Shown: positions 1 to 64,000 of the stretch, one piece after another
Layout: the number at the start of each line of letters is the position of its first letter
How positions within the stretch are numbered: position 1 is the stretch's first letter
Origin: SAR324 cluster bacterium
Lineage (GTDB): Bacteria; SAR324; XYD2-FULL-50-16
DNA length: 64,000 bases
Reading direction: 5' to 3'
NCBI GenBank assembly: GCA_028282885.1
Contig: JANQGX010000059.1
Location: forward strand, 64,906 to 128,905
Position numbers and translations under genes: made by a program
Notes under the pieces: model-generated
What the model saw: only the letters and a program-made list of their open reading frames with translations
Database searches by the model: none
Told to the model about the DNA's origin: nothing

Positions 1-780
1 TTTCCCTGTTGTTTGCCGTTCCAGCCCGTCGTCGGATTCAACAATTTTGATAGAGACTTCGGCGCTGTCCTCCACAAAGATAAAAACATCCTTGATGGCA
101 TTGACCCCTTTATCTGTTGTCAGGAGAATATCCCAGGCAGAGTAACAACTTTCAGGATCTATTTCATCAAGCGCGGGGAGAGCCTTTGTATTACCGATGA
201 CAATGCAATCTCCCAGTTCCCTTAACTCATCAATCAGCAACAGGGGATTTGTTCCGAAAGCAAAGATATCGACAGCAGGTTTAAACTTAACACGAAAGGT
301 TTGGGATTCATTGGTGAGCTCTTCTTCCGGGATGAATTTCGGGTCCTCTCTCTCTTCTTCCCCCGGTGTTTTTTGTAGCATATTTAAAAAAGCATTCGAT
401 ATTCCCTCTCTTTTCCGGATTTCATCTACACTTTGTTCAGAGGAATCGAGCATTTTGCCGATTTGATCATGTGCGGCCAATGTCAGTGCGATTAAATCGT
501 CGGTTACGGGAAGAGAGCCATCCCTGACCTGGTCATAAACCGACTCGATATTATGAGTGAAGGATTCGATTTCAGTGAATCCAAACATACCACCCGAACC
601 TTTGATGGTATGGAGAGCCCGAAAGGCTGCTGCGACTAATTCCTGATCGCTGGGATTATTTTCCAGCTCCAGCATAATCTCTTCAAGCTCGTCCAGACGC
701 TCGGCCGCTTCTTCCCTAAAGGCGGCAACTCCACTCTCCTCAAGCTCCTCAGGAGTCAGTTTCGTGTTTTTTTCGTTCAT
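1..780 (-). CDS. cheA: Chemotaxis histidine kinase CheA, N-terminal part. The start codon is at 780 and the gene continues past the left window edge.
   Basis: Minus-strand translation from the ATG at 778-780 gives MNEKNTKLTPEELEE...AAFRALHTIKGSGGMFGF..., which carries the canonical CheA P1/HPt phospho-histidine motif (HTIKGxxGxxG). There is no stop before position 1, so the six-frame track, which requires a stop, does not list it. It sits downstream of cheY in the che operon. Confidence 0.82.
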   Translation of the reverse strand, partial: MNEKNTKLTPEELEESGVAAFREEAAERLDELEEIMLELENNPSDQELVAAAFRALHTIKGSGGMFGFTEIESFTHNIESVYDQVRDGSLPVTDDLIALTLAAHDQIGKMLDSSEQSVDEIRKREGISNAFLNMLQKTPGEEEREDPKFIPEEELTNESQTFRVKFKPAVDIFAFGTNPLLLIDELRELGDCIVIGNTKALPALDEIDPESCYSAWDILLTTDKGVNAIKDVFIFVEDSAEVSIKIVESDDGLERQTTGK

Positions 781-876
781 AAGGTTCCTGATGAAGGGAT
801 ATCATCTGACTTTTTTGACCGAATGTCCTTAGAGTGGAAAATAGAAATTCACCACCTTTGGTTTCTCGGGTGAACA

Positions 877-1257
877 TCATCCCAGCACTTTTTTTACAAC
901 ACCGATTAGCTGTTCCGGTTTGAAAGGTTTCACAATCCATCCCGTTGCACCGGCAGCCTTACCTTCCTGCTTCTTGTCTGATTGTGATTCGGTGGTCAGG
1001 AGGATAATCGGTATAAACTTGAAATCCGGATTGGATCGAACCTCCTTTATCAACTCGATTCCATTCATATTGGGCATATGAAGATCGGTCAGGACCATAT
1101 GCGCAGGAGTTTGTTGCAGTTTGGATAGTGCATCAACCCCGTCAACAGCTTCCACAACCTGATATCCTTCATTTTTAAGTGTAAAGGTGACCATCTGCCT
1201 GATACTGGCGGAGTCATCTACAGTTAAAATGATCTTTTCCATATCGACCGTAAGCAT
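877..1257 (-). CDS. cheY: Single-domain CheY-like response regulator
   Basis: 126 aa containing only a receiver domain (ILTVDDSASIRQMV...LTDLHMPNMNGIEL...KP). Located between cheB and cheA. The likely true start is the internal Met of MEKIILTVDD. Confidence 0.85.
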   Translation of the reverse strand: MLTVDMEKIILTVDDSASIRQMVTFTLKNEGYQVVEAVDGVDALSKLQQTPAHMVLTDLHMPNMNGIELIKEVRSNPDFKFIPIILLTTESQSDKKQEGKAAGATGWIVKPFKPEQLIGVVKKVLG

Positions 1258-1318
1258 TAAGTTTAAAAATCATCGTCATTCAAGTAACCGATAGCGTGAC
1301 TCGATTTTCGATGGTGGA

Positions 1319-2404
1319 TCACTTGCAGATCCTGATCACTTCTCCGGCAATCCTGTTTAAATCCAGAACCTGATCTGCAGCGCCCAGCTTGATGGCTTCA
1401 TTTGGCATCCCAAACACAACACAACTGTTTTCATCCTGGGCAATGGTTACAGCGCCGGATTCCTTCATTTCAAGCAAGCCTTTGGCTCCGTCATCCCCCA
1501 TCCCCGTCATGATTACGCCACAGGCATTTTTGCCCGCATAGCGCGAGGCAGAGCGAAACAACACATCGACAGAGGGACGATGGCGGCTGACGAGCGGACC
1601 ATTTTTTACTTCCACGTAATATCGAGCTCCGCTTCGTTTCAGGAGGGTGTGTTTATTGCCGGGAGCAATAAGGACTCTTCCCCTCACAACGGAATCGTTG
1701 TCGCGGGCTTCCATCACTGTTACCCTGCACATCCCGTTCAGCCGGTTGGCAAAGGCAGTTGTAAAGTTTTCAGGCATATGTTGGACAATGACAGTTCCCG
1801 GGGCATCCGAGGGAAGAGCTTCCAGAAAAACTCTCAGGGCCTCCGTGCCTCCTGTGGAAGCTCCGACAACAACGATCTTTTCGGTAGTCTGAACCATGGC
1901 CTTTGACGTTGATTTCGGTAAAACCGCATCGGCTGTCAGTTTTTTGGTTGGCCGTATTCCCTTTTCGGGCGTATTTCGTTTCTTCGGTTTTGTTTGGGCA
2001 GCAGCTTTGACAACATCACAGATAAGGATTTTCGATTCCTCAAGAAACTGTTTGGTACCCAGTTGTGGCTTATGAATGATATCGACTGCCCCTAATTGCA
2101 GGGCTTTTATGGCCGTTTCCGAACCTTTGTCCGCAAGACTTGAACAGATGACGACAGGAATCGGGTGTTGTGACATCAGTTTCTGCAAAAAGGTAATGCC
2201 GTCCATTCTGGGCATTTCCACATCAAGTGTTATGACATCCGGTTCCACGGAGTGCATTTTTTTTGCCGCAATATAGGGATCCGAAGCCGTACCGATAACG
2301 GAGATTTCCTGATCCGATGACAGGGTGCGTTCCAGGGCCTGCCTGACCACAGCCGAATCATCAACGATAAGCACCTTTATAGGATTCATTGGTTTGCTCT
2401 TCAA
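1319..2404 (-). CDS. cheB: Chemotaxis protein-glutamate methylesterase CheB (REC domain plus CheB methylesterase domain)
   Basis: An N-terminal receiver domain ([13 protein letters not shown]...[12 protein letters not shown]) is followed by the methylesterase domain ([13 protein letters not shown]...[10 protein letters not shown]...[10 protein letters not shown]). The annotated start is a TTG; an ATG (MNPIK) lies at 2389. Confidence 0.9.
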
Positions 2405-2418
2405 ACAAAATGTCCTGA

Positions 2419-3267
2419 CTAGACAGATTTTCTAAAAACGGTTGGAAATACCGGCTCTACCGGAAGACGCATTCCCTGGGTAGACTCTGAATGTCCCTGA
2501 AACAGGTATCCGCCCGGAACCAGACGACTGATTATTTTTCCAAGGATAGCTTCCTGGGTTTCCTTATTAAAATAAATAATGACATTTCTACAGAAAGCGA
2601 TATGGATGTTTTGCTCAATCCCAAAGTCCTTGTCCATCAGATTCAGTTTTCGAAAGGTAACCTTATCCCTGATTTCCGGTGCGATTTTAACGATCGGTTT
2701 TTTATAGTCCCTGCTTTTTAGCAGGTACTTCTTCCTTAAAGCCAGCGGGATCGGATCTATTTGGGAAGTGTGATACACAGCATTTTTGCCCATGGACAAG
2801 ACATTGTCCGAAATATCCGTGGCCAGGATAGAAAAGTTAAACCGGATTTTCGGATTCCTGGATGCAAATTCACTAATTACCATCGCCAGGGTGTAGGCCT
2901 CTTCACCTGAAGAGCATCCTGCACTCCATATTCTCAACTGCCTAATATTATTACCGCTCTGGTTCAGTAATGATGGCAGGATATTCTGTGAAAGACGGGA
3001 GAAATGGTCCGGTTCTCTGAAAAAATCGGTTTTGTTGGTTGTAACCTTGTTAATGAAATGAGGGATTTCTTCTTGTCTTCCCTCGGCACTGAAGAGATAG
3101 TCGCAATACTCCTTATAGTCATTGATCTTGAGTTGTCGGAGTCGCTTCATGAGCCGGGATTCAAGCATTGTTTTCTTGACGGCCGGCATCTTGATCCCGA
3201 ATTCAGATTCGATAAAAGAGCTGAGTCGGTTAAAATCCGATTTTTTCAGGGTCTGCAATCCGATCAT
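2419..3267 (-). CDS. cheR: Chemotaxis protein methyltransferase CheR
   Basis: CheR N-terminal helical domain and SAM-dependent methyltransferase core ([18 protein letters not shown]...ILATDIS...NVIIYF). The ORF runs to a GTG at 3294. The in-frame ATG at 3265-3267 overlaps the STAS gene TGA by 1 nt (TGATG), so the ATG was chosen. Confidence 0.88.
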
Positions 3268-3590
3268 CAGTCTGCCCCACCAAAACAGAGCCACTTTGTC
3301 CAGGACAGTCCGGCACTTTCAACTGCTTCTCTGAACAATTGCGGGCAGTCGCCTTTCAGGCTAAGCTGCTTGTCCAGTTTTTTTGCCGTCAGGTGAAGTG
3401 CAAAAAGGAGTTGGATGGAAGAGAGATCAAACAACTGTACTTCATCCAGGTCGAGTATACAGTCGTCTGCGGAACTCAGAAATCCGGACAGCACATCCTT
3501 TAACTTGCTGGCATCCTGAATCATCAGATTGCCACCCAGTTTCAGCTCTGCTCTCTGGTTTGTCTCATCGAACTTAATGTCAGTTTCCAT
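3267..3590 (-). CDS. STAS-domain protein (anti-sigma-factor-antagonist / SpoIIAA-like) embedded in the che operon
   Basis: 107 aa. The predicted fold pattern and the motif ...ILDLDEVQLFDLSSIQLLFALHL... resemble SpoIIAA/STAS proteins. Its stop overlaps the cheR start by 1 nt, indicating translational coupling. Confidence 0.55.
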   Translation of the reverse strand: METDIKFDETNQRAELKLGGNLMIQDASKLKDVLSGFLSSADDCILDLDEVQLFDLSSIQLLFALHLTAKKLDKQLSLKGDCPQLFREAVESAGLSWTKWLCFGGAD

Positions 3591-3660
3591 TTTTTGCCGT
3601 TGTCTGTTTCATGCTTTTTAATTGTCCGGATTACCGCCGAAAGGTTCAAGCTTTCCGGGG

Positions 3661-4152
3661 TCAACTGATTTCGGCGGCGTTCTGCAGTATTTCAAGCTCG
3701 TCTAATGTGAAGACTTTTTCGATCTCCAGAATGATAATGAACTCTTCATCGCGTTTGCCCATACCCCGGATCAGTTCGGTATTGAGTCGGGTTCCAATCT
3801 TAGGCGGAGGTTCAACATGCTCATCTTCGAGATCAATAACTTCCTGAACCGAATCTGCCAAAGCCCCAATCAGGGTATTCTCGCCATCCAGCTCCAGTTC
3901 AACGATAACTACACAGGTGTTGACCGTTTTTTGAGTCTCACCCATACCAAACTTCAGTTTCAGGTCAATAACCGGGACCACACTTCCACGGAGATTAATA
4001 ACGCCACGCATCATGTCGGGAGTCTGGGGCACTTTGGTGACCCTGTCAAATTCCAATACCTCCCTGACCTGATCGATGCCCAGGGCAAATACCTCACCTT
4101 CAAGTTTGAAGGTAAGATACTGACCTGCTTGCAGGGTTATAGTTTCATTCAT
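3661..4152 (-). CDS. cheW: Chemotaxis coupling protein CheW
   Basis: CheW-like domain (QYLTFKLEGEVFALGIDQVREVLEF...MRGVINLRGSVVPVIDLKLKFG). The start was chosen at MNETITLQ because a GAGGA Shine-Dalgarno sits 8 nt upstream; the longer ORF to 4185 would overlap the upstream MCP stop. Confidence 0.85.
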   Translation of the reverse strand: MNETITLQAGQYLTFKLEGEVFALGIDQVREVLEFDRVTKVPQTPDMMRGVINLRGSVVPVIDLKLKFGMGETQKTVNTCVVIVELELDGENTLIGALADSVQEVIDLEDEHVEPPPKIGTRLNTELIRGMGKRDEEFIIILEIEKVFTLDELEILQNAAEIS

Positions 4153-4165
4153 GATTATATCCTCA

Positions 4166-6252
4166 TTAATAACGTTCAAACTCACTGTCAGAGAGGTTCA
4201 TGCCGTCATCAAGGTTGATAGCTACCTTGGGATAAGCCTCTTCGGGTTTTTTTCTGCCATTTTCGAGTCGCGGAATATCAGCGACATTCTCTGGCTGTTT
4301 ATGTGAAATCTGACTGAATCCCTGGCGGGAAGAGACAGGCTTTGCTTTACTTACAGGGGGGGCATGTCTGGATGTGCCATTTACTTTGAAATAATCGATT
4401 GAACTCTGAAGTTGTTGAGCCTGGGCGGCCAATTCTTCAGAAGTTGATGCCATCTCTTCGGTAGCACTGGCATTTTGTTGAATCACAGAATCAAGCTGTT
4501 GGATAGCCTTATTGATTTGATCGACGCCGGCATTTTGTTCATTGCTGGCAGCGCTGATCTCCTGGACCAGTTCCGCTGTTTTCTGAATATCGGGTACCAG
4601 TTTCTCCAGCATCTGGCCTGCTCTTTCAGCAACTTCAACACTGTTGGATGATATCTGCGAGATTTCACCGGCTGCAGTTTGACTGCGTTCTGCCAGCTTA
4701 CGAACCTCCGCAGCCACCACTGCGAATCCCTTTCCATGTTCACCGGCCCGTGCTGCTTCAATTGCCGCATTCAGGGCCAGGAGATTGGTATTTCGTGCAA
4801 TTTCCTCAATGATGGATATCTTGGAAGCGATTTCGTTCATGGCACCTACAGCCCTATTAACGGCGGAACCGCTCTCCTTGGCATCCCTGGATGCCTGGAT
4901 GGCGATTTGCTCGGTCTGGCTTGCGTTATCCGCGTTCTGCTGAATGTTGGCGCTCATCTGCTCCATGGAGGAGGTGGTCTCTTCCACCGAAGCCGCCTGT
5001 TCGGTAGCTCCCTGGGACAACTGCTGGGCAGTCGAACTCAGTTGTTCGCTGCCAGCAGTGACATTATCCACTGCCAGCCTGATTTCCCCAACAATAGAGC
5101 TGAGCTTGGACACCATCTGGTTAAGTGCGTGTGCCAGTTCTCCCACCTCATCCTTCTGATCCAGATCCAGTTGATCGGTCAGATCCCCTTCGGACACCAC
5201 CTTTGCAAAACCAACGCCTTTGCCGATGGGACCGGTTATTGCCTTGGCAATAACGATAGCGATAATGATACCGATGACCAGTGCGACAACACAGATAATA
5301 ACAACAACCAGGCGGGTGTTGATTGCTTTGTCCAACATGAGGTCTTCTGAAATGACATTTTGACGGGTTGTATCAATCAGTCCGTCGAGCAGGTTTGCCA
5401 CTTTATCCAGGTTGGGCTGGGTTTCATTGGCAAAAACAGCCCTGGCCTTTTTAGCTCCCTCGAGATCGGATTGGGCTTTTGCCTGAAGCTGCTTGAGATA
5501 ACTTCTGGTCTCTATGAGTGTCTGTGTGGTCTCATTCCGATAGATTACAAAAGCTTCCTCGGTTTTTCCTGCTTTCAAGGCTTCGTCTATCCTGATGGCC
5601 GAATCATGGAGACGTTTGTGAGGCACTTTAATCTCCTCCAGGAGTCTGGCATACTCAGAATCCGAACTGGCCATTTGCCGTCCAACCTCTCCGAAAAGCA
5701 GTTTACCAAAAGCACATTGGGTATGATCCAGTTGAACACCGGTTTTTTCACTCTTACTCAAAATGGCATTCTGGATCTGCTCGGCCCAAGCCAGATGATC
5801 AGTTTCCCTGTTCGCCAGAATAGCGGGAAGCTGTTCGTTTGCCTGGCTAAACACTTCTTTGATTTCAATAGCAGATTCATGGAGTAGGCGATGGGGTTCT
5901 TCTATTGCTGTAAAAAGAGGTTTCAAGGCGGGTATCAGCGCCTCTGCCTTTTTTCTTCCCTCTCCGTAATACCATTTGCCGAATCCGCATTTGCGATAAT
6001 CGGTTTCAACGGTCAATTCAGTGTGTTGATCATCTGTCAGGAGTTTGTTCACTTCACCAGCCCATTTGAGGTGATCCACTTCTCTTTGCAGGAGGATACC
6101 AACCAGCTTGTTTCCTTCTGCGAGTTCCTGGGCATCTGAAACGATACCGTCAATCCCGTTCCAGGCCCAGCCCCCGACGAAAATCATTAAGACAAGAACA
6201 ATTCCGACACCGAGTAGTATCTTTCTTCCAAGTTTCAGGTTTTTCCAGCTCA
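4166..6252 (-). CDS. Methyl-accepting chemotaxis protein with two TM helices, a periplasmic sensor built from two tandem CZB-like (chemoreceptor zinc-binding) modules, HAMP and an MCP signalling domain
   Basis: TM1 is [19 protein letters not shown]; TM2 is [22 protein letters not shown]. Between them are two copies of the HxxW..(~26 aa)..CxFGxW/L..(~27 aa)..HxxxH motif: DHLKWA...CGFGKW...HRLLH and DHLAWA...CAFGKL...HKRLH. They are followed by HAMP and the MCP signalling domain ([37 protein letters not shown]). The start was set at MSWKNL, where an AGGAGA RBS is present; the ORF extends to 6340. Confidence 0.85.
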
Positions 6253-6764
6253 TTGTATCTCCTAATTGTTCTATTGATAGTATTGATTCTCCCCAAACCT
6301 GGATTTCCGGATTTGGGTTTGTGCATAGCTCAGGGGACAAACTACAACAAACGTGCCAGTGTAGTAATGAGTATGAAAAGCTATTAATAACAAAGTATTT
6401 GGAGATGATCCGATATCAAAGATGATAAATTTGGGTATTCATATCCTCGTTTACTTGATTGTTGTCTGAAAAAACTAGACAGCTTCTACTATAACCTCCG
6501 GCATCATATCAAACGTCCGGGGAACTTGAGCAATGCTGTAGAACTCCGGAATCTTTCTTATCCGGCCAACTCCCGGAGTGAAAACTGCCTTTTCCGGTAT
6601 TGAGTCCAGCTATTGATCTCATTGTTGAGATTCCGGGTTAATCGGAGCCGTTTCCATGAAATTATCAGACAGTTTTTTCAAAAGTCTGTCAGAAACAGAA
6701 TCCTTTAAAACAAATATCGGCGGAATCCTGTTTCTGTATTTTAGATTGTGGTTTATAGACCAAA

Positions 6765-9647
6765 CTAATAACGCTCAAATTCGGAATCTGAGAGATCAAC
6801 ATTATCGTCCAGGTTTACAGCAACCTTTGGGATGGATTCCATCTTCTTGTTGTGGCTGCTTTCCAGTTGCGGGATTTTTTCTGCGATCGAGGATTTGCCA
6901 TTGGCGGGGTGATTAAAACCTCCTCTAAGCAGTCCTGCATCGGTCCCTTTCAGATGAATTGCTTTATGTTGCTGATTCCCGTTAATCTTGAAAAAATCAA
7001 TAGTACTCTGAAGCTGTTGGGCCTGGGCTGCCAGTTCTTCAGCAGTTGATGCCATCTCCTCGGTAGCACTGGCATTTTGCTGAATAACGGAATCAAGCTG
7101 TTGGATAGCTTTGTTAATCTGGTCCACACCTGAATTCTGTTCATTGCTGGAAGCACTGATTTCCTGGACCAGTTCTGCAGTTTTCTGGATATCCGGAACC
7201 AATTTTTCCAGCATCTTTCCTGCTTTTTCTGCAACATCAACGCTATTGGCAGAAATATTGGAAATCTCTCCTGCCGCATTTTGGCTGCGTTCAGCCAGCC
7301 TTCTGACCTCCGCTGCAACAACCGCAAATCCTTTGCCGTGCTCGCCAGCCCGAGCCGCTTCAATTGCTGCGTTAAGAGCCAGAAGGTTGGTGTTCCGTGC
7401 AATTTCCTCAATAATTGAGATTTTTGTTGCAATTTCATTCATGGCTGAAACTGTCTTATTCACTGCATCACCACTTTCTTTTGCATCTTTTGCGGCCTGA
7501 ATGGCGATTTTTTCTGTTTGATTTGCGTTGTCGGCATTCTGCTGAATATTTGCGCTCATCTCTTCCATTGAAGAGGTAGTCTCTTCCACCGATGCCGCCT
7601 GTTCAGTAGCGCCTTGCGAGAGTTCTTCCGCTGTTGAGCTTAACTGCTGACTGCCCGAAGTGACATTATCTGCGGAGCTTCTGATAGTGCCGACAATATC
7701 CCCTAGTCGATGCATCATCTCTTTCAAAGCTGTCGAAAGCAAACCGATTTCGTCTTTCTGCCGAACATCGATATCTGCTGTGAGATCTCCATCGGAAACC
7801 AGTTGGGCGAGCCGAGTTCCTTTGCCCAGGGGTTTTGAAATGCTCAGGGCAATAAACATGGCAATGCCTCCCACAAGAATCGCAATGATCAGTCCCATCA
7901 CTAAAATGGATATCAGGAGAGCGTTAACAGGTTCCATGATTTCGGCTTCATCAATTTCTGCAAGAAGAGCCCAGGTTTGATCCCAAAGCTTTATTGGTGT
8001 ATAGGCCGATAAAACCGGATTCCCGTTGTAATCAGTTATGATCTCGGAAGAAGTCTCCCCCGACAATGCATTTATGGCGGCTTTTGTATCCACTCCATTG
8101 GCTTTGACTGTGCCCGCGAATGATGCTTTTACAGAGTGACCTGCGGGATCTAGAAAGGAGTCGGAACGCATCAGTTTGTCAGGACCCACAAGATAGGTTT
8201 CTCCTGTTCTGCCCATTCCTTCACGTTCCTGCATGATACTGTTTATGGCATCCAGGGGAAGTTGCAGTGCAATAATCAGCTCAACCCGGTTTTCAGAAAC
8301 AATCGGTTGAGCGATAAAAGCGCACGGTTCATTGTTGCTGGGTGCGTAGGGATGGAAATCAGCAAATCCAAATTTTCGTGTATTCAAGACCTGTTTGACC
8401 AGTTTGCCCAGGTTGGAGGAGGAATACCTTCCGTTCAGCATATTGGTTTGATAGTCCGACTCACGGGTCACCGTGTAAAACACAAATCCATCCGGGTTAA
8501 TCAGAAACAGATCGTAATAACCATACATCTCCTTGTATTTTGCATAAAATTCATTGCCATCGCTGTCAACCGGGCTAAAGGCTTCTGCAACATCAATTTC
8601 TGAAATCATGGCCCAACGAATGCCATCGCCGATTTCAACCGGGGCCCAGGCGGAGAGGACAGGGTTTCCGTTATAATCGATTATCACTTTCTGATCCTCA
8701 TTTCCGGCCAGAGCCGATCGTACCGCTTCGGTGTTAACAGCAGTGTTGTTCTTAAAAGAGGCAACAACGGAGTGACCTTCAGGATCCAGGTAGGAATCGG
8801 AACGCATCAGGCCGTCCTGTCCGACAAGATAGGATTCGCCAGTCTTTCCCATCCCGTGTCGAAGCAGCATGATATCATTGATCTTCTTTAAGGGAATCTG
8901 CAAGGCTGCAAAACCGATCAGCTTGCCTTCATCATCACGCATTTGGGCCATCATAAATGCAGAAGGAATCCCCCCTGATGGTTCATAAGGCATGAAATCA
9001 CCGATGGCAATGTCGTTTGGCCCCATGGACTGCGCTTTTTTAAAGGCAGAACCAAGGCTGCTTCTAACGAGGCTGCTATCAGGAATGGTCACCCCTAGGT
9101 CTGATTCCTTACCCACGGTGTAAACAATATCTCCGTCATGGTGAATCAGGAAAAGATCGTACCAGCCGAACTCTGTCTTTATGTTGTTCAAACGTTGGTC
9201 GTATTTTTTCAGTAACACATTCCAGCGGGAACCCCCGACTCTATCTCCGTCATCTTCAAAAGCTCGGTCGAACTCCACAAGCGCCTGCATGCTATAGGGA
9301 TCATCACGAAAAGACCTTAGTTGAGATTTCAAGGTGGAGATATAATTATTAATATGCGAGTTTTTCAGCTCCTGAATAGCTTCCAGCTTGAGAAATGCCT
9401 CTTTTCTCAGGGTTCCAACCGTTTCAACCAGAACCCCCATGTCTCCTTCCCGTTCAGCAAAGTACTTCTCTACCTGGGCTTTTTTTATCCCCCTCACCGA
9501 CTCCAACTGACCGAAAGACTTATCCAGCAGTGCGTTGCTGGCAAGACGACCACTCCAGAATCCGACGATGATAAGGGGAATAATACCGACCATTAGAAAC
9601 AGGCTGATTAGTTTAGGTTTCATTTTGATATCATTGAGTTTCACCAT
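6765..9647 (-). CDS. Methyl-accepting chemotaxis protein with a large (~530 aa) periplasmic sensor built from duplicated Cache-like modules, HAMP and an MCP signalling domain
   Basis: N-terminal TM ([19 protein letters not shown]). Two internally similar about 260-aa periplasmic modules ([17 protein letters not shown]... and [17 protein letters not shown]...). A second TM ([25 protein letters not shown]), then HAMP, then a signalling domain about 85% nucleotide-identical to that of the neighbouring MCP. A GGGAGG RBS lies 5 nt before the start. Confidence 0.85.
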
Positions 9648-9882
9648 TTGACCTCCCGGGACTACAGATTGATAAAGAGCGTGATTTAAAGAAATTAATC
9701 AGTTCAGGATTTAACCAATCTCCTGAGACTCAAGATATTTGCCCGTTTATGGGCAAGAGATAAATGTTAATAAACTTAGTCAACTTATAGATTCAAAAAA
9801 GTTCATAATCCGGTGAACGTGAAAAAATAAGGGATATGAACGGGTTTTTGCATAAGGGACCCGGTTTGAAATCCGAAGCAAT

Positions 9883-11916
9883 TTAGAAAAATTCTATGTT
9901 ATCGCCCAGATCTTCATCGGCAGCTTCGTTGTCCGGCATAGGCTCCGTATCATCGAAGAGCTCGATGGTTCCTGTGTCGTTTTCATCAAGGGATTGGTTC
10001 GTACTGGACGAAGAGGTGTCAAGCGAAGCCCTGTGAATATCACGTTCGGCTTGCATGGTGTACTTGTTTTTTAACTCCTGCAGGGCAGGATCTATCAAAT
10101 CAATTCCCTGTTCTGATTGAGGCAGGTGTTCCTTAAACTGCTGACAGATGTTTTCCAAACCTTTCATGACATGATCCAACCCTTCGTTGATGGCCCTGCT
10201 GAATTGCAGTTTGTCCACCAGGTCTGAGAAGTCCGCCTTCAACCTTCGGGTTGCGGCCGAGCAGTTGGAGGCATTTTCATCTGTTTGCAGAAGCGTGAGG
10301 ATCGAGGTTCCAATCCGGTCAAAGCTTTCATCCACAGTTTGCATGGACTCTCTTAAATTCAACAGTAGATCGCCTGTGATCTTGTTTGAGTCACTGCTTA
10401 TGGAACTTATAATATCCAGCCTGTCCGAGATCTGGTGTTGTACGGATTGAGAAATAGTGTTTATTTCTGTTGACAACACGGCAAGCGGTTTTCCGAGACG
10501 ACCAATCGCTGAGGCTTTTATCATTGAATTGAGAGCCAACAGCCGTAGATTTAATTCATTGGATTCGATTAAGGAGCTGACCCTGGTGATGCCGCTGACA
10601 TGTTTACTGAGAAGGTCCGTCGAGTTCATCAGTTCATAATTGACTTTTTTATAGTCGCCAAGATGGGAATAAAATTCTTTCAGCAGTTCATCGAGTTTGC
10701 CGATATCCTGTTCAAGCGACATCATGGTTGGAATGATTTGGTCGGCTGTGTCCGATTGTTTTTGCATCAGGTTTAGAATCCTGGTAAAGGATTGGGAGAG
10801 ATTACCGGACACTTCTATGTTTTCATTTTTGAGATTCTGCAGTTGGGCCATTTGCAGATTTAAAACTGCTGTTGCCCAGGCTCTCAGTTTTGACAGGTCT
10901 TTTTCAGTTCCGGTTGCAAATCCTGAGAGATCTGATTGGACCTCTGAAAGATTGTGGCTGATGTGTTCCAGTCTCTGTCGGTAATTGTCATGAAACTGGA
11001 GATAGGTTACAATCTCACCGATCGCCGAGGAGATGGAATTGATAAATCCGCCCATCTGCTGACAGGTGTTAATACTACGCTCTACCTTGCCCGAAATTAC
11101 AGACATCTGTTCCTGGATTTTTCCTTGTTCCTGAACAAGCGAAAGCTGGTTACTTCTGTTTTTGTTTTCAATGCGTGAGAGAATTTTTTGAATCAAATCA
11201 ACGGTTTCTGTCGATGCATTTTTGATCTCCCCGGCATTCCCGGTAATCAGTTCCTCCAGTGTTGTCAAATCGTCCGCAACCGTGTTGAATTCCAGACAAC
11301 CAGCGTTCTCGGTTTCAATCCGGATCATTACCCGCACCATACGCAAGGCTCTGTAAGTTCTGTCCAGAGACTCATTTAGCTCTGTGATTGCTCCAATATT
11401 AGCCTCCATTTTACCTAAAGCGACGGACAGATCGGAGAGAGCGTTTTCAGCCTGATCCGCCTTGGAGAATCCGTCATTCAACGCCTTCCGGATTGATTTT
11501 AGATCAGCTGCTTTGCCGGTGTTCAGAGTGGTGATAACTTTATCAGCCAGGGCTGCATTCTGGTTGTTTATAGTGTTGATATGATTTAACCGTTCTCCCA
11601 GGTAAAGAAACTCCTTTTCAGTTGATTTTGACAGATTATCCAGCTTTGATGCCATATCGGCCAACCCGGAGTTCCAGCTATTAATCGGCAACATGGCAGG
11701 CAAAGACCGCTGTGGATCTGATTTCGGAGGAAGTGATTCGAGTTCCGGAAGTTCAGATTTCTGCAGAATGGAGTTTCGCGTGAAAACCTGATTGTTCTTT
11801 TCCGTGAGCCTGTTTCCCAACCGTGATCTTAAGAATCCGAAAAGCTTTGCAAACCAACCGGGATAAGCGGTAGTTATGATGGTTTTATCTTTCAGTACCA
11901 TATTTGTAGTCTGCAT
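9883..11916 (-). CDS. Soluble, highly divergent MCP-like coiled-coil protein with two hairpin-tip-like segments
   Basis: 677 aa with no TM helix and mostly predicted coiled coil. Residues around 190-230 (ALRMVRVMIRIETENAGCLEFNTVADDLTTLEELITGNAGEIK) and around 455-490 (LRLLALNSMIKASAIGRLGKPLAVLSTEINTISQS) both align to the MCP tip consensus [34 protein letters not shown]. It is the first gene of the che operon and has an acidic C-terminal tail ending ...DNIEFF. Confidence 0.5.
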   Translation of the reverse strand: MQTTNMVLKDKTIITTAYPGWFAKLFGFLRSRLGNRLTEKNNQVFTRNSILQKSELPELESLPPKSDPQRSLPAMLPINSWNSGLADMASKLDNLSKSTEKEFLYLGERLNHINTINNQNAALADKVITTLNTGKAADLKSIRKALNDGFSKADQAENALSDLSVALGKMEANIGAITELNESLDRTYRALRMVRVMIRIETENAGCLEFNTVADDLTTLEELITGNAGEIKNASTETVDLIQKILSRIENKNRSNQLSLVQEQGKIQEQMSVISGKVERSINTCQQMGGFINSISSAIGEIVTYLQFHDNYRQRLEHISHNLSEVQSDLSGFATGTEKDLSKLRAWATAVLNLQMAQLQNLKNENIEVSGNLSQSFTRILNLMQKQSDTADQIIPTMMSLEQDIGKLDELLKEFYSHLGDYKKVNYELMNSTDLLSKHVSGITRVSSLIESNELNLRLLALNSMIKASAIGRLGKPLAVLSTEINTISQSVQHQISDRLDIISSISSDSNKITGDLLLNLRESMQTVDESFDRIGTSILTLLQTDENASNCSAATRRLKADFSDLVDKLQFSRAINEGLDHVMKGLENICQQFKEHLPQSEQGIDLIDPALQELKNKYTMQAERDIHRASLDTSSSSTNQSLDENDTGTIELFDDTEPMPDNEAADEDLGDNIEFF

Positions 11917-11963
11917 TTTCTGACCCTGAGCCTAAAGGAGTTTTCCTGAACACGTTTGCCGGG

Positions 11964-12356
11964 CTACCTCAGAGCTTGGCAATCGATGGTTTGAAAATTG
12001 ATCATCTTGAACAAAACAGCCCTTAGATTGGTGTAGTCACTTTCAATTGAATCCAAGTATCTCGGGTATAAGAGATGAGCAACTTCAAGAGTCTCCTCTG
12101 AATCATCCGGAAGCAATAAAACCAGCTTTGAGTTTTTCAAGAGATCCTGAATGGACAGCAGATCGAAAAGATCTTTCTTCTTGGCGGCAGCAATAACGCA
12201 AATGGAACGTCCGGCCATAGCGCGTCTCAGCGTAACAGATAGTTCTTTTAATGAGTTACACAATTTACTGCGCTCTGCAGGGATCGATGAAATCACGGTT
12301 TCTTTAAATCGAGGAAGCTTTTCCCGGATTCCGGACAGGTAGAAAATGACATCCAT
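11964..12356 (-). CDS. Hypothetical protein (130 aa), no recognisable domain
   Basis: ORF sitting between the sigma-54 regulator and the che operon on the same strand. No motif recognised. Confidence 0.35.
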   Translation of the reverse strand: MDVIFYLSGIREKLPRFKETVISSIPAERSKLCNSLKELSVTLRRAMAGRSICVIAAAKKKDLFDLLSIQDLLKNSKLVLLLPDDSEETLEVAHLLYPRYLDSIESDYTNLRAVLFKMINFQTIDCQALR

Positions 12357-12643
12357 TTTTATTTGTGTTTAATCTGCTGACAGCTAATGAATGCTGTCCC
12401 GGCATTGGTTTCTACTTGCATATCCCTATTCTGTGGTAGACATTGACGGAAATGTTCATTCTTCAACTTATATGCCAGCCCCGAGAAGTGACGAAAAAAC
12501 CAATAATAACAATTTAAAACGAAACTTTTCGGATCAGACACAAAAACAAAAGGGGTGGTATATGGAGGAAGTGTCTAAAAAAAGGAGACACAGTCCAATA
12601 AAAATAGACAATCGGAAGTTGTCTGCCAGGAGGTTTTTAAACG

Positions 12644-14083
12644 CTATCTGATTGCGATGCTTAAGTGGTGCTTCTTCAGGAGCTGATAAAGTCGGGCCCT
12701 TGAGATCCCGGAAATTCGGCAGGCTTCCCGAACGTTATTCCCGGATAAGGTTATCAGCTCTTTCAGATAGTTTATCTCGGCATTGTCAATGACTTTGGTT
12801 TTAAACTCTTTCAGGTTGGGAAAGGGCTGCTGTCGGTCGATTCTTGCAGGATGAGATATCGTTGAATCAGCCGCTTTCTTGCGCGAGATTTCGGTGCTTT
12901 GCAGTCGGATATGAAGTGGCAGATGTTTCACAAACAGTGTTTTTTCACCCTGAATCTGTCCGAGGGTTGTTTCAAGGGTGTTGATCAGCTCCCGTACGTT
13001 ACCTGGCCAGTGATAGCTTTTCAGGGCTTCCAGAAACTCCGGGGTTATCCTTTTGGGTTCGGTTTGCAATCGTTCACAGATTTTTGAGATATAGTAGGTT
13101 GTCAGCTCATTAATATCTTCCAAACGTTTTCTGAGAGGGGGGAGATGAATTTGGTGAGTTTGCAGTCGAAAGAGCAGATCTTCTCTGAATGCCCCGTTTT
13201 TGACCTCTTCAGCAAGGTTGCGGTTAGTGGCGGAAATCAACCGGAAGTCGCTGCTCACTTCCCGACTTCCCCCGACAGGACGGAATTTTCTCTCCTGCAG
13301 AGCCCTCAGAAAAGTCTTTTGAATATTCAATGGCAGCTCTCCAATCTCATCCAGAAAGAGCGTACCGCCATCAGCCTGTTTCATCAGACCGGTATGATTT
13401 TCGGTGGCACCTGTGAAAGCTCCTTTGATATGACCGAACAGGACGCTCCCCACCAGGTTTTCCGGTAGCGAGGCACAGTCAACCACTACCATGTTTTTAT
13501 CCGATCGCTCGCTGTTCTTGTGTATCGCCAGGGCGAAAACTTCCTTGCCTGTACCGGTTTCACCGGAGATTAGAACATTGGTATTGCTGTTGGCTGCTTT
13601 GGCGACCTGCTTCAGCGCCTGTCTTATCTCGCGTCCCTCCCCTATTACACCTTCCCTGTCCAGAATCAGCAGGGGATTAAGTTCTTTCTTTTCCTTTTGA
13701 TATTGCAGAACTCTTGTCAGGGTAAGAGACAGTTTTGATATGGCGGGGGGTTTTTCAATATAGTCCCAAGCCCCGTTTTTCAGGGCAAGTTCTGCACCTG
13801 TTTCATCCCCATCGCCTGTTACGATGATAACCTCAGGCTGGTAGGACAGTTTACATATTTCCGGAAGAGCGGACAAACCGTCTCCGTCGGGAAGCATTAC
13901 ATCCAGCAAAACAATGTCATAGACATTTTCCTGCAGGTTTTTCATTCCGGCACCAAGGGACAGCTCAAATCTGGCATAATAGCCCATTTTCAGGAGATGT
14001 CTGAGCATGACATCGCAAAACATTTCGTCGTCATCGACAACCAGTATTCTGGATTGTGGTGTTGATTTAGCCTTCATATGCAA
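12644..14083 (-). CDS. Sigma-54-dependent response regulator (NtrC family: REC, AAA+ sigma-54 activator and Fis-type HTH domains)
   Basis: Receiver domain (ILVVDDDEMF...LLDVMLPDGDG). Walker A (ISGETGTGKEVFALAIH). GAFTGA sigma-54 contact motif (FGHIKGAFTGA). C-terminal HTH (NNVREACRISGISRARLYQLLKK). Confidence 0.9.
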   Translation of the reverse strand: MHMKAKSTPQSRILVVDDDEMFCDVMLRHLLKMGYYARFELSLGAGMKNLQENVYDIVLLDVMLPDGDGLSALPEICKLSYQPEVIIVTGDGDETGAELALKNGAWDYIEKPPAISKLSLTLTRVLQYQKEKKELNPLLILDREGVIGEGREIRQALKQVAKAANSNTNVLISGETGTGKEVFALAIHKNSERSDKNMVVVDCASLPENLVGSVLFGHIKGAFTGATENHTGLMKQADGGTLFLDEIGELPLNIQKTFLRALQERKFRPVGGSREVSSDFRLISATNRNLAEEVKNGAFREDLLFRLQTHQIHLPPLRKRLEDINELTTYYISKICERLQTEPKRITPEFLEALKSYHWPGNVRELINTLETTLGQIQGEKTLFVKHLPLHIRLQSTEISRKKAADSTISHPARIDRQQPFPNLKEFKTKVIDNAEINYLKELITLSGNNVREACRISGISRARLYQLLKKHHLSIAIR

Positions 14084-14108
14084 TAATGGTTTAAAAGAAT
14101 GCTGATGA

Positions 14109-15683
14109 TCAGGGAGTATTGGTTTGACCCGGTGTCTTCAATTCCGACTGAGTATCGATGGTCAGGATTTGCCTGATTTTTTCATCCAGTTGATCCACCA
14201 TGAACGGTTTCATGACGATGTCTCTGATTCCGATCTTCTCCGCTTGCTCTTCTGCCAGTAGTTCATCATAGCCCGTACAAATGATGACGGGAATATCGGG
14301 TCGGATTTCCAGTATTTTCCTGGCCAGCACATCACCGGTATAACCGTTCATGTTCATGTCGCTAATCACAATATCAAACTGTGTCGGATCCTGCTTGAAA
14401 CAGGCGAAAGCGCCAACACTATCGGCTTTGGCCGTAACCTGATATCCCATCGTCTCCATTGAGCGAATCATGAACTCAATGATCTGTTCATCGTCATCTA
14501 CAAAGAGAATTCTTGCTCCCGGCCCCGCATTCCGGTTCGTAACCGTGGGGGCAGGTGGCTCCTGCTTTCTCTCGAAAAGAGGAAGGATCACGGTGAAACA
14601 GGCTCCTTCTCCCTGTTTGCTTTCCACATCAACAGCTCCTTTCAAATCTTCAACAATGCCATAAACGACCGGCAGACCCAGTCCGGTTCCCTTTTTCATG
14701 GATTTGGTTGTAAAATAGGGCTCAAATATCCTCTCTCTGATTTCAGGGGGCATACCGATACCGTCATCTCTGACAATGATCTTCAGGAACTTGGATGAGG
14801 GGCCCTGCGGCATGTTCAAAGGATCGATATCGTTCTGATCGGTGTTTTCAAGCAAGATCTCCAGTTTTCCTCCCTTTTCCTGCATGGCCTCTGCCGCATT
14901 GGTGCAGAGATTCATCAGTATCTGGTGAACGTTCACGGGATCCGCCATCAGGATATCGGACTGATTTTTCAGCGAGAGGCGGATTTCAATATTGGCCGGT
15001 AAGGTTTTTTTCAGCAGCTTGGTAATCTCTTTGACAATGGGATTAACGCTGATTTGCGCCAGTTCCGGCTTTCGGCGGCGACTGAAAGTCAAGATCTGCT
15101 TGACAAGAAAGCTGGCCCTTTTGGCAGCCTTGATAATCTGCCGGACACTGTAAGCTCCTGGCGCATCATCCTTTAATTCATGCCGAACGGCAAATTCCGC
15201 GTTTCCCAGAATAGAGGAAAGTATATTGTTAAAATCATGAGCGATTCCTCCGGCCAAAGTGGCAACAGCTTCGGTTTTCTGGGCATGGCGGAGTTGTGAT
15301 TCCAGTTCTTTTTCCCTTGAGATATCCTTGATATGAGAGATAAAGAACTGGGGTGTGTTTTCTGAATTCCGATTAAGAAAGACCCCCACGGAAGTCCAGA
15401 AGTGATCACCATTTTTCCGCAGAAACCGCTTGCTGAAGCTGATATTTTCAAGATTCCCTTCGAGAAGCCGATTCAGATTGTTTTGAGTTGTTTCCAGGTC
15501 ATCCGGATGTGTCAGGTTGAAGCAGGTCTTCATTTGAAGTTCCTTTTCACTGAACTCCAGAATTTTACACATGTAGGGATTAGCGGAAATTATCTTGCCG
15601 CTAAGGTCCATCATGTAGATGCCTATGGATAGATTGTTAAAGACTGAGCGATAGAAATCGTTGCTGTCTGTAAAGGAGTTCAT
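14109..15683 (-). CDS. Hybrid sensor histidine kinase (PAS, HisKA, HATPase_c and C-terminal receiver domains), cytoplasmic
   Basis: PAS domain (NPYMCKILEFSEKEL...), H-box (IAHDFNNILSSILGNAEFA), G-boxes (GTGLGLPVVYGIVE) and a receiver domain (ARILFVDDDEQIIEF...VISDMNMNG). It ends 26 nt before the start of the downstream NtrC-like regulator. Confidence 0.85.
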   Translation of the reverse strand: MNSFTDSNDFYRSVFNNLSIGIYMMDLSGKIISANPYMCKILEFSEKELQMKTCFNLTHPDDLETTQNNLNRLLEGNLENISFSKRFLRKNGDHFWTSVGVFLNRNSENTPQFFISHIKDISREKELESQLRHAQKTEAVATLAGGIAHDFNNILSSILGNAEFAVRHELKDDAPGAYSVRQIIKAAKRASFLVKQILTFSRRRKPELAQISVNPIVKEITKLLKKTLPANIEIRLSLKNQSDILMADPVNVHQILMNLCTNAAEAMQEKGGKLEILLENTDQNDIDPLNMPQGPSSKFLKIIVRDDGIGMPPEIRERIFEPYFTTKSMKKGTGLGLPVVYGIVEDLKGAVDVESKQGEGACFTVILPLFERKQEPPAPTVTNRNAGPGARILFVDDDEQIIEFMIRSMETMGYQVTAKADSVGAFACFKQDPTQFDIVISDMNMNGYTGDVLARKILEIRPDIPVIICTGYDELLAEEQAEKIGIRDIVMKPFMVDQLDEKIRQILTIDTQSELKTPGQTNTP

Positions 15684-15998
15684 ACGAAATTCCTGAAAAA
15701 GGTCCAGGTTGGAAATATTTTAAAAACCAAATGGATAGTTTAGTAGACGATACTTCCGACACTATCCGCGATCATCTAATCGCGGATTTTATCGCATCTT
15801 AACACAGTTTTTAGTCAAAAACCAGTATCTGTTATCATGATAGTACGGATTATGGTCATCGAACCGATGTCATCCTTACATTTACAGATTCAAACATTTT
15901 GAAGAAAGTTCTATTGAGGTGTTGTCAGGCAGCTTACGGGAGTTGTGAATTTCTGGAGGTGATTCCAAATCTCCCCGGGTTTGGGTGTGATTCCGTAT

Positions 15999-17483
15999 CT
16001 ACTCGTTCACGAAGGCAGGTTCTTTAATTTGAAACCTTATCTTGAAGTGCGTCCCTTTGGATCTGATCAATTCCAGGCTTCCGTTCAGTTGGGTTTCGAC
16101 CAAGGCCTCAACCAGGTTCAGGCCTAATGTATCCGAGGTATTCAGGTCCACATGCGGAGCAATTCCGACACCATTGTCGGATACGGCACCAACCAGGTGC
16201 TGTCCGGATCTCTTCAAGCTCACGGAAACCGTACCGTTTTTTTCCCCGGGAAAGGCATATTTTAAAGCATTTGAAACCAGTTCATTGATTACCAGCCCTA
16301 ATGGCATTGCCTGTTCAATAGCCAGTACCAGGGATTCTGTATCGATGGAAAAGGTGACTCTCGGTGAAACGGTCGCGTATGTCTGAAGCAAAGGAGTGAC
16401 AATTCGGGAGACATATGTTTTCAGGTTTATCCCCGTAAGGCTTTCTGATTGATAAAGTGTTTCGTGGATGGCTGATAAAGCGTGGATCCTGAGCTGGCTT
16501 TCTTTCAGGGTTTCCCTGATAGCCAAGTTTTCTGTCCTGTTGGCCTGGAGGTTGATCAGACTTGAAATCACCTGCATATTGTTTTTTACGCGGTGATGAA
16601 TTTCCTTAAGGAGAATCTCCTTTTCGTGAAGAGAGTTTTTGATCTGCTCCTCCTTTTTTTTAGATTCGGAAATGTCTCTGGAGATTTTAATGATACCGGT
16701 CAGTTTTTCCTTACGATCCGTTAGGGGAATTCCTACACTTTCCCAATAGCTTTTCCCGACTCCCCTGAATTCAGATTGGTAGACCACCGCAGTTTCTTTT
16801 TTTTGGGTTTCCAGGGCTTTCAAACAGGGACATTCTTCGCAGGCTGAGTCCCTTAAGGTGAAAGCTTCGTAACAGTATTGCCCGACAGCCTTGTGGTTCA
16901 GGTTCAGGGCTGTTTGATTTGCCCAGAGGATTTTAAGATCCGGATCGAGATGAAGAATATGATCCGGGTTGTTGTCTAAGATATTTTTTAATTGTTCCTG
17001 ACTCTCCCGTAGTGCACTGGTCTTATCCCATAAAATCTGCATAAGGTCCTCTTTTTCCTGACGCAACTCGTCCCCAGCGTTTTTTATACGAAGCAATGCC
17101 CTAAGCTGGGCACCGAGTTCAGAAGCGTTCAACGGCTTAACCATCACAACATCCGCCCCCGAGTTCAAACCTCTGATTTTGTGTTCTATAGCGGTTGTTG
17201 ATGGCAATAGTATGACAAGGGGAGTATTGGCGGTGTATTCCATCGCCCTCAGTTTTTTACAGGCTTCAAAACTGTTTTTACCATTTCGCTTGACATCCAG
17301 CAGAATAGCATGTGGGGGTAGCGTTTCAATCTTTAACTTATCTTCATCCGGAGCTTCCACATAGTTTATCTCGCATTCAGGGAAGGCTTCACTCACCATG
17401 GCGGATAGGTCAATCGGATTTTTCTTTCGATCGCCTATTACTAAAATTCTTGTTTTTTTTGATTCTTTTTGATTGTTCACCAT
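15999..17483 (-). CDS. Signal-transduction histidine kinase with an N-terminal receiver domain, a PAS domain and a HisKA_2-type kinase core
   Basis: N-terminal REC-like domain (TRILVIGDRKK...ILLDVKRNG). PAS domain. H-box of the HisKA_2/HWE class (HHRVKNNMQVISSLINLQ). C-terminal ATPase (NELVSNALKYAF...DNGVGI). Confidence 0.8.
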   Translation of the reverse strand: MVNNQKESKKTRILVIGDRKKNPIDLSAMVSEAFPECEINYVEAPDEDKLKIETLPPHAILLDVKRNGKNSFEACKKLRAMEYTANTPLVILLPSTTAIEHKIRGLNSGADVVMVKPLNASELGAQLRALLRIKNAGDELRQEKEDLMQILWDKTSALRESQEQLKNILDNNPDHILHLDPDLKILWANQTALNLNHKAVGQYCYEAFTLRDSACEECPCLKALETQKKETAVVYQSEFRGVGKSYWESVGIPLTDRKEKLTGIIKISRDISESKKKEEQIKNSLHEKEILLKEIHHRVKNNMQVISSLINLQANRTENLAIRETLKESQLRIHALSAIHETLYQSESLTGINLKTYVSRIVTPLLQTYATVSPRVTFSIDTESLVLAIEQAMPLGLVINELVSNALKYAFPGEKNGTVSVSLKRSGQHLVGAVSDNGVGIAPHVDLNTSDTLGLNLVEALVETQLNGSLELIRSKGTHFKIRFQIKEPAFVNE

Positions 17484-17849
17484 GATGTGATTTTATCCTT
17501 TTAGCTACGGTGGAATCGATATCCGAAGCGAATACGCGGTCGAAATATTATGAAATTCCACGATTCTCACCCATATCATGTTCTAAGAAGTTGTAATTCA
17601 TCTCTCCATCGAATTGATCGTCTGCAACAAACGTACAAGATTGTCTGAAATCAAACAGAAAAAACTCTATCAATTTGATATCATTATCTTAACCTCGATT
17701 TTGATTCTCAACCGTTTATTTGATCCACAATTCGTGATATTTTTTTATGCTCAGTTACAGCTTCCGCTCCTTTGGGAGTTGACCAACAGGGATTGCAAGC
17801 GGATATTGAGCGACACTGTTAATGTGTGTTTTAGAGAAAGGATTATAAC

Positions 17850-18509
17850 ATGGGAGAAGATCTTTTACAGGACACTTATAATGGGGAAAGTCTTAGACTT
17901 TATTGTGACAAGCTTGCGAAAAGGGATAAAAGGATAAAAGGAATTCTTGGTGAGATTGGGTATCCACCATTCTGGCATCGCGATCCCGGTTTTAAAAGTC
18001 TTGTAATGATTATCCTCGAGCAGCAGGTTTCATTGGCATCGGCATTCTCGACCTATCAAAAACTGGAGACTCTCCTCAAAGAGATATCCCCGGGAAGAGT
18101 ATTGGGAATGAGTGATGCTCAGTTCAAGAGTTGTGGGTTCAGTCGTCAAAAGATGTCTTATGTCAGGGGATTGGCGGAGGAACTTGAAGCGGGCAGGTTG
18201 GATCTGGATACACTCAATAATCTTGATATCACTTCCCTCCGCAAGGAACTGCTTAACATAAAGGGAATCGGTAACTGGACAGTCGATGTTTACCTTTTAA
18301 GTTGTCTACACAAGCTGGACGTTTTCCCCATTGGAGATCTCGCTTTGATAAAATCCATGATTCAGGCAGGATTCATCAAGGATTCAGATTCGAAAGAAAG
18401 TATACAGCGCCGTGTGATGCGCTACAAACCCTATCGTTCCATTTTTACCATCATTCTCTGGTTCCGCTATATCAAGGTTAACAATATTAAGATTCAGTTT
18501 GATTTGTGA
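17850..18509 (+). CDS. HhH-GPD superfamily DNA glycosylase (AlkA / DNA-3-methyladenine glycosylase II-like)
   Basis: Helix-hairpin-helix plus Gly/Pro-rich loop with a catalytic Asp (LLNIKGIGNWTVDVYLLSCL...FPIGDLAL) and the upstream AlkA-like helical region. AAGGA RBS 8 nt upstream. Confidence 0.72.
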   Translation: MGEDLLQDTYNGESLRLYCDKLAKRDKRIKGILGEIGYPPFWHRDPGFKSLVMIILEQQVSLASAFSTYQKLETLLKEISPGRVLGMSDAQFKSCGFSRQKMSYVRGLAEELEAGRLDLDTLNNLDITSLRKELLNIKGIGNWTVDVYLLSCLHKLDVFPIGDLALIKSMIQAGFIKDSDSKESIQRRVMRYKPYRSIFTIILWFRYIKVNNIKIQFDL

Positions 18510-18561
18510 GAGAGTTCGAGATGGTTTTTCAGAAAAACACAATCGGCAGGGAATGACATAA

Positions 18562-18858
18562 ACCTATAAACTTGAAATTGAGCCGTTTCACAGGAATGGC
18601 GGCACTTTCTGGCTGGAAATCATGGCCAAGCTTGCCGAAGAGGATGGCATATTAAAGATTATTGGTGTGGTCCGCAATATTAACAAAATGAAAGTTTCGG
18701 AATTGGAACGTGAAAAACTGATTACCAAACTACGGAAAGCTTTGATGGAAAAAGAGAAGCTTCTGAAGGTGAATAACGGGGTACCCGGAATTAAAGATTG
18801 GAATATATCGGAAAAGGTGTTGCTCAATCGGAATAGAAGGTCATGGTTGGCGCGCTGA
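18562..18858 (+). pseudogene. Remnant of a PAS-domain sensor gene (C-terminal end of a PAS fold plus a coiled-coil linker); no start codon or N-terminal part
   Basis: The open frame from the stop at 18559-18561 reads TYKLEIEPFHRNGGTFWLEIMAKLAEEDGILKIIGVVRNINKMKVSELEREKL..., which has the typical terminal PAS strands (R.DG..FW.E....EDG...IGV.RDIT) and a coiled coil. There is no upstream coding sequence, and the stretch is overlapped by an antisense ORF. Confidence 0.4.
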
Positions 18859-19495
18859 GGCGAATGCCTGAGTTGTATGTGACCGTATCCTTGACGTTTA
18901 CCACAAAGACAAGAGCGGAGCCGTTTTGAACATCGATTTCGCTGGTAAGAATAAAATCTCCTGTTGTGCCCGTTTCAGCCTTTCCAAAGAGGTAGACAGC
19001 TTTTGTCGCTTCGGAAGAGTTGCTGTTACCACTGACTTCAACAGCCGCTTCACCCTTCACATCTCTATATGCCCCCACCAGATTGATGGTCGAGCCTATA
19101 GTGACCCTGCAGTATTTGTAAAGACCGGGAGCAACATCGTTTTCGGAATTAAAATCCCTGATTTCAGTTGAGGCAAGATTCTGGGTTACACCATCATCGT
19201 TTTCCCAAAGAGTGAATTTATCCTCTTCGCTATTACCGATTTCAACCTTGTAGAAGACGACGTTATATTCGGAGACAAGAATATCAATGATTTCAACGTC
19301 AGCGGACTGACTGCCCAGACGTGAAGTACCGGTGTCGGAGTCGGTGTAGTAGGTCGCCCTGGTTTTGAAGTTCACAGATGCCTGATCCGAATCGGTGGTG
19401 ACTTCCGAATCAGATTCTTTACAACCCGGCAATGAGAGAATCAAGACGATGAATAGGCATGTCGCTGCCAAAATGAAAAATGAAACCTTCTTCAT
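18824..19495 (-). CDS. Hypothetical lipoprotein (signal peptide plus lipobox LSLPGC)
   Basis: MKKVSFFILAATCLFIVLILSLPGCKESD..., followed by a mature domain rich in acidic and Thr residues. No known catalytic motif. Confidence 0.55.
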   Translation of the reverse strand: MKKVSFFILAATCLFIVLILSLPGCKESDSEVTTDSDQASVNFKTRATYYTDSDTGTSRLGSQSADVEIIDILVSEYNVVFYKVEIGNSEEDKFTLWENDDGVTQNLASTEIRDFNSENDVAPGLYKYCRVTIGSTINLVGAYRDVKGEAAVEVSGNSNSSEATKAVYLFGKAETGTTGDFILTSEIDVQNGSALVFVVNVKDTVTYNSGIRLSAPTMTFYSD

Positions 19496-19749
19496 TGATA
19501 TTCTATGCGATTAAGTTAATTTCTTCTAATATCCCACAATTCTTGTCCCCACTTTTTCACAGGTAAATCAGTTTGGCAAGTGATTCGAAAAGGGTCTAAA
19601 AACCGACGCCATCGATGTTTGAACAATAAAGTGGGTAACTTTGACTTCCAATAACGCAAACTGATGGGTTATGATGCAAACCAATGATATTGAACTCCAA
19701 TTTCTGTCAGCTTGACCTTTGACCAGGCAAGCTAATTGCTGCTTGAAAC

Positions 19750-20889
19750 ATGTCGATGAATCGTCCGGAATTATCCGTCATCAAATTGATTGTTAAGATT
19801 TTCGTAATCTGTTTGATTCTTTGTGCCTGCGACCAGAATGATTCGGGGGTGAACACCGATACGGAGCTTCGCATATTCTCCATGGTCCCGGATGATGGTG
19901 ATTCCGACATAGCTGCCAGCGGGGTGCTGCAGGTAACTTTCAACCAGTCCGTCAACCTGTCAACTGTTTCGAGTATCCGGGAAAACGGAACCTGTTCCGG
20001 GTCTGTTCAACTGTCTTCCGATAACTTTCAAAGTTGTATCGGACTTGACTATGCGGGTTTGACCGACAACGGTAACACCATCAGGGTTCCCTATCTGGTG
20101 GAATCGGATTCCCAATACAAGATCAGAATCAGTACCGGTATCAGGGCTGAAGAAGGGGGGAGCCTTGCTGAAGATTACTCAACCGAAACCGGTTTCACAA
20201 AAGCAGACAGCAACACCTGTGACCAAATCCCGCGGGAGCGCCTGATGGTTGCCGTCGTTTTCGGTCAGTCCAATTCGACCGATTCATCACCGGGAAGAAA
20301 AACTCTGAATCGTAATGTCTATATGATGGATTCGAACGGCCTTTGTTCCTATGCCTCGGATCCTATGTTATATAAACCGGTATTGGATCTGGGGTGTGTA
20401 TGGAGCAGACTGGGACCGAAAATCGTTTCGGCGGGACTGTATGACAATGTGCTTTTTATCTCTGTTGGTGTTGGGGGGACCTCCGTTTCGCTATGGGTTC
20501 CCGGAGCGCTGTATCATGATCGAATTACCGAGGCAATGGATCTGTTAGGTAATGCCGGCTTTTCCACTACCCATTTTCTCTGGCACCAGGGAGAATCTGA
20601 TCGATATTCCACCGCCGATGAATATAAAACAAACTTCAATTTGATGCTGGGGAGTATCAGAAGTCGACAACCGACAACACCTGTTTACGTATCCATCGCC
20701 AGCAGATGTGGAGGTGATCCCATTACACAAATCCAGCAGGCGCAAATGGATCTGGTGGATATTGAAAACTATGTTTTCCAAGGACCGAATACTGATACCC
20801 TGGGATTTTCTTACAGATATGACGGCTGCCATTTTCATGAAGGTGGATTGGAAGCACACGCTGATCTATGGATGGAGGTGCTGCAGTAA
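19750..20889 (+). CDS. Lipoprotein with an N-terminal Ig-like domain and a C-terminal SASA/SGNH-type carbohydrate O-acetylesterase domain
   Basis: Lipobox (LILCACDQ). GQSN motif (VVFGQSNSTD). WHQGESD block. DGCHFH catalytic Asp/His block. All are characteristic of the sialate-O-acetylesterase (SASA / DUF303) branch of SGNH hydrolases. Confidence 0.62.
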   Translation: MSMNRPELSVIKLIVKIFVICLILCACDQNDSGVNTDTELRIFSMVPDDGDSDIAASGVLQVTFNQSVNLSTVSSIRENGTCSGSVQLSSDNFQSCIGLDYAGLTDNGNTIRVPYLVESDSQYKIRISTGIRAEEGGSLAEDYSTETGFTKADSNTCDQIPRERLMVAVVFGQSNSTDSSPGRKTLNRNVYMMDSNGLCSYASDPMLYKPVLDLGCVWSRLGPKIVSAGLYDNVLFISVGVGGTSVSLWVPGALYHDRITEAMDLLGNAGFSTTHFLWHQGESDRYSTADEYKTNFNLMLGSIRSRQPTTPVYVSIASRCGGDPITQIQQAQMDLVDIENYVFQGPNTDTLGFSYRYDGCHFHEGGLEAHADLWMEVLQ

Positions 20890-21041
20890 AAAACGGAAAA
20901 TCAAACGGGTGAAAAATTGCAGTCATTCAACCACTTGTATCCATGCAAAAGGATGGTAGGTGACGATTTTTTAGTGTGAACAAAGGTACAATCCGACAAA
21001 ACCTATTTTAAGCTAGATCGCTTTTGGCAGGAAGAAAGATT

Positions 21042-22397
21042 ATGAGTAGATATCACCATGATTCTGACGGAGTCACCCTTTTTAGTCTGAAATACGTCGC
21101 CCGGCGGAAGAGCCGTGTGAATCTCTTTGGATTTCTGGTTGCTCTGTTGATGATATTTCCGGCATCCGAAATCGCCTTTGCAGATAACGGAGAATCCGTG
21201 AAAGCCATAGTCTTTTACAAACAGGACTGTCCCGATTGTAAGGCTCTGACACATGATATTCTGCCGGTTTTTAAAAAAAGGTATGGAGACGCTCTGAATA
21301 TCCTGACCGTGAACAATGGCGACCCGCGAGGAGGTGGACTCTATCTGTCAACCCTGCTTGCGATGAACTTATCCCTGACCGAGTCCCTTCCATTTGTGAT
21401 CGTCGGTGATGTTGTTCTAAAAGGTTCTGAGTCCGTTACCAGGGAGTTTCCCGCATTGGTTGAAGAGAGAATTCTCCAGAAGAAGACCGGGTGGCCGGAT
21501 ATTCCCGGGCTGGATAAAGTTTTGAAAGCGATTACCCAAATGAATCAAGAGGATCAGGCCTCCTGGTGGATCGCCGGAGAGGTTAACGAAATCCAGTATC
21601 TTTTGGCAGGTTTTGCCTACAGATATAACCATGATCCCCTTGCCAACCGTTATGCGGTTGTCGTGTTGTGCTGCCTGATCGTCGGTCTCGTGATCTCACT
21701 TTATCTCTTTTTTCGGAAGGAGAAGCGCCAACCCTGTATTTACCGTGCCGGTGTTTTAACCCTGCAATTGGTAGGTGTTTATGTGGCCTGGCAACTGGCC
21801 GAAATCAGCAACATTCTCTCCTCGCACAAGTCACTTTTGGGATCCTTTGAGGATCTGCTGGCGATTACTGTTTTTACAGGAATGCTGATATCTCTTCTGT
21901 TTTCCTTGTGGTCATTCCGGGGATCGAACAAGACACGAATTGCCATTTGGCAGATTCGAATTATTCCCCTTCTCTCCCTCATAGTTTTGACCGCAGCCGG
22001 ATACCTGCTGTATTCGGAGTTGAGTGGAGCGGAAGCCCAATGTGGTGCTGTCGGAGATTGCAACGCAGTGCAGCAGAGCCCGTACGCTAAGTTGTTTGGA
22101 TGGATTTCTGTTGCGGGATTCGGAATCATGGGTATCTTGCTTGTAACTTTGTTCTGGCTGCTTTACCAGTTCGGCCCTGCAAACAGGCAGTCCCTGTTCG
22201 GCCTGGGAATGTGGGGCGGTCTCTTGATCGGCGTGCTTTTTTTCACCTACCTTACCTTCTTGGAACCTTTCGTTATCGGTGCTACCTGCTTTTGGTGCCT
22301 TTCAGCAGCCATTGCCATGGTACTGGAATTTTACATTCTGACTCCCCTGGCAGGACAATCGTGGCATAAATTGAGAGAGCTTTATCGTCGTGCTTAG
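21042..22397 (+). CDS. Membrane thiol-disulfide oxidoreductase: N-terminal thioredoxin-like domain (CPDC) fused to a VKOR-family (vitamin K epoxide reductase-like) 5-TM domain
   Basis: Trx-like CxxC (FYKQDCPDCKAL). A VKOR loop Cys pair (AQCGAVGDCNAV). An in-membrane CxxC (ATCFWCLSAA), with multiple TM helices. The start was chosen at MSRYHH, which has a GGAAG RBS upstream. Confidence 0.6.
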   Translation: MSRYHHDSDGVTLFSLKYVARRKSRVNLFGFLVALLMIFPASEIAFADNGESVKAIVFYKQDCPDCKALTHDILPVFKKRYGDALNILTVNNGDPRGGGLYLSTLLAMNLSLTESLPFVIVGDVVLKGSESVTREFPALVEERILQKKTGWPDIPGLDKVLKAITQMNQEDQASWWIAGEVNEIQYLLAGFAYRYNHDPLANRYAVVVLCCLIVGLVISLYLFFRKEKRQPCIYRAGVLTLQLVGVYVAWQLAEISNILSSHKSLLGSFEDLLAITVFTGMLISLLFSLWSFRGSNKTRIAIWQIRIIPLLSLIVLTAAGYLLYSELSGAEAQCGAVGDCNAVQQSPYAKLFGWISVAGFGIMGILLVTLFWLLYQFGPANRQSLFGLGMWGGLLIGVLFFTYLTFLEPFVIGATCFWCLSAAIAMVLEFYILTPLAGQSWHKLRELYRRA

Positions 22398-22807
22398 ATA
22401 ATCGGCTTCAGATCTACCCCTTACCCCTTTTTTAGGCCTGGATTGAGTATTTCACCGATTACCGGAATGACCGCTAATCAATTTTGAGAATTAAGGATCA
22501 TCCAAAGATCGGCCAACTGGAGCCTCAACAATACAATCCTGTTTCAATTGACATGCAGTGAGGTTTGCCGCTATACATCGAAAACCCTTCAATCCCGAAG
22601 GTAATGTTACGGAATGATTTATTAGATGATGACAAAAATCGTCACCCCCATGAGTTTAAATGTCGACCTAATAGGTCATTTTGGTCATACTACTCTCTAA
22701 ACCTCGCCAGCACTAATTCGATGCTTCCAGGGAACGACCTCTTTTTCAACAGACAGTAAATCGCAAACTGATTTAAGACATCCGGTCAAATTCTCAAGCG
22801 AGTAAAC

Positions 22808-24703
22808 ATGCAGAATACTCTCAACTGGCACAATAACCGGCTTTCACGACTGCTTCTTGGTTATATTATCCTCTGTAGTTCCTTTTTTACACTGATCGGT
22901 ACAGCGGTCCAGCTTTACAGTGATTACAGATCCGATATCAAATCCATAGAGGGCGGCATCAGGCACATAGAAAAGGGATACCTGAAAACAATCTCCAGTA
23001 GTTTGTGGGCTTTGGATTCGGGGCAGATGAAAAACAGTCTTGAAGGAGCGTCCTATTTACCTGATATCCAGTATCTGGAAGTTCGAGAGCACAGAAACGG
23101 GGTGGAAAAGATTTTTGCCAGTTGGGGGGAGAGGATAGACCAACAACTGATAAAAAAAGATCTGCCCCTCTATTACGGAAATTCCGACAAGAAAATCGGA
23201 TCCCTGCTGGTAATTGCCAGTACGGACAAAGTGATGCAGAGGCTGAGAGCAAAATTGCTGCTGATTCTCCTAACCCAGGGGATCAAGACCTTTCTTGTTT
23301 CGCTCTGTATTTTGTTCATCTTCCATCGCTTGATTATGAAGCATCTAATCTCCATCACCGGTTATTTCAGCGCTTTTGATCTGAATAATCTGGATGCTCC
23401 TCTTGCCATCAAAAGGCGAATGTCCCGCCCCAGACAACCGGATCTGTTTGAATCCCTGGTCAATTCTATCAACCGCATGCGTGTGAGATTGAAGGAGAAT
23501 CTCAGTGCCAGAATTGACAACCAGTTAGAGTTGAACCGACTAAAGAATCAATTAAAGAATATTGTGGATTCCATGCCGGCCATTCTCATCGGCATCGATA
23601 ACAATGGTAAAGTAACCCACTGGAATCGTAGCGCCGAGGATGAAACAGGCAAACGTCCGGACGAAGTTGAGGGGAAACTCTTAATTGATGTCTTTCCTCC
23701 CCTGGGAGAGCGAACGGACTTTCTCAAAAAAGTTCTGGAACACTCCTATTCGGGGCGCAGTTATAGAATCAACAGGCAGGTTGAAGATAAAACAGTATTC
23801 TGGGATGTTATGGCATATCCTCTTGCAACAAACGGTGAGCAGGGTGTTGTGGTAAGAATCGAAGACATTACCGAGAAGGTAAGAATAGATCAGCTCATGA
23901 TTCAGACCGAGAAAATGGTTTCTGTCGGCGGAATTGCAGCGGGAATTGCCCATGAGATTAATAATCCTCTTTCTGTTGTCATCACCGGAATTCAGAACTC
24001 AATGAGAAGAATCAGACCGACCTGGAAGAAAAACCGCGAAGTGGCAGAGTCGATCAATGTGGATCTGGATGGCGTCAACGAGTATTTGGAGAAACGAGAG
24101 ATTTTTAAATACTTGAAGGGAGTGGAAGAGTCGGGGAAACGAGCTGCGAAAATCGTGTCCAATATGCTGAGTTTTAGTCGCAGATCCAGTACTCAATTCG
24201 CGCCGGTGGATCTGGAAAGTTTGGTGAACAACACAATCGAACTGGCCGTTAACGATTACGATCTGACTAAAAAATACGACTTCAAACACATCAAGCTGGT
24301 TAAAAACCTGGGGCCGGACCGGATAGAGTTCATGGGATCGGAAACCGAAATTGAACAGGTGTTATTGAACCTCTTGAAAAACTCGGCAGAAGCGATTTAC
24401 GAAGATGAGAAAAAAGATCAACCCCAAATCGGGATCTATGCCAAATCCGACGGCAGGAGAGTGCGCATTGAAATCGAAGATAACGGCCCCGGTATCGATA
24501 AATCAAAGCTCAAACGGATCTTTGAACCGTTTTACACGACTAAACCGGTAGGAAAAGGCACAGGATTGGGGCTTTCCGTTTCTTACCTGATTATTACCAA
24601 GAACCACAAGGGCAGCATGGAAGTGGAATCGGAGAAGGGGAGAGGAACCAAATTCATCATTCATCTCCCGTTGAATGTTGAGAAAGCTGCAATTCAAGGC
24701 TGA
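22808..24703 (+). CDS. Membrane sensor histidine kinase (periplasmic sensor, PAS, HisKA, HATPase_c)
   Basis: Two TM helices bracket an about 140-aa periplasmic domain. PAS domain (MPAILIGIDNNGKVTHWNRSAE...). H-box (GIAHEINNPLSVV). ATPase boxes (DNGPGID, GTGLGLSVSY). Confidence 0.85.
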   Translation: MQNTLNWHNNRLSRLLLGYIILCSSFFTLIGTAVQLYSDYRSDIKSIEGGIRHIEKGYLKTISSSLWALDSGQMKNSLEGASYLPDIQYLEVREHRNGVEKIFASWGERIDQQLIKKDLPLYYGNSDKKIGSLLVIASTDKVMQRLRAKLLLILLTQGIKTFLVSLCILFIFHRLIMKHLISITGYFSAFDLNNLDAPLAIKRRMSRPRQPDLFESLVNSINRMRVRLKENLSARIDNQLELNRLKNQLKNIVDSMPAILIGIDNNGKVTHWNRSAEDETGKRPDEVEGKLLIDVFPPLGERTDFLKKVLEHSYSGRSYRINRQVEDKTVFWDVMAYPLATNGEQGVVVRIEDITEKVRIDQLMIQTEKMVSVGGIAAGIAHEINNPLSVVITGIQNSMRRIRPTWKKNREVAESINVDLDGVNEYLEKREIFKYLKGVEESGKRAAKIVSNMLSFSRRSSTQFAPVDLESLVNNTIELAVNDYDLTKKYDFKHIKLVKNLGPDRIEFMGSETEIEQVLLNLLKNSAEAIYEDEKKDQPQIGIYAKSDGRRVRIEIEDNGPGIDKSKLKRIFEPFYTTKPVGKGTGLGLSVSYLIITKNHKGSMEVESEKGRGTKFIIHLPLNVEKAAIQG

Positions 24704-24706
24704 ATC

Positions 24707-25624
24707 TTACTCGGCGTAATCCATGTGAACAACCAGGGGGCTGGTTTTCCCTTCAATGATGACCTGTTGGTAGAGATCCTTCCATTGTTTGGAGAGAATA
24801 TTCCATCGCGCTGCGAAACCTACTATCTTGTCAAGAATGTCTCTTCTCCCGACCAGTTGATTAATGCGATTAATGGCGATTTGCCCTGCTTCGGTCTTGC
24901 TGCAGCTAATGCCGATATACAGGTATTTCTGATCTTCCTTTATATTATAAAAAACAAACTCATTGGGAATCCCCAAAACACTTTCACTGATAATGGGTAA
25001 CATGGGCCAGTTGATGGTGTAATCGATGCGGTTGTTCAGAATCATGCGAAGGTCCGATTGGAGCAACCCGCTTTCCTCCCAATAGATATTTTCGTTATCC
25101 GCATATTTTTTTGTCAGCCGCCGGATACCCGGCGCATAAGCAAAGACTTTTGCCAGGCCTATGCGCAGATCCTGGTTTTGCAGCAGACTCTCCAGCGACA
25201 CCACAGTGCCGGGTGGACCAAATTTGTGAGCATCCCGGCTGTGAGCAATTACTCCCATGGGAAACCAAATTAGAATGGGATTGGAAAACAGGCGGTATTT
25301 CGGGAAGGTCCTCCAGCCAAAATAGCAATTATTTCCGTGTTTTGCTTCAACGTTAAATCTCTTATGGTTCAGCCAGAGAACCTGGATTTCAAAATCTGTT
25401 AAGATCTCTTTGCGAAAAAGATCGAGAATCAATTCATTGATACCTTCCCCTTTGTATTGTCCCTCGGCAATATTAATCGGGATCTGATTGAACTTTAGCC
25501 AGTCCAGTTGTGTCCTGGCAGACAGGTTCAGGGTAACCAAAATTGGTAAAAGAGAAATGACCAGCTTTAAGAGGAAAGAGGTCCCTGTTGATCGGTTTAA
25601 ACAAACCACGGTTTTTGCCTTCAT
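24707..25624 (-). CDS. Secreted/periplasmic solute-binding-protein-family-3-like protein of unknown function
   Basis: N-terminal signal/TM segment (LLKLVISLLPILVTLNLSA). Size and pattern consistent with a type-II periplasmic binding fold. Convergent with, and 3 nt from, the neighbouring kinase. No transporter genes nearby. Confidence 0.35.
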   Translation of the reverse strand: MKAKTVVCLNRSTGTSFLLKLVISLLPILVTLNLSARTQLDWLKFNQIPINIAEGQYKGEGINELILDLFRKEILTDFEIQVLWLNHKRFNVEAKHGNNCYFGWRTFPKYRLFSNPILIWFPMGVIAHSRDAHKFGPPGTVVSLESLLQNQDLRIGLAKVFAYAPGIRRLTKKYADNENIYWEESGLLQSDLRMILNNRIDYTINWPMLPIISESVLGIPNEFVFYNIKEDQKYLYIGISCSKTEAGQIAINRINQLVGRRDILDKIVGFAARWNILSKQWKDLYQQVIIEGKTSPLVVHMDYAE

Positions 25625-25784
25625 ATTGGCTATACATATTCAAGGGGCGCGTTCCGGATTGTCCGGGTGAAAGATTAACTACTCTATCCCGGATAAGTTG
25701 TCCTGATATGCTATCTCAGAATGAGTTTTTTTTGAAGAAGAGATTGATCCGGATAACGGATCTGTGGATTGAAAGCGGCTTTAG

Positions 25785-27044
25785 TCAGTTCGTTCCTTGA
25801 CGGGGGGAGTAGACGTCGTTTTTATTCCAGGTACCTGAGCCTCCCAGCAGATAAGCTTTGCCTTCAACAGTACTGCAGGTTGTATTGTAACGTTCGGCGG
25901 GCAACTGTTTTCCCTGACTCCAACTATTTGTATTCGGATCATATACCTCAACCGATGTTAACGCTCCTTTGCCTCCGAAAACATAGATCCTGCCGTCAAT
26001 AACGCAACCCGAGTGCGAATAGCGAGGAGTTGGCAGCGGTGCTTTGCGTGTCCATTTATTCCTTAATGGATCATACGCTTCAACCGAATCGAGGACTTTT
26101 TTACCGTAGCGACCTCCAATAAGGTAGATCCTCCTGTTGATAACATGACTTGAATGAGAAGTCCGCTTGGTCGGCATTGTGGTTCCTTTCCGCCAGGTAT
26201 CTGTTTTTGTATCATAAATCTCTATGCTGTCAGCTGCCTGACGGCCTCCGAACACGAATATCTCTTTTTTGACAACACTGGCGGAATGGTCATATCGCCT
26301 GGTGGGTATGGGACTCCCTAATATCGAACTGTCACTTTTGGGATCGTATATCTCGATTGGTCCAATGCCTCCTTCATGGTCGTGGTTGTGTCCGGCGATA
26401 ATGTATACTTTTTTTGATACAACCGAACTTGAATGATGGTCCCTGGCGTATTTGAGCAGGGATCGTCTTTCCCAGCGATTCCTGTCCGGATGATATACCT
26501 CCACCGAGTTGATGTAATGTTTGCGCCATCCTCCTATAACATATATTTTATCCTTAACGGTGTTGCTTGAGGCATTGATCTTGGAAACGAGCATAGGGGC
26601 TTTTTCCTCCCAGGAACCTTCAATGAGGGTCTCGTCTGTCGTTAACTTCTTTCGTTGCGGATCCTTGATGACAATGACCTTCTCTGTAAATCCGTCTTCA
26701 GTTAGAAAAAATCGGATCTTTTTCGTCGGGATCCCTTCTTTCTGTGTAAATACCGAGTAGGTTCCCGCAGGACGGGAGTGATACCTGTCTCCCTTGAATC
26801 CTTTGCGATGGGAATAAACACGCCCGTAACCAAAAGCATCAGTTCGAAGTTTTTCCTCTTTACGGGTATTCAGATCGATCAGGGATAGGGTGGCGTTTTC
26901 CACCGCTTCCTTATGGTACATCACCTTTATCGAGAAGGTTCCGTGTTGTTTGAGGGCGGTGTCTTCCGGCAGAACAACAGCCGTTCCAACGGCAGCCATG
27001 GTGGCAAACACGGCAATACCGTATTGCTGTATTTTCTTGTTCAT
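25785..27044 (-). CDS. Secreted Kelch-repeat beta-propeller protein with an N-terminal transthyretin/carboxypeptidase-regulatory-like beta-sandwich
   Basis: Signal peptide (GIAVFATMAAVGTAVV). About six Kelch-type repeats (IYVIGGW, VYIIAGH, IFVFGGR, IYLIGGR, IYVFGGK, AYLLGGS, each followed by ...VE.YDP..N.W). Its ATG overlaps the TGA of the upstream gene (ATGA). Confidence 0.75.
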   Translation of the reverse strand: MNKKIQQYGIAVFATMAAVGTAVVLPEDTALKQHGTFSIKVMYHKEAVENATLSLIDLNTRKEEKLRTDAFGYGRVYSHRKGFKGDRYHSRPAGTYSVFTQKEGIPTKKIRFFLTEDGFTEKVIVIKDPQRKKLTTDETLIEGSWEEKAPMLVSKINASSNTVKDKIYVIGGWRKHYINSVEVYHPDRNRWERRSLLKYARDHHSSSVVSKKVYIIAGHNHDHEGGIGPIEIYDPKSDSSILGSPIPTRRYDHSASVVKKEIFVFGGRQAADSIEIYDTKTDTWRKGTTMPTKRTSHSSHVINRRIYLIGGRYGKKVLDSVEAYDPLRNKWTRKAPLPTPRYSHSGCVIDGRIYVFGGKGALTSVEVYDPNTNSWSQGKQLPAERYNTTCSTVEGKAYLLGGSGTWNKNDVYSPRQGTN

Positions 27045-30000
27045 TCGATCTTCGGTAGTTTCGATTGAAGGGGTTCCGGTAATTCCCTGTTTTCATTTTG
27101 CTGCAGTTGTATCGCCTGGCGACGGACAGCCGGTCGGATTTTGGCCTTGTCCAGGTGTTTCCAGATACTGAGCCAAGCCAGTTGGCGGACGTCATATTTC
27201 GCCCGGTATTCAATCGATGACCAGCCCACCAGATACACTGCTGAAGTATCTGTAATTTCAAAGAAATAAACCCAACAGGCCGGATCCTTCAGAATATGCT
27301 CATCGACCTCTGACACCGCTTTTAACAATACCGCTTTTACCTTTTCGGGATCGTGTTCGGGGTCGATATAGACTGAAATCCAGTCATTGTACATTTCACT
27401 GGGCAGACTGAAATTATGGATAAAGGATTCGGCCACGGTTGAATTGGGAATGGCAAAGATACAACCCAGTTTGTCCTCGAATCTGGTCGTTCTCCAGTTG
27501 ATATCTATGACCCGTCCTTCAGAATAGCTGCCGACTTTTACCCAGTCTCCTACATGGTAAGGGCGCTCAAGATTCAAAGCGATTCCGGAAAAAATATTCG
27601 CGATATTTAACTGGATGGCGAGACCGATGATCATCATCAGGATTCCGGAAGTCGCGATCAGCCCGGTTATTTTGAAGTCAAAGACAAAGGCGATGATACC
27701 AAAACTGGTCAACAGATAGATCAGGAAAGCCGTAAAACCCCTAATCAACCCCGGGACTTTTCTGTCAGAACGATACTCAATCGTATCAAAAATATTCTTC
27801 TGTATAACATCGTTCAGCATCTTGGCCGGAATCACCCACCACAGAACATCAAAAAATTTGGTGATAGAATCCAGGGTTGTTTCAGACACAGTGCCCAAAA
27901 GTGACTGGATCAAAGTCGTTTCCACCAAAATCAGAAGCAGAAAGGAGAGCAGGATACGGACAAAGCCCCCCATCCTGACCAGGCGCCTTTCCATTTCAAT
28001 CCGCTTTTTCTTGGTAATTCGGATAAACTGTTGCCTGCTGTCATCGTTATCCTCCAGCCAGTAAGAAAAACCCGTCTTTCGTTTCTTTTTGGTCGGCGTA
28101 GCCGGATACATCCGGAAGGCTATTTCTCCGGCTAGCTCCCCTTTAAGCCAGAAGAAAGCAGACAGCAGAAAAAGGGTGATCAGGGTCAGGTATCCCGAAA
28201 GCGGTTCGGGAATCAGAAGCCTGGGGCTGAATCGTATCTTGCTGACCTGAATCTTTGCGGTAAACCTTGAATGTTCAATGGTTTTGTCAATGTGGTCAAT
28301 ATACTTGATGTTTCCCCAAGTTCTTTTCCTTGAGATATCATGATAATACGAAGCGTCAGTGATATTCCAGCCGTGCAGAGAGTTCAGGATAGGGCCTGCC
28401 TCTTTGCCCTCCGGCCATACTTTGCCAAGCATTCCCAACTCATCCTTGATAAATTGCAGCTCTCTTCTTGTCTTATTCTTATGGCGAAAGGCAACCCCAA
28501 GCACATGGGCCCTGTACACATCGCTTGGGATAAAATCCGCTCGGAAGGTTCCTTCAACCTGGTAACGTCGGTAAACGGACTGATCGATGATTTCTTCAGC
28601 AACCGGTGGTTTCAGCTTTATCGGTTTCAACGAATTCAGAAACTCCAGAGCAGTAATATCAATGTCCCCCTGATTATACCTGAACCAGAGATAAAAATTG
28701 GCCTTAAAAGTAAGATTTTCTTCGTCCAGGCTGCTGAGTTCGATGATTTCGATTCCGGAATGCACCACACTGGTTTTATAAAAATACTCTTTCCCGACTT
28801 TGATAATCCTGCCCTCATCCAGGTCTTCCTCCAACGTACCGATCTCTTTTATATCTTTTATGATTTGAAACTGGTGAGGGGCGGGAATCAGTTGGGTTCC
28901 TTTATATATCCCCATAGCGATCGGTTTGAAAGAATTTCCTTTTTCATCAAAAAAGTTTAGACCGGTCATCCCCAGTAGTGAGTCCTTAACATTGGACAAT
29001 CCGGATATATACTCCCTTAACTTGTTGCGATCTGACTTAATAGATTCCCGGTTACCTTTCAGTTCATACTGCCGGATTCCCTCGGAGATGATCATTGCCG
29101 CATCATGGGCGTAAGCCGTATCCCATTTGGGATCAACCTCAAACCGTTTGCTGAAGCTCCTCTTGAATCGTTGGGCATTTTCATTGGCAAGTTCGTACGA
29201 AAAGGCAGACACTGCATATAACCCATCGGTATAATACCCGGGATGCATTTTTTCCTTGGGCAGGTCCTGAAACCAGAGGGTCAGATTAGTCTGGGAAAAG
29301 CCAACCGGCGTAATCACGGGATTGGGAATTTGCTCATCTTTAAGATGTTGTATTATCTGAACACTCTCATACGGATGGGTCAGCAGGATCAATGGTAGAC
29401 TGGTATCATTGGTTTTTTTGATCTCTTTGATCATCGTTATGGCGTTCTCGGTCCGGGCTTCGGATTGCACCTCCCACCGGTGTTTGATCGGTACATCCAG
29501 GGTGCGAAGGGTTTTCTGAAATTCAATGACCATCTCCTGACTGGACGAGTCCGAGCCGGCAACCAACATCACCGCTTTCGGTTCAAAGACATTGTTGATG
29601 TAATGAGCAATGAACCGTGATTGCAGGTTTAAACTGAAAACCGTCCTAAAAAGCCATTTATTATCTTCGACAGTTTCCTGCCCCATGGCGGAAGGCGTGA
29701 TGATTGGTATCCCGGCTTCCTTGTATATCTCTCCTGCTGCAAGTGTACAGGTATCACTCTGGTGTCCGATGACTGCTATCGCCCTCCCCTCTTCCACAAT
29801 TTTAGACGCGATTTTTACAGCGGTCACCGGGTCATTGTGGTCATCGTACACATCCAGTCTCAGTTCATTGCTGTGAATTCCTCCCTGCTGGTTAAGATTC
29901 CGGATATATAGCCGAGTCGCATTCACGTAGCTATCCTGCTTCTCGTCAGGTCCGATGACAGCTATATGTAGCGCTGATCTGTCTGCCGAATAGAAGTGCT

Positions 30001-30076
30001 TGATCCAGAATAGTGGCTGAATCAGGATAATCAGGGTGATGACGATTTTTACAGGTATACTTTTATAGTTAATCAT
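27041..30076 (-). CDS. Fusion protein: periplasmic type-1 (LivK/Peripla_BP_6-like) ligand-binding domain, a domain of unknown function, and a C-terminal MscS-family mechanosensitive channel domain
   Basis: Signal/TM at the N-terminus. A LivK-like PBP (ALHIAVIGPDEKQD...AIAVIGHQSDTC...GIPIITPSA). TM helices at about residues 640-800. The MscS pore helix and beta-domain (IIGLAIQLNIANIFSGIALNLERPYHVGDWVKVGSYSEGRVIDINWRTTRFE). ATGA overlaps on both sides. Confidence 0.75.
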   Translation of the reverse strand: MINYKSIPVKIVITLIILIQPLFWIKHFYSADRSALHIAVIGPDEKQDSYVNATRLYIRNLNQQGGIHSNELRLDVYDDHNDPVTAVKIASKIVEEGRAIAVIGHQSDTCTLAAGEIYKEAGIPIITPSAMGQETVEDNKWLFRTVFSLNLQSRFIAHYINNVFEPKAVMLVAGSDSSSQEMVIEFQKTLRTLDVPIKHRWEVQSEARTENAITMIKEIKKTNDTSLPLILLTHPYESVQIIQHLKDEQIPNPVITPVGFSQTNLTLWFQDLPKEKMHPGYYTDGLYAVSAFSYELANENAQRFKRSFSKRFEVDPKWDTAYAHDAAMIISEGIRQYELKGNRESIKSDRNKLREYISGLSNVKDSLLGMTGLNFFDEKGNSFKPIAMGIYKGTQLIPAPHQFQIIKDIKEIGTLEEDLDEGRIIKVGKEYFYKTSVVHSGIEIIELSSLDEENLTFKANFYLWFRYNQGDIDITALEFLNSLKPIKLKPPVAEEIIDQSVYRRYQVEGTFRADFIPSDVYRAHVLGVAFRHKNKTRRELQFIKDELGMLGKVWPEGKEAGPILNSLHGWNITDASYYHDISRKRTWGNIKYIDHIDKTIEHSRFTAKIQVSKIRFSPRLLIPEPLSGYLTLITLFLLSAFFWLKGELAGEIAFRMYPATPTKKKRKTGFSYWLEDNDDSRQQFIRITKKKRIEMERRLVRMGGFVRILLSFLLLILVETTLIQSLLGTVSETTLDSITKFFDVLWWVIPAKMLNDVIQKNIFDTIEYRSDRKVPGLIRGFTAFLIYLLTSFGIIAFVFDFKITGLIATSGILMMIIGLAIQLNIANIFSGIALNLERPYHVGDWVKVGSYSEGRVIDINWRTTRFEDKLGCIFAIPNSTVAESFIHNFSLPSEMYNDWISVYIDPEHDPEKVKAVLLKAVSEVDEHILKDPACWVYFFEITDTSAVYLVGWSSIEYRAKYDVRQLAWLSIWKHLDKAKIRPAVRRQAIQLQQNENRELPEPLQSKLPKIE

Positions 30077-30831
30077 GGTTTACCGGTTTCTTGTTGCTTT
30101 TCTTTCATCAGTTTTTTTAGCTCTTTTTTGACAGATTTTTCCACTTCAACAAACCGCATTCCAAATCCCTTCGGAATATCTGTTTTTTGCCCTTTGTTGA
30201 CCCAGATAATCCTTGCTTCGATTTCAACCGTATGATTCTCTTCCAGGGTTAACTGCAATCTGAAAGGTTCATTCTGCTGTACGGTCTCCTCACTGATCAG
30301 GTAAAGTCCGCTTTTTGACAGATCGTGGGTGAACCCTTCAATCGTTTGGCGACTGTTTTCAATCACTGCTTTCAAGGCGGTTTTAACCCGGGGATCGTGT
30401 TTCCACCATTGCAGTCTGGGATGGAAAAAGGGTGCTCGCAGCTCCCTTGATAGCAGTGAACCGACAATAACGAGGCTGGATGTTATAAAAATTGTGTACT
30501 CCCAGGTAGTGAATGCGGTTTCAGCTCCAGTGAAAACCGAAATGCTCACCGATATTATCACCGCGCCAAAATACGCCAGGGACAGTATCCAACCGATCAG
30601 GTGAGATACAAATATCGCAATGGCGATAAAGGGAGAAACAAGGACGAATAACGTGTTTTGAATATCAAAGAGCCAGCTCCAATGAGTAAGACTTAAGTAT
30701 CTATAATCATTAACCGTAAAGCTGTAAGCAATAAACAGTACCGGAGAGAAAGCGTGAATTAACGCCAAAAGGTTTATTGTGAAGGGTTTGCTGGTAACTC
30801 CTTTTAACGCTGCTTGTTTGTTCATAGCCAT
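30073..30831 (-). CDS. 4-TM membrane protein with a C-terminal PilZ-like (candidate c-di-GMP-binding) domain
   Basis: Four hydrophobic helices in the N-terminal 130 aa. The cytoplasmic C-terminal domain has an R-rich segment (SRELRAPFFHPRLQ) and the DxSxxG motif (HDLSKSGLYL) typical of PilZ. Its stop overlaps the start of the PBP-MscS gene. Confidence 0.45.
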   Translation of the reverse strand: MAMNKQAALKGVTSKPFTINLLALIHAFSPVLFIAYSFTVNDYRYLSLTHWSWLFDIQNTLFVLVSPFIAIAIFVSHLIGWILSLAYFGAVIISVSISVFTGAETAFTTWEYTIFITSSLVIVGSLLSRELRAPFFHPRLQWWKHDPRVKTALKAVIENSRQTIEGFTHDLSKSGLYLISEETVQQNEPFRLQLTLEENHTVEIEARIIWVNKGQKTDIPKGFGMRFVEVEKSVKKELKKLMKEKQQETGKP

Positions 30832-30981
30832 TTTAATTGTATAGATTCATTGATATTTTAGGAGTGTAGCCTGGTTGATGATACGGAATGTTTATGATTA
30901 TTAAGGATTTACAGTTAATTACCCCCTGTTAATTATATCAAACTTCATTTGAAGGTCGGTCTTGCTATTGCAATTCGTTAT

Positions 30982-31464
30982 TTAGTCCGTTTTTTTAAAG
31001 TTGAACTTATACAAAACGTACGCGTTTCGACCGGTCAGTGGGGGAGGAGGGAATCGCCAGGTTTTAATTTTGGATATCAGGCATGCCTCAAGGACGGGAT
31101 GATTGATCTGGGAATTGACAATTTCCGGTGAAAGGGCTTTCCCATCCGCATCCACCTGCCAGTCGATCGAAATCACACCGTCGGTTGTCTGTGGTGGCGG
31201 AGTTACTTCAAGAAAGCGCTTGTAGCAGCCGTTCATCTCCTTCCATTTTTTAGCAATGGTGTTGCGGACTTCGTTTTTAATGTACGGCGACACGTCTGAT
31301 TTTCTATTGTTTCCGTTTTCCATTTGGCGGGGTGTCGTTTGATAGACAACCGCGGTTTGCGACTCGCGAAAAACGATCACGGCCAGAAGGACAATCACCG
31401 TTGCCAACAGGGCGACAATCAAAATCGTTTTAACTCTTTCTTGCGGATGTTGGTTTTTGTTCAT
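30982..31464 (-). CDS. Membrane-anchored hypothetical protein (single N-terminal TM, Pro-rich linker, C-terminal TonB-C/AgmX-like domain?)
   Basis: TM (ILIVALLATVIVLLAVIVF), a PPPQ segment and a C-terminal about 70-aa domain. The resemblance to the TonB-C fold is weak. Confidence 0.3.
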   Translation of the reverse strand: MNKNQHPQERVKTILIVALLATVIVLLAVIVFRESQTAVVYQTTPRQMENGNNRKSDVSPYIKNEVRNTIAKKWKEMNGCYKRFLEVTPPPQTTDGVISIDWQVDADGKALSPEIVNSQINHPVLEACLISKIKTWRFPPPPLTGRNAYVLYKFNFKKTD

Positions 31465-31685
31465 TTTAGACTCCGAAATTCAAACTTATCGGTTCTGCAA
31501 AAACCGATTGGATTACATGAAAAATATGCATGAGTTTTATATTATAGAAACTATTAGCAAATCTGCAGCTTGCTGCCGTTTTGGAAAATCGGGGAGCATA
31601 AGCTTATTGCGTCGAATTGCGAGACTTGCGGCAAATTCCTGATTTTCCGGGTTCGAACCCGAATCACAGGATGTTGAAAAACTAT

Positions 31686-33752
31686 CTAAAATAACAGGCG
31701 GAAGGCTTCGCAATGCCGAAACGTTTTTCTGAAAAGTTCCTTGTCGAGATTGACGGATGTTTGTTTCGAGACTTCAAGTAAATTAATAGCCAGCTTGTTG
31801 TCGCAAAAGGGGTACTGCACTGCCATTTGCGAGGTTATGTTCACCGCATCTTGCATCAATTCCAGCTTATCTTGTGGGCCTGTGGTGCCCGTGTTGATCC
31901 ACTTGGTCCGGTTCACCAGAAACTGTCGATGGATTTCCAGTTGTTTGGCAAGATACAACCCGGAGGTCTGCTCGACAACTCTTCTGAACAGACCGTCGGC
32001 TTTTTCATAGTTTTTTCGGATCACATTTTCGATCTGGGCACTGATCAGCACGGCTTCCCGGTGGTGCTCCAGTGCCGGGTGATGCCGACTGGCCTCAAAA
32101 AGCAGTTTGCTTATCTTACCGATAACCGCATCCCGATGAAAAGACCACTGCTTTCGGTAGACTCCCTGTTCATACCTGTCCAGAATCAGCAGGGAATCTT
32201 CCACCAATCCGGGATGAATGCTCGGCTTCGCCACCGTTTCTTCAACGACTTCGTAATACAAGCCGAGCGATCGGTAATGGAGTGGGAATCGGGCGGTTTC
32301 ATTGTTGAAGTACCTGAGTTTCTCTGTTGTAAACACACGTCTTCCCTCTTGAAACCGGGCAGTAATAAAATTGAGGATGGGGAGTCGTCTGTCTTTGAAA
32401 GCCGGATGCTTTTTCGAGCTGAACGGTTTCACCGGGACCAATACACCGACCTGGGACGTTACCAGGATGTCCGGCCGGATCTTTTCGACAAAATGCACAT
32501 ACGCCACCGGTCCGTGATCTGTATCGTCGTTGAGCAGCAGAACCGAGTTTCGCGGTAAATGATTGAGCAGCAATCCGGCATAATCTGCTGCAAAGGTATC
32601 CTGTCGAAGATTGTTTGCTTGAAAACTGTCAACCAAGGACCAACCGACAACTGTCACACCGACCAGGAGCGTAAGGAAATGCAAACCCGGCCTGACATTC
32701 CCTGCCAGATCCCTCAGCAAGGTCAGGCCGAAACCCAAATACACTGCACAAACAGATAGTGGAATCAGCAATGTGAATCGGTAGAAATCCCGCGTCAGGT
32801 CCGTGAATTCAGCTCGCCAGAACACAAGTAAAAAAACGGAACTGGACAAGACACCCAACGTCAGTCCGACAGCAATTGTTTTGGGTTTATGAAACCAAGT
32901 AGCGATAAATCCAAGGATGATAATCGGGAACGCAAGCGGTGAAAACTCGCTGATCAGATTTTCGACAAAAAAGGTTATGAATTTCAGACTGTGACCAATC
33001 GAAGCGGTTTTTAATACGTCGATTCCCGCATAGTTTTGGCGGGAGAGATAAGCCCACAAATCCGAAACATTGTTAATGGGGTTGAGAAAGAGGAACTGGC
33101 TGTGAAAATGAGCGGTAACCAGATGAAAATAGGGAAGCAACCCAAGAAAAAGACAACAAAGGACAAGCCAACTATCCCTCAATATCTCCTTTATTCTACC
33201 TGCGAGTAATATCGGAAAAGCGCCTGAAGCCAGTACGAGCAGTGGAAAATGATTGGACAGACCCAATCCGTATACGAAGGAAAACACGACCAGACACTGC
33301 CTGGTATAGTTTTCCCTGAGCTTTAATGCCAACACTAATAGCGCCAGAAACAAGCAGGCATTGAGCATGTAGACTTCGGCGACGATCGCCTGATGCCCGA
33401 AAGATGCGGATACTCCCAGCGCCAAAGCGGATATGCAGGCGATTTTTTTATCCCCGGTCAGACTACCGACAATCGAATGTACCAAAAGACAGGCAAGAAT
33501 CGCTAAAATCGAATTCAGCAGGTGGATTTTGAATGCGACGGTTCCGAACGGCAAAAAAGTAAAACATTTGGCCAGGAGTGTGTACAACGGATAGCCGGTT
33601 GGTTGGGGAATCCCGAAAAAATAGGAGGTCACCAGGAAGATGCCGGAATCTTCCATGGTGACGGTGTTCGACGAAGAATATAAATATAACGGCAATAATA
33701 AGCAGAACATCGGCAACGCCGGTCTTCCGCATATCCGGTCAATGATTCTCAA
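31686..33752 (-). CDS. DUF2723 / TMEM260-family GT-C-fold integral membrane glycosyltransferase-like protein (protein O-mannosyltransferase-like) with a C-terminal soluble domain
   Basis: About 11 TM helices in the first about 400 aa. The conserved N-terminal block MEDSGIFLVTSYFFGIPQPTGYPLYTLL matches the DSG...GIxHPPGYPLY signature of DUF2723/TMEM260. The C-terminal about 280 aa are soluble. Confidence 0.6.
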   Translation of the reverse strand: MRIIDRICGRPALPMFCLLLPLYLYSSSNTVTMEDSGIFLVTSYFFGIPQPTGYPLYTLLAKCFTFLPFGTVAFKIHLLNSILAILACLLVHSIVGSLTGDKKIACISALALGVSASFGHQAIVAEVYMLNACLFLALLVLALKLRENYTRQCLVVFSFVYGLGLSNHFPLLVLASGAFPILLAGRIKEILRDSWLVLCCLFLGLLPYFHLVTAHFHSQFLFLNPINNVSDLWAYLSRQNYAGIDVLKTASIGHSLKFITFFVENLISEFSPLAFPIIILGFIATWFHKPKTIAVGLTLGVLSSSVFLLVFWRAEFTDLTRDFYRFTLLIPLSVCAVYLGFGLTLLRDLAGNVRPGLHFLTLLVGVTVVGWSLVDSFQANNLRQDTFAADYAGLLLNHLPRNSVLLLNDDTDHGPVAYVHFVEKIRPDILVTSQVGVLVPVKPFSSKKHPAFKDRRLPILNFITARFQEGRRVFTTEKLRYFNNETARFPLHYRSLGLYYEVVEETVAKPSIHPGLVEDSLLILDRYEQGVYRKQWSFHRDAVIGKISKLLFEASRHHPALEHHREAVLISAQIENVIRKNYEKADGLFRRVVEQTSGLYLAKQLEIHRQFLVNRTKWINTGTTGPQDKLELMQDAVNITSQMAVQYPFCDNKLAINLLEVSKQTSVNLDKELFRKTFRHCEAFRLLF

Positions 33753-33892
33753 TACTGTCCTTTCGTATAATCAGTCTTGTTCCGATCGGCAGGATCGGGA
33801 TACAGTCTGCTCCCCTGTTCAGCGATATTAAATGGTTGGCGTCAATTCTGCAGTCGACAGGCTTCGGAATTGAGGTCGAACTTTGTTGTCGG

Positions 33893-36800
33893 CTATTGAT
33901 AGACGTACACCGCCCCGGAACTGGAACTGTTGTTGTCGCTGCTGGCGGTGGTGCCATTGGTGATAGTGGCTTGGTCGCTGTCTTCAAAATCTGCTCCCAC
34001 CGCTAGGGTTCCATTAGATAGGAACACGGTTGTTCCAAATTTGTCGGTAGCCTCGCTGTTGGCGGCCTTTATATAGGACTGCTGACTCCAGACAGTACCG
34101 TTGCGAGCATAGACGTACACCGCCCCGGAACTGGGACTGTTGTTGTCGCTACTGGCGGTTGTACCGCCGGTGATAGTGGTTTGGCTGCTGTCTTCATTTG
34201 GTGCTCCTACGACCAGAGTGTCGCCGGATAGGGATACGGCATTTCCGAAACGGTCGCCAGCGTTGTTGTTGGAAGCCTTAATATATGCTTGTTGGCTCCA
34301 AGAGGTACCGCTACGGGTATAGACATATACCGCTCCGGAATCCGCGCTGCTGTCGTTGCTGCTGGCAGCAGTGCCGTTGGTAACTATAGTCTGGTTGCTG
34401 TCTTCCAAGTAAGCTCCCACGGCCAGAGTGTCTCCGGACAGGGAAACGGCATTCCCGTAATAGTCATTGGTGCTGCTGTTAGCGGCCTTGATATAGGCTT
34501 GCTGGCTCCAGTTGGTCCCGCTGCGAGTATAGACATACACTGCCCCGGAGTTGGAATTGCCGTCGTCGCTGCTTGCGGTGGTACCGTTGGTGATCGTAGT
34601 CTGGTTACTGTCTTCTTGATCGACTCCTACGGCCAGAGTATCGCCGGAGAGGGAAACGACCTTTCCGAATTCGTCATAGGCGTCGTTATTGGCGGCCTTG
34701 ATATAGGCCTGCTGGCTCCAGTCTGTTCCGCTGCGGGAATAGACGTATATTGCCCCGGCACTCGTATTGCTGTTGTTGCTGTCGGCGGTGGTGCCGTTGG
34801 TAATCGTTGTCTGGTTGCTGTCTTCCTCATGAGCTCCTACGGCCAGGGTGTCGCCGGATAGCGAAACAGCTCTACCGAAATAGTCATTGGTCTCGTTGTT
34901 GGCGGCTTTGATGTAGGCCTGCTGGCTCCAGTCTGTTCCGCTGCGGGAATAGACGTACACCGCCCCGGATTGCAGATTGCCGTCGTTGCTGCTTGCGGTG
35001 GTGCCGTTGGTGATTGTAGTCTGGTTGCTGCTTTCGCACCAGGCTCCCACAGCCAGGGTGTCGCCGGATAAGGAAACCGCGTGTCCGAAACGGTCGTTGT
35101 TGTCGTTATTGACGGCCTTGATGTAGGCCTGCTGGCTCCAGTCGGTTCCGCTGCGGGAATAGACGTACACCGCCCCGGATTGCGGATTGCTGTTGTTGCT
35201 GCTTGCGGCGGTGCCGTTGGTAATCGTAGTCTGGTTGCTGGCTTCTCTCTCAACTCCCACGGCCAGGGTATCACCGGATAAGGAAAGGGCCTGTCCAAAC
35301 TGGTCCCAGTCTTCACTGTTGGCGGCCTTGATAAAGGCCTGTTGGCTCAGACTGGCGGTGACGGTGACGGTGACGGTATAATTCTGGGTCGAGCTGTCCC
35401 CAGCCGTAACGATATAGGTAACGGCACTGCTGAAGTCGTTGGCGGTGGAACCGCTGGTCTGGTTGGTCCCACCCACTGCAATCGAAGATCCGGTGGTTGT
35501 GAAGGTGGCCACCAGGGCAGTGACGTCCGTTCCGGAAGGAACCGTGGCCGAAATATTGGTGCCGGAGACGGTGGCGGTCACATCCGAAGAGAGGGCACTG
35601 TTGTCGGCAGCGAGGAAAGAGAAGGCCGTGATCTCCTTGGCAGATGACGAAGCCGTGATAACGGTGACGGTATAATTCTGGGTCGAGTTGTCCGCAGCCG
35701 TGACAGTATAGGTAACGGCGCTGCTGAAGTTGTTGGCGGTGGAACCGCTGGTCTGGTCGGTCCCACCCACAGCAACCGAAGATCCGGTGGTTGTGAAGGT
35801 GGCCACCAGGGCAGTGACGTTCGTTCCGGAAGGAACCGTGGCCGAAATATCGGTGCCGGAGACGGTGGCGGTTACATCCGAAGAGAGGGCGCTGTTGTCG
35901 GCAGCGAGAAAGGAAAAAGCCGTGATCTCTTTGTCGGATACCGAGGCCGTGGAAACGGTGACGGTATAATCTTGGATCGAGCCGTCCGCAGCCGTGACGG
36001 TGTAGGTAACGGCACTACTGAAGTCGTTGGCTGTGGAGCCGCTGGTCTGGTCGGTACCATCCACCGCAACCGAAGATCCGGTGGTGCTAAAGATGGCCAC
36101 CAAGTCGGTGACGTCAGTTCCGAAAGGAACCGTGGCTGATATGTCGGTGCCGGAGACGGTGGCGTTTACATCCGAAGAGAGGGCGCTGTTGTCGGCAGCG
36201 AGAAAGGAAAAAGCCGTGATCTCTTTGGCGGATACCGAGGCCGTGGAAACGGTGACGGTATAATCCCGTGTTGTGTTGTCCGCGGCAGTGACAGTATAGG
36301 TAACGGTGCTGCTGAAGTCGTTGGCTGTGGAACCGCTGGTCTGGTCGGTACCGTCCACCGCAACCGAAGATCCAGTGGTGCTAAAGGTGGCCACCAGGGC
36401 GGTGACGTCTGTTTCGAAAGGAACCGTGGCTGATATGTCGGTGCCGGAGATGGTGGCTGTTACATCCGAAGAGAGGGTGCTGTTGTCGGCAGCGAGAAAG
36501 GAAAAAGCCGTGATCTTTTTGGCGGATACCGAGGCCGTGGAAACGGTGACGGTATAGTCCTGTGTTGTATTGTCCTCAGACGTAACGGTATAGATAACGG
36601 CGCTGCTGAAGTCGTTGGCGGTGGAACCGCTAGTCTGGTCGGTACCGTCCACCGCAACCGAAGATCCGGTGGTGCTAAAGGTGGCCACCAGGGCGGTGAC
36701 GTCTGTTTCGAAAGGAACTGTGGCTGATATGGCGGTGCCGGAGATGGTGGCGGTTACATCCGATGAAAGGGTGCTATTGTCGGCAGCGAGAAAAGAAAAG

Positions 36801-36925
36801 GTCATAATCTTTTTGTCGTCTGAGTCTGAAGAACTGCCGCTATCCTGGCAGGCGACAGTAAACACCAGAGCCAAGATGGCCGGAAGTAAGCGTCGTATTA
36901 ACCAAAACTTTAGAGAATGGTTCAT
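33893..36925 (-). CDS. Lipoprotein: five near-identical 98-aa Ig-like tandem repeats followed by a seven-bladed FG-GAP (integrin-alpha-like) beta-propeller
   Basis: Lipobox (LALVFTVACQD). Five repeats of ITAFSFLAADNS.LSSDVTATISGT.ISATVP..TDVTALVATF.TTGSSVAVDGTDQTSGSTANDFSSAVTYTVTA.D..TQDYTVTV. Seven repeats of QQAYIKAANS...FG.AVSLSGDTLAVGA..EDSNQTTITNGT.ASS....SGAVYVY.RSGT.WS, which is the FG-GAP consensus. Confidence 0.8.
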   Translation of the reverse strand: MNHSLKFWLIRRLLPAILALVFTVACQDSGSSSDSDDKKIMTFSFLAADNSTLSSDVTATISGTAISATVPFETDVTALVATFSTTGSSVAVDGTDQTSGSTANDFSSAVIYTVTSEDNTTQDYTVTVSTASVSAKKITAFSFLAADNSTLSSDVTATISGTDISATVPFETDVTALVATFSTTGSSVAVDGTDQTSGSTANDFSSTVTYTVTAADNTTRDYTVTVSTASVSAKEITAFSFLAADNSALSSDVNATVSGTDISATVPFGTDVTDLVAIFSTTGSSVAVDGTDQTSGSTANDFSSAVTYTVTAADGSIQDYTVTVSTASVSDKEITAFSFLAADNSALSSDVTATVSGTDISATVPSGTNVTALVATFTTTGSSVAVGGTDQTSGSTANNFSSAVTYTVTAADNSTQNYTVTVITASSSAKEITAFSFLAADNSALSSDVTATVSGTNISATVPSGTDVTALVATFTTTGSSIAVGGTNQTSGSTANDFSSAVTYIVTAGDSSTQNYTVTVTVTASLSQQAFIKAANSEDWDQFGQALSLSGDTLAVGVEREASNQTTITNGTAASSNNSNPQSGAVYVYSRSGTDWSQQAYIKAVNNDNNDRFGHAVSLSGDTLAVGAWCESSNQTTITNGTTASSNDGNLQSGAVYVYSRSGTDWSQQAYIKAANNETNDYFGRAVSLSGDTLAVGAHEEDSNQTTITNGTTADSNNSNTSAGAIYVYSRSGTDWSQQAYIKAANNDAYDEFGKVVSLSGDTLAVGVDQEDSNQTTITNGTTASSDDGNSNSGAVYVYTRSGTNWSQQAYIKAANSSTNDYYGNAVSLSGDTLAVGAYLEDSNQTIVTNGTAASSNDSSADSGAVYVYTRSGTSWSQQAYIKASNNNAGDRFGNAVSLSGDTLVVGAPNEDSSQTTITGGTTASSDNNSPSSGAVYVYARNGTVWSQQSYIKAANSEATDKFGTTVFLSNGTLAVGADFEDSDQATITNGTTASSDNNSSSSGAVYVYQ
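35340..36840. repeat. Five tandem copies of an about 294-nt unit (intragenic), high nucleotide identity
   Basis: Directly visible as re-occurring strings (e.g. gtgacggtgacggtataat..., ccggtggt(g/t)gt(g/a)aaggtggccaccagggc(a/g)gtgacgtc). The shadow-ORF products in the six-frame track are also near-identical. Confidence 0.85.
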
Positions 36926-36948
36926 GGTTGCTCCGTATTCGTTTTACA

Positions 36949-36964
36949 GGCAATTCAAGGGCCT
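36949..36964 (-). promoter_or_regulatory. Candidate sigma-54 (-24/-12) promoter for the FG-GAP gene/operon
   Basis: The minus strand reads AGGCCCTTGAATTGCC, i.e. GG-N10-GC with a TTGC -12 element (consensus TGGCAC-N5-TTGCW). It lies 26 nt upstream of the ATG at 36925 with a GGAG RBS between. Two sigma-54 activators are encoded in the window. Confidence 0.25.
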
Positions 36965-37338
36965 GCGTTTATGAGAATTTGGCTGGGCATGTTGAGACTT
37001 CGATTATAAGGAGAGAATAGTTTGAATTCTGTCCACCCAAATGCCATCGACTGTTATACGCTGTCGAATTTAAAATGTTTGGCAATATGATACAAAATGA
37101 GAGCGGGAAAACAATTATTAAAAACGAACCAAAACCCGGTGTTCGCAAATCGCATTCAATAGTCCCGTTACTGAGTCGCAATTAGCCCCTTGGTTTTTTT
37201 AATTAGTTCGTTTTTGGTGTATCTTTATTTTTGACGAGATTTCAAACCCTTGTTATCATGCGTTAGCAGAGGCGGGAGGACACTTAATAGATAAATATTA
37301 TTTCGGAACAAGTAATTAACAGCTAAGTTTTTGTTTTA

Positions 37339-39417
37339 ATGTATAAAATAAAAATAGTATGGGTAGTATTGATGCTGGTCAGTGTCACAACGCTGATGTC
37401 TCAGAGTTTTATCCGGCAAAAGGTGCTTGTAGGTCCCCAAAAAGGGGTGATGGATCTGCGTGGCTGGCAGTTTGACAAGGATGGAATGGTCAAACTCAAC
37501 GGAGAATGGGAGTTTTATTGGAAATCATTATATACTCCGACGGATTTTGAAAGGTTTGATCTAACGGACAAGCAGTATGTCCAGGTACCCGGTTATTGGA
37601 ATCGAATGAGTCACAGGGAAGAGATTCTTACCGGTTTCGGATATGCTACCTACCGTCTCACTTTGCTTGTAGATGATCAACCTCAGGAGATGGCTCTAAG
37701 AACCATGGCACAGGTAACATCCAGCAAACTCTGGATCAATGGTGAATTGAAATCTGTTAACGGGGATGTCGCAAATCGTGTTGAAGAAGCGAAACCTTTT
37801 TATCGTCCGCGGGTCGATCATTTTGTCCCAAAAGGAGAAAGGATTGAAATTGTTCTTCAAGTCAGTAATTTCTTTCATCACAAGGGAGGGGTTTGGGGCA
37901 ATATTCAATTGGGGACAAAAGAGCAAATCGATAGAACCGTTCGAACCAAAAGCATAATCGATTTCGTTCTCATTGGGGTTGTCCTGGCAACTGCGATTTA
38001 TCATTTTGGATTGTTTTTCCTGCGTCGCAAAGAATTGTCCTACCTCTATTTCGGCTTCATCTGCCTTATCATTGTGTTGAGAGTCCTGACAACCGGCAAC
38101 CACGAAATTTCAAATTTATTCCCGGAAATCGATTGGTTCCTGCACATCCGTGTTCAGTATTTGGTGTTTCATGTTGGATTGCCTCTATTGGGACTGTTCA
38201 TTTATGAGTTGTTTCCGGACGAATTTCATATCGGTGTTGTAAAAAGTCTCGTCTTGGTTTGCAGTATATTTACCATTGTTGGATTACTGACACCACCAGT
38301 GTTTTTTACGCAAATGATAACCTGGTTTCAAGTGTTGATCGTTCTGTTTTGCCTTTATGTTGTCGTTGTCATGTCGAAAGTAGTGCGGAGGCGAAGAGAA
38401 GGAGCCCGGTTGATTGCTTTTGGATTTTTTTTCTTTTTTTTAACCTGGGTAAACGATATTTTTTACGAACAGGGAGTGATTTGGACATTGAATCTTATTC
38501 CTCTCGGCTATCTAGTCTCCGTATTTTGTCAGTCATTTATGTTGGCAACCCGGTTTTCAAATGCTCTCCAAACGGTTGAAATTCAGGCAAATGAACTGAA
38601 AGCGATCTCGGAAAATCTAGAACGAAAGGTAGAACTTCGCACCGAGGAGTTGAGACAAAAAAACGAAACCATTCAGAAACGTGCAAATGATAGAAAGAAA
38701 TTCATTCATGTTCTATGTCATGATTTAAGTAATCCAATTGGGGGGGCGCGTTCTTTTTTAGAATTGATGAGCGATCCTGACTCTGAGGCTGAGATCTCTG
38801 ATCATAAGAAGGAGTTGGAGAAGATGATGGATCAATGTTTGTCATCGGCAATAGAAATCATCGATCAAACCCGGGAATCGATGGTTTTGGAAGACTACAA
38901 GGCAAGCATGAACATCGAGCGGATTCATTTAAACGAAACAATACGGGAAGCCCTCATCCATCTGGATCATATTGTCAGGCAAAAAGATATATCCATTCAG
39001 GTTGATATTCCCGAATACTTTGTGATTGAGGTCGATCGAATATGTTTTATGAACTCCATATTCAACAATATCATTACAAACGCCATTAAATTCTCATCCA
39101 GAGGAGGTATTATCCGAATCAAATCAGACCATTCTGATTCCGAGATCAGGTTGATCATACAGGACTTCGGTATTGGTATGCCCTCAGAAATTGCTTCCAC
39201 ACTGTTTACCCCCCAGGAAGGAACAAGTCGTCGTGGCACTGAAGGTGAAACCGGAACCGGATTTGGAATGCCCCTGGTGAAACATTTTGTCGAAGTGTTT
39301 GGGGGGACGATTGATGTTGAGTCGTTCGAAGGCTCGGAAAAATCCAATTCTCATGGAACGACCATTTTTATCTCTTTTCCCTTTTCTCCCCCTAGTTTAA
39401 GCTCTCAGCAGTCGTGA
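37339..39417 (+). CDS. 7TMR-DISM sensor histidine kinase (7TMR-DISMED2 extracellular domain, 7TMR-DISM_7TM, HisKA, HATPase_c)
   Basis: Signal peptide. DISMED2 signature (LNGEWEFYWKSLYTPTDF). Seven TM helices between about residues 210-400, including GFFFFFLTWV. H-box (HVLCHDLSNPIGGA) and ATPase boxes (QDFGIGMP, GTGFGMPLV). Confidence 0.85.
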   Translation: MYKIKIVWVVLMLVSVTTLMSQSFIRQKVLVGPQKGVMDLRGWQFDKDGMVKLNGEWEFYWKSLYTPTDFERFDLTDKQYVQVPGYWNRMSHREEILTGFGYATYRLTLLVDDQPQEMALRTMAQVTSSKLWINGELKSVNGDVANRVEEAKPFYRPRVDHFVPKGERIEIVLQVSNFFHHKGGVWGNIQLGTKEQIDRTVRTKSIIDFVLIGVVLATAIYHFGLFFLRRKELSYLYFGFICLIIVLRVLTTGNHEISNLFPEIDWFLHIRVQYLVFHVGLPLLGLFIYELFPDEFHIGVVKSLVLVCSIFTIVGLLTPPVFFTQMITWFQVLIVLFCLYVVVVMSKVVRRRREGARLIAFGFFFFFLTWVNDIFYEQGVIWTLNLIPLGYLVSVFCQSFMLATRFSNALQTVEIQANELKAISENLERKVELRTEELRQKNETIQKRANDRKKFIHVLCHDLSNPIGGARSFLELMSDPDSEAEISDHKKELEKMMDQCLSSAIEIIDQTRESMVLEDYKASMNIERIHLNETIREALIHLDHIVRQKDISIQVDIPEYFVIEVDRICFMNSIFNNIITNAIKFSSRGGIIRIKSDHSDSEIRLIIQDFGIGMPSEIASTLFTPQEGTSRRGTEGETGTGFGMPLVKHFVEVFGGTIDVESFEGSEKSNSHGTTIFISFPFSPPSLSSQQS

Positions 39418-40063
39418 TGCCGTTGAATATGGCGTATTTTGTGAGGTCAGCGATACTATTGGTTCCCAGCTTTTTCATGATGCGGCGACGGTTTTTTTCA
39501 ATCGTGCGGGGAGTAAGGGAAAGGTTTTCTGCTATTTCTTGAATGGAATAGCCATCTGATAACAACTTGAGTACCTCGATTTCCCTTTGGCTAAAATCCG
39601 TTTCTAAACCGGTTGGATCGTGCAAAATGCTATATAAGATTTCCGCCATTGTTGACTCTTTTAAGCTTGGACTTAATACAATTTCAGCCGATGAAACAGC
39701 TTTTTCCAAACCTGCCAGAATTACGGCGACTCTGTCGGTCTTGAGAAAGTAACCCTGAGCTCCCGCCTGCAACGTCTTGATAATTTGTGGCTTTGAATTG
39801 GCGCTGCTTAATGCCAGTATTTTTATGTGTGGATATTTGGTCTTAATTTGTTGTGTGGTTATGATTCCATTTTGATCTGGCAAGCTAATGTCCATAACGA
39901 CCACTTCGACCTGCACGCGATCCAGGAAATCCAAGGCTTCAGTCCCTTTAGTGACATGACCGATCAACTCGAAAACGGCTTGATGTTTGTCCAGAGCCAT
40001 CCGGAACAGGTCTCCGATTACGTGGTGATCATCTACCAACAAGAGTTTCTTTCTTTTTTTCAT
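39392..40063 (-). CDS. NarL/LuxR-family response regulator (REC plus LuxR-type HTH)
   Basis: Receiver domain (KLLLVDDHHVIGD...VVMDISLPDQNG). LuxR HTH (REIEVLKLLSDGYSIQEIAENLSLTPRTIEKNRRRIMKKLG). Its 3' end overlaps the convergent kinase gene by 26 nt. Confidence 0.9.
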   Translation of the reverse strand: MKKRKKLLLVDDHHVIGDLFRMALDKHQAVFELIGHVTKGTEALDFLDRVQVEVVVMDISLPDQNGIITTQQIKTKYPHIKILALSSANSKPQIIKTLQAGAQGYFLKTDRVAVILAGLEKAVSSAEIVLSPSLKESTMAEILYSILHDPTGLETDFSQREIEVLKLLSDGYSIQEIAENLSLTPRTIEKNRRRIMKKLGTNSIADLTKYAIFNGITTAESLN

Positions 40064-40289
40064 GTGTTAATGGGAAGAAACGCAAAATGTCGCGGAGCGG
40101 TTGATGTTAATGAAAAGAAAACATCGCCAACATATCAAACTTAATTAACAAAGCCAATATCTACCGGCTTGGATATGGATCTGCAGATCCTGTCAAACCT
40201 ATAAACGAGTTCGCCGGGCTACCGCAGAAGACAATCTCATTACTTGGTACATGAACGGGCTGAAATAAGAAAAATGCCAGTCCATCACC

Positions 40290-40963
40290 TCAGTTTGGGT
40301 CGGAGTTTAATCTTGGCAATGGGATGAGATGGTATGAATGGATCATGAGAATCCGGATTTTTGAAGCCGGCAAGATGTTTTCGCTTATTGTGAAATTTGC
40401 GTTCGAAATACTGTGAAAACGCAGGTCGGTTTTGGTTTTCAGGTATTCCGGCATGATTTCAAAGGTTCGTGTCAGGGAAGCTTTGTCCTTGACGAAATAG
40501 GCGGAGCAATCATAATTGGTGAACATCTATTTATGGGGATTGAAGACAAAACTGTCCGCATTTTCAATGCCATTAATCATCCACCTGTACTCGGGTAAAA
40601 CCAGGGCTGTACCTGAAAAAGCGGCATCGATATGCAGCCAGATTCCGAATTCCTTACATATCCTGGGAATCTCTTCCAGGGGATCGACAGCGGTTGTGCT
40701 TGTCGACCCAAGAGTGGCGATAACGCAGACTGGCTTCATTTGCCTGGACAGATCTTTCAGTATCGCTGATTCGAGTTGTTGGAGATCCATTCGCAACTCT
40801 TCATCAACTCACTTTGCTCCGGGGCAGAATCGGGCAGTTTGGCATAGACCTCTTGCGGAGTCACCTTGGACTTAACCGGATACTCTTCAATCTTTTCGAA
40901 ACAGTCTGCCATCCAGTCGACAATTTCGTGTGCTGATTTTCTAAATTCTTTATTGTCAATCAT
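40290..40963 (-). pseudogene. Degraded PLP-dependent group-II decarboxylase gene (aromatic-L-amino-acid / tyrosine decarboxylase-like). Three fragments with frameshifts and a large internal deletion.
   Basis: Fragment 40757-40963 (MIDNKEFRKSAHEIVDWMADCFEKIEEYPV...) matches the DDC N-terminus. Fragment 40527-40796 (...VCVIATLGSTSTTAVDPLEEIPRICKEFGIWLHIDAAFSGTALVLPEYRWMINGIENADSFVFNPHK) contains the PLP-lysine NPHK motif. Fragment 40290-40526 (NYDCSAYFVKD...PEYLK) matches the segment after NPHKW. About 160 codons are missing between fragments 1 and 2. Confidence 0.68.
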
Positions 40964-41076
40964 CTTTTGTTTTTTCTGTCATGGAAACCGGACCGTTCAC
41001 TTCTTTAAGGCGTTCAATCTCTTATTGTATTGTTATGGAGAAAACCTGTTTAAGAAGTCCGGAAGAGGAAACACAA

Positions 41077-42942
41077 TCACAGTGAATCCGACTCCAAGTC
41101 ATCAAGAGCAGTTTTGTCGGGTTTTCCGGTTTTGGGGTTCCATTTCATTTCCTTGAAAAAACTATTCTTTATGGCCGCATAATCGAGAACCTGACCTTTA
41201 CCGGGTCCAACCTTGAGAGCCTTCTCAAATCTTCCAGGCAGCTTGAAGGTGTCAGGCTTTATTCCTTCCCTTGCGTTAAAAGCCTGGCGGATATTTAAAA
41301 TTCTTCTTCCTGTATTCAACCCCTCTTCCCAGTCGATATCCCAGCCTGTTATCGGTGCAAGCAGTTCCAGTATCGGGATGACCATCTGGATAGCAAACAA
41401 TCCGCACAATCCCCCTGAACTCAACAATTGAAAATAGGCTGATCCGGCAACATACATGGGGCCTTTTTTATCATAATCCGCATAAACATCCAACAGAGGA
41501 GATCTAAGCAGCGGGTGATTTCCTATGTCTGCACCGTTCTCTAAAAGATCTGCCCCCTGGGGTCCTATGTGATGTCCCGGTTCAGGGTCACAGAGGTAAA
41601 TGGCACTGCGAGCCGGAGAAAGCCTGGGATCATGAAACGATAATCTGTGACCTCCCACGTGCATGGCAAATGCTTCGGATCCTCCACCGATTTTCTCGGA
41701 AGCTTTTTTCACTCCCTGTGCCAACAACTTTCCGATTCCTTCCTGCCTGGCTATCATTTCTATCAACTTGACGACAGTATCACCGTCCCCCCATTTCAAT
41801 TCAAGGCCATCGGTATCTCCGGTATCAATCAGACCGTTTTCAAAACACTCAAAGGCAAATGCAACCGCGCCCCCTGCTGCAATCGTATCAAGACCGTAAC
41901 GATTACAGATTTCGTTAGCCTTGATGACAGATTCCACGTTGTCGTTCAGGCATATTGTACCCATGCCGGCAAGGGTTTCGTATTCAGGCCGATGAATCTC
42001 TTCTTTGGTCTTGAATCGCCCTTCGGTAAGATCTATTAATGCACCACAGCGAATTGTACAGTTGTGGCAACCATATTTTTTTAGCTTATAGACATCCATC
42101 TTTGCTGAATTGAGATTTTCGCTGGTCGGCATGGCATCTGTTCCGGCTGTTGACCAGTTTTTAACGGGGCAATCGCCGATTGAAACCAGAAAACTGGTTC
42201 CGCCACCGGTTCCATCTTTGGAGAGTCCTTTATGGAAATTACTTTCCCTGATATCCTTGGCAAAGCCTTTCACTACCTCATTCAGTTTTTTCCGATCAGC
42301 TACCTCAAGCTTTCTTCTGCTTGTACTACCGACTACCACTGCCTTGAGAAGTTTTGAGCCCATAACTGCTCCGACTCCTCCCCGTGCGGCGATTCTTCCT
42401 TTTTCATTGACAATTCCCGATATCAGGGACAACTTTTCGCCGGACGGTCCGATGCAGGCTACCCTGCAGGTGCGGTTACCTGTTTCTTCCTGAATCAAAT
42501 CGTCGGTGTCACTGGTATCCTTACCCCAGAGATGAGTTGCACTACGAAAGGAGACTTCATCATCGAAAATCGTGACATAAACCGGTTCACTGGAAATCCC
42601 TGAAAAAAATACGGCGTCATATCCACACTTTTTTAATTCCGGTCCCCAGAATCCCCCGGAGTTGGCATCAGCACAACCGCCTGTAACAGGAGATTTTGTA
42701 ACGACCGTGTATCGCCCCCCTCCTGGAACACCGGTACCGGTTAACGGACCGGTCACAAATCCGAGCAGGTTTTCCGGGCCAAAAGTATCGACATGAGGAG
42801 AAATCTGATCATATAAAACCTTAGTTCCCAGACCCGCTCCACCCAGGTATTTTCGATAAAACCGTTCTTCCGGTTTTATCTCTTCAGTTGTCCTGTTTGC
42901 CAGATCTACAAACAGAATCTTTCCAGCGTACCCATAATTCAT
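41077..42942 (-). CDS. aor: Aldehyde:ferredoxin oxidoreductase (tungsten/molybdopterin AOR family)
   Basis: AOR N-terminal domain (MNYGYAGKILFVDLANRT...YLGGAGLGTKVLYDQ...GPLTGTGVPGGGRYTVVTKSPVTGG). [4Fe-4S] Cys ligands (CHNCTIRCG). The length, 621 aa, is typical. Confidence 0.9.
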   Translation of the reverse strand: MNYGYAGKILFVDLANRTTEEIKPEERFYRKYLGGAGLGTKVLYDQISPHVDTFGPENLLGFVTGPLTGTGVPGGGRYTVVTKSPVTGGCADANSGGFWGPELKKCGYDAVFFSGISSEPVYVTIFDDEVSFRSATHLWGKDTSDTDDLIQEETGNRTCRVACIGPSGEKLSLISGIVNEKGRIAARGGVGAVMGSKLLKAVVVGSTSRRKLEVADRKKLNEVVKGFAKDIRESNFHKGLSKDGTGGGTSFLVSIGDCPVKNWSTAGTDAMPTSENLNSAKMDVYKLKKYGCHNCTIRCGALIDLTEGRFKTKEEIHRPEYETLAGMGTICLNDNVESVIKANEICNRYGLDTIAAGGAVAFAFECFENGLIDTGDTDGLELKWGDGDTVVKLIEMIARQEGIGKLLAQGVKKASEKIGGGSEAFAMHVGGHRLSFHDPRLSPARSAIYLCDPEPGHHIGPQGADLLENGADIGNHPLLRSPLLDVYADYDKKGPMYVAGSAYFQLLSSGGLCGLFAIQMVIPILELLAPITGWDIDWEEGLNTGRRILNIRQAFNAREGIKPDTFKLPGRFEKALKVGPGKGQVLDYAAIKNSFFKEMKWNPKTGKPDKTALDDLESDSL

Positions 42943-43065
42943 GACCTATTCCTTTTTATTATTGAATATACCCCGGTCAGACTACATTTAGTCGACGTCA
43001 TCTCCCTTCCTTGCTCATTGGAAATGAATCTGAACCCGGCTTTTCCATGGGGAAAGCTGGGTTAA

Positions 43066-43099
43066 AAAACTTATTGTCTGATGTCTGATAATAAGTTTT
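43066..43099. promoter_or_regulatory. Perfect 10-bp inverted repeat (AAAACTTATT / AATAAGTTTT) flanking a tandem 7-bp direct repeat (GTCTGAT GTCTGAT). A candidate operator upstream of aor.
   Basis: Read directly: aaaacttatt-gtctgatgtctgat-aataagtttt. It lies 124-157 nt upstream of the aor start, in the phoR-aor intergenic region. Confidence 0.3.
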
Positions 43100-43199
43100 A
43101 TAAACATCCAACCTGAATGTCAATTTTTTAATAATGGAGGATGGTAAATAATGCGGATATCCTTTTAGAGGAGAGGTGCGGCCCTCTCCTGCAAAGCGG

Positions 43200-44978
43200 T
43201 TATGCGTTAGGCAGGTGAATAGAAAAGGTGCTTCCTTTTCCCTGGACAGTATGGACAGAGACTCTTCCGGAATGAAGCTGGGCGATGTGCTTGACAATAG
43301 CCAATCCCAGGCCGGTTCCTCCCAATTCCCGGCTTCGTGCCTTGTCTGCCCGGTAAAACCGTTCGAACAGTCTTGGCAGGTGTTTTTTATGAATACCGGG
43401 ACCCTGATCATGGATGCTGATGAACATTTCCGCATGATCGGTACCTACCTCAATTCGAACCTGGCTGCTTTCGTTGCTGTATTTCACAGCGTTGTCTAAT
43501 AGATTAACGATAGCCTGCTCCAAAAGGGTTCTGTCAATTTTTACTTTGAGTTCTGCATCACAATCGAGTTCTAATGAAATATTTTTTTCATCTGCTTTGG
43601 ATTGCAGCAATTGGATAGCAGTTTCAATAACGTTTCGGATCTCCTTCTGCTCAAGCCTGGTTTCTATTTTTTCGTCCAGTTTTTCGATACGGGCCAGGGA
43701 AAGAAGGTCTTCAATTATCGCATTAAGACGATCAACATGTCGACTGATGATTTTCATGAACCTCAGGGATTCATCCGGATTTTCCGTGAGAGATCCGTTA
43801 ATCAGGGTTTCCACAAAACCCTTGATGGTGGTGAGCGGTGTTTTCAGCTCGTGAGAAACATTGGCCACAAAATCTTTCCTGATATCTTCCAGAAGTCGGA
43901 GCCTGGTGACATCGTTTAAAACCAGCAAGGCTCCGATGTTCAGGTTATCCGCATTGAACAGGGGAAGACTCTTCAGGTTCAAAACACGGTCGCTGTCATG
44001 ATGTACGGTAATATCCTGTTCCAACGGAGCTTTTTTGGAAAGCGTCACCGCGACCTGTTTTTGCAGTTCAGAATTGCGGATCATCTCCTGGATGCTTTGA
44101 TGCTTCAGATTGACGGAGTCTATCGCCAGCATTTCCATGGCGGCCTGGTTGATACTGAGGATACGTTCCTGCGTGTCAACTGCTATCACACCCTCGATCA
44201 TACTGGAGAGAACAGCTTCATATTCGTTTCTTTGGTTAACGATGGTCTTGATCCTGTTTTCCAACTGAGAGGCCATGTCGTTCATGGACTCTGCCAAGCT
44301 GGCCAGCTCCAGGGTATCCGGAATGGGCAGGTAATAGTTCAGGTCACCCCTGGCATAGTGCTCGGCTCCGATTCTCATTTCCTCTACGGGTCTGGTAATG
44401 CGTCGTGAGAGAATCAGGGCCAGGATGGAAGCCAGGAGAGCTGTCAGAATCCCCCAAAAGAGGCGCTCCTTGAGAATGGCGTTAAGTTCGTCTTCAATGG
44501 AAGTAATGGGCACCGAAGTCCTGATGACAGCATCTATGTTGTCACCGGATTTAACAGGGATAGCAACATACATCATATTCTGGGAAAGGGTCCCGCTGTA
44601 ACGAATGGAGGAGCCGACGCCGCCTTTCAAAGCTTCGGATATTTCAGGTCTGTTTTTATGATTGTCCATGAAATCGGGATTCTCATCGGAATCTCCCACC
44701 ACTTTACCGTCAGGCAAAATGACGGTGATACGCGTAACCACCGCTTTTCCCAGGCTGTTACAAAGCTCTTTGATTGCCTTGGGATCAAGCGGCGATAACA
44801 AGGCTGAAACCTTGTCCTCGATTAGAAAAGCCTGTGTTTTCAGGTCTTTTTCCGATTGATTCAGGAAGAACTTTCGAATGGAGTTCGAAGTATATCCCGT
44901 GACTGAGATCAGTGAGACAACGATGATCAGAAGAAAGGAAGGATAGATACGCCAGATCAGTTTTCTATTTTTTGTCAT
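43200..44978 (-). CDS. phoR: Phosphate regulon sensor histidine kinase PhoR-like (two TM helices with periplasmic loop, HAMP, PAS, HisKA, HATPase_c)
   Basis: TM1 and TM2 bracket an about 150-aa loop. PAS domain. H-box (VSHELKTPLTTIKGF). ATPase boxes ([16 protein letters not shown]). It is the last gene of the pst-phoU-phoB-phoR block and overlaps phoB by 14 nt. Confidence 0.8.
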   Translation of the reverse strand: MTKNRKLIWRIYPSFLLIIVVSLISVTGYTSNSIRKFFLNQSEKDLKTQAFLIEDKVSALLSPLDPKAIKELCNSLGKAVVTRITVILPDGKVVGDSDENPDFMDNHKNRPEISEALKGGVGSSIRYSGTLSQNMMYVAIPVKSGDNIDAVIRTSVPITSIEDELNAILKERLFWGILTALLASILALILSRRITRPVEEMRIGAEHYARGDLNYYLPIPDTLELASLAESMNDMASQLENRIKTIVNQRNEYEAVLSSMIEGVIAVDTQERILSINQAAMEMLAIDSVNLKHQSIQEMIRNSELQKQVAVTLSKKAPLEQDITVHHDSDRVLNLKSLPLFNADNLNIGALLVLNDVTRLRLLEDIRKDFVANVSHELKTPLTTIKGFVETLINGSLTENPDESLRFMKIISRHVDRLNAIIEDLLSLARIEKLDEKIETRLEQKEIRNVIETAIQLLQSKADEKNISLELDCDAELKVKIDRTLLEQAIVNLLDNAVKYSNESSQVRIEVGTDHAEMFISIHDQGPGIHKKHLPRLFERFYRADKARSRELGGTGLGLAIVKHIAQLHSGRVSVHTVQGKGSTFSIHLPNA

Positions 44979-45669
44979 GATCTTCTTCTACTAAACGATA
45001 ACCCACACCACGCACGGTCTGGATGAGTTTTCCATAGGAGCCGAGTTTTTTTCGGAGACCGACGATCTGCACATCAACACTTCGGTCGGTGACATAGTAG
45101 TCCGTTCCCCTGACCGCATCGACGATTTGAGACCGGGTTGCCACCCATCCCGGTTTTTTAGCCAGGTGATAAAGAACCTGGAATTCGGTATAGGTCAGGG
45201 CGATTAACTTTCCATCAACGGAAACTTCCCGTCTGCCGGGATGAATCACCATCTTATGTATGTCGATGATTTCTTCCGCTTCTGTCGGGGCAATGCCCTT
45301 TCTGCGCAGCATGGCCTTTACACGTGCCAGCAGGATTCTCGGAGAGAAGGGTTTGGTAATATAGTCATCGGCACCCAGTTCAAGGCCGGTGACTATATCG
45401 GCCTCTTCACCCTTGGCGGTGAGCATAATAATGGGAATATTGGAGGTGGCCTGATTGTTTTTGATAATCCTGGTGATTTCCAGCCCGTCAATACCTGGCA
45501 ACATGAGGTCAAGAACCATCAGATCGAATTTTATCGAATCAATTTTTTTGAGAACCTCCTCGCCCGTAGTCACGGAAATCGTTTTGTATCCTTCCCGGGT
45601 CAGGTTGTATCTCAGCAGTTCCAGAATGTCTTCTTCATCGTCGACGAGAAGAATCGTCTCGTGGCTCAT
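44965..45669 (-). CDS. phoB: OmpR/PhoB-family response regulator
   Basis: REC domain (ILLVDDEEDILELL...LDLMLPGIDG) plus a winged-helix Trans_reg_C domain (LTYTEFQVLYHLAKKPGWVATRSQIV...VDVQIVGLRKKL). It starts 3 nt after the phoU stop. Confidence 0.85.
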   Translation of the reverse strand: MSHETILLVDDEEDILELLRYNLTREGYKTISVTTGEEVLKKIDSIKFDLMVLDLMLPGIDGLEITRIIKNNQATSNIPIIMLTAKGEEADIVTGLELGADDYITKPFSPRILLARVKAMLRRKGIAPTEAEEIIDIHKMVIHPGRREVSVDGKLIALTYTEFQVLYHLAKKPGWVATRSQIVDAVRGTDYYVTDRSVDVQIVGLRKKLGSYGKLIQTVRGVGYRLVEEDHDKK

Positions 45670-45671
45670 AA

Positions 45672-46343
45672 TTATTTTTTAACGTTGTTTGGTTTCCTGT
45701 GCCGGACAATCTCTCCATCGATGAGATGGATGACTTCTTCGGCAATGTTGGTGGTATGGTCTGCCAACCGTTCCAGATGCCTGGAGATCAGAAACAGGTT
45801 CAGCAGAAAACCCAGGCAGTGACGATTCTCATGCATCGCCTCTTTGAACTCATCATAAGCCTGGTTTTGAAACCGGTCGACTTCGTCATCCATGGTCAGA
45901 ACTTCGTATGCAAGCTCGCTATCCAGGTTGATCAGGGAATCCAGACTTTTTGATAGCATTTCCTGCGCTTTCTGTGCCATTTCCGAATAGTCGAAAGAGA
46001 AATCACACCGGTTTTGTTTACTGATGACGACCACCCTTTCAGCGATATTGACCGCCTGATCGCCAATTCTTTCCAAATCGTTGTTGATTTTGATGACAGC
46101 AATCAGAAATCTGAGGTCGACTGCAACCGGTTGGTGAAGTGCCATAATTTTAAGGCATTCCTCCTCGATCTCCACCTCTTTACTGTCAATCTCCAGGTCC
46201 TTTTCGATGATTTCCAGGGCAAGATCCGAATCGATATCCTCAATGGCTTTTACCGCCATGTTAACCCGCTCTTCAACGATAGCGCTGAGCGAAAGAATCA
46301 TTTTCTTGATTTTGTCCAGTTCGTTATGAAAATGCTTGGTCAT
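45672..46343 (-). CDS. phoU: Phosphate transport system regulator PhoU
   Basis: Duplicated PhoU helical domains (two ...NNDLERIGDQAVNIAE... / ...ISRHLERLADHTTNIAE... blocks), 223 aa. Confidence 0.9.
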   Translation of the reverse strand: MTKHFHNELDKIKKMILSLSAIVEERVNMAVKAIEDIDSDLALEIIEKDLEIDSKEVEIEEECLKIMALHQPVAVDLRFLIAVIKINNDLERIGDQAVNIAERVVVISKQNRCDFSFDYSEMAQKAQEMLSKSLDSLINLDSELAYEVLTMDDEVDRFQNQAYDEFKEAMHENRHCLGFLLNLFLISRHLERLADHTTNIAEEVIHLIDGEIVRHRKPNNVKK

Positions 46344-46590
46344 TTTAATTCCCTTTTGTGAGAGAAGAATAACATAGATCCCGCCGGGGATATATGATTC
46401 AAAAACCTGAGGTGCGAGACACTCGGCATCGAACCACAGGAGGTTTTCAGGGATCTAATTGGCGATAAAGTCGGATGCGGAGCGTTGTGTACCCTGTTTT
46501 GTATGGCGAATCTCCTGGTGGTTGCATTTTGGAGACATTAAGTAAGACTTACCTCCGATTTCCCTGAGTTCAATCGGTTTCTTTCAGAGA

Positions 46591-47412
46591 CTAGCCGAAT
46601 CTTCCGGTAACGTAATCCTGTGTCTTCTGGCTACCCGGTTTGGTGAAAACGGTTTGGGTTTTACCGTATTCGATGATTTTTCCCAGGTACATGAAGGCGG
46701 TATTGTCCGAAACCCTTGCTGCCTGCTGCATGTTGTGAGTCACAATCACGATGGTGAATTTCCCCCGCAACTCGTTGATCAGATCCTCAATCTTGATAGT
46801 GGCCAAGGGATCCAGTGCCGAACAGGGTTCATCCATCAAAAGAACATCAGGTTCAGCGGCAATAGCCCTGGCAATACAAAGACGCTGTTGCTGGCCTCCG
46901 GAAAGACCAAGGGCATTTTCCTTAAGCCGGTCCTTGACCTCATCCCAAAGCGCAGCGCCTTTGAGTGTTCTTTCCACTGTTTCTGCCAATACATTCTTGT
47001 CCCTGACGCCGTCAACCTTAAGCGGATAGGTCACGTTTTCCGCGATTGACATGGGAAAAGGATTGGGTTTTTGAAAAACCATACCCATCCGTTTGCGAAG
47101 ACTGATAACATCTATATTTTTATCAAAAATATTCTGACTATTCAAACAGATCCGACCACCGGTGCGCAATCCTTCAATCAGGTCGTTCATCCGATTCAGG
47201 GAACGTAGCAGGGTCGACTTCCCGCAACCTGAGGGGCCAATCAGGGCCGTAACCAGCCCTTTCTGGATATCGATTCTGTTATTGAAAAGCGCTTGTTTAT
47301 CACCATACCAGAGCGAGAAATCATCAATTTCGATAACGGTGCCTTCAGGACCTTCCTGAAAGTGATAGACGGTCTCTTCAGTCTCGTTATTTAATTCAAC
47401 TAGTTGGTCCAT
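46591..47412 (-). CDS. pstB: Phosphate ABC transporter ATP-binding protein PstB
   Basis: Walker A (GPSGCGKST), ABC signature (LSGGQQQRL), Walker B ([11 protein letters not shown]), and the PstB-specific N-terminus ([11 protein letters not shown]). Confidence 0.92.
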
Positions 47413-47427
47413 ATTATGTCATCTCTT

Positions 47428-49143
47428 TTAAAAATGGCCTGCTGAAAATCTTCGGTTCAGCCGATTACGGATATGGATGGAAACGGCATTCATCACTGCC
47501 ACCAAGGTAATCAGCAACAGTGTGGTGACAAAAACCATGGGCTTGCCGGCTTCAGCATTGCGTGATTGGAATCCGACATCGAAAATATGAAATCCCAGGT
47601 GCATGAAACTCCGTTCCAGATGCACGAAGGGGAAGTAGCCGTCAAAGGGTAGTTCCGGGGCCATTTTGACAACACCAACCAACATCAGGGGGGCAACTTC
47701 TCCCGCTCCCCTGGCCATTGCCAGAATCAATCCCGTCAAAATTCCGGGTAAGGCTTTGGGAATCACAATGTTTTTGATGGTCTGCCATTTAGAGGCGCCA
47801 CAGGCAAGTGATCCTTCCCTGAGGGACTGCGGCACTGCCGCCAGAGCCTCTTCAGTGGCGACGATTACTACCGGGACTGTCAAGAGAGCCAGCGTCAACG
47901 AGGCCCAGAGCAAACCGCCTGTTCCGAAGGTCGGGTTAGGCAGTTTTTCCGGATAGAACAGTGTATCGATTGAACCACCGATGGTGTAAGCAAAAAAGCC
48001 AAGTCCAAATACGCCATACACGATTGATGGGACACCGGCCAGATTGTTGACACTGATCCTTACAACCGAGACCAGATGACCCTGTTTTGCGTATTCTCTC
48101 AGGTACAAAGCCGCCACTACGCCAAATGGAGCTACAGCCATGACCAGAAGCAGGGTCATGGTCAGGGTTCCGAAAATGGCCGGCATAACACCACCTTCGG
48201 TATTGGCTTCCCTGGGTTCGGCGGTAAGGAATTCCAACCATCTGGAGAAGTAAACACCCAGCTTATCCAGCAGGGATAACTGATTAGCAGCATAGAAACG
48301 TACAATTTCAGAAAGCAGCAGGGTTTTTTTCTGTCCGCCGATCTCCTTGAGGGTGAGTTTGAACTGACTGTTTTCCTGCTTCAGGTTTTCAGCTTCATCC
48401 TGCAGTTTTTTGTATTTTGCCATCAAGGTTTCGGTCTTTTCCTGGTAGGCTTGTTTGGCCTCCCGATAAGGATCAGAATCGACGCCTTCTGCCAGCTCAA
48501 CTCTTTTTAGCTCAAGTCTTTCTTCTTCAAGAGAATGGTTGATATCGCTGATTTTTTTCTTCTCAATAACACCGATCTTTTGTCGACGTTCCACAGCCTT
48601 TTCATGCTCACTTTCCAATCGATCCGCCAGATTCTCGGGGCGGATGTCCGTCCGTCCTCCCAATTCGACTTTTTCGATAAAACCGATGAATGGTCCCCAC
48701 TCTACCCGTTCAAAATAGTAGATGTTTTCAGGGTTTGTTCTTTCCCTGATATTAAACTCGTCAACCCACTTAAAATCTTCGTTATACAGGTCGTAATTTC
48801 CGGTCTTGAAAAGTGTTCTTTCGGCAACTCCTTTGTTCCGGCGGATTTTTTCTTTCCACTCCGTATTCACGGTTTTCAGAATATCGTCCGAAGGTCTGTA
48901 TGACTCTGATCGGCGAATTTCACCTGCGATCATACTCCCGTCATTGAGAATGATCTGTTCGATTCCCCCGGGATAAAAAGTAATGATTCCGTTCCAGACA
49001 ACCAGTATCAAAAAGGCGATGATCATCAGAACACCCAGGGCCAGTGTTCCTCCCATGGTCCAGAGAGCAGGTTCTCCCCTGGCAGCCATGCTGGTGTTTT
49101 TGAAAGATTCGCCGGATTTAACCGGCTTTTTCAAGAGGTTCAT
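47428..49143 (-). CDS. pstA: Phosphate ABC transporter permease PstA, long form with an about 290-aa N-terminal extension (one TM plus a coiled-coil/periplasmic domain)
   Basis: The C-terminal about 280 aa form a BPD_transp_1 permease with an EAA-like loop (...AMARGAGEVAPL...). The N-terminal extension has one TM (LALGVLMIIAFLILVVW) and a charged coiled coil. Confidence 0.82.
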   Translation of the reverse strand: MNLLKKPVKSGESFKNTSMAARGEPALWTMGGTLALGVLMIIAFLILVVWNGIITFYPGGIEQIILNDGSMIAGEIRRSESYRPSDDILKTVNTEWKEKIRRNKGVAERTLFKTGNYDLYNEDFKWVDEFNIRERTNPENIYYFERVEWGPFIGFIEKVELGGRTDIRPENLADRLESEHEKAVERRQKIGVIEKKKISDINHSLEEERLELKRVELAEGVDSDPYREAKQAYQEKTETLMAKYKKLQDEAENLKQENSQFKLTLKEIGGQKKTLLLSEIVRFYAANQLSLLDKLGVYFSRWLEFLTAEPREANTEGGVMPAIFGTLTMTLLLVMAVAPFGVVAALYLREYAKQGHLVSVVRISVNNLAGVPSIVYGVFGLGFFAYTIGGSIDTLFYPEKLPNPTFGTGGLLWASLTLALLTVPVVIVATEEALAAVPQSLREGSLACGASKWQTIKNIVIPKALPGILTGLILAMARGAGEVAPLMLVGVVKMAPELPFDGYFPFVHLERSFMHLGFHIFDVGFQSRNAEAGKPMVFVTTLLLITLVAVMNAVSIHIRNRLNRRFSAGHF

Positions 49144-49153
49144 ATTTCAACTC

Positions 49154-51778
49154 TTAAAGCTGCATTGTCTTTTTACGGAAGCGAAGCCTGACGATTTCAG
49201 CAACCGTGTTAATGATAAAGGTCATTGCGAAGAGAACCAGTCCCGACAGGAATAAAACCCTGTAAAGCGTTCCGTCTTTTACGGCTTCCGGAAGCTCAAC
49301 CGCGATGGTTGCAGAAAGAGCACGCAAACCGTTGAAGATGTTCCAGTCCATCAAGGGAGTGTTACCTGCTGCCATTACAACAATCATGGTTTCGCCGACA
49401 GCTCTCCCCATTCCTACCATAATTGCTGAGAATACCCCGCTCACTGCAGCCGGCAGAATCACATAAATTGCCGTCTGCCATTGTGTAGCACCGCAACCCA
49501 GGCTGGCAGCCCTGAGATGATCCGGAACCGCATGGAGAGCATCTTCGGCGATGGTATAGATAATCGGGATAACCGCAAATCCCATGGCGAATCCAACCAC
49601 CAGGGTGTTTCGCTGCACATAAGTGTCAATAACACCACCCCGGGCATCAATACCAAAAAATGAAAACAGCACCGCCAGCTCATAGGCAAAAAATATGGAC
49701 AGTCCGGCAATAACCAACCAGTAAAGGGCATCAAATCCATATATATAGAGACGGGGTGAATCGGGTGAAGGCTTACTGAGATAATTCTTGAACAACCAGC
49801 CCACCAGTGTTGCGACAGCCATAAAGACAATGGGTAGCAGAACCAGGAATATAAAGGGCTCGGCGGTTCCGAAATCGCGATTCAGCCAGGCTTTGAAATT
49901 GCCTTCAAACAACAGGTCTTCCAGCCAGGGGCCGATCAAACGGGTGACAACCAGGGCAATCATTACAACAACGAACATCAGTCCCAGTTTTTGGGCGTTT
50001 TGCCACCTGATCATCAGATGTTGAGGAAGCAACTGCCAAAGGAAGGATCCGATCAGGAGTGCCAGTGGAATGGCCACAAATGCGGCCAAAACAGCCGTTA
50101 TCCAAGTTTCAACGATCGGTGCCAGAACCAGGGCCGCTACAAAACCCAGAACAACGGAAGGGAGTGACGCCATCATTTCCATTGCCGGTTTAATAGTATT
50201 CCGGAACCGGTAATCGACAAACTCTGAAGTGTAGATGGCCCCCAATATGGCAATGGGTACTGCAAAGAGCAGGGAATACAAAGCAGCCTTGATGGAACCA
50301 AAGATAAGCGGTATCAGGGATAGTTTTTGCTCGTAATCATCGGTTGCTGCAGAAGATTGCCAGGTATAGGTTGGCTCTTCATACCCTTCGTACCAGACTT
50401 TTTTGAAGAGGGTGAAAAAGGTCGTTTCAGGGTGAGGTACGGAAAACTCGGTAAATCGGATCAGCCCGTCTTCATATATGGTCAACAAACCGTCAAATCT
50501 GGGCGAGAGAACAATCTCCGCCAGCTTTTTATCTTCCCTGGCCTTGAACTCCAGAAGTCTCTTTTGGCTGGTAGCATGGATGACAGAGGCGCTTCCGTCT
50601 TCGTACCGGACCGCAAAACTTTTTCCCCGGGTAGAGGGGGTGAAGTCTGATACCACTGCATCGGGAATTCCGTAACTTCTTGACTTGACCAGCGCTTTAC
50701 CATCGGCGGTTCCTCTCTTTTTATCATTGATAACGAAAAAGATATCAAGGGCAGCATTTGACCCCGAAACGACAATGGACTGGCTTCCATTGAGAAAACC
50801 CAGGCTGGTCATTTTCGTTCCCGGTGCTAACAGCGGGGATACTTCTGCCAGGATCGGAGCCGCAAAATCGCTTGTTTCATAACGGTAGGCCCTGCCATCT
50901 TCGGTAACAATCAACACCATATCGGCGCGATCCGTCATTAATACGGAGTGAATTCTGCTTTTGTTTTCCAATGTGGGGAGTTCCGAGTTTTGAATAGTTT
51001 GTTTTTTCTGTCCTGTCAGGAGATTGAACTTTGTTTTGATTCGATTCAGTTTGGCTTTGCCGCTTTTATCCACAGTTACGAACGCCTTGGTTTTACGCTC
51101 GGCCTCACCGCTGACTCGGTAGTCGATAGCGATAATGGATTCATCGCTCTCACTGACCTTAATGGGCTGGTCAACGGACAGGTTTAGCGAAATTTTTCTG
51201 AATTGTCCGTCCGGGATCTTGGTATAAATCACATTCCCGGCCCTGGAATCAACATCGTCCAGGGTGATAATGTTTTCGGGCACCTGGTCGGAGGTAAGGA
51301 TTTCATAAGGGAAAGTGATTTCAGCCAATTGCACGGTTCCGTCTTCAAATCCAAAGGCAAAGTGTTGTCGGTCAATAGTAGCCGAAAAGGATTTTATCGC
51401 GCTGCTGACCAGATCCATTTTATATTGTTCGATCAAAGTACCTGTTCGTGTGTGAAACAGGTACAGGGAACCATCGTCCAGAATCAGGTAAGAGATGGTT
51501 TTGTATTCATCCATACCGGCACTGATAATGCCTCCTTCAGGAAGTTCCTGCTGGTATTCTGACGAAGAAGTTATTTCACCGGCTTGAAAGAGGGGCAGGG
51601 TCTCTTTTACCAGGTAGATCAGGATGCCCAGTACGGCAATAATCACCAGGATTCCCCCAATAGTAATGACCCGGTCGGCAATGCGATCAATAATGATAAC
51701 CGACTTTCTCACTTTTTGTTCGGTTTTCCGCACAGTAGCCTGACCGCTGGATGGCGTATTATCGGAGATGTGATTCAT
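49154..51778 (-). CDS. pstC: Phosphate ABC transporter permease PstC, long form with an about 560-aa N-terminal periplasmic extension
   Basis: The C-terminal about 310 aa are a PstC-type permease (...GFVAALVLAPIV...MVGMGRAVGETMIVVMAAGN...). The N-terminal region is one TM plus a large extracytoplasmic domain. Confidence 0.82.
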   Translation of the reverse strand: MNHISDNTPSSGQATVRKTEQKVRKSVIIIDRIADRVITIGGILVIIAVLGILIYLVKETLPLFQAGEITSSSEYQQELPEGGIISAGMDEYKTISYLILDDGSLYLFHTRTGTLIEQYKMDLVSSAIKSFSATIDRQHFAFGFEDGTVQLAEITFPYEILTSDQVPENIITLDDVDSRAGNVIYTKIPDGQFRKISLNLSVDQPIKVSESDESIIAIDYRVSGEAERKTKAFVTVDKSGKAKLNRIKTKFNLLTGQKKQTIQNSELPTLENKSRIHSVLMTDRADMVLIVTEDGRAYRYETSDFAAPILAEVSPLLAPGTKMTSLGFLNGSQSIVVSGSNAALDIFFVINDKKRGTADGKALVKSRSYGIPDAVVSDFTPSTRGKSFAVRYEDGSASVIHATSQKRLLEFKAREDKKLAEIVLSPRFDGLLTIYEDGLIRFTEFSVPHPETTFFTLFKKVWYEGYEEPTYTWQSSAATDDYEQKLSLIPLIFGSIKAALYSLLFAVPIAILGAIYTSEFVDYRFRNTIKPAMEMMASLPSVVLGFVAALVLAPIVETWITAVLAAFVAIPLALLIGSFLWQLLPQHLMIRWQNAQKLGLMFVVVMIALVVTRLIGPWLEDLLFEGNFKAWLNRDFGTAEPFIFLVLLPIVFMAVATLVGWLFKNYLSKPSPDSPRLYIYGFDALYWLVIAGLSIFFAYELAVLFSFFGIDARGGVIDTYVQRNTLVVGFAMGFAVIPIIYTIAEDALHAVPDHLRAASLGCGATQWQTAIYVILPAAVSGVFSAIMVGMGRAVGETMIVVMAAGNTPLMDWNIFNGLRALSATIAVELPEAVKDGTLYRVLFLSGLVLFAMTFIINTVAEIVRLRFRKKTMQL

Positions 51779-51957
51779 TGATTTCTTGGGCTTGATAGTT
51801 GAGTCGGGAGAGTCGGTTCGTATTGAAACGGACCGCGTTGATCAATTGTTTCTTATAAGAAAGGTAGACTGCACCGATCTTGAGATCAAAACAGGGAAAA
51901 ATATGGGGGGCTGATTCCCACGGGAGCCCCCATATTTTATACGAGGTGTTTTGAAAC

Positions 51958-52941
51958 CTATCGGATATCCAGGGCACTCTTATCTTGGTTAGCCAACATG
52001 TTGGAAACAGGATAAAAACCGTCCTTGATAACGATTCTCTGACCTTGCTTGGAAAGCACGAACTTGACGAACTCAGATCTCAGAGGCTCCAGGTTCACGT
52101 TTGGATTCTTGTTTAAATATACATAGAGGAATCGAGCCAGGGGATAATCACCACTATAAGCGTTGTCAGCATTGGCGTCATAAGCCATTTCACCAGCGTC
52201 TACTGAAAGAGGAACGGTTCTGACATCAGCAGTTTTGTAGCCAACTCCGGAGTACCCAATGGCATATTTATCTGTTGCTACACCTTGAACGACCGCTGAT
52301 GATCCGGGCTGTTCCTTAACAGTGTCTTTATAGTCACCTTTGAAGAGAGCGACTTTCTTGAAATATCCGTAGGTACCGGAAGCTGAGTTACGACCGTACA
52401 GAGAGATCGGCTTGTTGGCCCATTCGCCGGTCAATCCGATATCACCCCAAGTTTTGATATTCTTGGCGTATCCACCTTTTCTGTTTTTTGAGAAGATAGC
52501 ATCCAGTTGTTTCAGGGTAAGGTTTTTGATGGGGTTGTCCTTGTGAACAAAAACCGCCAGAGCGTCAACAGCTACACGAACCTTGGCAGGCTTGTAACCG
52601 AACTTCTTTTCAAAAGCGTCAACTTCCTTGGACTTCATTTGCCTGGACATGGGGCCAAACTGGGATGTGCTTTGAATCAGAGACGGGGGAGCTGTTGATG
52701 ATCCTTTTCCTTCAATCTCAACTTTAACACTGGGGTATAGAGCCCTAAAGCCTTCAAACCAGAAAGTCATCAGGTTGTTCAGGGTATCGGAACCGATTGA
52801 CTTCACACTTCCGGAAACACCACTTGTTTTTTTGTAAACCGGAAGAGCCGAGTCAACTTCCAGGGCCATACTTTGAGTTACAGCAAGAAAACCGGAAACC
52901 AAAAGCATCAGGATAATCTTAGTAAATCGACCTGCTTTCAT
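51958..52941 (-). CDS. pstS: Phosphate-binding protein PstS
   Basis: Signal peptide (IILMLLVSGFLAVTQSMA) plus a PBP fold with a PstS-like Ser/Thr-rich binding loop (GKGSSTAPP...SRQMK). The start was set at MKAGRF, where a GGAGG RBS sits 9 nt upstream; the ORF extends to 53010. Confidence 0.85.
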   Translation of the reverse strand: MKAGRFTKIILMLLVSGFLAVTQSMALEVDSALPVYKKTSGVSGSVKSIGSDTLNNLMTFWFEGFRALYPSVKVEIEGKGSSTAPPSLIQSTSQFGPMSRQMKSKEVDAFEKKFGYKPAKVRVAVDALAVFVHKDNPIKNLTLKQLDAIFSKNRKGGYAKNIKTWGDIGLTGEWANKPISLYGRNSASGTYGYFKKVALFKGDYKDTVKEQPGSSAVVQGVATDKYAIGYSGVGYKTADVRTVPLSVDAGEMAYDANADNAYSGDYPLARFLYVYLNKNPNVNLEPLRSEFVKFVLSKQGQRIVIKDGFYPVSNMLANQDKSALDIR

Positions 52942-53167
52942 TTTAAAAACCTCCAAAAATTTATTCCTGTTGGACCTGGATCCTGATACCAATTTAGTTC
53001 CCTTTTGCATTTTAAGGGATAAGGATACCTGAACCAGGTTAAAACGATGAAAGAAAATGAGATCTCATTTTCAGTTTGGATTATTAGCATTCTGTTAGGA
53101 GCGGGTTAAGTCTTGATTAACCTTAAATCCGACACCATGTACTACAAATCTGATTATTAATGCTGTT

Positions 53168-53250
53168 TGTTAGTTTGTCGTTAATCGTATGTTAATATTC
53201 CACTAACCTTCTGCTAGGAAATTGTGTGAATTATGTTAGATTTTTGTTAG
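53168..53250 (-). promoter_or_regulatory. Phased array of TGTTAG/TGTTAA-type hexamers (minus strand CTAACA/TTAACA) at exact 11-bp periodicity: a candidate PhoB (Pho box) operator upstream of pstS
   Basis: Hexamers start at 53168, 53179, 53190, 53212 (tgctag), 53223 (tgtgtg), 53234 and 53245. All are in one 11-bp register. They lie 220-310 nt upstream of the pstS ATG, on the same strand orientation as the pst operon. Confidence 0.5.
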
Positions 53251-53639
53251 TTTACTAATTTTTAATAACAAACCCAAAAATGACGAGGGATTACAAGCCG
53301 GTAACCGCTGATATGTTTAATCGGCCTGAATAATATCACTAAATGGTGCTTTAACACGGTTCCTGGTTTACTTCCGAAGGGCATCTGAAAACGCTCTCGC
53401 TTTCCGGCTTTTAGGATTTCCACAAGTGGTGAAGCAGAGTCACTACTGTTTGATATAATACTGAAGGCATTTACTTTTTCGGGATTGGCGAAAACACTCC
53501 GGCCATCACTTTTACAGTTGTGTGGGCATGAACCCGGGAAGTTCTCCCATTACGCGGATGCCTGCATTCTGATGATAAAATGTGAGGTTGTCCGGCGCGC
53601 GAGACCCCGTTTGCGAACGGGAAGATAACACGTAAGGGC

Positions 53640-53675
53640 AAAAAAAGCGGATGTTATAGGCATCCGCTTTTTTTA
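53640..53675. terminator. Bidirectional rho-independent terminator (8-bp GC-rich stem, 7-nt loop, A7 on one side and T8 on the other)
   Basis: aaaaaaa-GCGGATG-ttatagg-CATCCGC-ttttttt. It lies 55 nt downstream of the stop of the triple-repeat lipoprotein gene (minus strand) and insulates it from the pst promoter region. Confidence 0.65.
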
Positions 53676-53730
53676 GAAGGGGGGATAATCGGCCTGGTAG
53701 TAAGCCGGGAGAGGAGAGACTTGTCGGCGT

Positions 53731-54552
53731 CTAACCCTGTTCGTAACGTTGCTTCAATGTTTCAGCAAGGTCTTTGTTCTTTTTGTCAACTTCAAAGATC
53801 ACTGTTTCACCATTGGGGCCTGCTCCCAGAACGGTTCTGGTGTATGGCAGGTGTCCGGTTTTGGCGAAAGACTTGTTTGTTTTGGTGTTACCGATCACGT
53901 AGATTCTGTTTCTGAGCTTCCAGACAAAATAGCTGTCTCCGTCGGCCTGCAGCAGAACCGGTGTTCCTTCATAGCGTTCCTTCAGTTGCTCGGCGAATTC
54001 CGGCTTCTTTTTGTTGACCTCAAAGATGACCGTTTCACCAAAGGGACCGGCGCCCAGAACTGTTTTGGTGTAGGGGAGATGATGCAGGGTTTTGAAAGAC
54101 TCGTTTGTTTTCGGATTTCCGATAACGTAGATTCTTCCCTTGTATTTCCACACATTATAATTATTCCCTTTTGATTCGATCAGAAAGGGATTGTTTTCAA
54201 AACGCTGCTTCAAACCTTCAGCGAATTCCGGCTTCTTCTTGTTGACTTCAAAGATTACCGTTTCACCATTGGGGCCTGCTCCAAGGATCGTCCGGGTATA
54301 AGGGAGATGATGCTGGGTTTCAAAGTCGGCACTGGTTTTGGGATTACCGATGACGAAGATCCTGTTGTCATATTTCCAGACAAAATAGTTATTGTCCTGG
54401 GAATCCAGTAGTACCGGTTTTTTCTCAACCTGGGCAGCCACAGGCTGGGCTGCGTCTGGCGTTTTGCTGGGGGCGCTGGCCTGCTTTGCACTATTGGAAC
54501 ATCCAAACAGCATGATCGCTGCAAGGGTGTAAACAGTCATTCTAAACTTCAT
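53731..54552 (-). CDS. Lipoprotein with three tandem about 75-aa repeats of unknown function
   Basis: Signal peptide plus lipobox (AAIMLFGCSN). Three copies of NNY.VWKY..RI(F/Y)VIGN.KT...F...HHLPYT.T.LGAGP.GETVIFEV.KKKPEFAE.LK.R(F/Y)E. Confidence 0.6.
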   Translation of the reverse strand: MKFRMTVYTLAAIMLFGCSNSAKQASAPSKTPDAAQPVAAQVEKKPVLLDSQDNNYFVWKYDNRIFVIGNPKTSADFETQHHLPYTRTILGAGPNGETVIFEVNKKKPEFAEGLKQRFENNPFLIESKGNNYNVWKYKGRIYVIGNPKTNESFKTLHHLPYTKTVLGAGPFGETVIFEVNKKKPEFAEQLKERYEGTPVLLQADGDSYFVWKLRNRIYVIGNTKTNKSFAKTGHLPYTRTVLGAGPNGETVIFEVDKKNKDLAETLKQRYEQG

Positions 54553-55326
54553 AGTAACTCCTGATCATTTTTTGGAATTGAAGGGTTCAAGAACAGTCAG
54601 GCGGGCAATGGGCTACCATCGCCGGGTCATCTGCAGAACGCCTGTCTTAAGTATTAAGTACAGTCTTAAATTAAAAGCGATTTATTAGAAAATTATTAAT
54701 GTGTTGTTAGAAGAGTGTTCAAGCGGGGTGGCGAAGAGCTCTAACATAACCCTAATAATCCTTGCTGAATTAAAGAGAATGAAAGGGTGTATCAATTGGC
54801 TTGAAAGCCATTAAAATGCAGTGCCTTGCATGGGATATAACTCCTGGGTCATGATCAGATCCATTCAACTAAAAGTGCTGGGTTCATCTGTCCGAATTAT
54901 TGTTTGGTAAATTTTCGCGTATAGAAATGATCATCAATGCTGACAAGGTTTTCTGGAAAGAATATAAGTCTTTCAACTAATTCTAATTCATCCGGGGATC
55001 TCTTTTCTACGGGACTGCCAAATGAAGTGCCAGACTTATTAAAAGCAAACTCTGGAGAATCTGATCAAACCCCAGTATTGTTTTTCCGTGTTCCTGTCCA
55101 AACAGCTTGACACACAAAAGCCAAGTTCATATCATTTCATCATCAAATCCACAGAACTGGTTCGCTCTGTATGTCCCGATATTGTGGCTGCAGTCCCTAG
55201 TCGCCTTCCCAATATCTTCGTCCTTGGCGACCCTCCCCCTAATTTTTTCTGACTTGATTTCAGGAAGCGTATCGCTATCAAACAAATTGATCCATAAAGC
55301 AGTCCTTCGGAAACCACGGGTTATCT

Positions 55327-58300
55327 ATGAGAAATATGTTTTTGCTTCTTTGTATTTTCTGTTTATTTCACGTTGTACAGCCTGCGCTAAGTGCCCAGCG
55401 ATTTGAAGCAGCATTTCGATATTTAACGGTTGATGACGGACTTCCCACGAATACAGTTCTGGATATTGCCCAAGGCAAAAAAGGTTTCATGTGGTTCGCA
55501 ACCCATGCTGGCTTGGTCCGATACGATGGCCGATTGTTCAAGGTGTATCGTCATGACCCGGAAAATGTGAATAGCCCGAGTCACAACATAATCAACACAC
55601 TTGCCATAGATATGGATGGGAATATCTGGTTGGGAACCGGAAATGGTTTGAATATGCTTAACCCTGTGACAGAGACATTCCATCGGATCCCTTTTGTGGA
55701 TGTCAATGAAAATGAAAACGATGATCCTTCAATCGTGGATCTACTTGCGGATCAATCCGGCATCATCTGGCTCTTGACTGAAACAGGTCAGTTATGTCGG
55801 TACGATCCCCAAAAAAGACGCTTTTCCAAACGTCCATCCCAGTTGGTTAGCCAAAAAGGATTACTGACAAGAGGATTGCCAAGGAGCTTATATGAAGACA
55901 GTGAAGGTGATCTTTGGATTGCATCAGAGCAGGGGATGATCAGATTCAACAAGCGATCTGATCAAGTTTCATATGTCCTGAATACCAACAAACCTTCAAC
56001 TGTTCGGCCAGTTCCATTTACTATGATTGTTGAAGATAAGCAGGGTCGATTCTGGGGTTTGGGTGTTGACGCTATCAAACAATTTAACAAGCAATCCGGA
56101 GGCTTCGTTAAATCGGTCAAATTGAAAGACGAAAGCCATTTCAATCGTTTTATGTCATCAGTATCCAAGCTGGATGACCTCTATTGGTATATTTATCCGC
56201 CAAAGGGACTGATCGTTTTGAATCCGGAAACCTTTCAGCGGTATATTTTTAAAGTGGATATTCAAAACGAAAAAGCCCTGAAGGAAAAAGAAATAACCAA
56301 AGCTTATTACCAATCATCAAGTGGAATTGTTTGGGTTGCAACGTGGAATGGAGGACTTGCCCTGCTGGATCTTAAGAAAAAACCTTTTTATATGCATCGA
56401 AGGAGGCCCGATCAAAAAAACAGTCTAAGCAGCAGTAAAATCTCAGCATTTGCAGAAGCCCCAGGCACGAATCTTTGGGTTGGAACAAAGGGTGGCGGGT
56501 TGAATTATCTGGATCGCGCGCAAGGGAAATTTTCACACATACGCCTCAATACAGACAAAAATAGTGGTATGCCGGATGATGATATCACAGCTTTGCTGCT
56601 TGATTCGAAAAACGTTCTTTGGATTTGCACCCGGGTCGGTGGTCTTTGGGAGCTCGAGCCGAACTCCAACAGTATTCGCCATCACCCGATTCTTGAAGAT
56701 AAGGGTATTCAAAAACATTTGCCTGGCATCAAATATCATAAGAAAAGCCCGAAAAAAGAAAGGCATTTGTCAATACCACCACCCCACTATTCAAAGTTTT
56801 CCAGTCTATTAGAGGGCGAGCAAGGGATTTTATGGATTGGTGGCTGGACCGGTTTGGTTGCATATACACCTCTGCAGCGCCATTTTCAACTTTATGAACC
56901 CAAGATCACAGGAAACCATTGGGTCAGCACCCGAATTCTTGATGATGGTGAGGGTAAGCTCTGGTTTGGACTCTACCTGAATGGTCTTGCCAGCTTTGAT
57001 ATGAGTACACTTCAGTTCAAGCACTACTTCCATAAAACAGGAGAGCCCAATTCACTATCGAGTAACACGGTATTTGGAGTGGAAAAAGGAGATGACGGAC
57101 TGTTATGGATCGCGACAGATAAAGGTCTTCAGTCTTTCGACACTACCGCCAATGTGTTTTCAACCTATAACAAAAGCCAGGGACTTACCAACCTCACAAT
57201 AAGATCGATTATTAAAGATAAAGAAGGGAACCTTTGGTTAGGCACAAATTCAGCTCTCAGCAAATTCAACCCATTTGACAGACAGTTTATCAATTTTGAC
57301 CGCTCTGATGGACTCCATGGAAATGCTTTCAATGAAAATGCCGTCTTCAAAAGCCAGGATGGCGAATTATATTTTGGGGGTCAAACCGGTTTTAGCTATT
57401 TTTATCCAAGCGAGATCCATAAAAGCAATGATGAGCCAACCATTGTTATTACCAGTCTTACTCAGGCTGGAGAGCCGATACAGCAAAATATCACACCGAT
57501 ATATACTGATGAGATAACATTGACCTGGCCCAACAATTTTTTCGAATTTGAATTTGCTGCCTTGAATTTTCGGAACAGCTCCAGGAATCAATATGCCTAT
57601 CACCTGGAAGGACTGGATAAGACATGGTTTTACACGAAAAACAGTGGCCAGGGGAAATATGTTAACCTTCCCGGTGGTGATTACACTTTGAAGCTGAAAG
57701 CGAATAACAGCAACGGTATTTGGAGCCGCCGACCGATTTCCCTTAAAGTGCATGTGGTACCGCCCTTTTGGCAAACATGGAAATTCCGGCTTCTAATTCT
57801 GGCAGCAATAATAATAATCCTATCTGTCGTTTTTTATCTGAAGTATTATCAGTTTAAAGTAAAGCAGTTAAAGGCAACTGCTCAGGCTCAGTCGGAAAAG
57901 AACGAGGCTTTAAATAAAGCTAGGACGAACGCCGAGATTGCCAATAAAGCAAAAAGCGATTTCCTTGCCAATATGAGCCATGAAATTCGAACCCCAATGA
58001 ACTCAATTCTGGGATTTGCAGATCTGCTTTATGGTCAAATTGAAGATGTAAGGCACCGAAGCTATCTGGAGGCCATTCGTTCCGGTGGAAATGTATTGTT
58101 GACACTGATTAATGATATCCTCGATCTATCCAAAATTGAAGCGCGACAGACAGATATTTATTACCAGCCTTTAAGTCTAAAAAAAGTTTTTGACGAATTA
58201 GCAAACGTATTCTCCCTGAAACTATCTCAAAAGAACTTGAGGTTCACTTTTGAAATATCTGATCATCTCCCAGATATTCTCTTGTTGGATGGAGCTCGAT

Positions 58301-59424
58301 TCAGGCAGGTTTTGTTGAACCTGATAGGGAATGCAATAAAGTTCACAGAAGAGGGAGGTATCAATCTTGTTGCCAAGGAATCAGCAATTTATCAAGACCG
58401 TAAAACGGTCGACCTTATGATATCAGTTGAAGATTCAGGTGTTGGTATTGCCAAGGAAGAGCAGAAAAAGATCTTTGATGCTTTTTATCAACAGGATGGT
58501 CAGAATGAGAAGAGATATGGTGGGACGGGGTTGGGACTGGCGATATCTAAACGGCTTGTTGAATTGATGAAGGGTACCATCAGCGTGGAAAGTGAACGCG
58601 GGAAAGGGACTGCATTTCGAATTAATCTTAAGGAAGTGAAGATCCATGATGCGCCTGAAACCTGTTCCTCTAATATCACAAAAAAAATAACCGAAAAGGA
58701 TTGGACCTTTAAGCAATCGTCCCTTCTGATTGTGGACGATAATGAGCCCAATCGCAGCTACATCAAAGCGTGTTTTGCCGGTATTGAGCAGATAACAGTC
58801 ATTGAAGCAAATGATGGACATGAAGCGCTTAGCAAAGCGCGTAAGAACACCCCCGATCTAATCCTGATGGATATCAAGCTGCCGGGGATGAGTGGTACGG
58901 AAACACTTCAGCTTATGAAGCAGGATGATATTTTGAGCAAAATCCCTGTCATAGCTTACACGGCTTCCTATTTCGATGAGGATCTGAAACATATAAAACA
59001 AAGTGGCTTTTCTGATGTATTGAAAAAACCGGTCGTCAGCGATGCCTTGTTGTTGATGGTCAAAAAATATGTTGGATTGAGCCCTGCTCAAACCGATGTT
59101 CCGGATTTGGCTACAATTGATGAAACAGGGGACATTTCATCCGATCAGAAACACAAGATTACTGAAGTTGTTTCTATACTTGAGCAAGATTTCACGCCAC
59201 TCTGGCGCAGGCTTGAAAAAAAACAGAAGGTTGAAACCGTAAAAGAGATGGCAGGTCGACTTGTCGAAATTGGAAAACAAAATGACTGTGTTATGGTGAG
59301 CCAATATGGTGAGTTGCTCTCAAACTACATTGACAGTTTTGATGTGGCAAATATGAGAAGCCATCTTAAAGCATTTCCGGATCTGCTGGAAACATTAAAG
59401 AGGCGTTTAAATCCACACGAGTAG
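55327..59424 (+). CDS. Hybrid sensor kinase of the two-component-regulator-propeller type (signal peptide, Reg_prop beta-propellers, Y_Y_Y domain, TM, HisKA, HATPase_c, REC, and a degenerate HPt-like C-terminal helical domain)
   Basis: Repeated propeller blades ([45 protein letters not shown]...). Y_Y_Y domain ([45 protein letters not shown]). One TM ([17 protein letters not shown]). H-box ([15 protein letters not shown]). Receiver domain ([11 protein letters not shown]...[12 protein letters not shown]). Confidence 0.85.
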
Positions 59425-59531
59425 AATGAAGGGTGGTGACTCAAAATCCGCAATCGTTCTGATTACGATATTTCAGGCAAAGTGAGGCAGGAATTCCAGG
59501 GTTAAAAACAAGTTCCCCGGCACCGCTGGAT

Positions 59532-61277
59532 TCAATCAATGCCGTGCTTTTCCATATATCTATAAAGGGTGTTTCTGCCAATTCCCAATGCTTTGGCAGT
59601 CTTGGCTTTATTCCATCGGTTTGCTTCCAGGGTTTGAATCAGCACTTCTTTCTTCAGTTTTGAAGCGTATAGAAAAGGAGATTCGGTGCTTTTGTTCTGA
59701 TATTCTGCGATCTCTTTGGGAATATGCTCCAATGAAATATATGTTCCTGAGCACAAAATACAGGCATGCTCAACAGCATTCCGCAATTCTCGAATATTAC
59801 CTGGCCATGGATAGGTCAGAAAGCGATGCATCGTCTGATCTAAAAATCCTTCGATCGGTTTGTTCACAGACTTGTTGAAGGTGTCGAAGAAATGCTGACA
59901 TAGCAAAGGAATATCTTCAGTTCTTTTTCTTAGCGGTGGTAGTTCGACCAGCATTCCCTTGAGGCGATAATAAAGATCTTCACGAAACGCTTTTTTCTCT
60001 ATTTTTTCCCTGAGATCGACATTTGTTGCTGCCACAACCCGAACATTGACGCGATTCGTTTTTGATTCACCAATTCGTTCAAACTCTTTCTGTTCAAGGA
60101 CCCTAAGAAGTTTCACCTGCATTTGGGGAGAAATATCTCCGATCTCGTCAAGAAATATCGTGCCTTGATCAGCCGCCTGAAACCGACCGATTCGATTCTC
60201 TATCGCACCGGTGAATGCACCTTTAACATGGCCGAACAGCTCGCTCTCAAGGAGACTTTCGGATAAAGCAGCACAATTAACCTTTATTAGCGGACCTTTG
60301 GACCGACTACTCCCGTAATGTAGGGCTTCAGCAATGAGTTCCTTTCCGGTTCCGCTTTCGCCGAAAATTAGAACGGACGTTTCAACATCAGCTATTTGCT
60401 CCAGTAATGCATAAATCTTCTGCATGGATTCGCTTTTTCCGATGATATTTCGAAATCCCTGGCGTTCCTGGAGTTTTGCTTCAAGCTCAGTTAATCGTGT
60501 AATATCATTTACGATCAGTAGAGTTCCCTGAAAATCCAGGCTCGGACCCGCCAAGGGGATCGTGCTTAAACTGATGGTTCTTTTCCTCTTTTTCGAATCC
60601 GCACGAAAAACCATGCGATTCGTCACCGGCGCTCCTGATTCAAATGTGTCTTTGATTACCCGATGGCAAACATCATCCTTGTCTTTGAAAACTTTCTGAA
60701 GCGTTTCAACCGAATCTGTTGGCTTGTCACAAATTGGATTGGGTATTCGGTTGACACTGAGAAGATTGAAATCTTTATCAACAGCAATCAGCGTTTCCGG
60801 AATACCTTGTATAATTGCATTCATCAGCAAGTTCGAGTGTTCTTTTTCTGCCACCGCCTCACTTAATGAATGACGGGTTTCAGCCAATTGCAAGTGATTC
60901 CGAATCCTTACTTTCACTTCCTCCGCATGAAAAGGTTTGGTCACATAATCATTGCCTCCGACTTCGAATCCTCGGATTTTATCTTCCAGCTCCTTTAATG
61001 CACTTAGGAATATGATGGGGATCTCCTTCAAGTGATCAATTTCCCGGATTTTTTTGCAGACTTCATATCCATTCATATCCGGCATATTCACATCCAGTAG
61101 AATCAGATCAAAAGAACTGGAACAGACCCAATCCATTGCTTCCTCACCATCCATGGCAAATTCGACCGTAAATCCTTCGTTTTTCAGAATGCTGCCAAGC
61201 AACTGGATATTGTTGGGTTCATCATCGACGATAAGAATGGAATTAAACGCGCTTTCTTTATAATCCACATCGTTCAT
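59532..61277 (-). CDS. Sigma-54-dependent response regulator (REC, PAS, AAA+ sigma-54 activator, HTH)
   Basis: Receiver domain (ILIVDDEPNNIQ...ILLDVNMPDMNG). PAS domain. Walker A (IFGESGTGKELIAEALH). GAFTGA motif (FGHVKGAFTGA). C-terminal Fis-type HTH. The start was chosen at MNDVDY (AAGGA RBS 9 nt upstream); the ORF extends to 61553. Confidence 0.85.
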   Translation of the reverse strand: MNDVDYKESAFNSILIVDDEPNNIQLLGSILKNEGFTVEFAMDGEEAMDWVCSSSFDLILLDVNMPDMNGYEVCKKIREIDHLKEIPIIFLSALKELEDKIRGFEVGGNDYVTKPFHAEEVKVRIRNHLQLAETRHSLSEAVAEKEHSNLLMNAIIQGIPETLIAVDKDFNLLSVNRIPNPICDKPTDSVETLQKVFKDKDDVCHRVIKDTFESGAPVTNRMVFRADSKKRKRTISLSTIPLAGPSLDFQGTLLIVNDITRLTELEAKLQERQGFRNIIGKSESMQKIYALLEQIADVETSVLIFGESGTGKELIAEALHYGSSRSKGPLIKVNCAALSESLLESELFGHVKGAFTGAIENRIGRFQAADQGTIFLDEIGDISPQMQVKLLRVLEQKEFERIGESKTNRVNVRVVAATNVDLREKIEKKAFREDLYYRLKGMLVELPPLRKRTEDIPLLCQHFFDTFNKSVNKPIEGFLDQTMHRFLTYPWPGNIRELRNAVEHACILCSGTYISLEHIPKEIAEYQNKSTESPFLYASKLKKEVLIQTLEANRWNKAKTAKALGIGRNTLYRYMEKHGID

Positions 61278-61549
61278 TTCATTTTTCGAATCCTTAGGTG
61301 GGAAATAAGTGCTGAGATGGCAGGGGGTCACATCAGATTCCCTACCCCTTAACAGGAATCCTGACCTATGATCCGAACTTCCAGGTCCAGGAATCCCATG
61401 TAGTTTATTTGAGGTTACCTGTTTTGATCTGACTGGGCAATTGAGAAAAAAACGTAAGACGGAGTTCATGAAGAGATGTGCAAATAGGTTTATCTTCTTA
61501 TTCGGATGGTAGGAAATCAGGCAGGTCCTGAAAGCCTGCCTGAAGATAA

Positions 61550-64000
61550 TCACCTGAAGATGTAAACTGCGCCGTTGTTGCTTCCATCGTCATTGGCTTC
61601 AGACAGGTCACTTCCATGGATGATATCGGTGCTGTTACTGTCTTCTCCGCTTGCTGAGATAGCAATCGTATCTGCATCCAGAGCAACTGATACACTGAAA
61701 TCATCCAGATTTCCGTTGTTTGGCGACTTGAGATAGGCTGTATGAGACCAGGTGGATCCATTTCTGCTGAACAGGTAGGCGGCACCATTCATATTACCAT
61801 CATTGTTTGTATCAGAAACATCACTGCCGTAAATGATCGAACTTGTCGATCCGTCCTCACTGGCTGCTCTGACCAGAAGCCGATCTTCATCTAAAGAAAG
61901 AGACCTGTTGCTGAAATAATCTGAACTTGAATTATTTGGAGCTTTTAAATATGCTTCATGGCTCCAGGTCGAATCAGATCGGGTAAATATGTAAACAGCA
62001 CCACTATTACTGCTGGTCCCGGCACTGTCGGCATCCGAAAGATCGCTGCCGTGGATAATGCTGCTATATGCGCTGTCCTCACCCATCGACCCAACAGCGA
62101 CCGTGTCACTATCAATAGCAAGAGCACTGCCGAAATAATCCTGGTCTGAGTTATTCGGTGCTTTCAAATAGGCTTCATGGGACCAGGTTGAACCGCTTCG
62201 TGTAAAAACATAAACAGCACCATTATCCGCTCCGCCCATGGAAGCCGCAGACAGGTTGCTTCCGTGAATAATAGTTGATGAATCACCATTTTCATTAGGT
62301 GAGGAGGCGACAATGGTATCCCCTGAAATAGCCACTTGTGTTCCAAAACAGCCTTGTGCGTCATTCGGTGCTTTCAGGTAAGCTTCATGACTCCAGGTTG
62401 AACCGGTCCTCGTAAAGACGTATGCTGCACCGATTTGGTCTCCATCATTATTTGTAGCTGACAAATCACTACCATGAATAATTGATGTTGTTTCACTCAT
62501 TTCATCTGGTGCCCCCACCACAATCGTGTCCCCGGAAATGGCAACCGAAGAACCAAACAGATGCTCTTCATTACCGTTTGGAGCTTTCAGGTAAGCTTCC
62601 AGGGACCACGTTGATCCACTTCGTGTAAAGACATATGCCGCACCATTTAATGTTCCTAAATCATTTGCATCCGACAGATCACTGCCGTGGATGATCGAAG
62701 TCGTGTTGCTCTCCTCATACCTTGCTCCCACCACAATGGTGTCACCTTCAATATCAAGGGCATAGCCAAACTGGTCACCGGTTGATGTATTCGGCGCTTT
62801 CAGGTATGCCTCTAAAGCCCAGGTAGATCCAGTTCTGCGGTAAACATGGACAGCCCCGCTTTCTACTCCATCATCATTTGTTGTCGAAAGATCACTTCCA
62901 TGAATAATCTCGGTGGTTGAGGAAGCTTCCTTATATACCCCTACAGCAAGCGTATCTCCTGATAAAGCAACACGATATCCAAATTGATCTTCATCTGATG
63001 TATTTGGGGCTTTCAAGTATGCTCTGTGACTCATTGAAATCTGTGTCGCTGTGACAATGTAGTCCGTTGATTCACCATCAGCAGCAGTGACGGTGTAGAT
63101 AACAGCTCCGGAAAAATCATTTGCTGATATTCCGCTGATCTGGGTTGAACCATCGACTGTAACAGATTCCCCGGTAGTGGAAAATGTAGCGATCAAACTG
63201 CTATCTTCAACAAGATAGGACAGATCAACTGAGATTGTTCCGTTTTCCTCATCAATGACACCCTCTAAATCTACGCTCACCCCGTCATTGTCTGTTGCGT
63301 TGAAACTGAAGTCTGTGATTGCCTTAGCCGTATTCGCCGCCCAGGAGACTGATACAGTATAGTCCTGTGTTGTGTTATCTGCAGCAGTGACAGTGTAGGT
63401 TACTGCATCACTAAAGTTGTTTTCTGTCGTTCCGCTGGTTTGGACGGTGCCTGAAACTGTCACGGTTTCACCGGTTGTTGTGAAATCAGCGATTAAACTG
63501 GTGAGGTCCGTTCCATACGGCACAGTTAGTGTTATATTGGTTCCACTGATCGTTGCAGCAGCATCACTGGAAAGCGCTGAATTGCTGTCAGCGGTAAAAC
63601 TGAAAGCGATTATCTCCTTATCAGAAGAATAGCTGACAACAGTTCCCGTAAGATCAGGTTCTCCGTCCCCATCGGTATCAATACCGCTGATATTGCCATC
63701 ATCGTCTTTTGTGATTGTCAGTACTGTACCGGAACCATTCTCTGAAGTATTCAATTCTGCTCTGCCTGTGGTTTCGTCAAGAATCCTCAAATAGAAATCA
63801 ACCTCATTGTCTTCAGTTACATCCACAGCATAGGTGGTGCTGGCAGATGTCGATGTACTGACATTTCTGTTTGAAGTTGTACTATCGGATTGCAGAAAAA
63901 CGAATTCCAGAGAATCTGTATCATTGTCCAGATCAACTCCATCCATACTATTATCCCCATCCTGGTCCACCAATGTGCCATTCACCGTGCCCCCGTCATA
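61550..64000 (-). CDS. Paralogous FG-GAP beta-propeller protein with Ig-like repeats; C-terminal part only, the N-terminus lies beyond the right window edge
   Basis: Two Ig-like repeats of the same family as in 33893-36925 (IIAFSFTADSNSALSSDAAATISGTNITLTVPYGTDLTSLIADFTTTGETVTV...). At least seven repeats of YLKAPN....FG..VAISGDTIVVGA..E.S.TSIIHGSDLS..N..G...GAAYVFTR.GSTWS.EA (FG-GAP). Stop at 61550. Confidence 0.75.
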   Translation of the reverse strand, partial: YDGGTVNGTLVDQDGDNSMDGVDLDNDTDSLEFVFLQSDSTTSNRNVSTSTSASTTYAVDVTEDNEVDFYLRILDETTGRAELNTSENGSGTVLTITKDDDGNISGIDTDGDGEPDLTGTVVSYSSDKEIIAFSFTADSNSALSSDAAATISGTNITLTVPYGTDLTSLIADFTTTGETVTVSGTVQTSGTTENNFSDAVTYTVTAADNTTQDYTVSVSWAANTAKAITDFSFNATDNDGVSVDLEGVIDEENGTISVDLSYLVEDSSLIATFSTTGESVTVDGSTQISGISANDFSGAVIYTVTAADGESTDYIVTATQISMSHRAYLKAPNTSDEDQFGYRVALSGDTLAVGVYKEASSTTEIIHGSDLSTTNDDGVESGAVHVYRRTGSTWALEAYLKAPNTSTGDQFGYALDIEGDTIVVGARYEESNTTSIIHGSDLSDANDLGTLNGAAYVFTRSGSTWSLEAYLKAPNGNEEHLFGSSVAISGDTIVVGAPDEMSETTSIIHGSDLSATNNDGDQIGAAYVFTRTGSTWSHEAYLKAPNDAQGCFGTQVAISGDTIVASSPNENGDSSTIIHGSNLSAASMGGADNGAVYVFTRSGSTWSHEAYLKAPNNSDQDYFGSALAIDSDTVAVGSMGEDSAYSSIIHGSDLSDADSAGTSSNSGAVYIFTRSDSTWSHEAYLKAPNNSSSDYFSNRSLSLDEDRLLVRAASEDGSTSSIIYGSDVSDTNNDGNMNGAAYLFSRNGSTWSHTAYLKSPNNGNLDDFSVSVALDADTIAISASGEDSNSTDIIHGSDLSEANDDGSNNGAVYIFR

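Follow-up and report, generated by a model that had tools for sequence, protein, structure and literature searches.

What does a chemoreceptor sense whose two zinc-binding CZB domains face away from the cytoplasm? This question is raised by a gene in the 64-kb window (the whole stretch of DNA analysed), whose product we call the tandem-CZB MCP. To our knowledge, CZB biology to date is that of three cytoplasmic proteins of host-associated bacteria, namely TlpD, McpA and DgcZ, and it is debated whether CZB domains sense zinc, HOCl or redox potential. Our preferred answer, to which we assign a probability of roughly 60%, is that the product is a class I MCP with two TM helices, in which two zinc-binding CZBs are stacked on one return helix and Zn2+ occupancy signals via HAMP to CheA.

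According to the ORF list and its translation, the gene is a minus-strand ORF at 4166..6253 (ATG at 6253-6251, stop at 4166-4168) encoding a 695-aa product with Pfam matches to CZB (twice), HAMP and MCPsignal. The initial annotation had placed the lower boundary correctly at 4166, but its upper boundary, 6252, was one base short, and translation of 4166-6252 as given runs into 28 stops. An identical protein is encoded on two Logan metagenome contigs (runs SRR20820739 and SRR20820740). The order of its parts is TM1, CZB, CZB, a long return helix, TM2, HAMP, the MCP signalling domain and a C-terminal EFERY. Based on hydropathy there are exactly two TM segments, TM1 at 6164..6220 (minus strand like all features of this gene; approximately residues 12-30, Kyte-Doolittle window >1.6) and TM2 at 5243..5311 (approximately residues 315-337, hydropathy up to 3.7, AF2 helix 303-349). 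The cytoplasmic N-terminus in front of TM1 (residues 1-11) contains four K/R and no D/E, amounting to a net charge of +4. HAMP follows directly after TM2 at 5099..5248 (residues 336-385; PF00672, E=2.3e-10), and the best Pfam stretch of the MCP signalling domain lies at 4484..4906 (residues 450-590; PF00015, E=6.7e-35). Two TM helices flanking the sensor, an N-terminus inside, and HAMP and the signalling domain after TM2 are the hallmarks of a class I MCP. Since there are two TM helices, a K/R-rich N-terminus, and HAMP and MCPsignal on the C-terminal side of TM2, the sensor between TM1 and TM2 is extracytoplasmic. Hydropathy, N-terminal charge and domain order thus bear out the periplasmic placement of both CZB modules originally proposed, and a cytoplasmic placement is ruled out by the same features.

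The complete CZB signature described for the region between TM1 and TM2 is indeed present twice, as the regular expression matches residues 61-125 (HLKW...CGFGKW...HRLLH) and 153-216 (HLAW...CAFGKL...HKRLH). Only the spacers, noted before as 26 and 27, have to be corrected: direct counting gives HxxW-24-CxFGxW-26-HxxxH and HxxW-23-CxFGxL-26-HxxxH. A chance motif was rejected, as the expression matches only these two sites in all six frames of the 64-kb window. Pfam CZB (PF13682) matches the whole protein in two stretches (101.9 bits, E=2.4e-29). Scored separately against the gathering cutoff of 29.4 bits, module 1 reaches 61.8 bits (E=7.9e-17) and module 2 49.8 bits (E=4.4e-13), so that the match is to CZB itself, with the 3His/1Cys ligands complete in both modules, and each of them is a CZB domain by profile score. 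By hhalign, homology is also evident between the two modules (99.95%, E=6e-38, 34% identity).

Module 1 is encoded at 5861..6073 (residues 61-131; candidate ligands H61, C89, H121 and H125) and module 2 at 5588..5797 (residues 153-222; candidate ligands H153, C180, H212 and H216). AF2 places helices at 8-73, 90-106 and 108-134 in the region of module 1, and at 142-165, 181-197 and 199-227 in that of module 2. Measured against the criteria for CZB domains (Pfam PF13682 together with Perkins et al., 2021, PMC8262984), the loop of module 1 (CGFGKWY, from C89) fits the pattern C-X-(L/F)-G-X-W-(Y/L), from which the loop of module 2 (CAFGKLL, from C180) departs by a Leu in place of the canonical Trp. 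This position is W, F, L, M or I across the aligned homologues, and in the remaining sequence criteria module 2 agrees with a CZB. By analogy with E. coli DgcZ and H. pylori TlpD, each module probably binds one Zn2+ via 3His/1Cys.

All eight candidate His/Cys ligands are invariant in alignments of 34 homologues and of 38 isolated modules, and of 157 sensors whose length corresponds to two modules, 151 have retained both CZB motifs in full. Conservation is distributed unevenly, with a mean pairwise identity among 59 homologues of 57.9% for module 1, 36.7% for module 2 and 29.4% for the tail. The higher variability of module 2 and the tail is what would be expected of a specificity-determining region, and could be taken to mean that the CZBs are a rigid zinc-stapled scaffold and that a small molecule or a periplasmic binding protein acts as the chemoeffector, bound at the dimer interface or between the modules as in 4HB, HBM, TorS and PilJ sensors. 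Besides, zinc in TlpD is bound so tightly that TPEN fails to remove it (PMC6715182); if the same held for the tandem-CZB sensor, zinc would be structural and not the signal. The weak Foldseek neighbours of the sensor point in this direction as well, the only sensor domains among them being the stacked helical sensors of TorS (3o1i), PilJ (8wdf and 7zjr) and McpZ (8f7n), but all of these matches are non-significant (E>0.03). In addition, 4HB_MCP_1 (PF12729) matches the tail alone, which weakly resembles its last helix (17.4 bits, E=0.0035, below the cutoff of 27), and several homologues carry a precomputed PF12729 match. What speaks against a purely structural zinc is that conservation across phyla is strongest exactly at the metal ligands and in the Cys loop of both modules; moreover, no second conserved pocket motif was identified, and we regard this explanation as quite improbable. 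The resemblance to HBM (McpS type), TorS, PilJ and McpZ sensors, which are likewise all-helical, elongated and two-tiered, with about 280 aa and long tier-linking helices, is architectural only: a 3His/1Cys site is absent from these sensors, whose ligands are organic compounds, anions or partner proteins. In line with this, an HBM, TarH or PilJ identity of the sensor was rejected, as Pfam yields no HBM match at E<=1 and no PilJ or TarH match in the protein.

The same ligand set raises the question of what the cysteines do, since C89 and C180 are the only cysteines of the sensor, exactly one per module. In TlpD, McpA and DgcZ the conserved Cys is the HOCl-reactive residue, and oxidation of the Cys with release of zinc has a precedent in TlpD and DgcZ (PMC6715182; PMC8262984). 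The receptor might therefore sense oxidants directly: HOCl, H2O2 or O2-derived species would turn the Zn-thiolates of C89 and C180 into sulfenates, and zinc would be a cofactor and not the signal; according to the original TlpD/DgcZ model, Cys oxidation would locally unfold the module and thereby switch the receptor. The habitats of the relatives' hosts, oxic-anoxic interfaces, would suit such a role. However, HOCl is host-derived and hardly relevant to sediment anaerobes, an exposed periplasmic thiolate would have no thioredoxin-type reductant nearby for its reset, and it has been argued that, at physiological oxidant levels, the availability of Zn2+ is what CZBs chiefly respond to (bioRxiv 10.64898/2026.07.03.735341). 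Direct oxidant sensing is unlikely in our estimation.

Returning to zinc occupancy as the preferred signal, its transmission would depend on how the two modules are connected to TM2. The AF2 model of the protein (pLDDT 92.5) has an all-helical sensor with a single 69-residue helix preceding TM2. This return helix (5357..5563, residues 231-299, AF2 pLDDT ~98) contains two repeats of about 36 aa of the type A-x3-[YF]-x3-T-x-P-x-L, at 234-246 and 270-282; hhalign detects homology between the two halves of the tail (97.1%, E=5.5e-11), and the columns of the repeat are conserved. A third, degenerate CZB in residues 224-314 was discarded (hhalign probability <1% against either module), the segment being the duplicated closing-helix repeat of about 36 aa. 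In the proposed arrangement, the repeat at 234-246 would close module 2 and that at 270-282 module 1. Module 1 would be membrane-proximal and continuous with the helix leaving TM1, and module 2 would sit membrane-distal on top of it. As helix 231-299 would close module 2 first and then module 1, the second CZB would be nested inside the first, both forming complete four-helix bundles. The proposed stacking of the modules, like the proposed convergence of the four ligands in each of them, is deduced from secondary structure, from the scaling of lengths within the family and from the known topology of DgcZ. A forced global hhalign comparison of the tail repeat with the last helix of DgcZ is collinear and non-significant, and suggests that the two may correspond. 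For annotation it is relevant that the Pfam CZB model does not include the closing helix, which in multi-module sensors is displaced to the C-terminal tail.

E. coli DgcZ (YdeH; CZB-GGDEF; 3T9O, 4H54) shares an N-terminal CZB with the tandem-CZB MCP, but it is a soluble protein of the cytoplasm with one CZB and a diguanylate cyclase output. The NCBIfam DgcZ model matches residues 60-132 (E=7.9e-7, two stretches). Aligned to DgcZ residues 1-132, in a sequence confirmed against 3T9O and 4H54, the module profile gives a weak match (hhalign E=1.1e-4, probability 56%), in which profile positions H22, C50, H82 and H86 fall on DgcZ H22, C52, H79 and H83. DgcZ was not retrieved from the PDB sequences by phmmer with the sensor or by the module profile, which has no PDB match. 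With H. pylori TlpD and S. Typhimurium McpA, the protein has in common the Pfam domain, 3His/1Cys, the CxFGxW loop and the output via an MCP signalling domain to CheW and CheA. In contrast, TlpD and McpA carry a single cytoplasmic CZB, C-terminal to the signalling domain and wrapped around the MA coiled coil, whereas the tandem-CZB MCP has two N-terminal extracytoplasmic modules that are coupled through TM2 and HAMP. A further difference is the CheR/CheB adaptation system present at this locus, which H. pylori does not have.

The closest counterparts are found among the N-terminal, putatively periplasmic CZBs of membrane chemoreceptors, a group of 384 sequences or about 3.9% of CZBs (Perkins et al., 2021, mBio, PMC8262984). 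Like these, the tandem-CZB MCP has its CZBs at the N-terminal side between two TM helices of an MCP, and its ligand cysteines are followed by Gly or Ala and not by Arg. N-terminal-CZB receptors with a C-terminal pentapeptide were also listed by Ortega and Krell (2020, PMC7390727), and an aromatic pentapeptide-like C-terminus is present here: EFERY (4169..4183, residues 691-695), a putative CheR/CheB tether, has aromatic residues at positions 2 (F) and 5 (Y), the key aromatic positions of chemoreceptor pentapeptides (NWETF type; PMC7390727), with an F/Y pair that differs from the predominant W/F pair. The protein thus belongs to the catalogued group of periplasmic CZB chemoreceptors. The two studies count and align such receptors only; we saw neither sensors with more than one CZB nor closing-helix repeats described in them, and the supplementary text of PMC8262984 mentions neither the periplasmic set nor the taxa of the relatives. 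In the papers searched, we found no experiment on any periplasmic CZB.

The family itself is large. A genome scan revealed at least 559 related loci in species-representative genomes, and among the best 80 of these, 78 have the identical two-module layout. Together with the 384 periplasmic CZBs already counted, these numbers contradict the initial view of an unusual architecture: the tandem-CZB layout is a widespread and catalogued receptor type of sediment and gradient bacteria and not a one-off. A search of 1.84 billion library representatives gave 350 matching clusters at E<=1e-30; among the top 150 of these, two modules are commonest (79 proteins), followed by three (24) and one (12). Overall, relatives carry 1, 2, 3, about 4 or 5 CZB modules. 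For 1, 2, 3 and 5 modules, the distance from the first His to TM2 is 131, 256, 383 and 631 aa and the tail length 67.5, 101, 137 and 202 aa, so that each added module contributes about 92 aa and lengthens the C-terminal return helix by about 35 aa (34-36). This module-by-module growth of both sensor and tail implies stacked, nested four-helix bundles. A modular series with 1-5 CZBs was not found described in the papers searched.

The relatives come mostly from Magnetococcales, Desulfuromonadales and Desulfobacterales, with Thiomargarita and the cultured Desulfuromusa kysingii DSM 7343 also among the carriers; the best 80 loci include 18 from Magnetococcales, 14 from Desulfuromonadales and 18 from other Desulfobacterota. 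This enrichment in sulfur- and metal-cycling lineages would also suit a sensor for another thiophilic metal (Fe2+, Ni2+, Co2+, Cu+ or Cd2+) or for sulfide or polysulfide, with sulfide attacking or stripping the bound zinc, which would result in sulfide or metal taxis. From general coordination chemistry, His3Cys sites are presumably not intrinsically Zn-specific. Nevertheless, every characterised CZB binds zinc, and we consider such a sensor very unlikely. A CheW-like match (tblastn) lies within a flank of about 6 kb of the receptor in 18 of the best 80 loci; the gene neighbourhood varies, and the family is therefore not tied to one operon type.

At the present locus, the connection to a che pathway stated in the initial annotation is confirmed by Pfam matches on the neighbouring ORFs. 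The operon consists of three MCPs, followed on the same strand (minus) by CheW, STAS, CheR, CheB, CheY and CheA and then by CheD, and thus includes the association with CheA, CheW, CheR and CheB that is typical of a transmembrane MCP. Immediately downstream lies CheW (3661..4152; Pfam CheW, E=1.2e-37; a 163-aa gene call on the identical contig), then a STAS-domain protein inside the operon (3267..3590; STAS_2, E=1e-10), the methyltransferase CheR (2419..3294; CheR and CheR_N), the methylesterase CheB (1319..2404; CheB_methylest and Response_reg), a CheY-like response regulator (877..1257; Response_reg) and the first 260 codons of CheA (1..780), which runs off the window start and is identical in 260/260 residues to a 715-aa protein of contig L081 with the domains Hpt, H-kinase_dim, HATPase_c and CheW. 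CheD is encoded outside the window. Upstream, the same operon encodes a paralogous MCP with a double dCache_1 sensor (6765..9647; Pfam, blastp), which from TM2 to the C-terminus shares 70% identity with the tandem-CZB MCP (residues 577-960 versus 316-695, blastp) as well as the EFERY ending. The 64-kb window also encodes a tungsten-type aldehyde:ferredoxin oxidoreductase and has no Rfam match.

In this setting, the tandem-CZB MCP most likely informs the adjacent CheW-CheR-CheB-CheY-CheA system of extracytoplasmic Zn2+ occupancy and, by this route, of redox, oxidant or sulfide chemistry. By homology, the periplasmic metal or oxidant sensing proposed at the outset is plausible. Signalling could be triggered by a change in external free Zn2+, by oxidation of the Cys thiolate, or by zinc sequestration through sulfide or oxidant-driven precipitation. 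Gain or loss of Zn2+ at the CZB sites would alter the packing between TM1-linked and TM2-linked helices, the return helix 231-299 running down past module 2 and then module 1 into TM2, and this change in packing would be passed on to HAMP and finally to CheA. CheR and CheB would provide adaptation, and the C-terminal EFERY may serve as their tether. A signal of this kind fits the proposal that CZB occupancy follows the bioavailability of Zn2+, which would serve as a redox proxy (bioRxiv 10.64898/2026.07.03.735341). In keeping with the lineages of the relatives and with the aldehyde:ferredoxin oxidoreductase encoded in the window, the receptor would most probably serve metal or redox-gradient taxis in a diderm bacterium that is anaerobic or lives in gradients.

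On a broader scale, we tentatively suggest, as a possibility we hold with reserve, that extracytoplasmic CZBs are modular, stackable sensors of 1-5 units that read external free Zn2+ in gradient dwellers and are tuned by copy number. If true, the unit would be a three-helix zinc module plus a closing-helix repeat of about 35 aa, nested like Russian dolls, and the receptors would be rods rising above the membrane, with Zn sites spaced about 50 Å apart. The copy number of the modules would then tune sensitivity, cooperativity or reach, the receptor in the window would represent the commonest, two-unit form, and anaerobes and microaerophiles of the Magnetococcales, Desulfobacterota and Desulfuromonadales would use Zn2+ to gauge the chemistry of sulfide and oxygen. 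The natural series of 1, 2, 3 and 5 modules with conserved ligands is a ready experiment on how the number of sites relates to receptor response. Moreover, an outward-facing CZB samples the environment directly, with no intervening zinc import or cytoplasmic buffering, and therefore lends itself to testing cleanly whether bioavailable Zn2+ is a redox proxy, as proposed in 2026. Bacteria that cycle sulfur and metals, as well as magnetotactic bacteria, carry many members of the family, and since free Zn2+ in their habitats is set by sulfide and oxygen, redox or metal taxis in sediments could be based on these receptors.

The tandem-CZB methyl-accepting chemotaxis protein (MCP) lies in an ORF that, counted from an upstream TTG, spans 4166..6340 (-). 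As an ATG is found at 6253-6251 (-), the gene corresponds to 4166..6253 (-) and encodes 695 aa, so that the range in the initial annotation (4166-6252) started correctly and ended one base short; inspection of the upstream sequence revealed a GGAG within 12 bases of this ATG. Scanned in all six reading frames with a regular expression for CZB, the 64-kb window yields just two matches, residues 61-125 (module 1) and 153-216 (module 2) of this protein. The letters of the two motifs had been read exactly, and their spacers are to be corrected from 26 and 27 to 24/23 and 26 residues. The proposed pair of CZB domains holds in an HMM search: the whole protein hits Pfam CZB (PF13682) in two stretches (E=2.4e-29), besides HAMP at 336-385 and MCPsignal, and scanned alone, module 1 (61.8 bits) and module 2 (49.8 bits) each exceed the gathering cutoff of 29.4 bits. 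Compared by hhalign, the two modules prove homologous (99.95%, E=6e-38, 34% identity), and the NCBIfam model for the diguanylate cyclase DgcZ matches residues 60-132 (E=7.9e-7). When a profile from 38 isolated modules was aligned to DgcZ (E=1.1e-4; DgcZ sequence checked against PDB 4H54 and 3T9O, E about 1e-87), the four zinc ligands were in register, with H22, C50, H82 and H86 of the profile on H22, C52, H79 and H83 of DgcZ. Alignment with 33 homologues shows no variation at any of the eight ligand residues, nor at W64, G92, W156 and G183. Module 1 has the canonical CGFGKWY loop; module 2 reads CAFGKLL, with Leu in place of Trp.

Exactly two strongly hydrophobic segments are present, TM1 (12-30) and TM2 (315-337), the first 11 residues from the ATG contain four K/R and no acidic residue, and Pfam places HAMP and the signalling domain downstream of TM2. 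These features together place both CZB modules in the periplasm; the initial annotation was thus right in domain assignment and sidedness. The only cysteines of the sensor are the two ligand Cys.

Among the complete sensors within the top 150 representatives, 79 carry two intact CZB motifs, 24 three, 12 one and a single sensor, P0100, five; the homologue P0101 has four-module length with one motif degenerate. Sensor length rises linearly with module number: for one, two, three and five modules, the first ligand His lies 131, 256, 383 and 631 aa from TM2, and the last His 67.5, 101, 137 and 202 aa. Each added module therefore lengthens the sensor by about 92 aa for the module itself and by 34-36 aa in the C-terminal tail. 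In the tandem-CZB protein this tail is predicted as a single 69-residue helix (231-299) and holds two homologous repeats of ~36 aa (A-x3-[YF]-x3-T-x-P-x-L at 234-246 and 270-282; hhalign 97%, E=5.5e-11). The tail as a third CZB was rejected by hhalign against the modules. The CZB of DgcZ has an up-down-up-down helix order (3T9O), and together with the helix prediction and the tail repeats this leads to a stacked arrangement as the simplest reading, in which the second CZB would be nested inside the first at the level of whole bundles. Helix 31-73 would rise from TM1, the Cys loop and a short helix (90-106) would turn back down and helix 108-134 would go up again; module 2 (142-227) would repeat this pattern atop module 1, and the long helix would descend, closing first module 2 and then module 1 before entering TM2. 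When module 2 together with the first tail repeat was aligned globally to the full DgcZ CZB, the match was collinear and fell short of significance. If stacked, the five-module sensor of P0100 would by our estimate be about 270 A tall, more than the typical periplasm width.

Module 1 is much more conserved (mean identity 57.9%) than module 2 (36.7%) and the tail (29.4%), and both full ligand sets are kept in 151 of 157 sensors of two-module length. The third and later modules of P0100 and P0101 form a distinct subtype (HPGL...LDDHRRW...CAFGxWL) with an additional Cys (G[SD]EC[KR]). Since some of the closest relatives (L076, a Desulfobacula sp. MAG, as well as P0006 and P0009-P0013), which match the window's sensor at 52-57% identity across modules 1 and 2, contain three modules, the gain or loss of modules appears recent and frequent in evolution.

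A search with the sensor domain returned 97 clusters (top match 60% identity), mostly annotated as "CZB domain-containing protein" or "methyl-accepting chemotaxis protein", and when 1.84 billion representatives were searched exhaustively with HMMER, 1952 matched at E<=1e-3, while 350 reached E<=1e-30. Scanning one genome per species yielded at least 559 related loci, and TM1-CZB-CZB-TM2 occurs in 78 of the 80 best of these, with nearly identical motif positions. These 80 belong to Magnetococcales (18), Desulfuromonadales and relatives including the cultured Desulfuromusa kysingii DSM 7343 (14), other Desulfobacterota (18), Bacteroidales (6), Spirochaetes (5), Gammaproteobacteria including Thiomargarita (4), and SAR324, Nitrospirota, Zixibacteria, Planctomycetota, Latescibacterota and unclassified lineages (15 together). 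Moreover, 384 putative periplasmic CZBs, N-terminal on membrane chemoreceptors and about 3.9% of all CZBs, are already catalogued (PMC8262984), and pentapeptide-bearing receptors with an N-terminal CZB are on record (PMC7390727). The architecture was therefore overstated as unusual; rather than a rarity, it represents a class that is widespread, annotated in databases and catalogued in part. In the literature searched, the 2011 founding paper excepted, there was no mention of tandem, two, double or dual CZBs in one chain, nor did any paper report experiments with a periplasmic CZB; the "two CZB" of a TlpD preprint are the domains of the two chains of the homodimer. The multi-module, nested-helix organisation with one to five units likewise appears undescribed in that literature.

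The gene belongs to a co-directional che cluster (all (-)). Its members are, in gene order, an MCP-like soluble protein (9883-11916), an MCP with a double dCache sensor (6765-9647), the tandem-CZB MCP, CheW, a STAS protein, CheR, CheB, CheY and CheA, whose gene begins at 780 and is cut off by the window's edge. An identical metagenome contig shows how the operon goes on, with the remaining CheA, then CheD and a hybrid response-regulator/PAS/kinase/CheW protein. STAS proteins are not usual members of che operons; this one (STAS_2, 107 aa, 3267-3590 (-)) sits between the genes for CheW and CheR, overlapping the longest ORF of the latter (2419-3294) with its 3' end. The 9883-11916 product (677 aa, no obvious TM segment, MCPsignal at 32.4 bits, just under the Pfam cutoff of 34.6) could represent a soluble chemoreceptor-like protein of atypical kind, and a homologue at 23% identity adjoins che genes in the related locus L072. 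From TM2 to the C-terminus (4166-5311 (-) of the tandem-CZB MCP), the dCache and CZB receptors share 70% amino-acid identity, including the ending ...LSDSEFERY, despite unrelated sensors, which looks like sensor swapping onto one common signalling half. In EFERY, positions 2 and 5 are aromatic, as at the key sites of CheR/CheB-tethering pentapeptides (PMC7390727).

Elsewhere in the window, an aldehyde:ferredoxin oxidoreductase points to an anaerobic host. Signalling genes are very dense at 12644-24703, 37339-39417 and 55327-59424 (sigma-54 response regulator, PAS hybrid kinases, HisKA_2/HWE, CHASE5 and 7TMR-DISM kinases, Reg_prop/Y_Y_Y hybrid kinase). A 1011-aa protein (27041-30076 (-)) joins a periplasmic binding-protein domain (Peripla_BP_6/ANF_receptor) to a mechanosensitive channel domain of the MscS type; it could be an MscS-like channel gated by ligand. 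A 1010-aa FG-GAP-repeat protein (33893-36925 (-)) coincides with a compositional anomaly (GC 0.57 versus about 0.45 elsewhere, GC skew +0.13 to +0.19), probably due to Gly-rich repeats rather than foreign DNA.

By homology, each module is expected to bind one Zn2+ on 3His/1Cys. In TlpD and DgcZ, Cys oxidation or zinc loss alters the bundle and switches output (PMC6715182; PMC8262984), and CZBs have been argued to follow mainly bioavailable Zn2+, which drops in oxidising conditions, so that they serve as redox sensors (bioRxiv 2026.07.03.735341). In TlpD structures, progressive zinc-site distortion is coupled to the kinase-OFF state (bioRxiv 2026.01.16.699579). For a sensor that faces outward, the most economical model is that it reads external free Zn2+ directly. 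Where the carrier lineages live, free Zn2+ would be set by sulfide and oxygen. Occupancy would be relayed via the TM1- and TM2-linked helices and HAMP to CheA, with adaptation by CheR/CheB. As rival readings, oxidants may act by oxidising the Cys directly, zinc may be purely structural and the ligand something else, or the true stimulus may be sulfide or another metal. The main value of these receptors is that they offer a tractable system to settle what CZB domains sense.

Follow-up and report, generated by a model that had tools for sequence, protein, structure and literature searches.

What does a soluble protein with two chemoreceptor-like segments do at the head of a chemotaxis operon? 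The question is raised by one gene in the window analyzed here, a stretch of 64,000 nucleotides from a SAR324 cluster bacterium. A first-pass annotation had described its product as a 677-residue protein without a transmembrane helix, almost entirely coiled coil, encoded ahead of two MCPs, CheW, CheR, CheB, CheY, and CheA on one strand. The length agrees exactly with an ORF in the window (public gene calls begin at Met6, an alternative start that gives 672 residues), and the maximum Kyte-Doolittle 19-residue mean of 1.05 confirms the absence of a transmembrane helix from the 677-residue protein. Profile searches of this protein matched no domain, sensor domains included, other than MCPsignal. 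The gene order was likewise borne out, on the minus strand; a STAS gene between those for CheW and CheR and a conserved ORF directly upstream had been missed. The features of the locus are as follows.

11964..12356, minus strand: conserved 130-aa ORF directly upstream of the 677-aa ORF, with a 47-nt gap (conservation)
9883..11916, minus strand: the whole ORF, 677 codons plus stop, spanning exactly these coordinates
6765-9647, minus strand: MCP (gene order downstream of the 677-aa ORF)
4166-6340, minus strand: MCP (same operon as the 677-aa ORF)
3661-4185, minus strand: CheW, 174 aa, single-domain (same operon)
3267..3590, minus strand: STAS-domain protein, CheS-like, between CheW and CheR (profile)
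2419-3294, minus strand: CheR (same operon)
1319-2404, minus strand: CheB (same operon)
877-1257, minus strand: CheY (same operon)
~783 down to 1, minus strand: start of CheA, cut off by the window edge

Within the 677-aa protein the following parts were distinguished, all on the minus strand.

11686..11916 (aa 1-77): variable, low-confidence N-terminal region (pLDDT <50; poorly conserved alignment columns)
aa 20-33, inside that region: short amphipathic helix GWFAKLFGFLRSRL
10921..11685 (aa 78-332): hairpin 1, with helix A 78-205, turn 206-207, and helix B 208-332 (AF2, coevolution)
11587..11628 (aa 97-110): N-motif STEKEFLYLGERL, where helix A begins (conservation, coevolution)
11239..11361 (aa 186-226): tip 1, degenerate, RMVRVMIRIETENAG-CLEFNTVADD (alignment with relatives)
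10963..11010 (aa 303-318): central motif VTYLQFHDNYRQRLEH (conservation, CheZ profile alignments)
10906..10920 (aa 333-337): short non-helical stretch joining the hairpin modules (family alignment, AF2)
10126..10905 (aa 338-597): hairpin 2, with helix C 338-471, turn ~472-475, and helix D 476-597 (MCPsignal profile, coevolution)
10441..10563 (aa 452-492): tip 2, NLRLLALNSMIKASAIGRLGKPLAVLSTEI (alignment; N463 and G475 invariant, G472 nearly invariant)
10006..10104 (aa 605-637): two short C-terminal helices with KYTMQAERDIH (conservation, AF2, coevolution)
9913..10005 (aa 638-668): acidic, low-confidence linker (translation, AF2)
9886..9912 (aa 669-677): C-terminal peptide DLGDNIEFF (conservation; F677 invariant)

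The protein stems from a tandem duplication of an MCP signaling domain, a derivation supported by profile searches and family alignments. The first-pass annotation had pointed to two tip-like segments and proposed their alignment against MCPsignal (PF00015), and both segments were substantiated. The second, LRLLALNSMIKASAIGRLGKPLAVLS (residues 457-482), falls within the Pfam MCPsignal match at residues 428-551 (E 1e-7), the one stretch matched in the window protein, with a score of 32.4 bits that is just under the gathering cut-off of 34.6. At the first, RMVRVMIRIETENAGCLEFNTVADD (residues 192-216), the same search gave no match. The aligned relatives carry IESARLG..GRGF.TLADDV at this place, two separate MCPsignal stretches were matched in relatives, and in relative P0010 the first stretch (residues 93-236) is the strongest. 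Because these aligned relatives match MCPsignal and the AF2 helix break at residues 206-207 coincides exactly with the first segment, we take its likeness to be homology and not chance. MCPsignal was matched in all 22 family members scanned (best E 6.4e-19), and the family profile matched the Thermotoga MCP structure 2CH7 over both hairpin arms (E 1.5e-15) as well as 3JA6. Each tip retains only ~13-14 of 31 core positions, and the deviations include residues shared by almost all MCPs. Tip 1 of the window subfamily is two residues shorter in the turn than that of relatives and has lost GRGF; since it is degenerate, the idea that both ends bind CheW/CheA is putative.

The AF2 model, built from a 149-sequence alignment (pLDDT 86, pTM 0.72), is helical over residues 78-637, and the description as nearly all coiled coil holds in the sense of an almost all-helical protein; the N-terminal 77 and C-terminal 40 residues are of low confidence. 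Coevolution was evaluated by mean-field DCA of 231 sequences, with the top 1% of couplings scored for antidiagonal enrichment. The couplings support two antiparallel hairpins with turns at ~206 and ~472, being enriched 1.8-fold (z 2.9) on i+j ~413 for hairpin 1 and 3.2-fold (z 5.4) on i+j ~945 for hairpin 2, tip-distal thirds included in both cases. Hairpin 2 is a divergent MCPsignal domain in which helix D is irregular at residues 543-546 and 570-571, and the AF2 lengths correspond to ~36 heptads for each hairpin. The idea of a double hairpin, raised in the first-pass annotation, is upheld for both hairpins by coevolution, whereas AF2 agrees with it at the turn at 206-207 and disagrees at 472-475, where it places no break. 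The AF2 secondary-structure string runs as an unbroken helix from 338 to 542 through tip 2, in conflict with hairpin 2 as inferred from homology and coevolution. An alternative turn on i+j ~1089 was coupled only 1.4-fold, versus 3.2-fold for the canonical hairpin, and we regard the straight helix as unreliable, or else as produced by the way the DSSP string lumps helices together. A single-chain pseudo-dimer with the hairpins side by side over their full length was also rejected, with cross-hairpin couplings of 4.5- to 5-fold found only tip-proximally and ~1-fold at mid-length; the covariation between the tips may be phylogenetic.

The protein belongs to a large, unnamed, and uncharacterized family that comprises at least 150 full-length clusters at 50% identity (E below 1e-79, among the matches listed) and is present in at least 421 species genomes. 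These are mostly Desulfobacterota and Nitrospirota, with Desulfovibrio, Geobacter, Syntrophus, and Thermodesulfovibrio among the genera; Acidobacteriota and one alphaproteobacterial example were also found. Public annotations of the members are inconsistent, ranging from "hypothetical protein" and "methyl-accepting chemotaxis protein" to, once, "type VII secretion target." A reading of the protein as a receptor is doubtful: it has no input domain and no site with the methylation consensus [ASTG][ASTG]xx[EQ][EQ]xx[ASTG][ASTG], compared to four sites in each of the two neighboring MCPs. The consensus was absent from 205 of 231 family members (89%), and at least one site was found in 65 of 66 canonical MCPs of related loci.

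According to the alignment, the most conserved part of the family, ahead of the tips, is a module at the junction of the hairpins, which the first-pass annotation did not see. The residues invariant in 149 sequences are E100, D310, Q314, H318, N463, G475, Y619, T620, and F677, of which E100, D310, Q314, H318, Y619, and T620 belong to this module. Three elements come together here: helix A at its start, helix B at its end (QFHD..RQ..EH), and the C-terminal helices (YTM..ER..H). In the N-motif F103, L104, and G107 are nearly as invariant as E100, and this motif faces the central motif within hairpin 1 (i+j ~413). The central motif adds nearly invariant Q307, H309, R313, and E317 to D310, Q314, and H318, and the C-terminal helices add nearly invariant M621, E624, R625, and H628 to Y619 and T620. 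Coevolution places the C-terminal helices antiparallel to the central motif (i+j ~935, e.g. D310 with R625), the couplings between residues 296-337 and 603-640 being enriched 3.3-fold on that antidiagonal.

The central motif resembles the CheZ signature F-x-D-[LI]-T-x-Q; in the window subfamily the [LI] and T positions are occupied by N311 and Y312. For the central 81-residue segment, Pfam CheZ was the most frequent match (13 of 40 members, best E 3.6e-4), the NCBIfam profile Phos_CheZ (NF041271) also matched 13 of the 40 (best E 3.6e-5), and PRK11166 matched 3. All of these scores are sub-threshold, the best for NF041271 being 23.4 bits against a cut-off of 350, and the Pfam cut-off of 30.7 was not reached either. 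The window protein itself gave no CheZ profile match, nor did the paralogous helix D segment that served as the control. Both hhalign and the CheZ HMMs put D310 and Q314 on D143 and Q147, the catalytic dyad of Escherichia coli CheZ, the hhalign E-values of 0.05-0.16 (0.055 in the expected register) being nonsignificant; the CheZ profile used for hhalign was shallow because the protein search gave only enteric CheZ sequences of at least 78% identity. A profile of the central segment did not retrieve CheZ from PDB sequences. On these results the similarity to CheZ profiles is weak but specific.

The remaining conserved feature is the C terminus. The first-pass annotation had noted an acidic tail ending in IEFF and heard in it an echo of the aromatic tails of the MCPs; the acidic tail is real, and the echo is unsupported. 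The MCPs of the cluster end in E-F-E-R-Y (consensus of neighboring MCPs, D.EFE[RK][FY]) and fit the pentapeptide pattern x-[FWYH]-x-x-[FWYH], whereas the last five residues of the window protein, N-I-E-F-F, do not, Ile standing in the second place. The family has a tail consensus of its own, DLGDN[VI]ELF, with DN[VI]ELF in 153 of 156 members and NFELF in only 6 of 156. The motif occurs in two to six copies in 36 members, and the acidic linker of the window protein holds one internal copy, TIELFDD.

On balance we favor, at somewhat better than even odds, the view that the protein is a soluble, non-adapting, chemoreceptor-derived scaffold or adaptor embedded in the array, where it docks a soluble pathway protein, most probably CheY. 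Its homodimers would form MCP-like four-helix bundles whose tips insert beside the ordinary MCPs of the operon into the CheA/CheW lattice. In the window subfamily, tip 2 would certainly be the inserting tip, and the degenerate tip 1 possibly would not. Its role would then be structural or that of an adaptor, as with DosM in the Vibrio cholerae F9 arrays, and not ligand sensing, while the junction module and tail would recruit the soluble partner to the array, CheY being the best candidate. The module might also dephosphorylate CheY-P in the fashion of CheZ.

That last step leads to a more specific proposal, which we consider plausible but less likely than not: an array-resident CheY-P phosphatase on a chemoreceptor chassis, with a putative CheZ-type helix (F-x-D-I-T-x-Q, D310/Q314) in the distal portion of an MCP hairpin. 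The C-terminal ELF peptide or peptides, on their acidic leash, would catch CheY and deliver it to D310/Q314, and both MCP tips would park the enzyme in the CheA/CheW lattice. The likeness to CheZ (PF04344) extends to a long antiparallel helical bundle, a D-x3-Q dyad on a conserved F-x-D-[LI]-T-x-Q helix, an acidic, flexible linker that leads to a brief hydrophobic C-terminal peptide with Phe as its last residue (DLGDNVELF in the family, DDLLDSLGF in CheZ), and action at the receptor array, which for the family is putative. Unlike in CheZ, the likeness is sub-threshold and covers only ~55 residues, the motif sits inside an MCP-derived hairpin, and the family adds invariant H309, E317, and H318 (H309 and E317 nearly invariant by the residue tally), none of them present in CheZ. 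The pairing of D310 with R625 suggested by coevolution would suit a site that is buried and structural or ligand-binding no less than one that is exposed and catalytic. No phosphatase gene was recognized in the che clusters examined. Known ways of localizing CheY-P phosphatases are the binding of CheZ to CheA-short and the presence of CheC/FliY at the motor. If the phosphatase proposal is true, the family would represent a third way of placing such an enzyme at the kinase, and CheZ and receptor hairpins might be linked in evolution. Docking or dephosphorylation of CheY by the module would explain signal termination in these F7-like pathways and would offer an experimentally tractable case of an enzyme built into the receptor lattice.

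DosM is the closest known analogue of the family and, to our knowledge, the one studied case of a double-signaling-domain chemoreceptor, an architecture regarded as characteristic of F9, a rare class. The family described here appears to form a second, much larger group with two signaling domains, found mainly in anaerobes and in another cluster type, without CheW3 and with its methylation sites lost. DosM (VC1403; WP_001185438.1, PMC9321776 Table S6) is the double-signaling-domain receptor of the V. cholerae cluster I/F9 cytoplasmic array, 98% of its homologues are without a sensor domain, and a role in scaffolding rather than sensing has been proposed (PMC7534058, PMC9321776). F9 clusters are defined by DosM together with the triple-domain CheW3, the order DosM-W3-B-R-Y-A, and 44H receptors. 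Like DosM, the window protein has two tandem MCP signaling domains, the first copy being recognizable only via the family alignment, is soluble and without a sensor, and heads a che cluster. Unlike in F9, the CheW of the family is single-domain, the gene order is family gene-STAS-CheY-CheA, and the hairpins are ~36H. Desulfovibrio, Geobacter, Syntrophus, and Thermodesulfovibrio are absent from the 72 F9 species tabulated in PMC9321776. The family is set apart from DosM here by described features and gene context.

The DosM precedent also offers an alternative that we regard as unlikely, in which the protein is a strut, an extended rod ~38 nm long that carries a tip at either end and bridges two facing CheA/CheW baseplates in a sandwich array of the cytoplasm; the junction motifs would do no more than keep its halves in register, and the tail would be a variant CheR/CheB tether. 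Two MCPsignal-derived hairpins of equal length with neither sensor nor transmembrane helix would suit such a rod, the baseplates of DosM arrays are 35 nm apart (PMC7184735, PMC7534058), and the couplings between the YTM helices and the end of helix B look as though helix D continued across the junction. The tail NVELF has N, E, and F in common with NWETF, a few members even reading NFELF. However, the related loci have no CheW3 and no F9 gene order (none of 58 CheW genes in 81 loci has two or more CheW domains), and the inter-hairpin linker, short here, is flexible and indel-prone in relatives, where it reaches up to ~50 residues in some, a point against a rigid strut. In the window subfamily tip 1 is degenerate, the MCPs of the clusters already have a pentapeptide of the canonical type that differs from the family tail, and a purely structural junction leaves the invariant polar residues D310, Q314, H318, and E100 and the specific CheZ-profile signal unexplained.

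We find it improbable that the protein is a genuine cytoplasmic sensor whose junction module binds a metal or small ligand (at E100, H309, D310, Q314, E317, H318, E624, R625, and H628) and signals down the bundles to control CheA, by analogy with soluble chemoreceptors that use C-terminal or N-terminal sensing modules. The convergence of invariant His, Asp, Glu, and Gln residues from three helices on one site speaks for such a pocket, as does its location where ordinary MCPs attach their input modules, but no known sensor domain was matched, methylation sites for adaptation are lacking, and the conserved tethered tail would be left unexplained. We know of no metal-site motif, hemerythrin and CZB included, that the junction pattern fits. 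The possibility of a long coiled coil of another kind (SMC-, Rad50-, or toxin-like), unrelated to MCPs and similar to their tips by chance, is effectively refuted by the profile homology to MCP structures, the presence of MCPsignal in every member scanned, and the obligatory che-operon context. Foldseek with the first AF2 model did rank the coiled coils of PrgA, Smc5/6, and Rad50 at E-values near those of MCPs, but these matches are uninformative because their TM-scores are 0.09-0.13.

Returning to the scaffold or adaptor reading, which we prefer, the gene context likens the family to F7 systems. Like canonical F7-class MCPs (36H, e.g. the Aer2/McpB type), the protein has signaling-domain homology and ~36-heptad hairpins; unlike them, it has two signaling domains per chain, no methylation consensus, no aromatic pentapeptide, and tip residues that differ at roughly half the core positions. 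[quoted passage not shown] A Geobacter "40+24H" class was considered as the same thing and dropped, being described in one paper as a Geobacteraceae MCP class with two tips unmentioned. The 130-aa upstream ORF matched no known family among domain profiles, and comparison with CheY, STAS, CheW, CheD, CheB, CheR, and NtrC profiles and with the PDB revealed no relationship. A sigma-54 promoter was rejected as a family-wide feature, since no locus but the window and its close relative showed one.

The tight linkage of the family to a STAS gene had also escaped the first-pass annotation. In 81 related loci, the next labeled gene after the family gene encodes a STAS protein 52 times, CheY 17 times, and CheA 5 times; CheY comes second in 51 loci and CheA third in 52. 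A parallel is provided by Sinorhizobium meliloti CheS, which consists of a single STAS domain, binds CheA, and promotes dephosphorylation of CheY1-P (PMC12654446). The parallel concerns this partner gene only, a near-constant STAS-only neighbor adjoining CheY and CheA, and the window STAS protein is likened to CheS by domain and context. The typical order in related loci is family gene-STAS-CheY-CheA-(MCP)-CheW-CheR-CheD-CheB, relative to which the window is rearranged (MCP-MCP-W-STAS-R-B-Y-A), and an alphaproteobacterial plasmid shows the same gene association.

A single open reading frame of 677 codons plus stop fills window positions 9883-11916 on the minus strand; in public gene calls the identical protein begins at Met6, which shortens it by five residues to 672 aa. 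As the first-pass annotation claimed, the product lacks a membrane-spanning hydrophobic stretch (the Kyte-Doolittle 19-residue mean peaks at 1.05) and is mostly helical, here over residues 78-637 in a confident AlphaFold2 model (149 family sequences as input, mean pLDDT 86, pTM 0.72). Confidence was low for the N-terminal 77 and C-terminal 40 residues.

Helices of the 677-aa protein in the AlphaFold2 model (residues)
78-205
208-332
338-542
547-569
572-597
605-618
622-637

Within the otherwise disordered N terminus, GWFAKLFGFLRSRL is a short predicted amphipathic helix (aa 20-33; window 11818-11859, minus strand), and the closest relatives have similar N-terminal basic-hydrophobic stretches; this helix could serve for docking to a membrane or to a partner. 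The proposed gene order, with two MCPs, CheW, CheR, CheB, CheY, and the start of CheA downstream on the same strand, was borne out.

Neighboring genes in the window
Upstream, minus, hybrid histidine kinase
12644-14083, minus, upstream, sigma-54-type (NtrC-type) response regulator
11964-12356, minus, upstream, 130-aa ORF, 47 nt from the 677-codon gene
6765-9647, minus, canonical transmembrane MCP
4166-6340, minus, canonical transmembrane MCP
3661-4185, minus, CheW
3267-3590, minus, STAS-domain protein (Pfam STAS_2, E 1e-10), between CheW and CheR
Then, minus, CheR, CheB, CheY, and the start of CheA, which is interrupted by the window edge

The protein is an MCP-derived double hairpin without an input domain or adaptation sites. 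Two segments had been likened to the chemoreceptor signaling tip. The second (tip 2) holds, as Pfam MCPsignal covers aa 428-551 (E 1e-7; 32.4 bits, slightly under the 34.6 cut-off), and a profile built from our protein together with its ten closest relatives matched the cytoplasmic domain of a Thermotoga MCP (2CH7/3JA6) at E 1.5e-15, in an alignment spanning the tip and the two arms. That the protein is an unrelated coiled coil is effectively refuted. The first segment (tip 1) is undetectable as an MCP tip from this sequence alone but is homologous by the family alignment, where it aligns with RIESARLG..GRGF.TLADDV..LA of more distant members. These members gave two separate MCPsignal matches; for one of them, P0010, the first match (aa 93-236) is the stronger. 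The subfamily of our protein (HDNYRQ, n = 11 sequences) has a tip 1 turn two residues shorter and has lost the GRGF motif; the center of the segment coincides with the AlphaFold2 helix break at 206-207. The family tips retain complementary halves of the canonical tip of same-locus MCPs, LIALNA.I.AA..G..G in tip 2 and IE.AR.G..G.GF...A..V..LA in tip 1, with ∼13-14 of 31 positions kept in each.

A double hairpin had been proposed. The AlphaFold2 secondary-structure string breaks at 206-207, whereas helix 338-542 (window 10291-10905, minus strand) is unbroken through tip 2 (G472-R-L-G475-K-P477; pLDDT ∼94, both runs), which may reflect a DSSP summary lumping helix types or a wrong monomer model. 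Mean-field DCA was therefore performed on 231 family sequences (Neff 208), using the top-1% couplings and z scores against shifted controls.

Coupling enrichment (DCA)
Hairpin 2, i+j ∼945: 3.2x, z 5.4
Hairpin 1, i+j ∼413: 1.8x, z 2.9
AlphaFold2 alternative turn 543-546, i+j ∼1089: 1.4x, z 2.0

Both hairpins are supported because of the enrichment at i+j ∼945 and ∼413, and a second turn at residue ∼472, matching the expectation from MCP homology, is likewise supported. Enrichment along hairpin 2 was 4.4x, 2.0x, and 3.5x for the tip, middle, and distal thirds, respectively. Between the hairpins, strong couplings were confined to the tip regions (4.5-5x), with none in the middle thirds, which disfavors a full-length side-by-side "pseudo-dimer"; the tip-tip couplings could equally stem from a common binding partner or from subfamily phylogeny. 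Helices beyond residue 605 couple to the end of helix B (3.3x, i+j ∼935, top-3% threshold). The hairpins may be either collinear, as a DosM-like rod of ∼38 nm, or folded back. The linker between them has 5 residues here and is acidic and up to ∼50 residues long in relatives.

No sensor domain was detectable in this protein or other family members by Pfam/NCBIfam-type domain scans. The strict methylation consensus is absent from the protein and from 205 of the 231 family members; four such sites occur in each of the two neighboring MCPs, and at least one in 65 of 66 canonical MCPs of related loci. A junction module and a tethered tail are conserved in the family. The residues invariant among 149 aligned sequences are E100, D310, Q314, H318, N463, G475, Y619, T620, and F677, and six of these nine lie away from the tips, within three motifs.

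Conserved motifs outside the tips
Start of helix A, TE.EFL.LG
Near the end of helix B, LQFHD..RQ..EH
After helix D, YTM..ER..H

The first lies opposite the second by hairpin geometry (i+j ∼413), and coevolution places the third antiparallel to the second; the three make up one junction module. In helix D, only I.FH....L is left at the position paralogous to the central motif, a trace of the internal duplication. A true cytoplasmic sensor, in which the His/Asp/Glu cluster would bind a ligand or metal, is quite improbable.

The IEFF ending had been said to echo the aromatic tails of the MCPs. The acidic linker and a terminal NIEFF are present, but the tail differs from the D.EFE[RK][FY] of the cluster MCPs, a standard aromatic-x-x-aromatic pentapeptide. 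That C terminus (D-x-E-F-E-[RK]-[FY]) is shared by canonical MCPs of related loci (L001-L077) across Desulfobacterota and Nitrospirota, and both window MCPs end in SEFERY (window 6765-6800 and 4166-4200, minus strand). Because the cluster MCPs carry this different motif, the family tail is probably not simply the CheR/CheB tether of the cluster. In this tail, an acidic low-confidence linker leads into DLGDN[VI]ELF, which 153 of 156 sequences have; the unit [ILVF][ED][LFI]F is present in 2-6 copies in 36 members, and our protein has one internal copy, TIELFDD, besides its terminal NIEFF. Six members (P0017, P0031, P0038, P0068, P0137, and P0155) have 3-6 tandem G/D-x-[IV]-E-L-F-[GD] units in the acidic tail, for example DDGIELFGAGEASEGGDNIELFGSDESSGGGDNIELFG, and such ELF-type repeats look like a multivalent docking array.

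The gene is real and widespread, and its unstudied family has several unusual, testable features. Word-indexed searching retrieved just 11 relatives; when 1.84 billion representatives were searched exhaustively with a profile, at least 150 full-length matches (∼575-740 aa, E below 1e-79) were listed, and 1,461 proteins reached E ≤1e-30. At least 421 genomes encode a relative (one genome per species scanned), mostly Desulfobacterota (Syntrophobacteraceae, Syntrophales, Desulfovibrionales, Geobacter) and Nitrospirota, with others in Acidobacteriota, Planctomycetota, Armatimonadia, and elsewhere. No curated Pfam or NCBIfam model covers the family, and a literature search found no paper describing it. 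A member on megaplasmid p2 of the alphaproteobacterium Shinella sp. H4-D48 (NZ_CP093339.1; locus L083, 8857-10581) contains QIGDITRQRIEH and YTMVSERDVH, ends in ...DALF, and is divergent to an adjoining STAS-response regulator-CheA-CheW-3xMCP set, with a sigma-54 regulator alongside; its PGAP label, "type VII secretion target," is probably a misannotation.

Linkage of the family gene to STAS-CheY-CheA is obligate, as seen in 81 loci annotated with locus-derived HMMs.

Neighborhood of the family gene (81 loci)
First labeled gene downstream: STAS 52, CheY 17, CheA 5, MCP 3
Second downstream gene: CheY at 51 loci
Third downstream gene: CheA at 52 loci
CheA within 9 kb: 73 of 81
Nearest upstream labeled gene an NtrC-type regulator: 19 of the 58 loci having one, 18 on the same strand
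Nearest upstream labeled gene the 130-aa ORF: 13 of 58
CheW genes encoding two or more CheW domains: 0 of 58

The usual order, family gene-STAS-CheY-CheA-(MCP)-CheW-CheR-CheD-CheB, is similar to that of the "stage 1" F7 cluster, which begins with an anti-sigma-factor antagonist (PMC7184735). The window order is a rearranged version; in the close relative locus L001 (53% identity) the STAS-CheR-CheB-CheY-CheA block is likewise displaced and CheW precedes a single MCP. Among described systems, DosM of Vibrio cholerae comes closest. It is a sensorless protein with two signaling domains that the double-layered cytoplasmic F9 array requires, and ∼2% of complete genomes carry homologues (PMC7534058, PMC9321776). 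Our protein shares the double-signaling-domain architecture, but because CheW3 and the F9 gene order were not found at family loci, it is not classed as DosM, a separation made by cluster type rather than sequence comparison; it is a double-signaling-domain protein in an F7-like cluster with a STAS gene. A purely structural DosM-type strut is an unlikely role for it.

The central motif resembles the signature helix of CheZ, the CheY-P phosphatase. The family consensus L-Q-F-H-D-I-T-R-Q and Q-D-F-Q-D-L-T-G-Q of CheZ share F, D, L/I, T, and Q; of these, the I/L and T are missing from the D-N-Y-R-Q subfamily of our protein, where F, D, and Q remain. Invariant D310 and Q314 align onto D143 and Q147, the catalytic residues of CheZ. 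Comparison of the family by hhalign with E. coli CheZ (query verified as 100% identical) or a shallow enteric CheZ alignment gave one hit, in precisely this register and not significant (E 0.16, 0.10, 0.055). When 40 central 81-aa segments were scanned individually against Pfam and NCBIfam, CheZ was the family matched most often in both libraries, its profile coordinates setting D and Q on the catalytic positions.

CheZ models matched by central segments
Pfam PF04344: 13 of 40, best E 3.6e-4
NCBIfam NF041271: 13 of 40, best E 3.6e-5
NCBIfam PRK11166: 3 of 40, best E 0.011

As a control, the paralogous segments from helix D of these 40 proteins were scanned, with no CheZ hit and no family matched by more than 4 of them. 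Every CheZ score was far under the curated cut-offs, the central segment of our protein gave no CheZ hit, and a central-segment profile did not retrieve CheZ from PDB sequences; by any curated threshold the protein is not a CheZ family member. The likeness appears to be a specific but weak signal that could reflect either a distant common origin with the CheZ active-site helix or convergence on it. The protein may work like CheZ; dephosphorylation of CheY-P by the family in the CheZ manner is possible but doubtful.

The first-pass observation is confirmed, and its interpretation as a double-hairpin receptor or array scaffold is partly supported and can be sharpened. We lean slightly toward a proposal in which the protein would dimerize in MCP fashion, insert one tip, or both, into the CheA/CheW lattice of the array that the operon encodes, act as a scaffold or adaptor, and recruit a soluble component, most probably CheY, through its junction and tail. 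Dimerization, tip insertion, and the scaffold/adaptor role are each much more likely than recruitment.

The 130-aa ORF is 55% identical to the syntenic ORF of L001; it had no match in Pfam, NCBIfam, or the PDB and no profile similarity to CheY, STAS, CheW, CheD, CheB, CheR, or NtrC, and may act as a partner dedicated to the family. A near-consensus sigma-54 -24/-12 element, TGGCAT-ATAAG-TTGAA (window 12462-12477, minus strand), with GA instead of GC at -12, lies ∼105 nt upstream of this ORF and just 3' of the NtrC-type regulator gene (12644-14083), with TGTCT/AGACA inverted repeats nearby (∼12570-12600); L001 has the matching TGGCATGCAAGTTGAA at -116. Such an element is not family-wide, occurring in 3 independent related loci and 3 L001 copies of 75 scanned. 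Further downstream, CheW shares 20 nt with the second MCP, and the longest CheR ORF (GTG start) shares 28 nt with the STAS ORF (window 3267-3294, minus strand); either translation is tightly coupled or CheR starts downstream of the longest-ORF start.

What the first reader, a model, noticed from the sequence alone, without database searches (positions are those of the whole stretch)
27041..30076. MscS-family channel with an N-terminal type-1 periplasmic binding protein domain (1011 aa)
The sequence shows a LivK/Peripla_BP_6-like Venus-flytrap domain with a signal peptide and the motif IAVIGHQSDT..GIPIITPSA. After it comes a domain of about 200 aa with no recognisable motif, then TM helices ending in the canonical MscS TM3 pore helix (GLAIQLNIANIFSGIAL) and a beta-domain. 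MscS-superfamily members with appended sensory domains have been proposed to be ligand-gated, but such PBP fusions remain functionally uncharacterised. This is a clean candidate for a ligand-gated MscS.
Basis: partly seen in the sequence, partly recalled or inferred. Interest (0 to 1): 0.6.

Follow-up and report, generated by a model that had tools for sequence, protein, structure and literature searches.

The report
Neurotransmitter-receptor sensor domain fused to MscS channel
This 1011-residue bacterial membrane protein joins three modules: a periplasmic binding-protein domain, the extracellular domain of a pentameric ("Cys-loop"-type) ligand-gated channel, and the pore and cytoplasmic cage of the heptameric mechanosensitive channel MscS, a widespread combination I found described in none of the papers I searched.

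Summary
The ORF is real: window 27041-30076, minus strand, 1011 aa. All quoted motifs are present. The N-terminal LivJ-type PBP domain and the C-terminal MscS pore helix and beta-domain are confirmed.

The main new result concerns the "200-aa domain with no recognisable motif". It is the extracellular beta-sandwich of a pentameric ligand-gated ion channel (pLGIC), plus the pre-M1 segment and the start of M1.
- The first ~615-640 residues are 28-30% identical to bacterial PBP-pLGIC receptors.
- An AlphaFold model (pLDDT 85.6) gives only GLIC, ELIC, GABA-A and AChBP among the 50 listed Foldseek hits (best E 2.5e-10).

So a PBP+pLGIC-ECD sensor has had its pentameric pore replaced by an MscS module. 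The pLGIC Pro-loop coupling motif was lost with the swap: 29/30 in pLGIC-type relatives, 1/87 in MscS-type.

The family is large, with about 79 of 141 top cluster representatives. It occurs in Desulfobacterales, giant sulfur bacteria and Leptospiraceae. About half carry a C-terminal cNMP domain.

This protein's subclade has lost the LivJ amino-acid-binding residues. It sits in a conserved, translationally coupled PilZ-channel-Kelch cassette.

Most likely function: an MscS-type channel modulated from the periplasm. Stoichiometry (5 versus 7) is the open question. Searched papers yielded no prior description.

The parts
29987..30058 (-). N-terminal hydrophobic helix (aa 7-30). Signal peptide or uncleaved signal anchor that puts the following domains in the periplasm.
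   Evidence: Hydropathy peak at aa 7-25. AF2 helix 7-30. No good AxA-type cleavage site in the sequence.
28901..29974 (-). Type-1 periplasmic binding protein (LivJ/Peripla_BP_6) Venus-flytrap domain, aa ~35-392, with a remodelled ligand pocket.
   Evidence: Pfam PF13458 E 4e-26. Foldseek of the full model: 4q6b/4mlc, target TM-score 0.87-0.89. LivJ alignment and pocket columns.
28238..28894 (-). pLGIC-type extracellular beta-sandwich (aa ~395-613), including the beta1-beta2 'FYLWFRY' signature. The Pro-loop motif is lost.
   Evidence: 28-30% identity to PBP-pLGIC proteins over aa ~11-613/639. AF2 pLDDT 85.6. All 50 listed Foldseek PDB hits are pLGICs or AChBP, best E 2.5e-10. Pro-loop motif in 1/87 M-type versus 29/30 L-type.
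28109..28219 (-). Pre-M1 and M1-like first transmembrane helix (aa ~620-656), with the conserved M1 proline (P623). This is the last segment with detectable pLGIC homology.
   Evidence: hhalign of the M-type TM region against the L-type TMD: only beta10 to the M1 Pro aligns (27 columns, probability 93%). Alignment block. Hydropathy 620-646. AF2 helices 624-643 and 646-656.
27899..28108 (-). Lys/Arg-rich cytoplasmic loop and second TM helix 'TMb' (aa ~657-726), with the nearly invariant E719. TMb returns the chain to the periplasm.
   Evidence: AF2 helix 678-726. Hydropathy 698-731. E719 conserved in at least 90% of 86 sequences.
27566..27883 (-). MscS core TM1-TM2-TM3 (aa ~732-837). The pore helix is GLAIQLNIANIFSGIAL, with gate equivalents M815 (MscS L105) and L819 (L109).
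   Evidence: phmmer alignment to E. coli MscS 57-241, E 1e-14. AF2 helices 732-770, 776-798 and 803-837. G818, L819, Q822, N824, N827, F829, S830 and G831 are nearly invariant.
27146..27544 (-). MscS cytoplasmic beta-domain and alpha/beta-domain (aa ~845-977). There is no C-terminal cNMP domain in this protein.
   Evidence: PF00924 E 1.5e-16 and PF21082 at 17.7 bits, below its cut-off. AF2 secondary structure. No PF00027 hit.
30073..30831 (-). Upstream membrane-anchored PilZ-domain gene. Its stop overlaps the channel start (ATGA). Conserved partner within the subclade.
   Evidence: PF07238 E 3e-15. ATGA overlap. Same neighbour next to the 66%, 56% and 46% identical homologs.
25785..27044 (-). 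Downstream Kelch beta-propeller gene with an N-terminal hydrophobic anchor or signal. Its start overlaps the channel stop (ATGA). Conserved partner within the subclade.
   Evidence: Kelch_1 E 7e-59. ATGA overlap. Translation. Conserved in L081, L083 and L084 at 62%, 47% and 35% identity.

Best explanation
The gene encodes a three-tier chimeric channel subunit.

Shown (architecture):
- A signal or anchor helix.
- A periplasmic type-1 PBP domain.
- A pLGIC-type extracellular beta-sandwich with its pre-M1 segment and the start of M1.
- A cytoplasmic loop and a return helix (TMb).
- A complete MscS module: TM1-TM3 pore, beta-domain and alpha/beta-domain.

Inferred (origin): it arose from a bacterial PBP-pLGIC receptor whose four-helix pentameric pore domain was replaced, just after the start of M1, by an MscS channel. 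The ancestral MscS may have been of the bCNG kind, because about half the family still carries a C-terminal cNMP domain.

Inferred (mechanism):
- The MscS part assembles the usual heptameric pore and cage.
- The PBP and beta-sandwich tiers sit above the membrane, as the periplasmic rings of MscK and MscM do.
- A periplasmic signal changes the PBP/beta-sandwich conformation or packing.
- That change is passed through the covalent beta10-M1 link into the outer TM paddle (M1, TMb, TM1, TM2). It shifts the open-closed equilibrium of the TM3 gate (M815/L819).
- The channel is thus ligand-gated, or ligand-tuned in its tension sensitivity.

Inferred (this subclade): the PBP pocket has lost the amino-acid-binding residues. 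The signal is therefore probably not a free alpha-amino acid. It may involve the co-translated periplasmic Kelch protein. The membrane PilZ protein may supply the cytoplasmic second-messenger input that the fused cNMP domain supplies in other members.
For: Architecture:
- Pfam and PDB sequence matches for PBP and MscS.
- BLASTP to the PBP-pLGIC proteins P0089, P0105, P0096 and P0101 over query aa ~11-613/639, E 1e-83 to 1e-98.
- Those relatives reach Pfam gathering scores for Neur_chan_LBD (P0105, 26.7 against 26) and Neur_chan_memb (P0089, 28.5 against 28.1).
- AF2 of aa 396-662 has pLDDT 85.6. All 50 listed Foldseek PDB hits are pLGIC or AChBP chains (1102 matches at E<=1e-3).
- The full-length AF2 model (pLDDT 87) gives the 5-TM topology needed to place the ECD outside and the MscS cage inside.

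Domain swap:
- Profile-profile homology stops at the M1 proline.
- The Pro-loop motif, which in pLGICs contacts the M2-M3 loop, is kept in 29/30 pLGIC-type relatives and in 1/87 MscS-type.

Selection on the whole chimera:
- 86 aligned members share nearly invariant residues in every tier.
- 386 relatives were found in species-representative genomes. The best 80 all match the query from about aa 1-49 to about aa 980-1011, except L055, which is cut by a contig end.
- About 79 of 141 new top cluster representatives have PBP-ECD-MscS, with or without cNMP.

Pore competence: equivalents of the MscS gate and hinge residues are retained (L105->M815, L109->L819, N117->N827, G121->G831).

Periplasmic rings that take part in MscS-like gating are documented for MscK and MscM (review PMC13591265).

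Subclade specifics: pocket columns. The PilZ-channel-Kelch cassette has ATGA overlaps and is conserved down to 46% identity.
Against: - No functional datum exists for any member.
- MscS assemblies are heptamers and pLGIC ECDs form pentameric rings. It is not known whether the beta-sandwich can form a 7-ring, stays unassembled, or forces a different stoichiometry. No multimer prediction or model coordinates were available.
- Loss of the Pro-loop motif could mean the beta-sandwich no longer transmits anything and is only a spacer.
- bCNG channels, the closest MscS relatives by C-terminal architecture, gave no osmotic protection in E. coli, and the review records no structural data that would show what role cyclic nucleotides play in their gating.
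- The query's PBP pocket is degenerate, so it may bind nothing.
- The NJ tree of the PBP+ECD region does not cleanly separate MscS-type from pLGIC-type. One MscS-type sequence nests in the pLGIC clade and three deep MscS-type branches lie outside. A single swap event is therefore not proven.
Confidence: 0.58

Rival explanations
1. Plain PBP-gated MscS. A LivK-like domain binds a branched-chain or other alpha-amino acid and opens the MscS pore. The middle region is an unimportant linker.
For: The PBP fold and the MscS module are confirmed. Most of the wider family keeps the LivJ S79, T102, Y150 and acidic-226 equivalents. An amino-acid ligand is therefore plausible for those other members.
Against: In this protein and its subclade (P0001-P0007) the equivalents are D/N, M/L/R, absent, and V or other residues. 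The first binding loop is also shortened by 6 residues. The 'linker' is a conserved pLGIC ECD with nearly invariant residues (W464, F479, F511, D545, S603).
Confidence: 0.1
2. It is primarily an osmotic safety valve. The periplasmic PBP+ECD tiers are only a structural crown that sets tension threshold and hysteresis, as in MscK and MscM. There is no ligand control.
For: A complete MscS core with gate residues is present. In MscK and MscM the periplasmic rings influence gating and hysteresis. The coupling Pro-loop motif is lost and the query's PBP pocket is degenerate.
Against: Two ligand-binding folds are maintained over hundreds of divergent clusters. Canonical PBP pocket residues are kept in most members. 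Genomes carry several paralogs, up to three among the loci kept for one assembly. That fits diversified sensors better than redundant valves. Many members add a cNMP domain.
Confidence: 0.15
3. It is a non-conducting receptor. The MscS module serves as an oligomeric scaffold and transducer. It relays periplasmic information to cytoplasmic partners (cNMP domain, PilZ protein) rather than passing ions.
For: [quoted passage not shown] This subclade has a conserved membrane PilZ partner.
Against: The pore-lining helix is among the most conserved parts of the family: G818, L819, Q822, N824, N827, F829, S830 and G831 are each conserved in at least 90%. That conservation argues for a functional pore.
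Confidence: 0.1
4. The assembly is pentameric. The pLGIC-type ECD dictates five-fold symmetry, and the MscS TM3 and cage adapt to it.
For: All known pLGIC ECD rings are pentamers (established knowledge). ECD core residues are shared with true pLGIC relatives.
Against: Every E. coli MscS-like structure summarised in the review has seven-fold architecture, held by the beta and alpha/beta domains, which are intact here. The ECD interface element that docks on the pLGIC pore was lost.
Confidence: 0.07

Closest known systems
Bacterial PBP-I-fused pLGICs (ART-LGIC / Pro-loop receptors with N-terminal PBP-I domain; Tasneem et al. 2004, PMC549065)
   Same: Same N-terminal ~615-640 residues: anchor helix, type-1 PBP, pLGIC beta-sandwich, pre-M1 and the M1 proline. 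Identity is 28-30%, E down to 1e-98. Both types occur in the same lineages, and both occur in Desulfonema magnum (P0096, L023).
   Different: The M1-M4 pore domain is replaced by TMb plus a full MscS module. The Pro-loop motif YP[FL]DxQ is lost. The expected symmetry of the pore module is 7, not 5.
E. coli MscS, and five-TM MscS-like channels such as YnaI
   Same: TM1-TM3, pore helix, beta-domain and alpha/beta-domain align with MscS 57-241 (E 1e-14) and with YnaI (E 2e-13). Like YnaI, there are two extra TM helices N-terminal to the core.
   Different: The first extra helix derives, at least at its start, from pLGIC M1. About 590 periplasmic residues of ligand-binding folds precede it. The G113 kink residue is Leu here.
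MscK / MscM (MscS-like channels with large periplasmic ring domains)
   Same: A large periplasmic domain sits on top of an MscS-type TM domain. In MscK and MscM that domain forms a ring whose dilation or disassembly accompanies gating. This is the best structural analogy for how the periplasmic tiers could act.
   Different: The MscK/MscM periplasmic domains are helical bundles and the channels have 11 TM helices. Here the periplasmic part is PBP plus a beta-sandwich, with 5 TM helices and an N-terminal anchor. Sequence similarity is restricted to the MscS core.
[quoted passage not shown] 2010, cited in PMC13591265)
   Same: About half of this family carries the same MscS + C-terminal cNMP_binding arrangement: 44 of 87 listed, and 46 of about 79 new MscS-type representatives.
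   Different: The query itself lacks the cNMP domain. bCNG channels as described lack the PBP+pLGIC-ECD periplasmic module.
DeCLIC (pLGIC with an extra N-terminal periplasmic domain)
   Same: It is a prokaryotic example of an accessory periplasmic tier stacked on a pLGIC ECD. That tier appears to accelerate gating (abstracts listed).
   Different: DeCLIC keeps the pLGIC pore and is pentameric. The abstracts read do not describe its N-terminal domain as a type-1 PBP. There is no MscS module.

Membership tests
MscS superfamily | Pore-lining TM3 helix with the conserved Gly/Ala-rich pattern and hydrophobic gate | tested here: met
   phmmer alignment to E. coli MscS 57-241, E 1e-14. L105->M815, L109->L819, N117->N827, G121->G831. 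Residues are nearly invariant in the family.
MscS superfamily | Cytoplasmic beta-domain following TM3 | tested here: met
   PF00924, 60.7 bits against a cut-off of 20.2, E 1.5e-16.
MscS superfamily | C-terminal alpha/beta-domain of the cage | tested here: inconclusive
   PF21082 scores 17.7 bits, below its cut-off of 21. The PDB alignment runs to MscS residue 241, and the AF2 secondary structure at 910-977 fits.
MscS superfamily | Homoheptameric assembly and gating by membrane tension | not testable with these tools
   Only monomer prediction was available. No coordinates or multimer modelling.
Type-1 periplasmic binding proteins (LivJ/LivK, Peripla_BP_6) | Two-lobe Venus-flytrap fold | tested here: met
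   PF13458 E 4e-26. Foldseek 4q6b/4mlc, target TM-score 0.87-0.89, E 1e-21.
Type-1 periplasmic binding proteins (LivJ/LivK, Peripla_BP_6) | LivJ-type alpha-amino-acid anchoring residues (S79, T102, Y150, Y202, E226; roles recalled from the LivJ/LBP structural literature) | tested here: not met
   Query has D108, M131, no 'YG', T, and V at the aligned positions, plus a 6-aa deletion in the first loop. Family majority: S 72/86, T or S 71/86, consensus 'YG' and 'PD'. The C-lobe positions were placed by sequence context, not by structure.
Pentameric ligand-gated ion channels (Cys-loop / Pro-loop receptors) | Extracellular beta-sandwich ligand-binding domain | tested here: met
   AF2 pLDDT 85.6. 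All 50 listed Foldseek hits are GLIC, ELIC, GABA-A, GlyR, GluCl or AChBP. There is homology to proteins that reach the Pfam Neur_chan_LBD and Neur_chan_memb thresholds. Pfam listed no Neur_chan_LBD hit for the query at E<=0.01, and the A1 profile found nothing in PDB sequences.
Pentameric ligand-gated ion channels (Cys-loop / Pro-loop receptors) | Pro-loop (Cys-loop) motif [FYW]P[FL]DxQ in the beta6-beta7 loop | tested here: not met
   Present in 29/30 pLGIC-type relatives and in 1/87 MscS-type. The query has 'FIPSDVYRAH'.
Pentameric ligand-gated ion channels (Cys-loop / Pro-loop receptors) | Four-helix M1-M4 transmembrane domain with M2 lining the pore | tested here: not met
   Only pre-M1 and the start of M1 are alignable (hhalign, 27 columns). 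Downstream is an MscS module. The protein is therefore not a pLGIC; it contains a pLGIC-derived sensor.
bCNG channels | [quoted passage not shown] | tested here: not met
   The query has no PF00027 hit, and the protein ends ~30 aa after the alpha/beta-domain. Relatives such as P0005 have it (E 3e-20).

The most novel reading that the evidence does not exclude
A natural chimera in which a Cys-loop-receptor-type extracellular domain, with a PBP on top, controls a heptameric MscS pore. Either a pLGIC-type ECD works in a seven-membered ring (or as unassembled protomers), or an MscS pore works as a pentamer. Both would break a symmetry rule held to be universal for its superfamily. It would also be the first MscS-family channel gated from the outside by a chemical signal. 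The family is expanded in giant, filamentous and multicellular bacteria (Thiomargarita, Beggiatoa relatives, Desulfonema, Ca. Magnetomorum), where chemo-electrical signalling would be of special interest.
Probability: 0.35. Interest if true: 0.9.

Novelty: new variant of a known kind. Interest (0 to 1): 0.78.

Why it matters
pLGICs and MscS channels are two of the best-studied channel superfamilies. They have unrelated folds, different symmetries (5 and 7) and different stimuli (ligand and membrane tension).

A large, conserved natural family that bolts the pLGIC sensor onto the MscS pore raises three points:
- The pLGIC extracellular domain would be a portable sensor module rather than one tied to its own pore.
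- It offers a natural test of how ECD motions are coupled to a foreign transmembrane domain once the Pro-loop/M2-M3 interface is gone.
- It gives the long-discussed idea of ligand-gated MscS-like channels a concrete, testable candidate. A cultured source organism exists: Desulfonema magnum encodes both the MscS-type and the pLGIC-type versions.

It also corrects database names for hundreds of proteins now called "ABC transporter substrate-binding protein" or [quoted passage not shown].

Tried and rejected
- hmmsearch of the ECD+M1 profile (A1) against PDB sequences found nothing, even at E<=10. The link to solved pLGICs rests on fold, and on intermediate sequences that reach the Pfam thresholds, not on a direct sequence match.
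- A search for conserved neighbours found none of the window's flanking genes in the 79 distant loci, apart from two weak histidine-kinase matches. The PilZ/Kelch cassette is confined to the query's subclade.
- I tried to decide whether TMb and the rest of M1 descend from pLGIC M1/M2. hhalign gave no signal beyond the M1 proline. A custom pLGIC-TMD HMM hit a few MscS-type proteins, but mostly through the beta10/M1 part. This is left open.
- An NJ tree of the PBP+ECD region gave no clean MscS-type versus pLGIC-type split under midpoint rooting. Three apparent 'pLGIC-type' sequences inside MscS clades are short (644-766 aa) and one is named partial, so they are probably truncated. A single origin is plausible but unproven.
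- Organism identification failed. The window's genome was not recovered among the GTDB representative genomes (best hit 37% identity). The cluster look-up gave no names. The named hits for the neighbouring aldehyde:ferredoxin oxidoreductase are mostly Deltaproteobacteria/Thermodesulfobacteriota (with Chloroflexota and Actinobacteria) at ~55-61% identity.
- Eight literature searches and three papers read found no description of a pLGIC-ECD/MscS or PBP/MscS fusion.
- A gene-fusion or misassembly artefact was rejected. The identical protein is held under NCBI and Logan sources, three contigs carrying it were read, and many full-length orthologs exist.

Full report
**Observation**

Window 27041-30076 contains one uninterrupted 1011-codon ORF on the minus strand. 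The finding gave the right coordinates but no strand. The motifs IAVIGHQSDT, GIPIITPSA and GLAIQLNIANIFSGIAL are all present.

Pfam hits:
- Peripla_BP_6, aa 49-365, E 4e-26.
- ANF_receptor.
- The MscS beta-domain PF00924, aa 825-890, E 1.5e-16.
- A sub-threshold hit to the MscS C-terminal domain.

NCBIfam gives partial matches to LivJ-type binding proteins and to MscS, MscK and MscM. Sequence search of the PDB matches E. coli MscS residues 57-241 (E ~1e-14), YnaI, and LivJ/LivK.

The gene is real. The identical protein is held under NCBI and Logan sources, and the look-up read three contigs that carry it. Full-length relatives are abundant.

**The 'unknown' middle domain**

The database search returned two kinds of relatives:
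- Proteins matching the whole query. These have PBP plus MscS Pfam hits, many with an extra cNMP_binding domain.
- Proteins of ~735-830 aa matching only the first ~60% of the query. Their precomputed Pfam hits include the neurotransmitter-gated channel families PF02932 and PF02931.

Evidence that the middle domain is a pLGIC extracellular domain:
- BLASTP aligns the query from aa ~11 to aa 613-639 with these proteins at 28-30% identity, E 1e-83 to 1e-98.
- Re-scanning them with Pfam, P0105 reaches the gathering score for Neur_chan_LBD (aa 417-596) and P0089 reaches it for Neur_chan_memb. They are therefore the PBP-I-fused prokaryotic pLGICs first described by Tasneem et al. (PMC549065).
- An AlphaFold2 model of query aa 396-662, built on a 42-sequence alignment, has mean pLDDT 85.6. 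It is an all-beta sandwich followed by a long helix.
- Foldseek against the PDB returns only pLGICs and acetylcholine-binding proteins among the 50 listed hits: GLIC, ELIC, GABA-A, GlyR, GluCl and AChBP. The best E-value is 2.5e-10, and 1102 matches have E<=1e-3.
- The beta1-beta2 signature reads 'LTFKANFYLWFRY' in the query. The pLGIC-type relatives have 'DFYLWFRF'.
- A direct profile search of PDB sequences found nothing. The assignment therefore rests on fold plus intermediate sequences.

**Where the swap is**

Alignment of 120 relatives shows that MscS-type ('M') and pLGIC-type ('L') proteins stay alignable through beta10, the pre-M1 segment and the conserved M1 proline (query P623). Profile-profile comparison of the regions downstream of beta9 aligns only these 27 columns (probability 93%) and nothing further.

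The pLGIC Pro-loop motif [FYW]P[FLIMV]Dx[QEH] lies in the beta6-beta7 loop. From established pLGIC structural knowledge, this loop docks on the M2-M3 loop of the pore domain. The motif is present in 29 of 30 L-type proteins but in only 1 of 87 M-type proteins. The sensor thus lost its signature coupling element together with its original pore.

**Topology and the MscS module**

Hydropathy and the full-length AlphaFold2 model (pLDDT 87, 86-sequence alignment) give the following layout:

| Element | Residues |
|---|---|
| N-terminal helix | 7-30 |
| PBP | 35-392 |
| Beta-sandwich | 395-613 |
| M1-like helix | 624-656 |
| Lys/Arg-rich cytoplasmic loop | ~657-677 |
| Helix TMb | 678-726 |
| MscS TM1 | 732-770 |
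| MscS TM2 | 776-798 |
| MscS TM3 | 803-837 |
| Beta-domain, then alpha/beta-domain | 845-977 |

Five TM helices after the periplasmic part is the odd number needed to put the ECD outside and the MscS cage inside.

In the HMMER alignment to E. coli MscS, the gate residues L105 and L109 correspond to M815 and L819. N117 and G121 correspond to N827 and G831, while the G113 kink residue is Leu. The pore helix is among the most conserved stretches of the family. The same alignment shows a nearly invariant Glu (E719) in TMb and a WW pair in TM1.

The TMb-TM1 hairpin has the same in-out-in topology as the pLGIC M2-M3 hairpin. It is the obvious candidate for the new contact surface under the beta-sandwich. 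This last point is inference.

**The PBP pocket**

Foldseek on the full model confirms the LivJ fold: 4q6b/4mlc, target TM-score 0.87-0.89. Using the HMMER alignment to LivJ (2liv/1z15), the residues I recall from the LivJ and leucine-binding-protein literature as anchoring the ligand's alpha-carboxylate and alpha-amino groups compare as follows:

| LivJ residue | Wider family | Query and nearest relatives (P0001-P0007) |
|---|---|---|
| S79 | S in 72/86 | D or N |
| T102 | T or S in 71/86 | M, L or R |
| Y150 | consensus 'YG' | 'YG' absent |
| E226 | consensus 'PD' | V in P0001-P0003, other residues in P0005/P0007 |

The first binding loop ('GPMSG...') is also six residues shorter in the subclade. 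An amino-acid ligand is plausible for most of the family but not for this protein.

**Family size and distribution**

- A scan of one genome per species found 386 relatives. The best 80 (32-37% identity) all match the query from about aa 1-49 to about aa 980-1011, except L055, which is cut by a contig end.
- Those 80 hits fall into 79 loci, which I tallied from the record titles: 32 Desulfobacterales and relatives (Desulfonema, Desulfamplus, Desulfatirhabdium), 29 Thiotrichaceae/giant sulfur bacteria and other Gammaproteobacteria (Thiomargarita, Beggiatoa relatives, Thioploca, Marithrix), 11 Leptospiraceae/Spirochaetota, and 7 others (Cloacimonetes, Calditrichaceae, Magnetococcales and unclassified).
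- Among those loci a single assembly carries up to three copies.
- Ca. Magnetomorum proteins are also in the family.
- An exhaustive HMMER search with the ECD profile over 1.84 billion cluster representatives gave 1912 hits at E<=1e-3 and 621 at E<=1e-30.
- I classified the 141 new top representatives with HMMs built here. Fifty are PBP-ECD-pLGIC-TMD and about 79 are PBP-ECD-MscS, of which 46 also have a cNMP domain.

The MscS-type is thus at least as diverse as its pLGIC-type sister. An NJ tree of the PBP+ECD region groups nearly all L-type sequences together but is not cleanly bipartite. One swap event is plausible but not shown.

**Gene context**

The channel gene overlaps its upstream and downstream genes by ATGA at both ends.
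- Upstream is a protein with several hydrophobic N-terminal segments and a C-terminal PilZ domain. DLSKSG is present, and KHDPR stands where RxxxR is expected.
- Downstream is a Kelch beta-propeller with an N-terminal hydrophobic anchor or signal.
- The same PilZ-channel-Kelch order is found next to the 66%, 56% and 46% identical homologs, although their outer flanks differ.
- It is not found next to the 42% homolog or in the 79 distant loci.

The subclade in which this cassette was found (P0001-P0003 and P0006) lies within the group whose PBP pocket is remodelled. This suggests, without proving, that the Kelch protein takes part in periplasmic sensing. The PilZ protein might stand in for the cNMP domain, but the 46% homolog has both.

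**Mechanism proposed**

- Shown: the domain order, the topology, the origin of the sensor, and the conservation of the pore.
- Inferred: heptameric MscS-type assembly; a periplasmic PBP/ECD crown analogous to the MscK/MscM rings, whose dilation or disassembly accompanies gating (PMC13591265); and transmission of a periplasmic conformational change through the beta10-M1 link into the TM paddle, shifting the TM3 gate equilibrium.

The main unknown is how a domain that always forms five-membered rings fits a seven-fold pore. From memory only, and not checked here: the isolated GLIC ECD was reported to crystallise as a hexamer (Nury et al. 2010). If so, the ring geometry is not rigidly fixed.

**Comparison and novelty**

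The protein passes the sequence-testable MscS criteria and the PBP fold criterion. It fails two of three testable pLGIC criteria (Pro-loop, M1-M4 pore). It lacks the cNMP domain that defines bCNG. It is therefore an MscS-superfamily member carrying a pLGIC-derived sensor, not a pLGIC.

Searches of the held literature found PBP-pLGIC fusions (PMC549065) and bCNG, MscK and MscM (PMC13591265). They found no mention of a pLGIC-ECD or PBP fused to MscS:
- The 2026 review of MscS-like gating diversity contains neither 'ligand' nor 'pentameric'.
- The 2016 pLGIC inventory trimmed extraneous terminal domains and does not mention MscS.
- No paper combines the two Pfam names.

Source databases name these proteins 'ABC transporter substrate-binding protein', 'branched-chain amino acid transport system substrate-binding protein' or 'mechanosensitive ion channel'.

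I rate the finding as a new variant of known kinds, a new combination of known modules. Interest is 0.78, because either outcome of the 5-versus-7 question would surprise specialists, and the family makes ligand control of MscS-type channels directly testable.

Noticed in passing
window 25785-27044 (-) and 30073-30831 (-); loci L081, L083, L084: A membrane-anchored PilZ gene and a Kelch beta-propeller gene with an N-terminal anchor flank the channel, with ATGA overlaps at both junctions. The three-gene order is conserved next to the 66%, 56% and 46% identical homologs, but not in distant relatives. The PilZ domain has DLSKSG but KHDPR in place of RxxxR.
   Followed up: partly
locus L084 (ENA ERZ27315536 k141_206748), 708-4217 (+) and 5580-8477 (-): Two paralogous PBP-ECD-MscS genes lie on one contig in convergent orientation, with a Kelch-like gene between them. 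One has a cNMP domain (1169 aa) and one does not (965 aa). An integrase-like (rve) gene follows.
   Followed up: no
loci L002-L080: The family is concentrated in giant, filamentous or multicellular bacteria (Thiomargarita, Beggiatoa relatives, Thioploca, Marithrix, Desulfonema) and in Leptospiraceae; Ca. Magnetomorum members appear among the proteins. Among the kept loci a single assembly has up to three paralogs. Desulfonema magnum (cultured, complete genome) encodes both the MscS-type (L023) and a pLGIC-type relative (P0096).
   Followed up: partly
window 33893-36925 (-): A 1010-aa FG-GAP-repeat protein lies in a stretch that is GC-richer than its surroundings (52.6% against ~45%). It gives odd low-level hits (COX7B, allophycocyanin beta) that look like repeat or composition artefacts.
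   Followed up: no
window 47428-51778 (-): Phosphate ABC transporter permeases of unusual length: a PstC-like protein of 874 aa and a PstA-like protein of 571 aa. The canonical permease part occupies only the C-terminal portion of each, so both have large unexplained N-terminal extensions.
   Followed up: no
window 6765-24703: The surrounding window is dense in signal-transduction genes: a 960-aa MCP, several PAS/CHASE5 histidine kinases, hybrid kinases and a sigma-54 response regulator. There is also an aldehyde:ferredoxin oxidoreductase at 41077-42942, which points to an anaerobe. The organism could not be identified; it was not recovered among the GTDB species representatives.
   Followed up: partly
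window 30982-31464 (-): A small protein has an AgmX/PglI (GltG-like, TonB_C-related) C-terminal domain, typical of myxobacterial gliding-motility proteins. It lies just upstream of the PilZ-channel-Kelch cassette. The matching gene in L001 is the same sequence. It is not conserved next to homologs.
   Followed up: no
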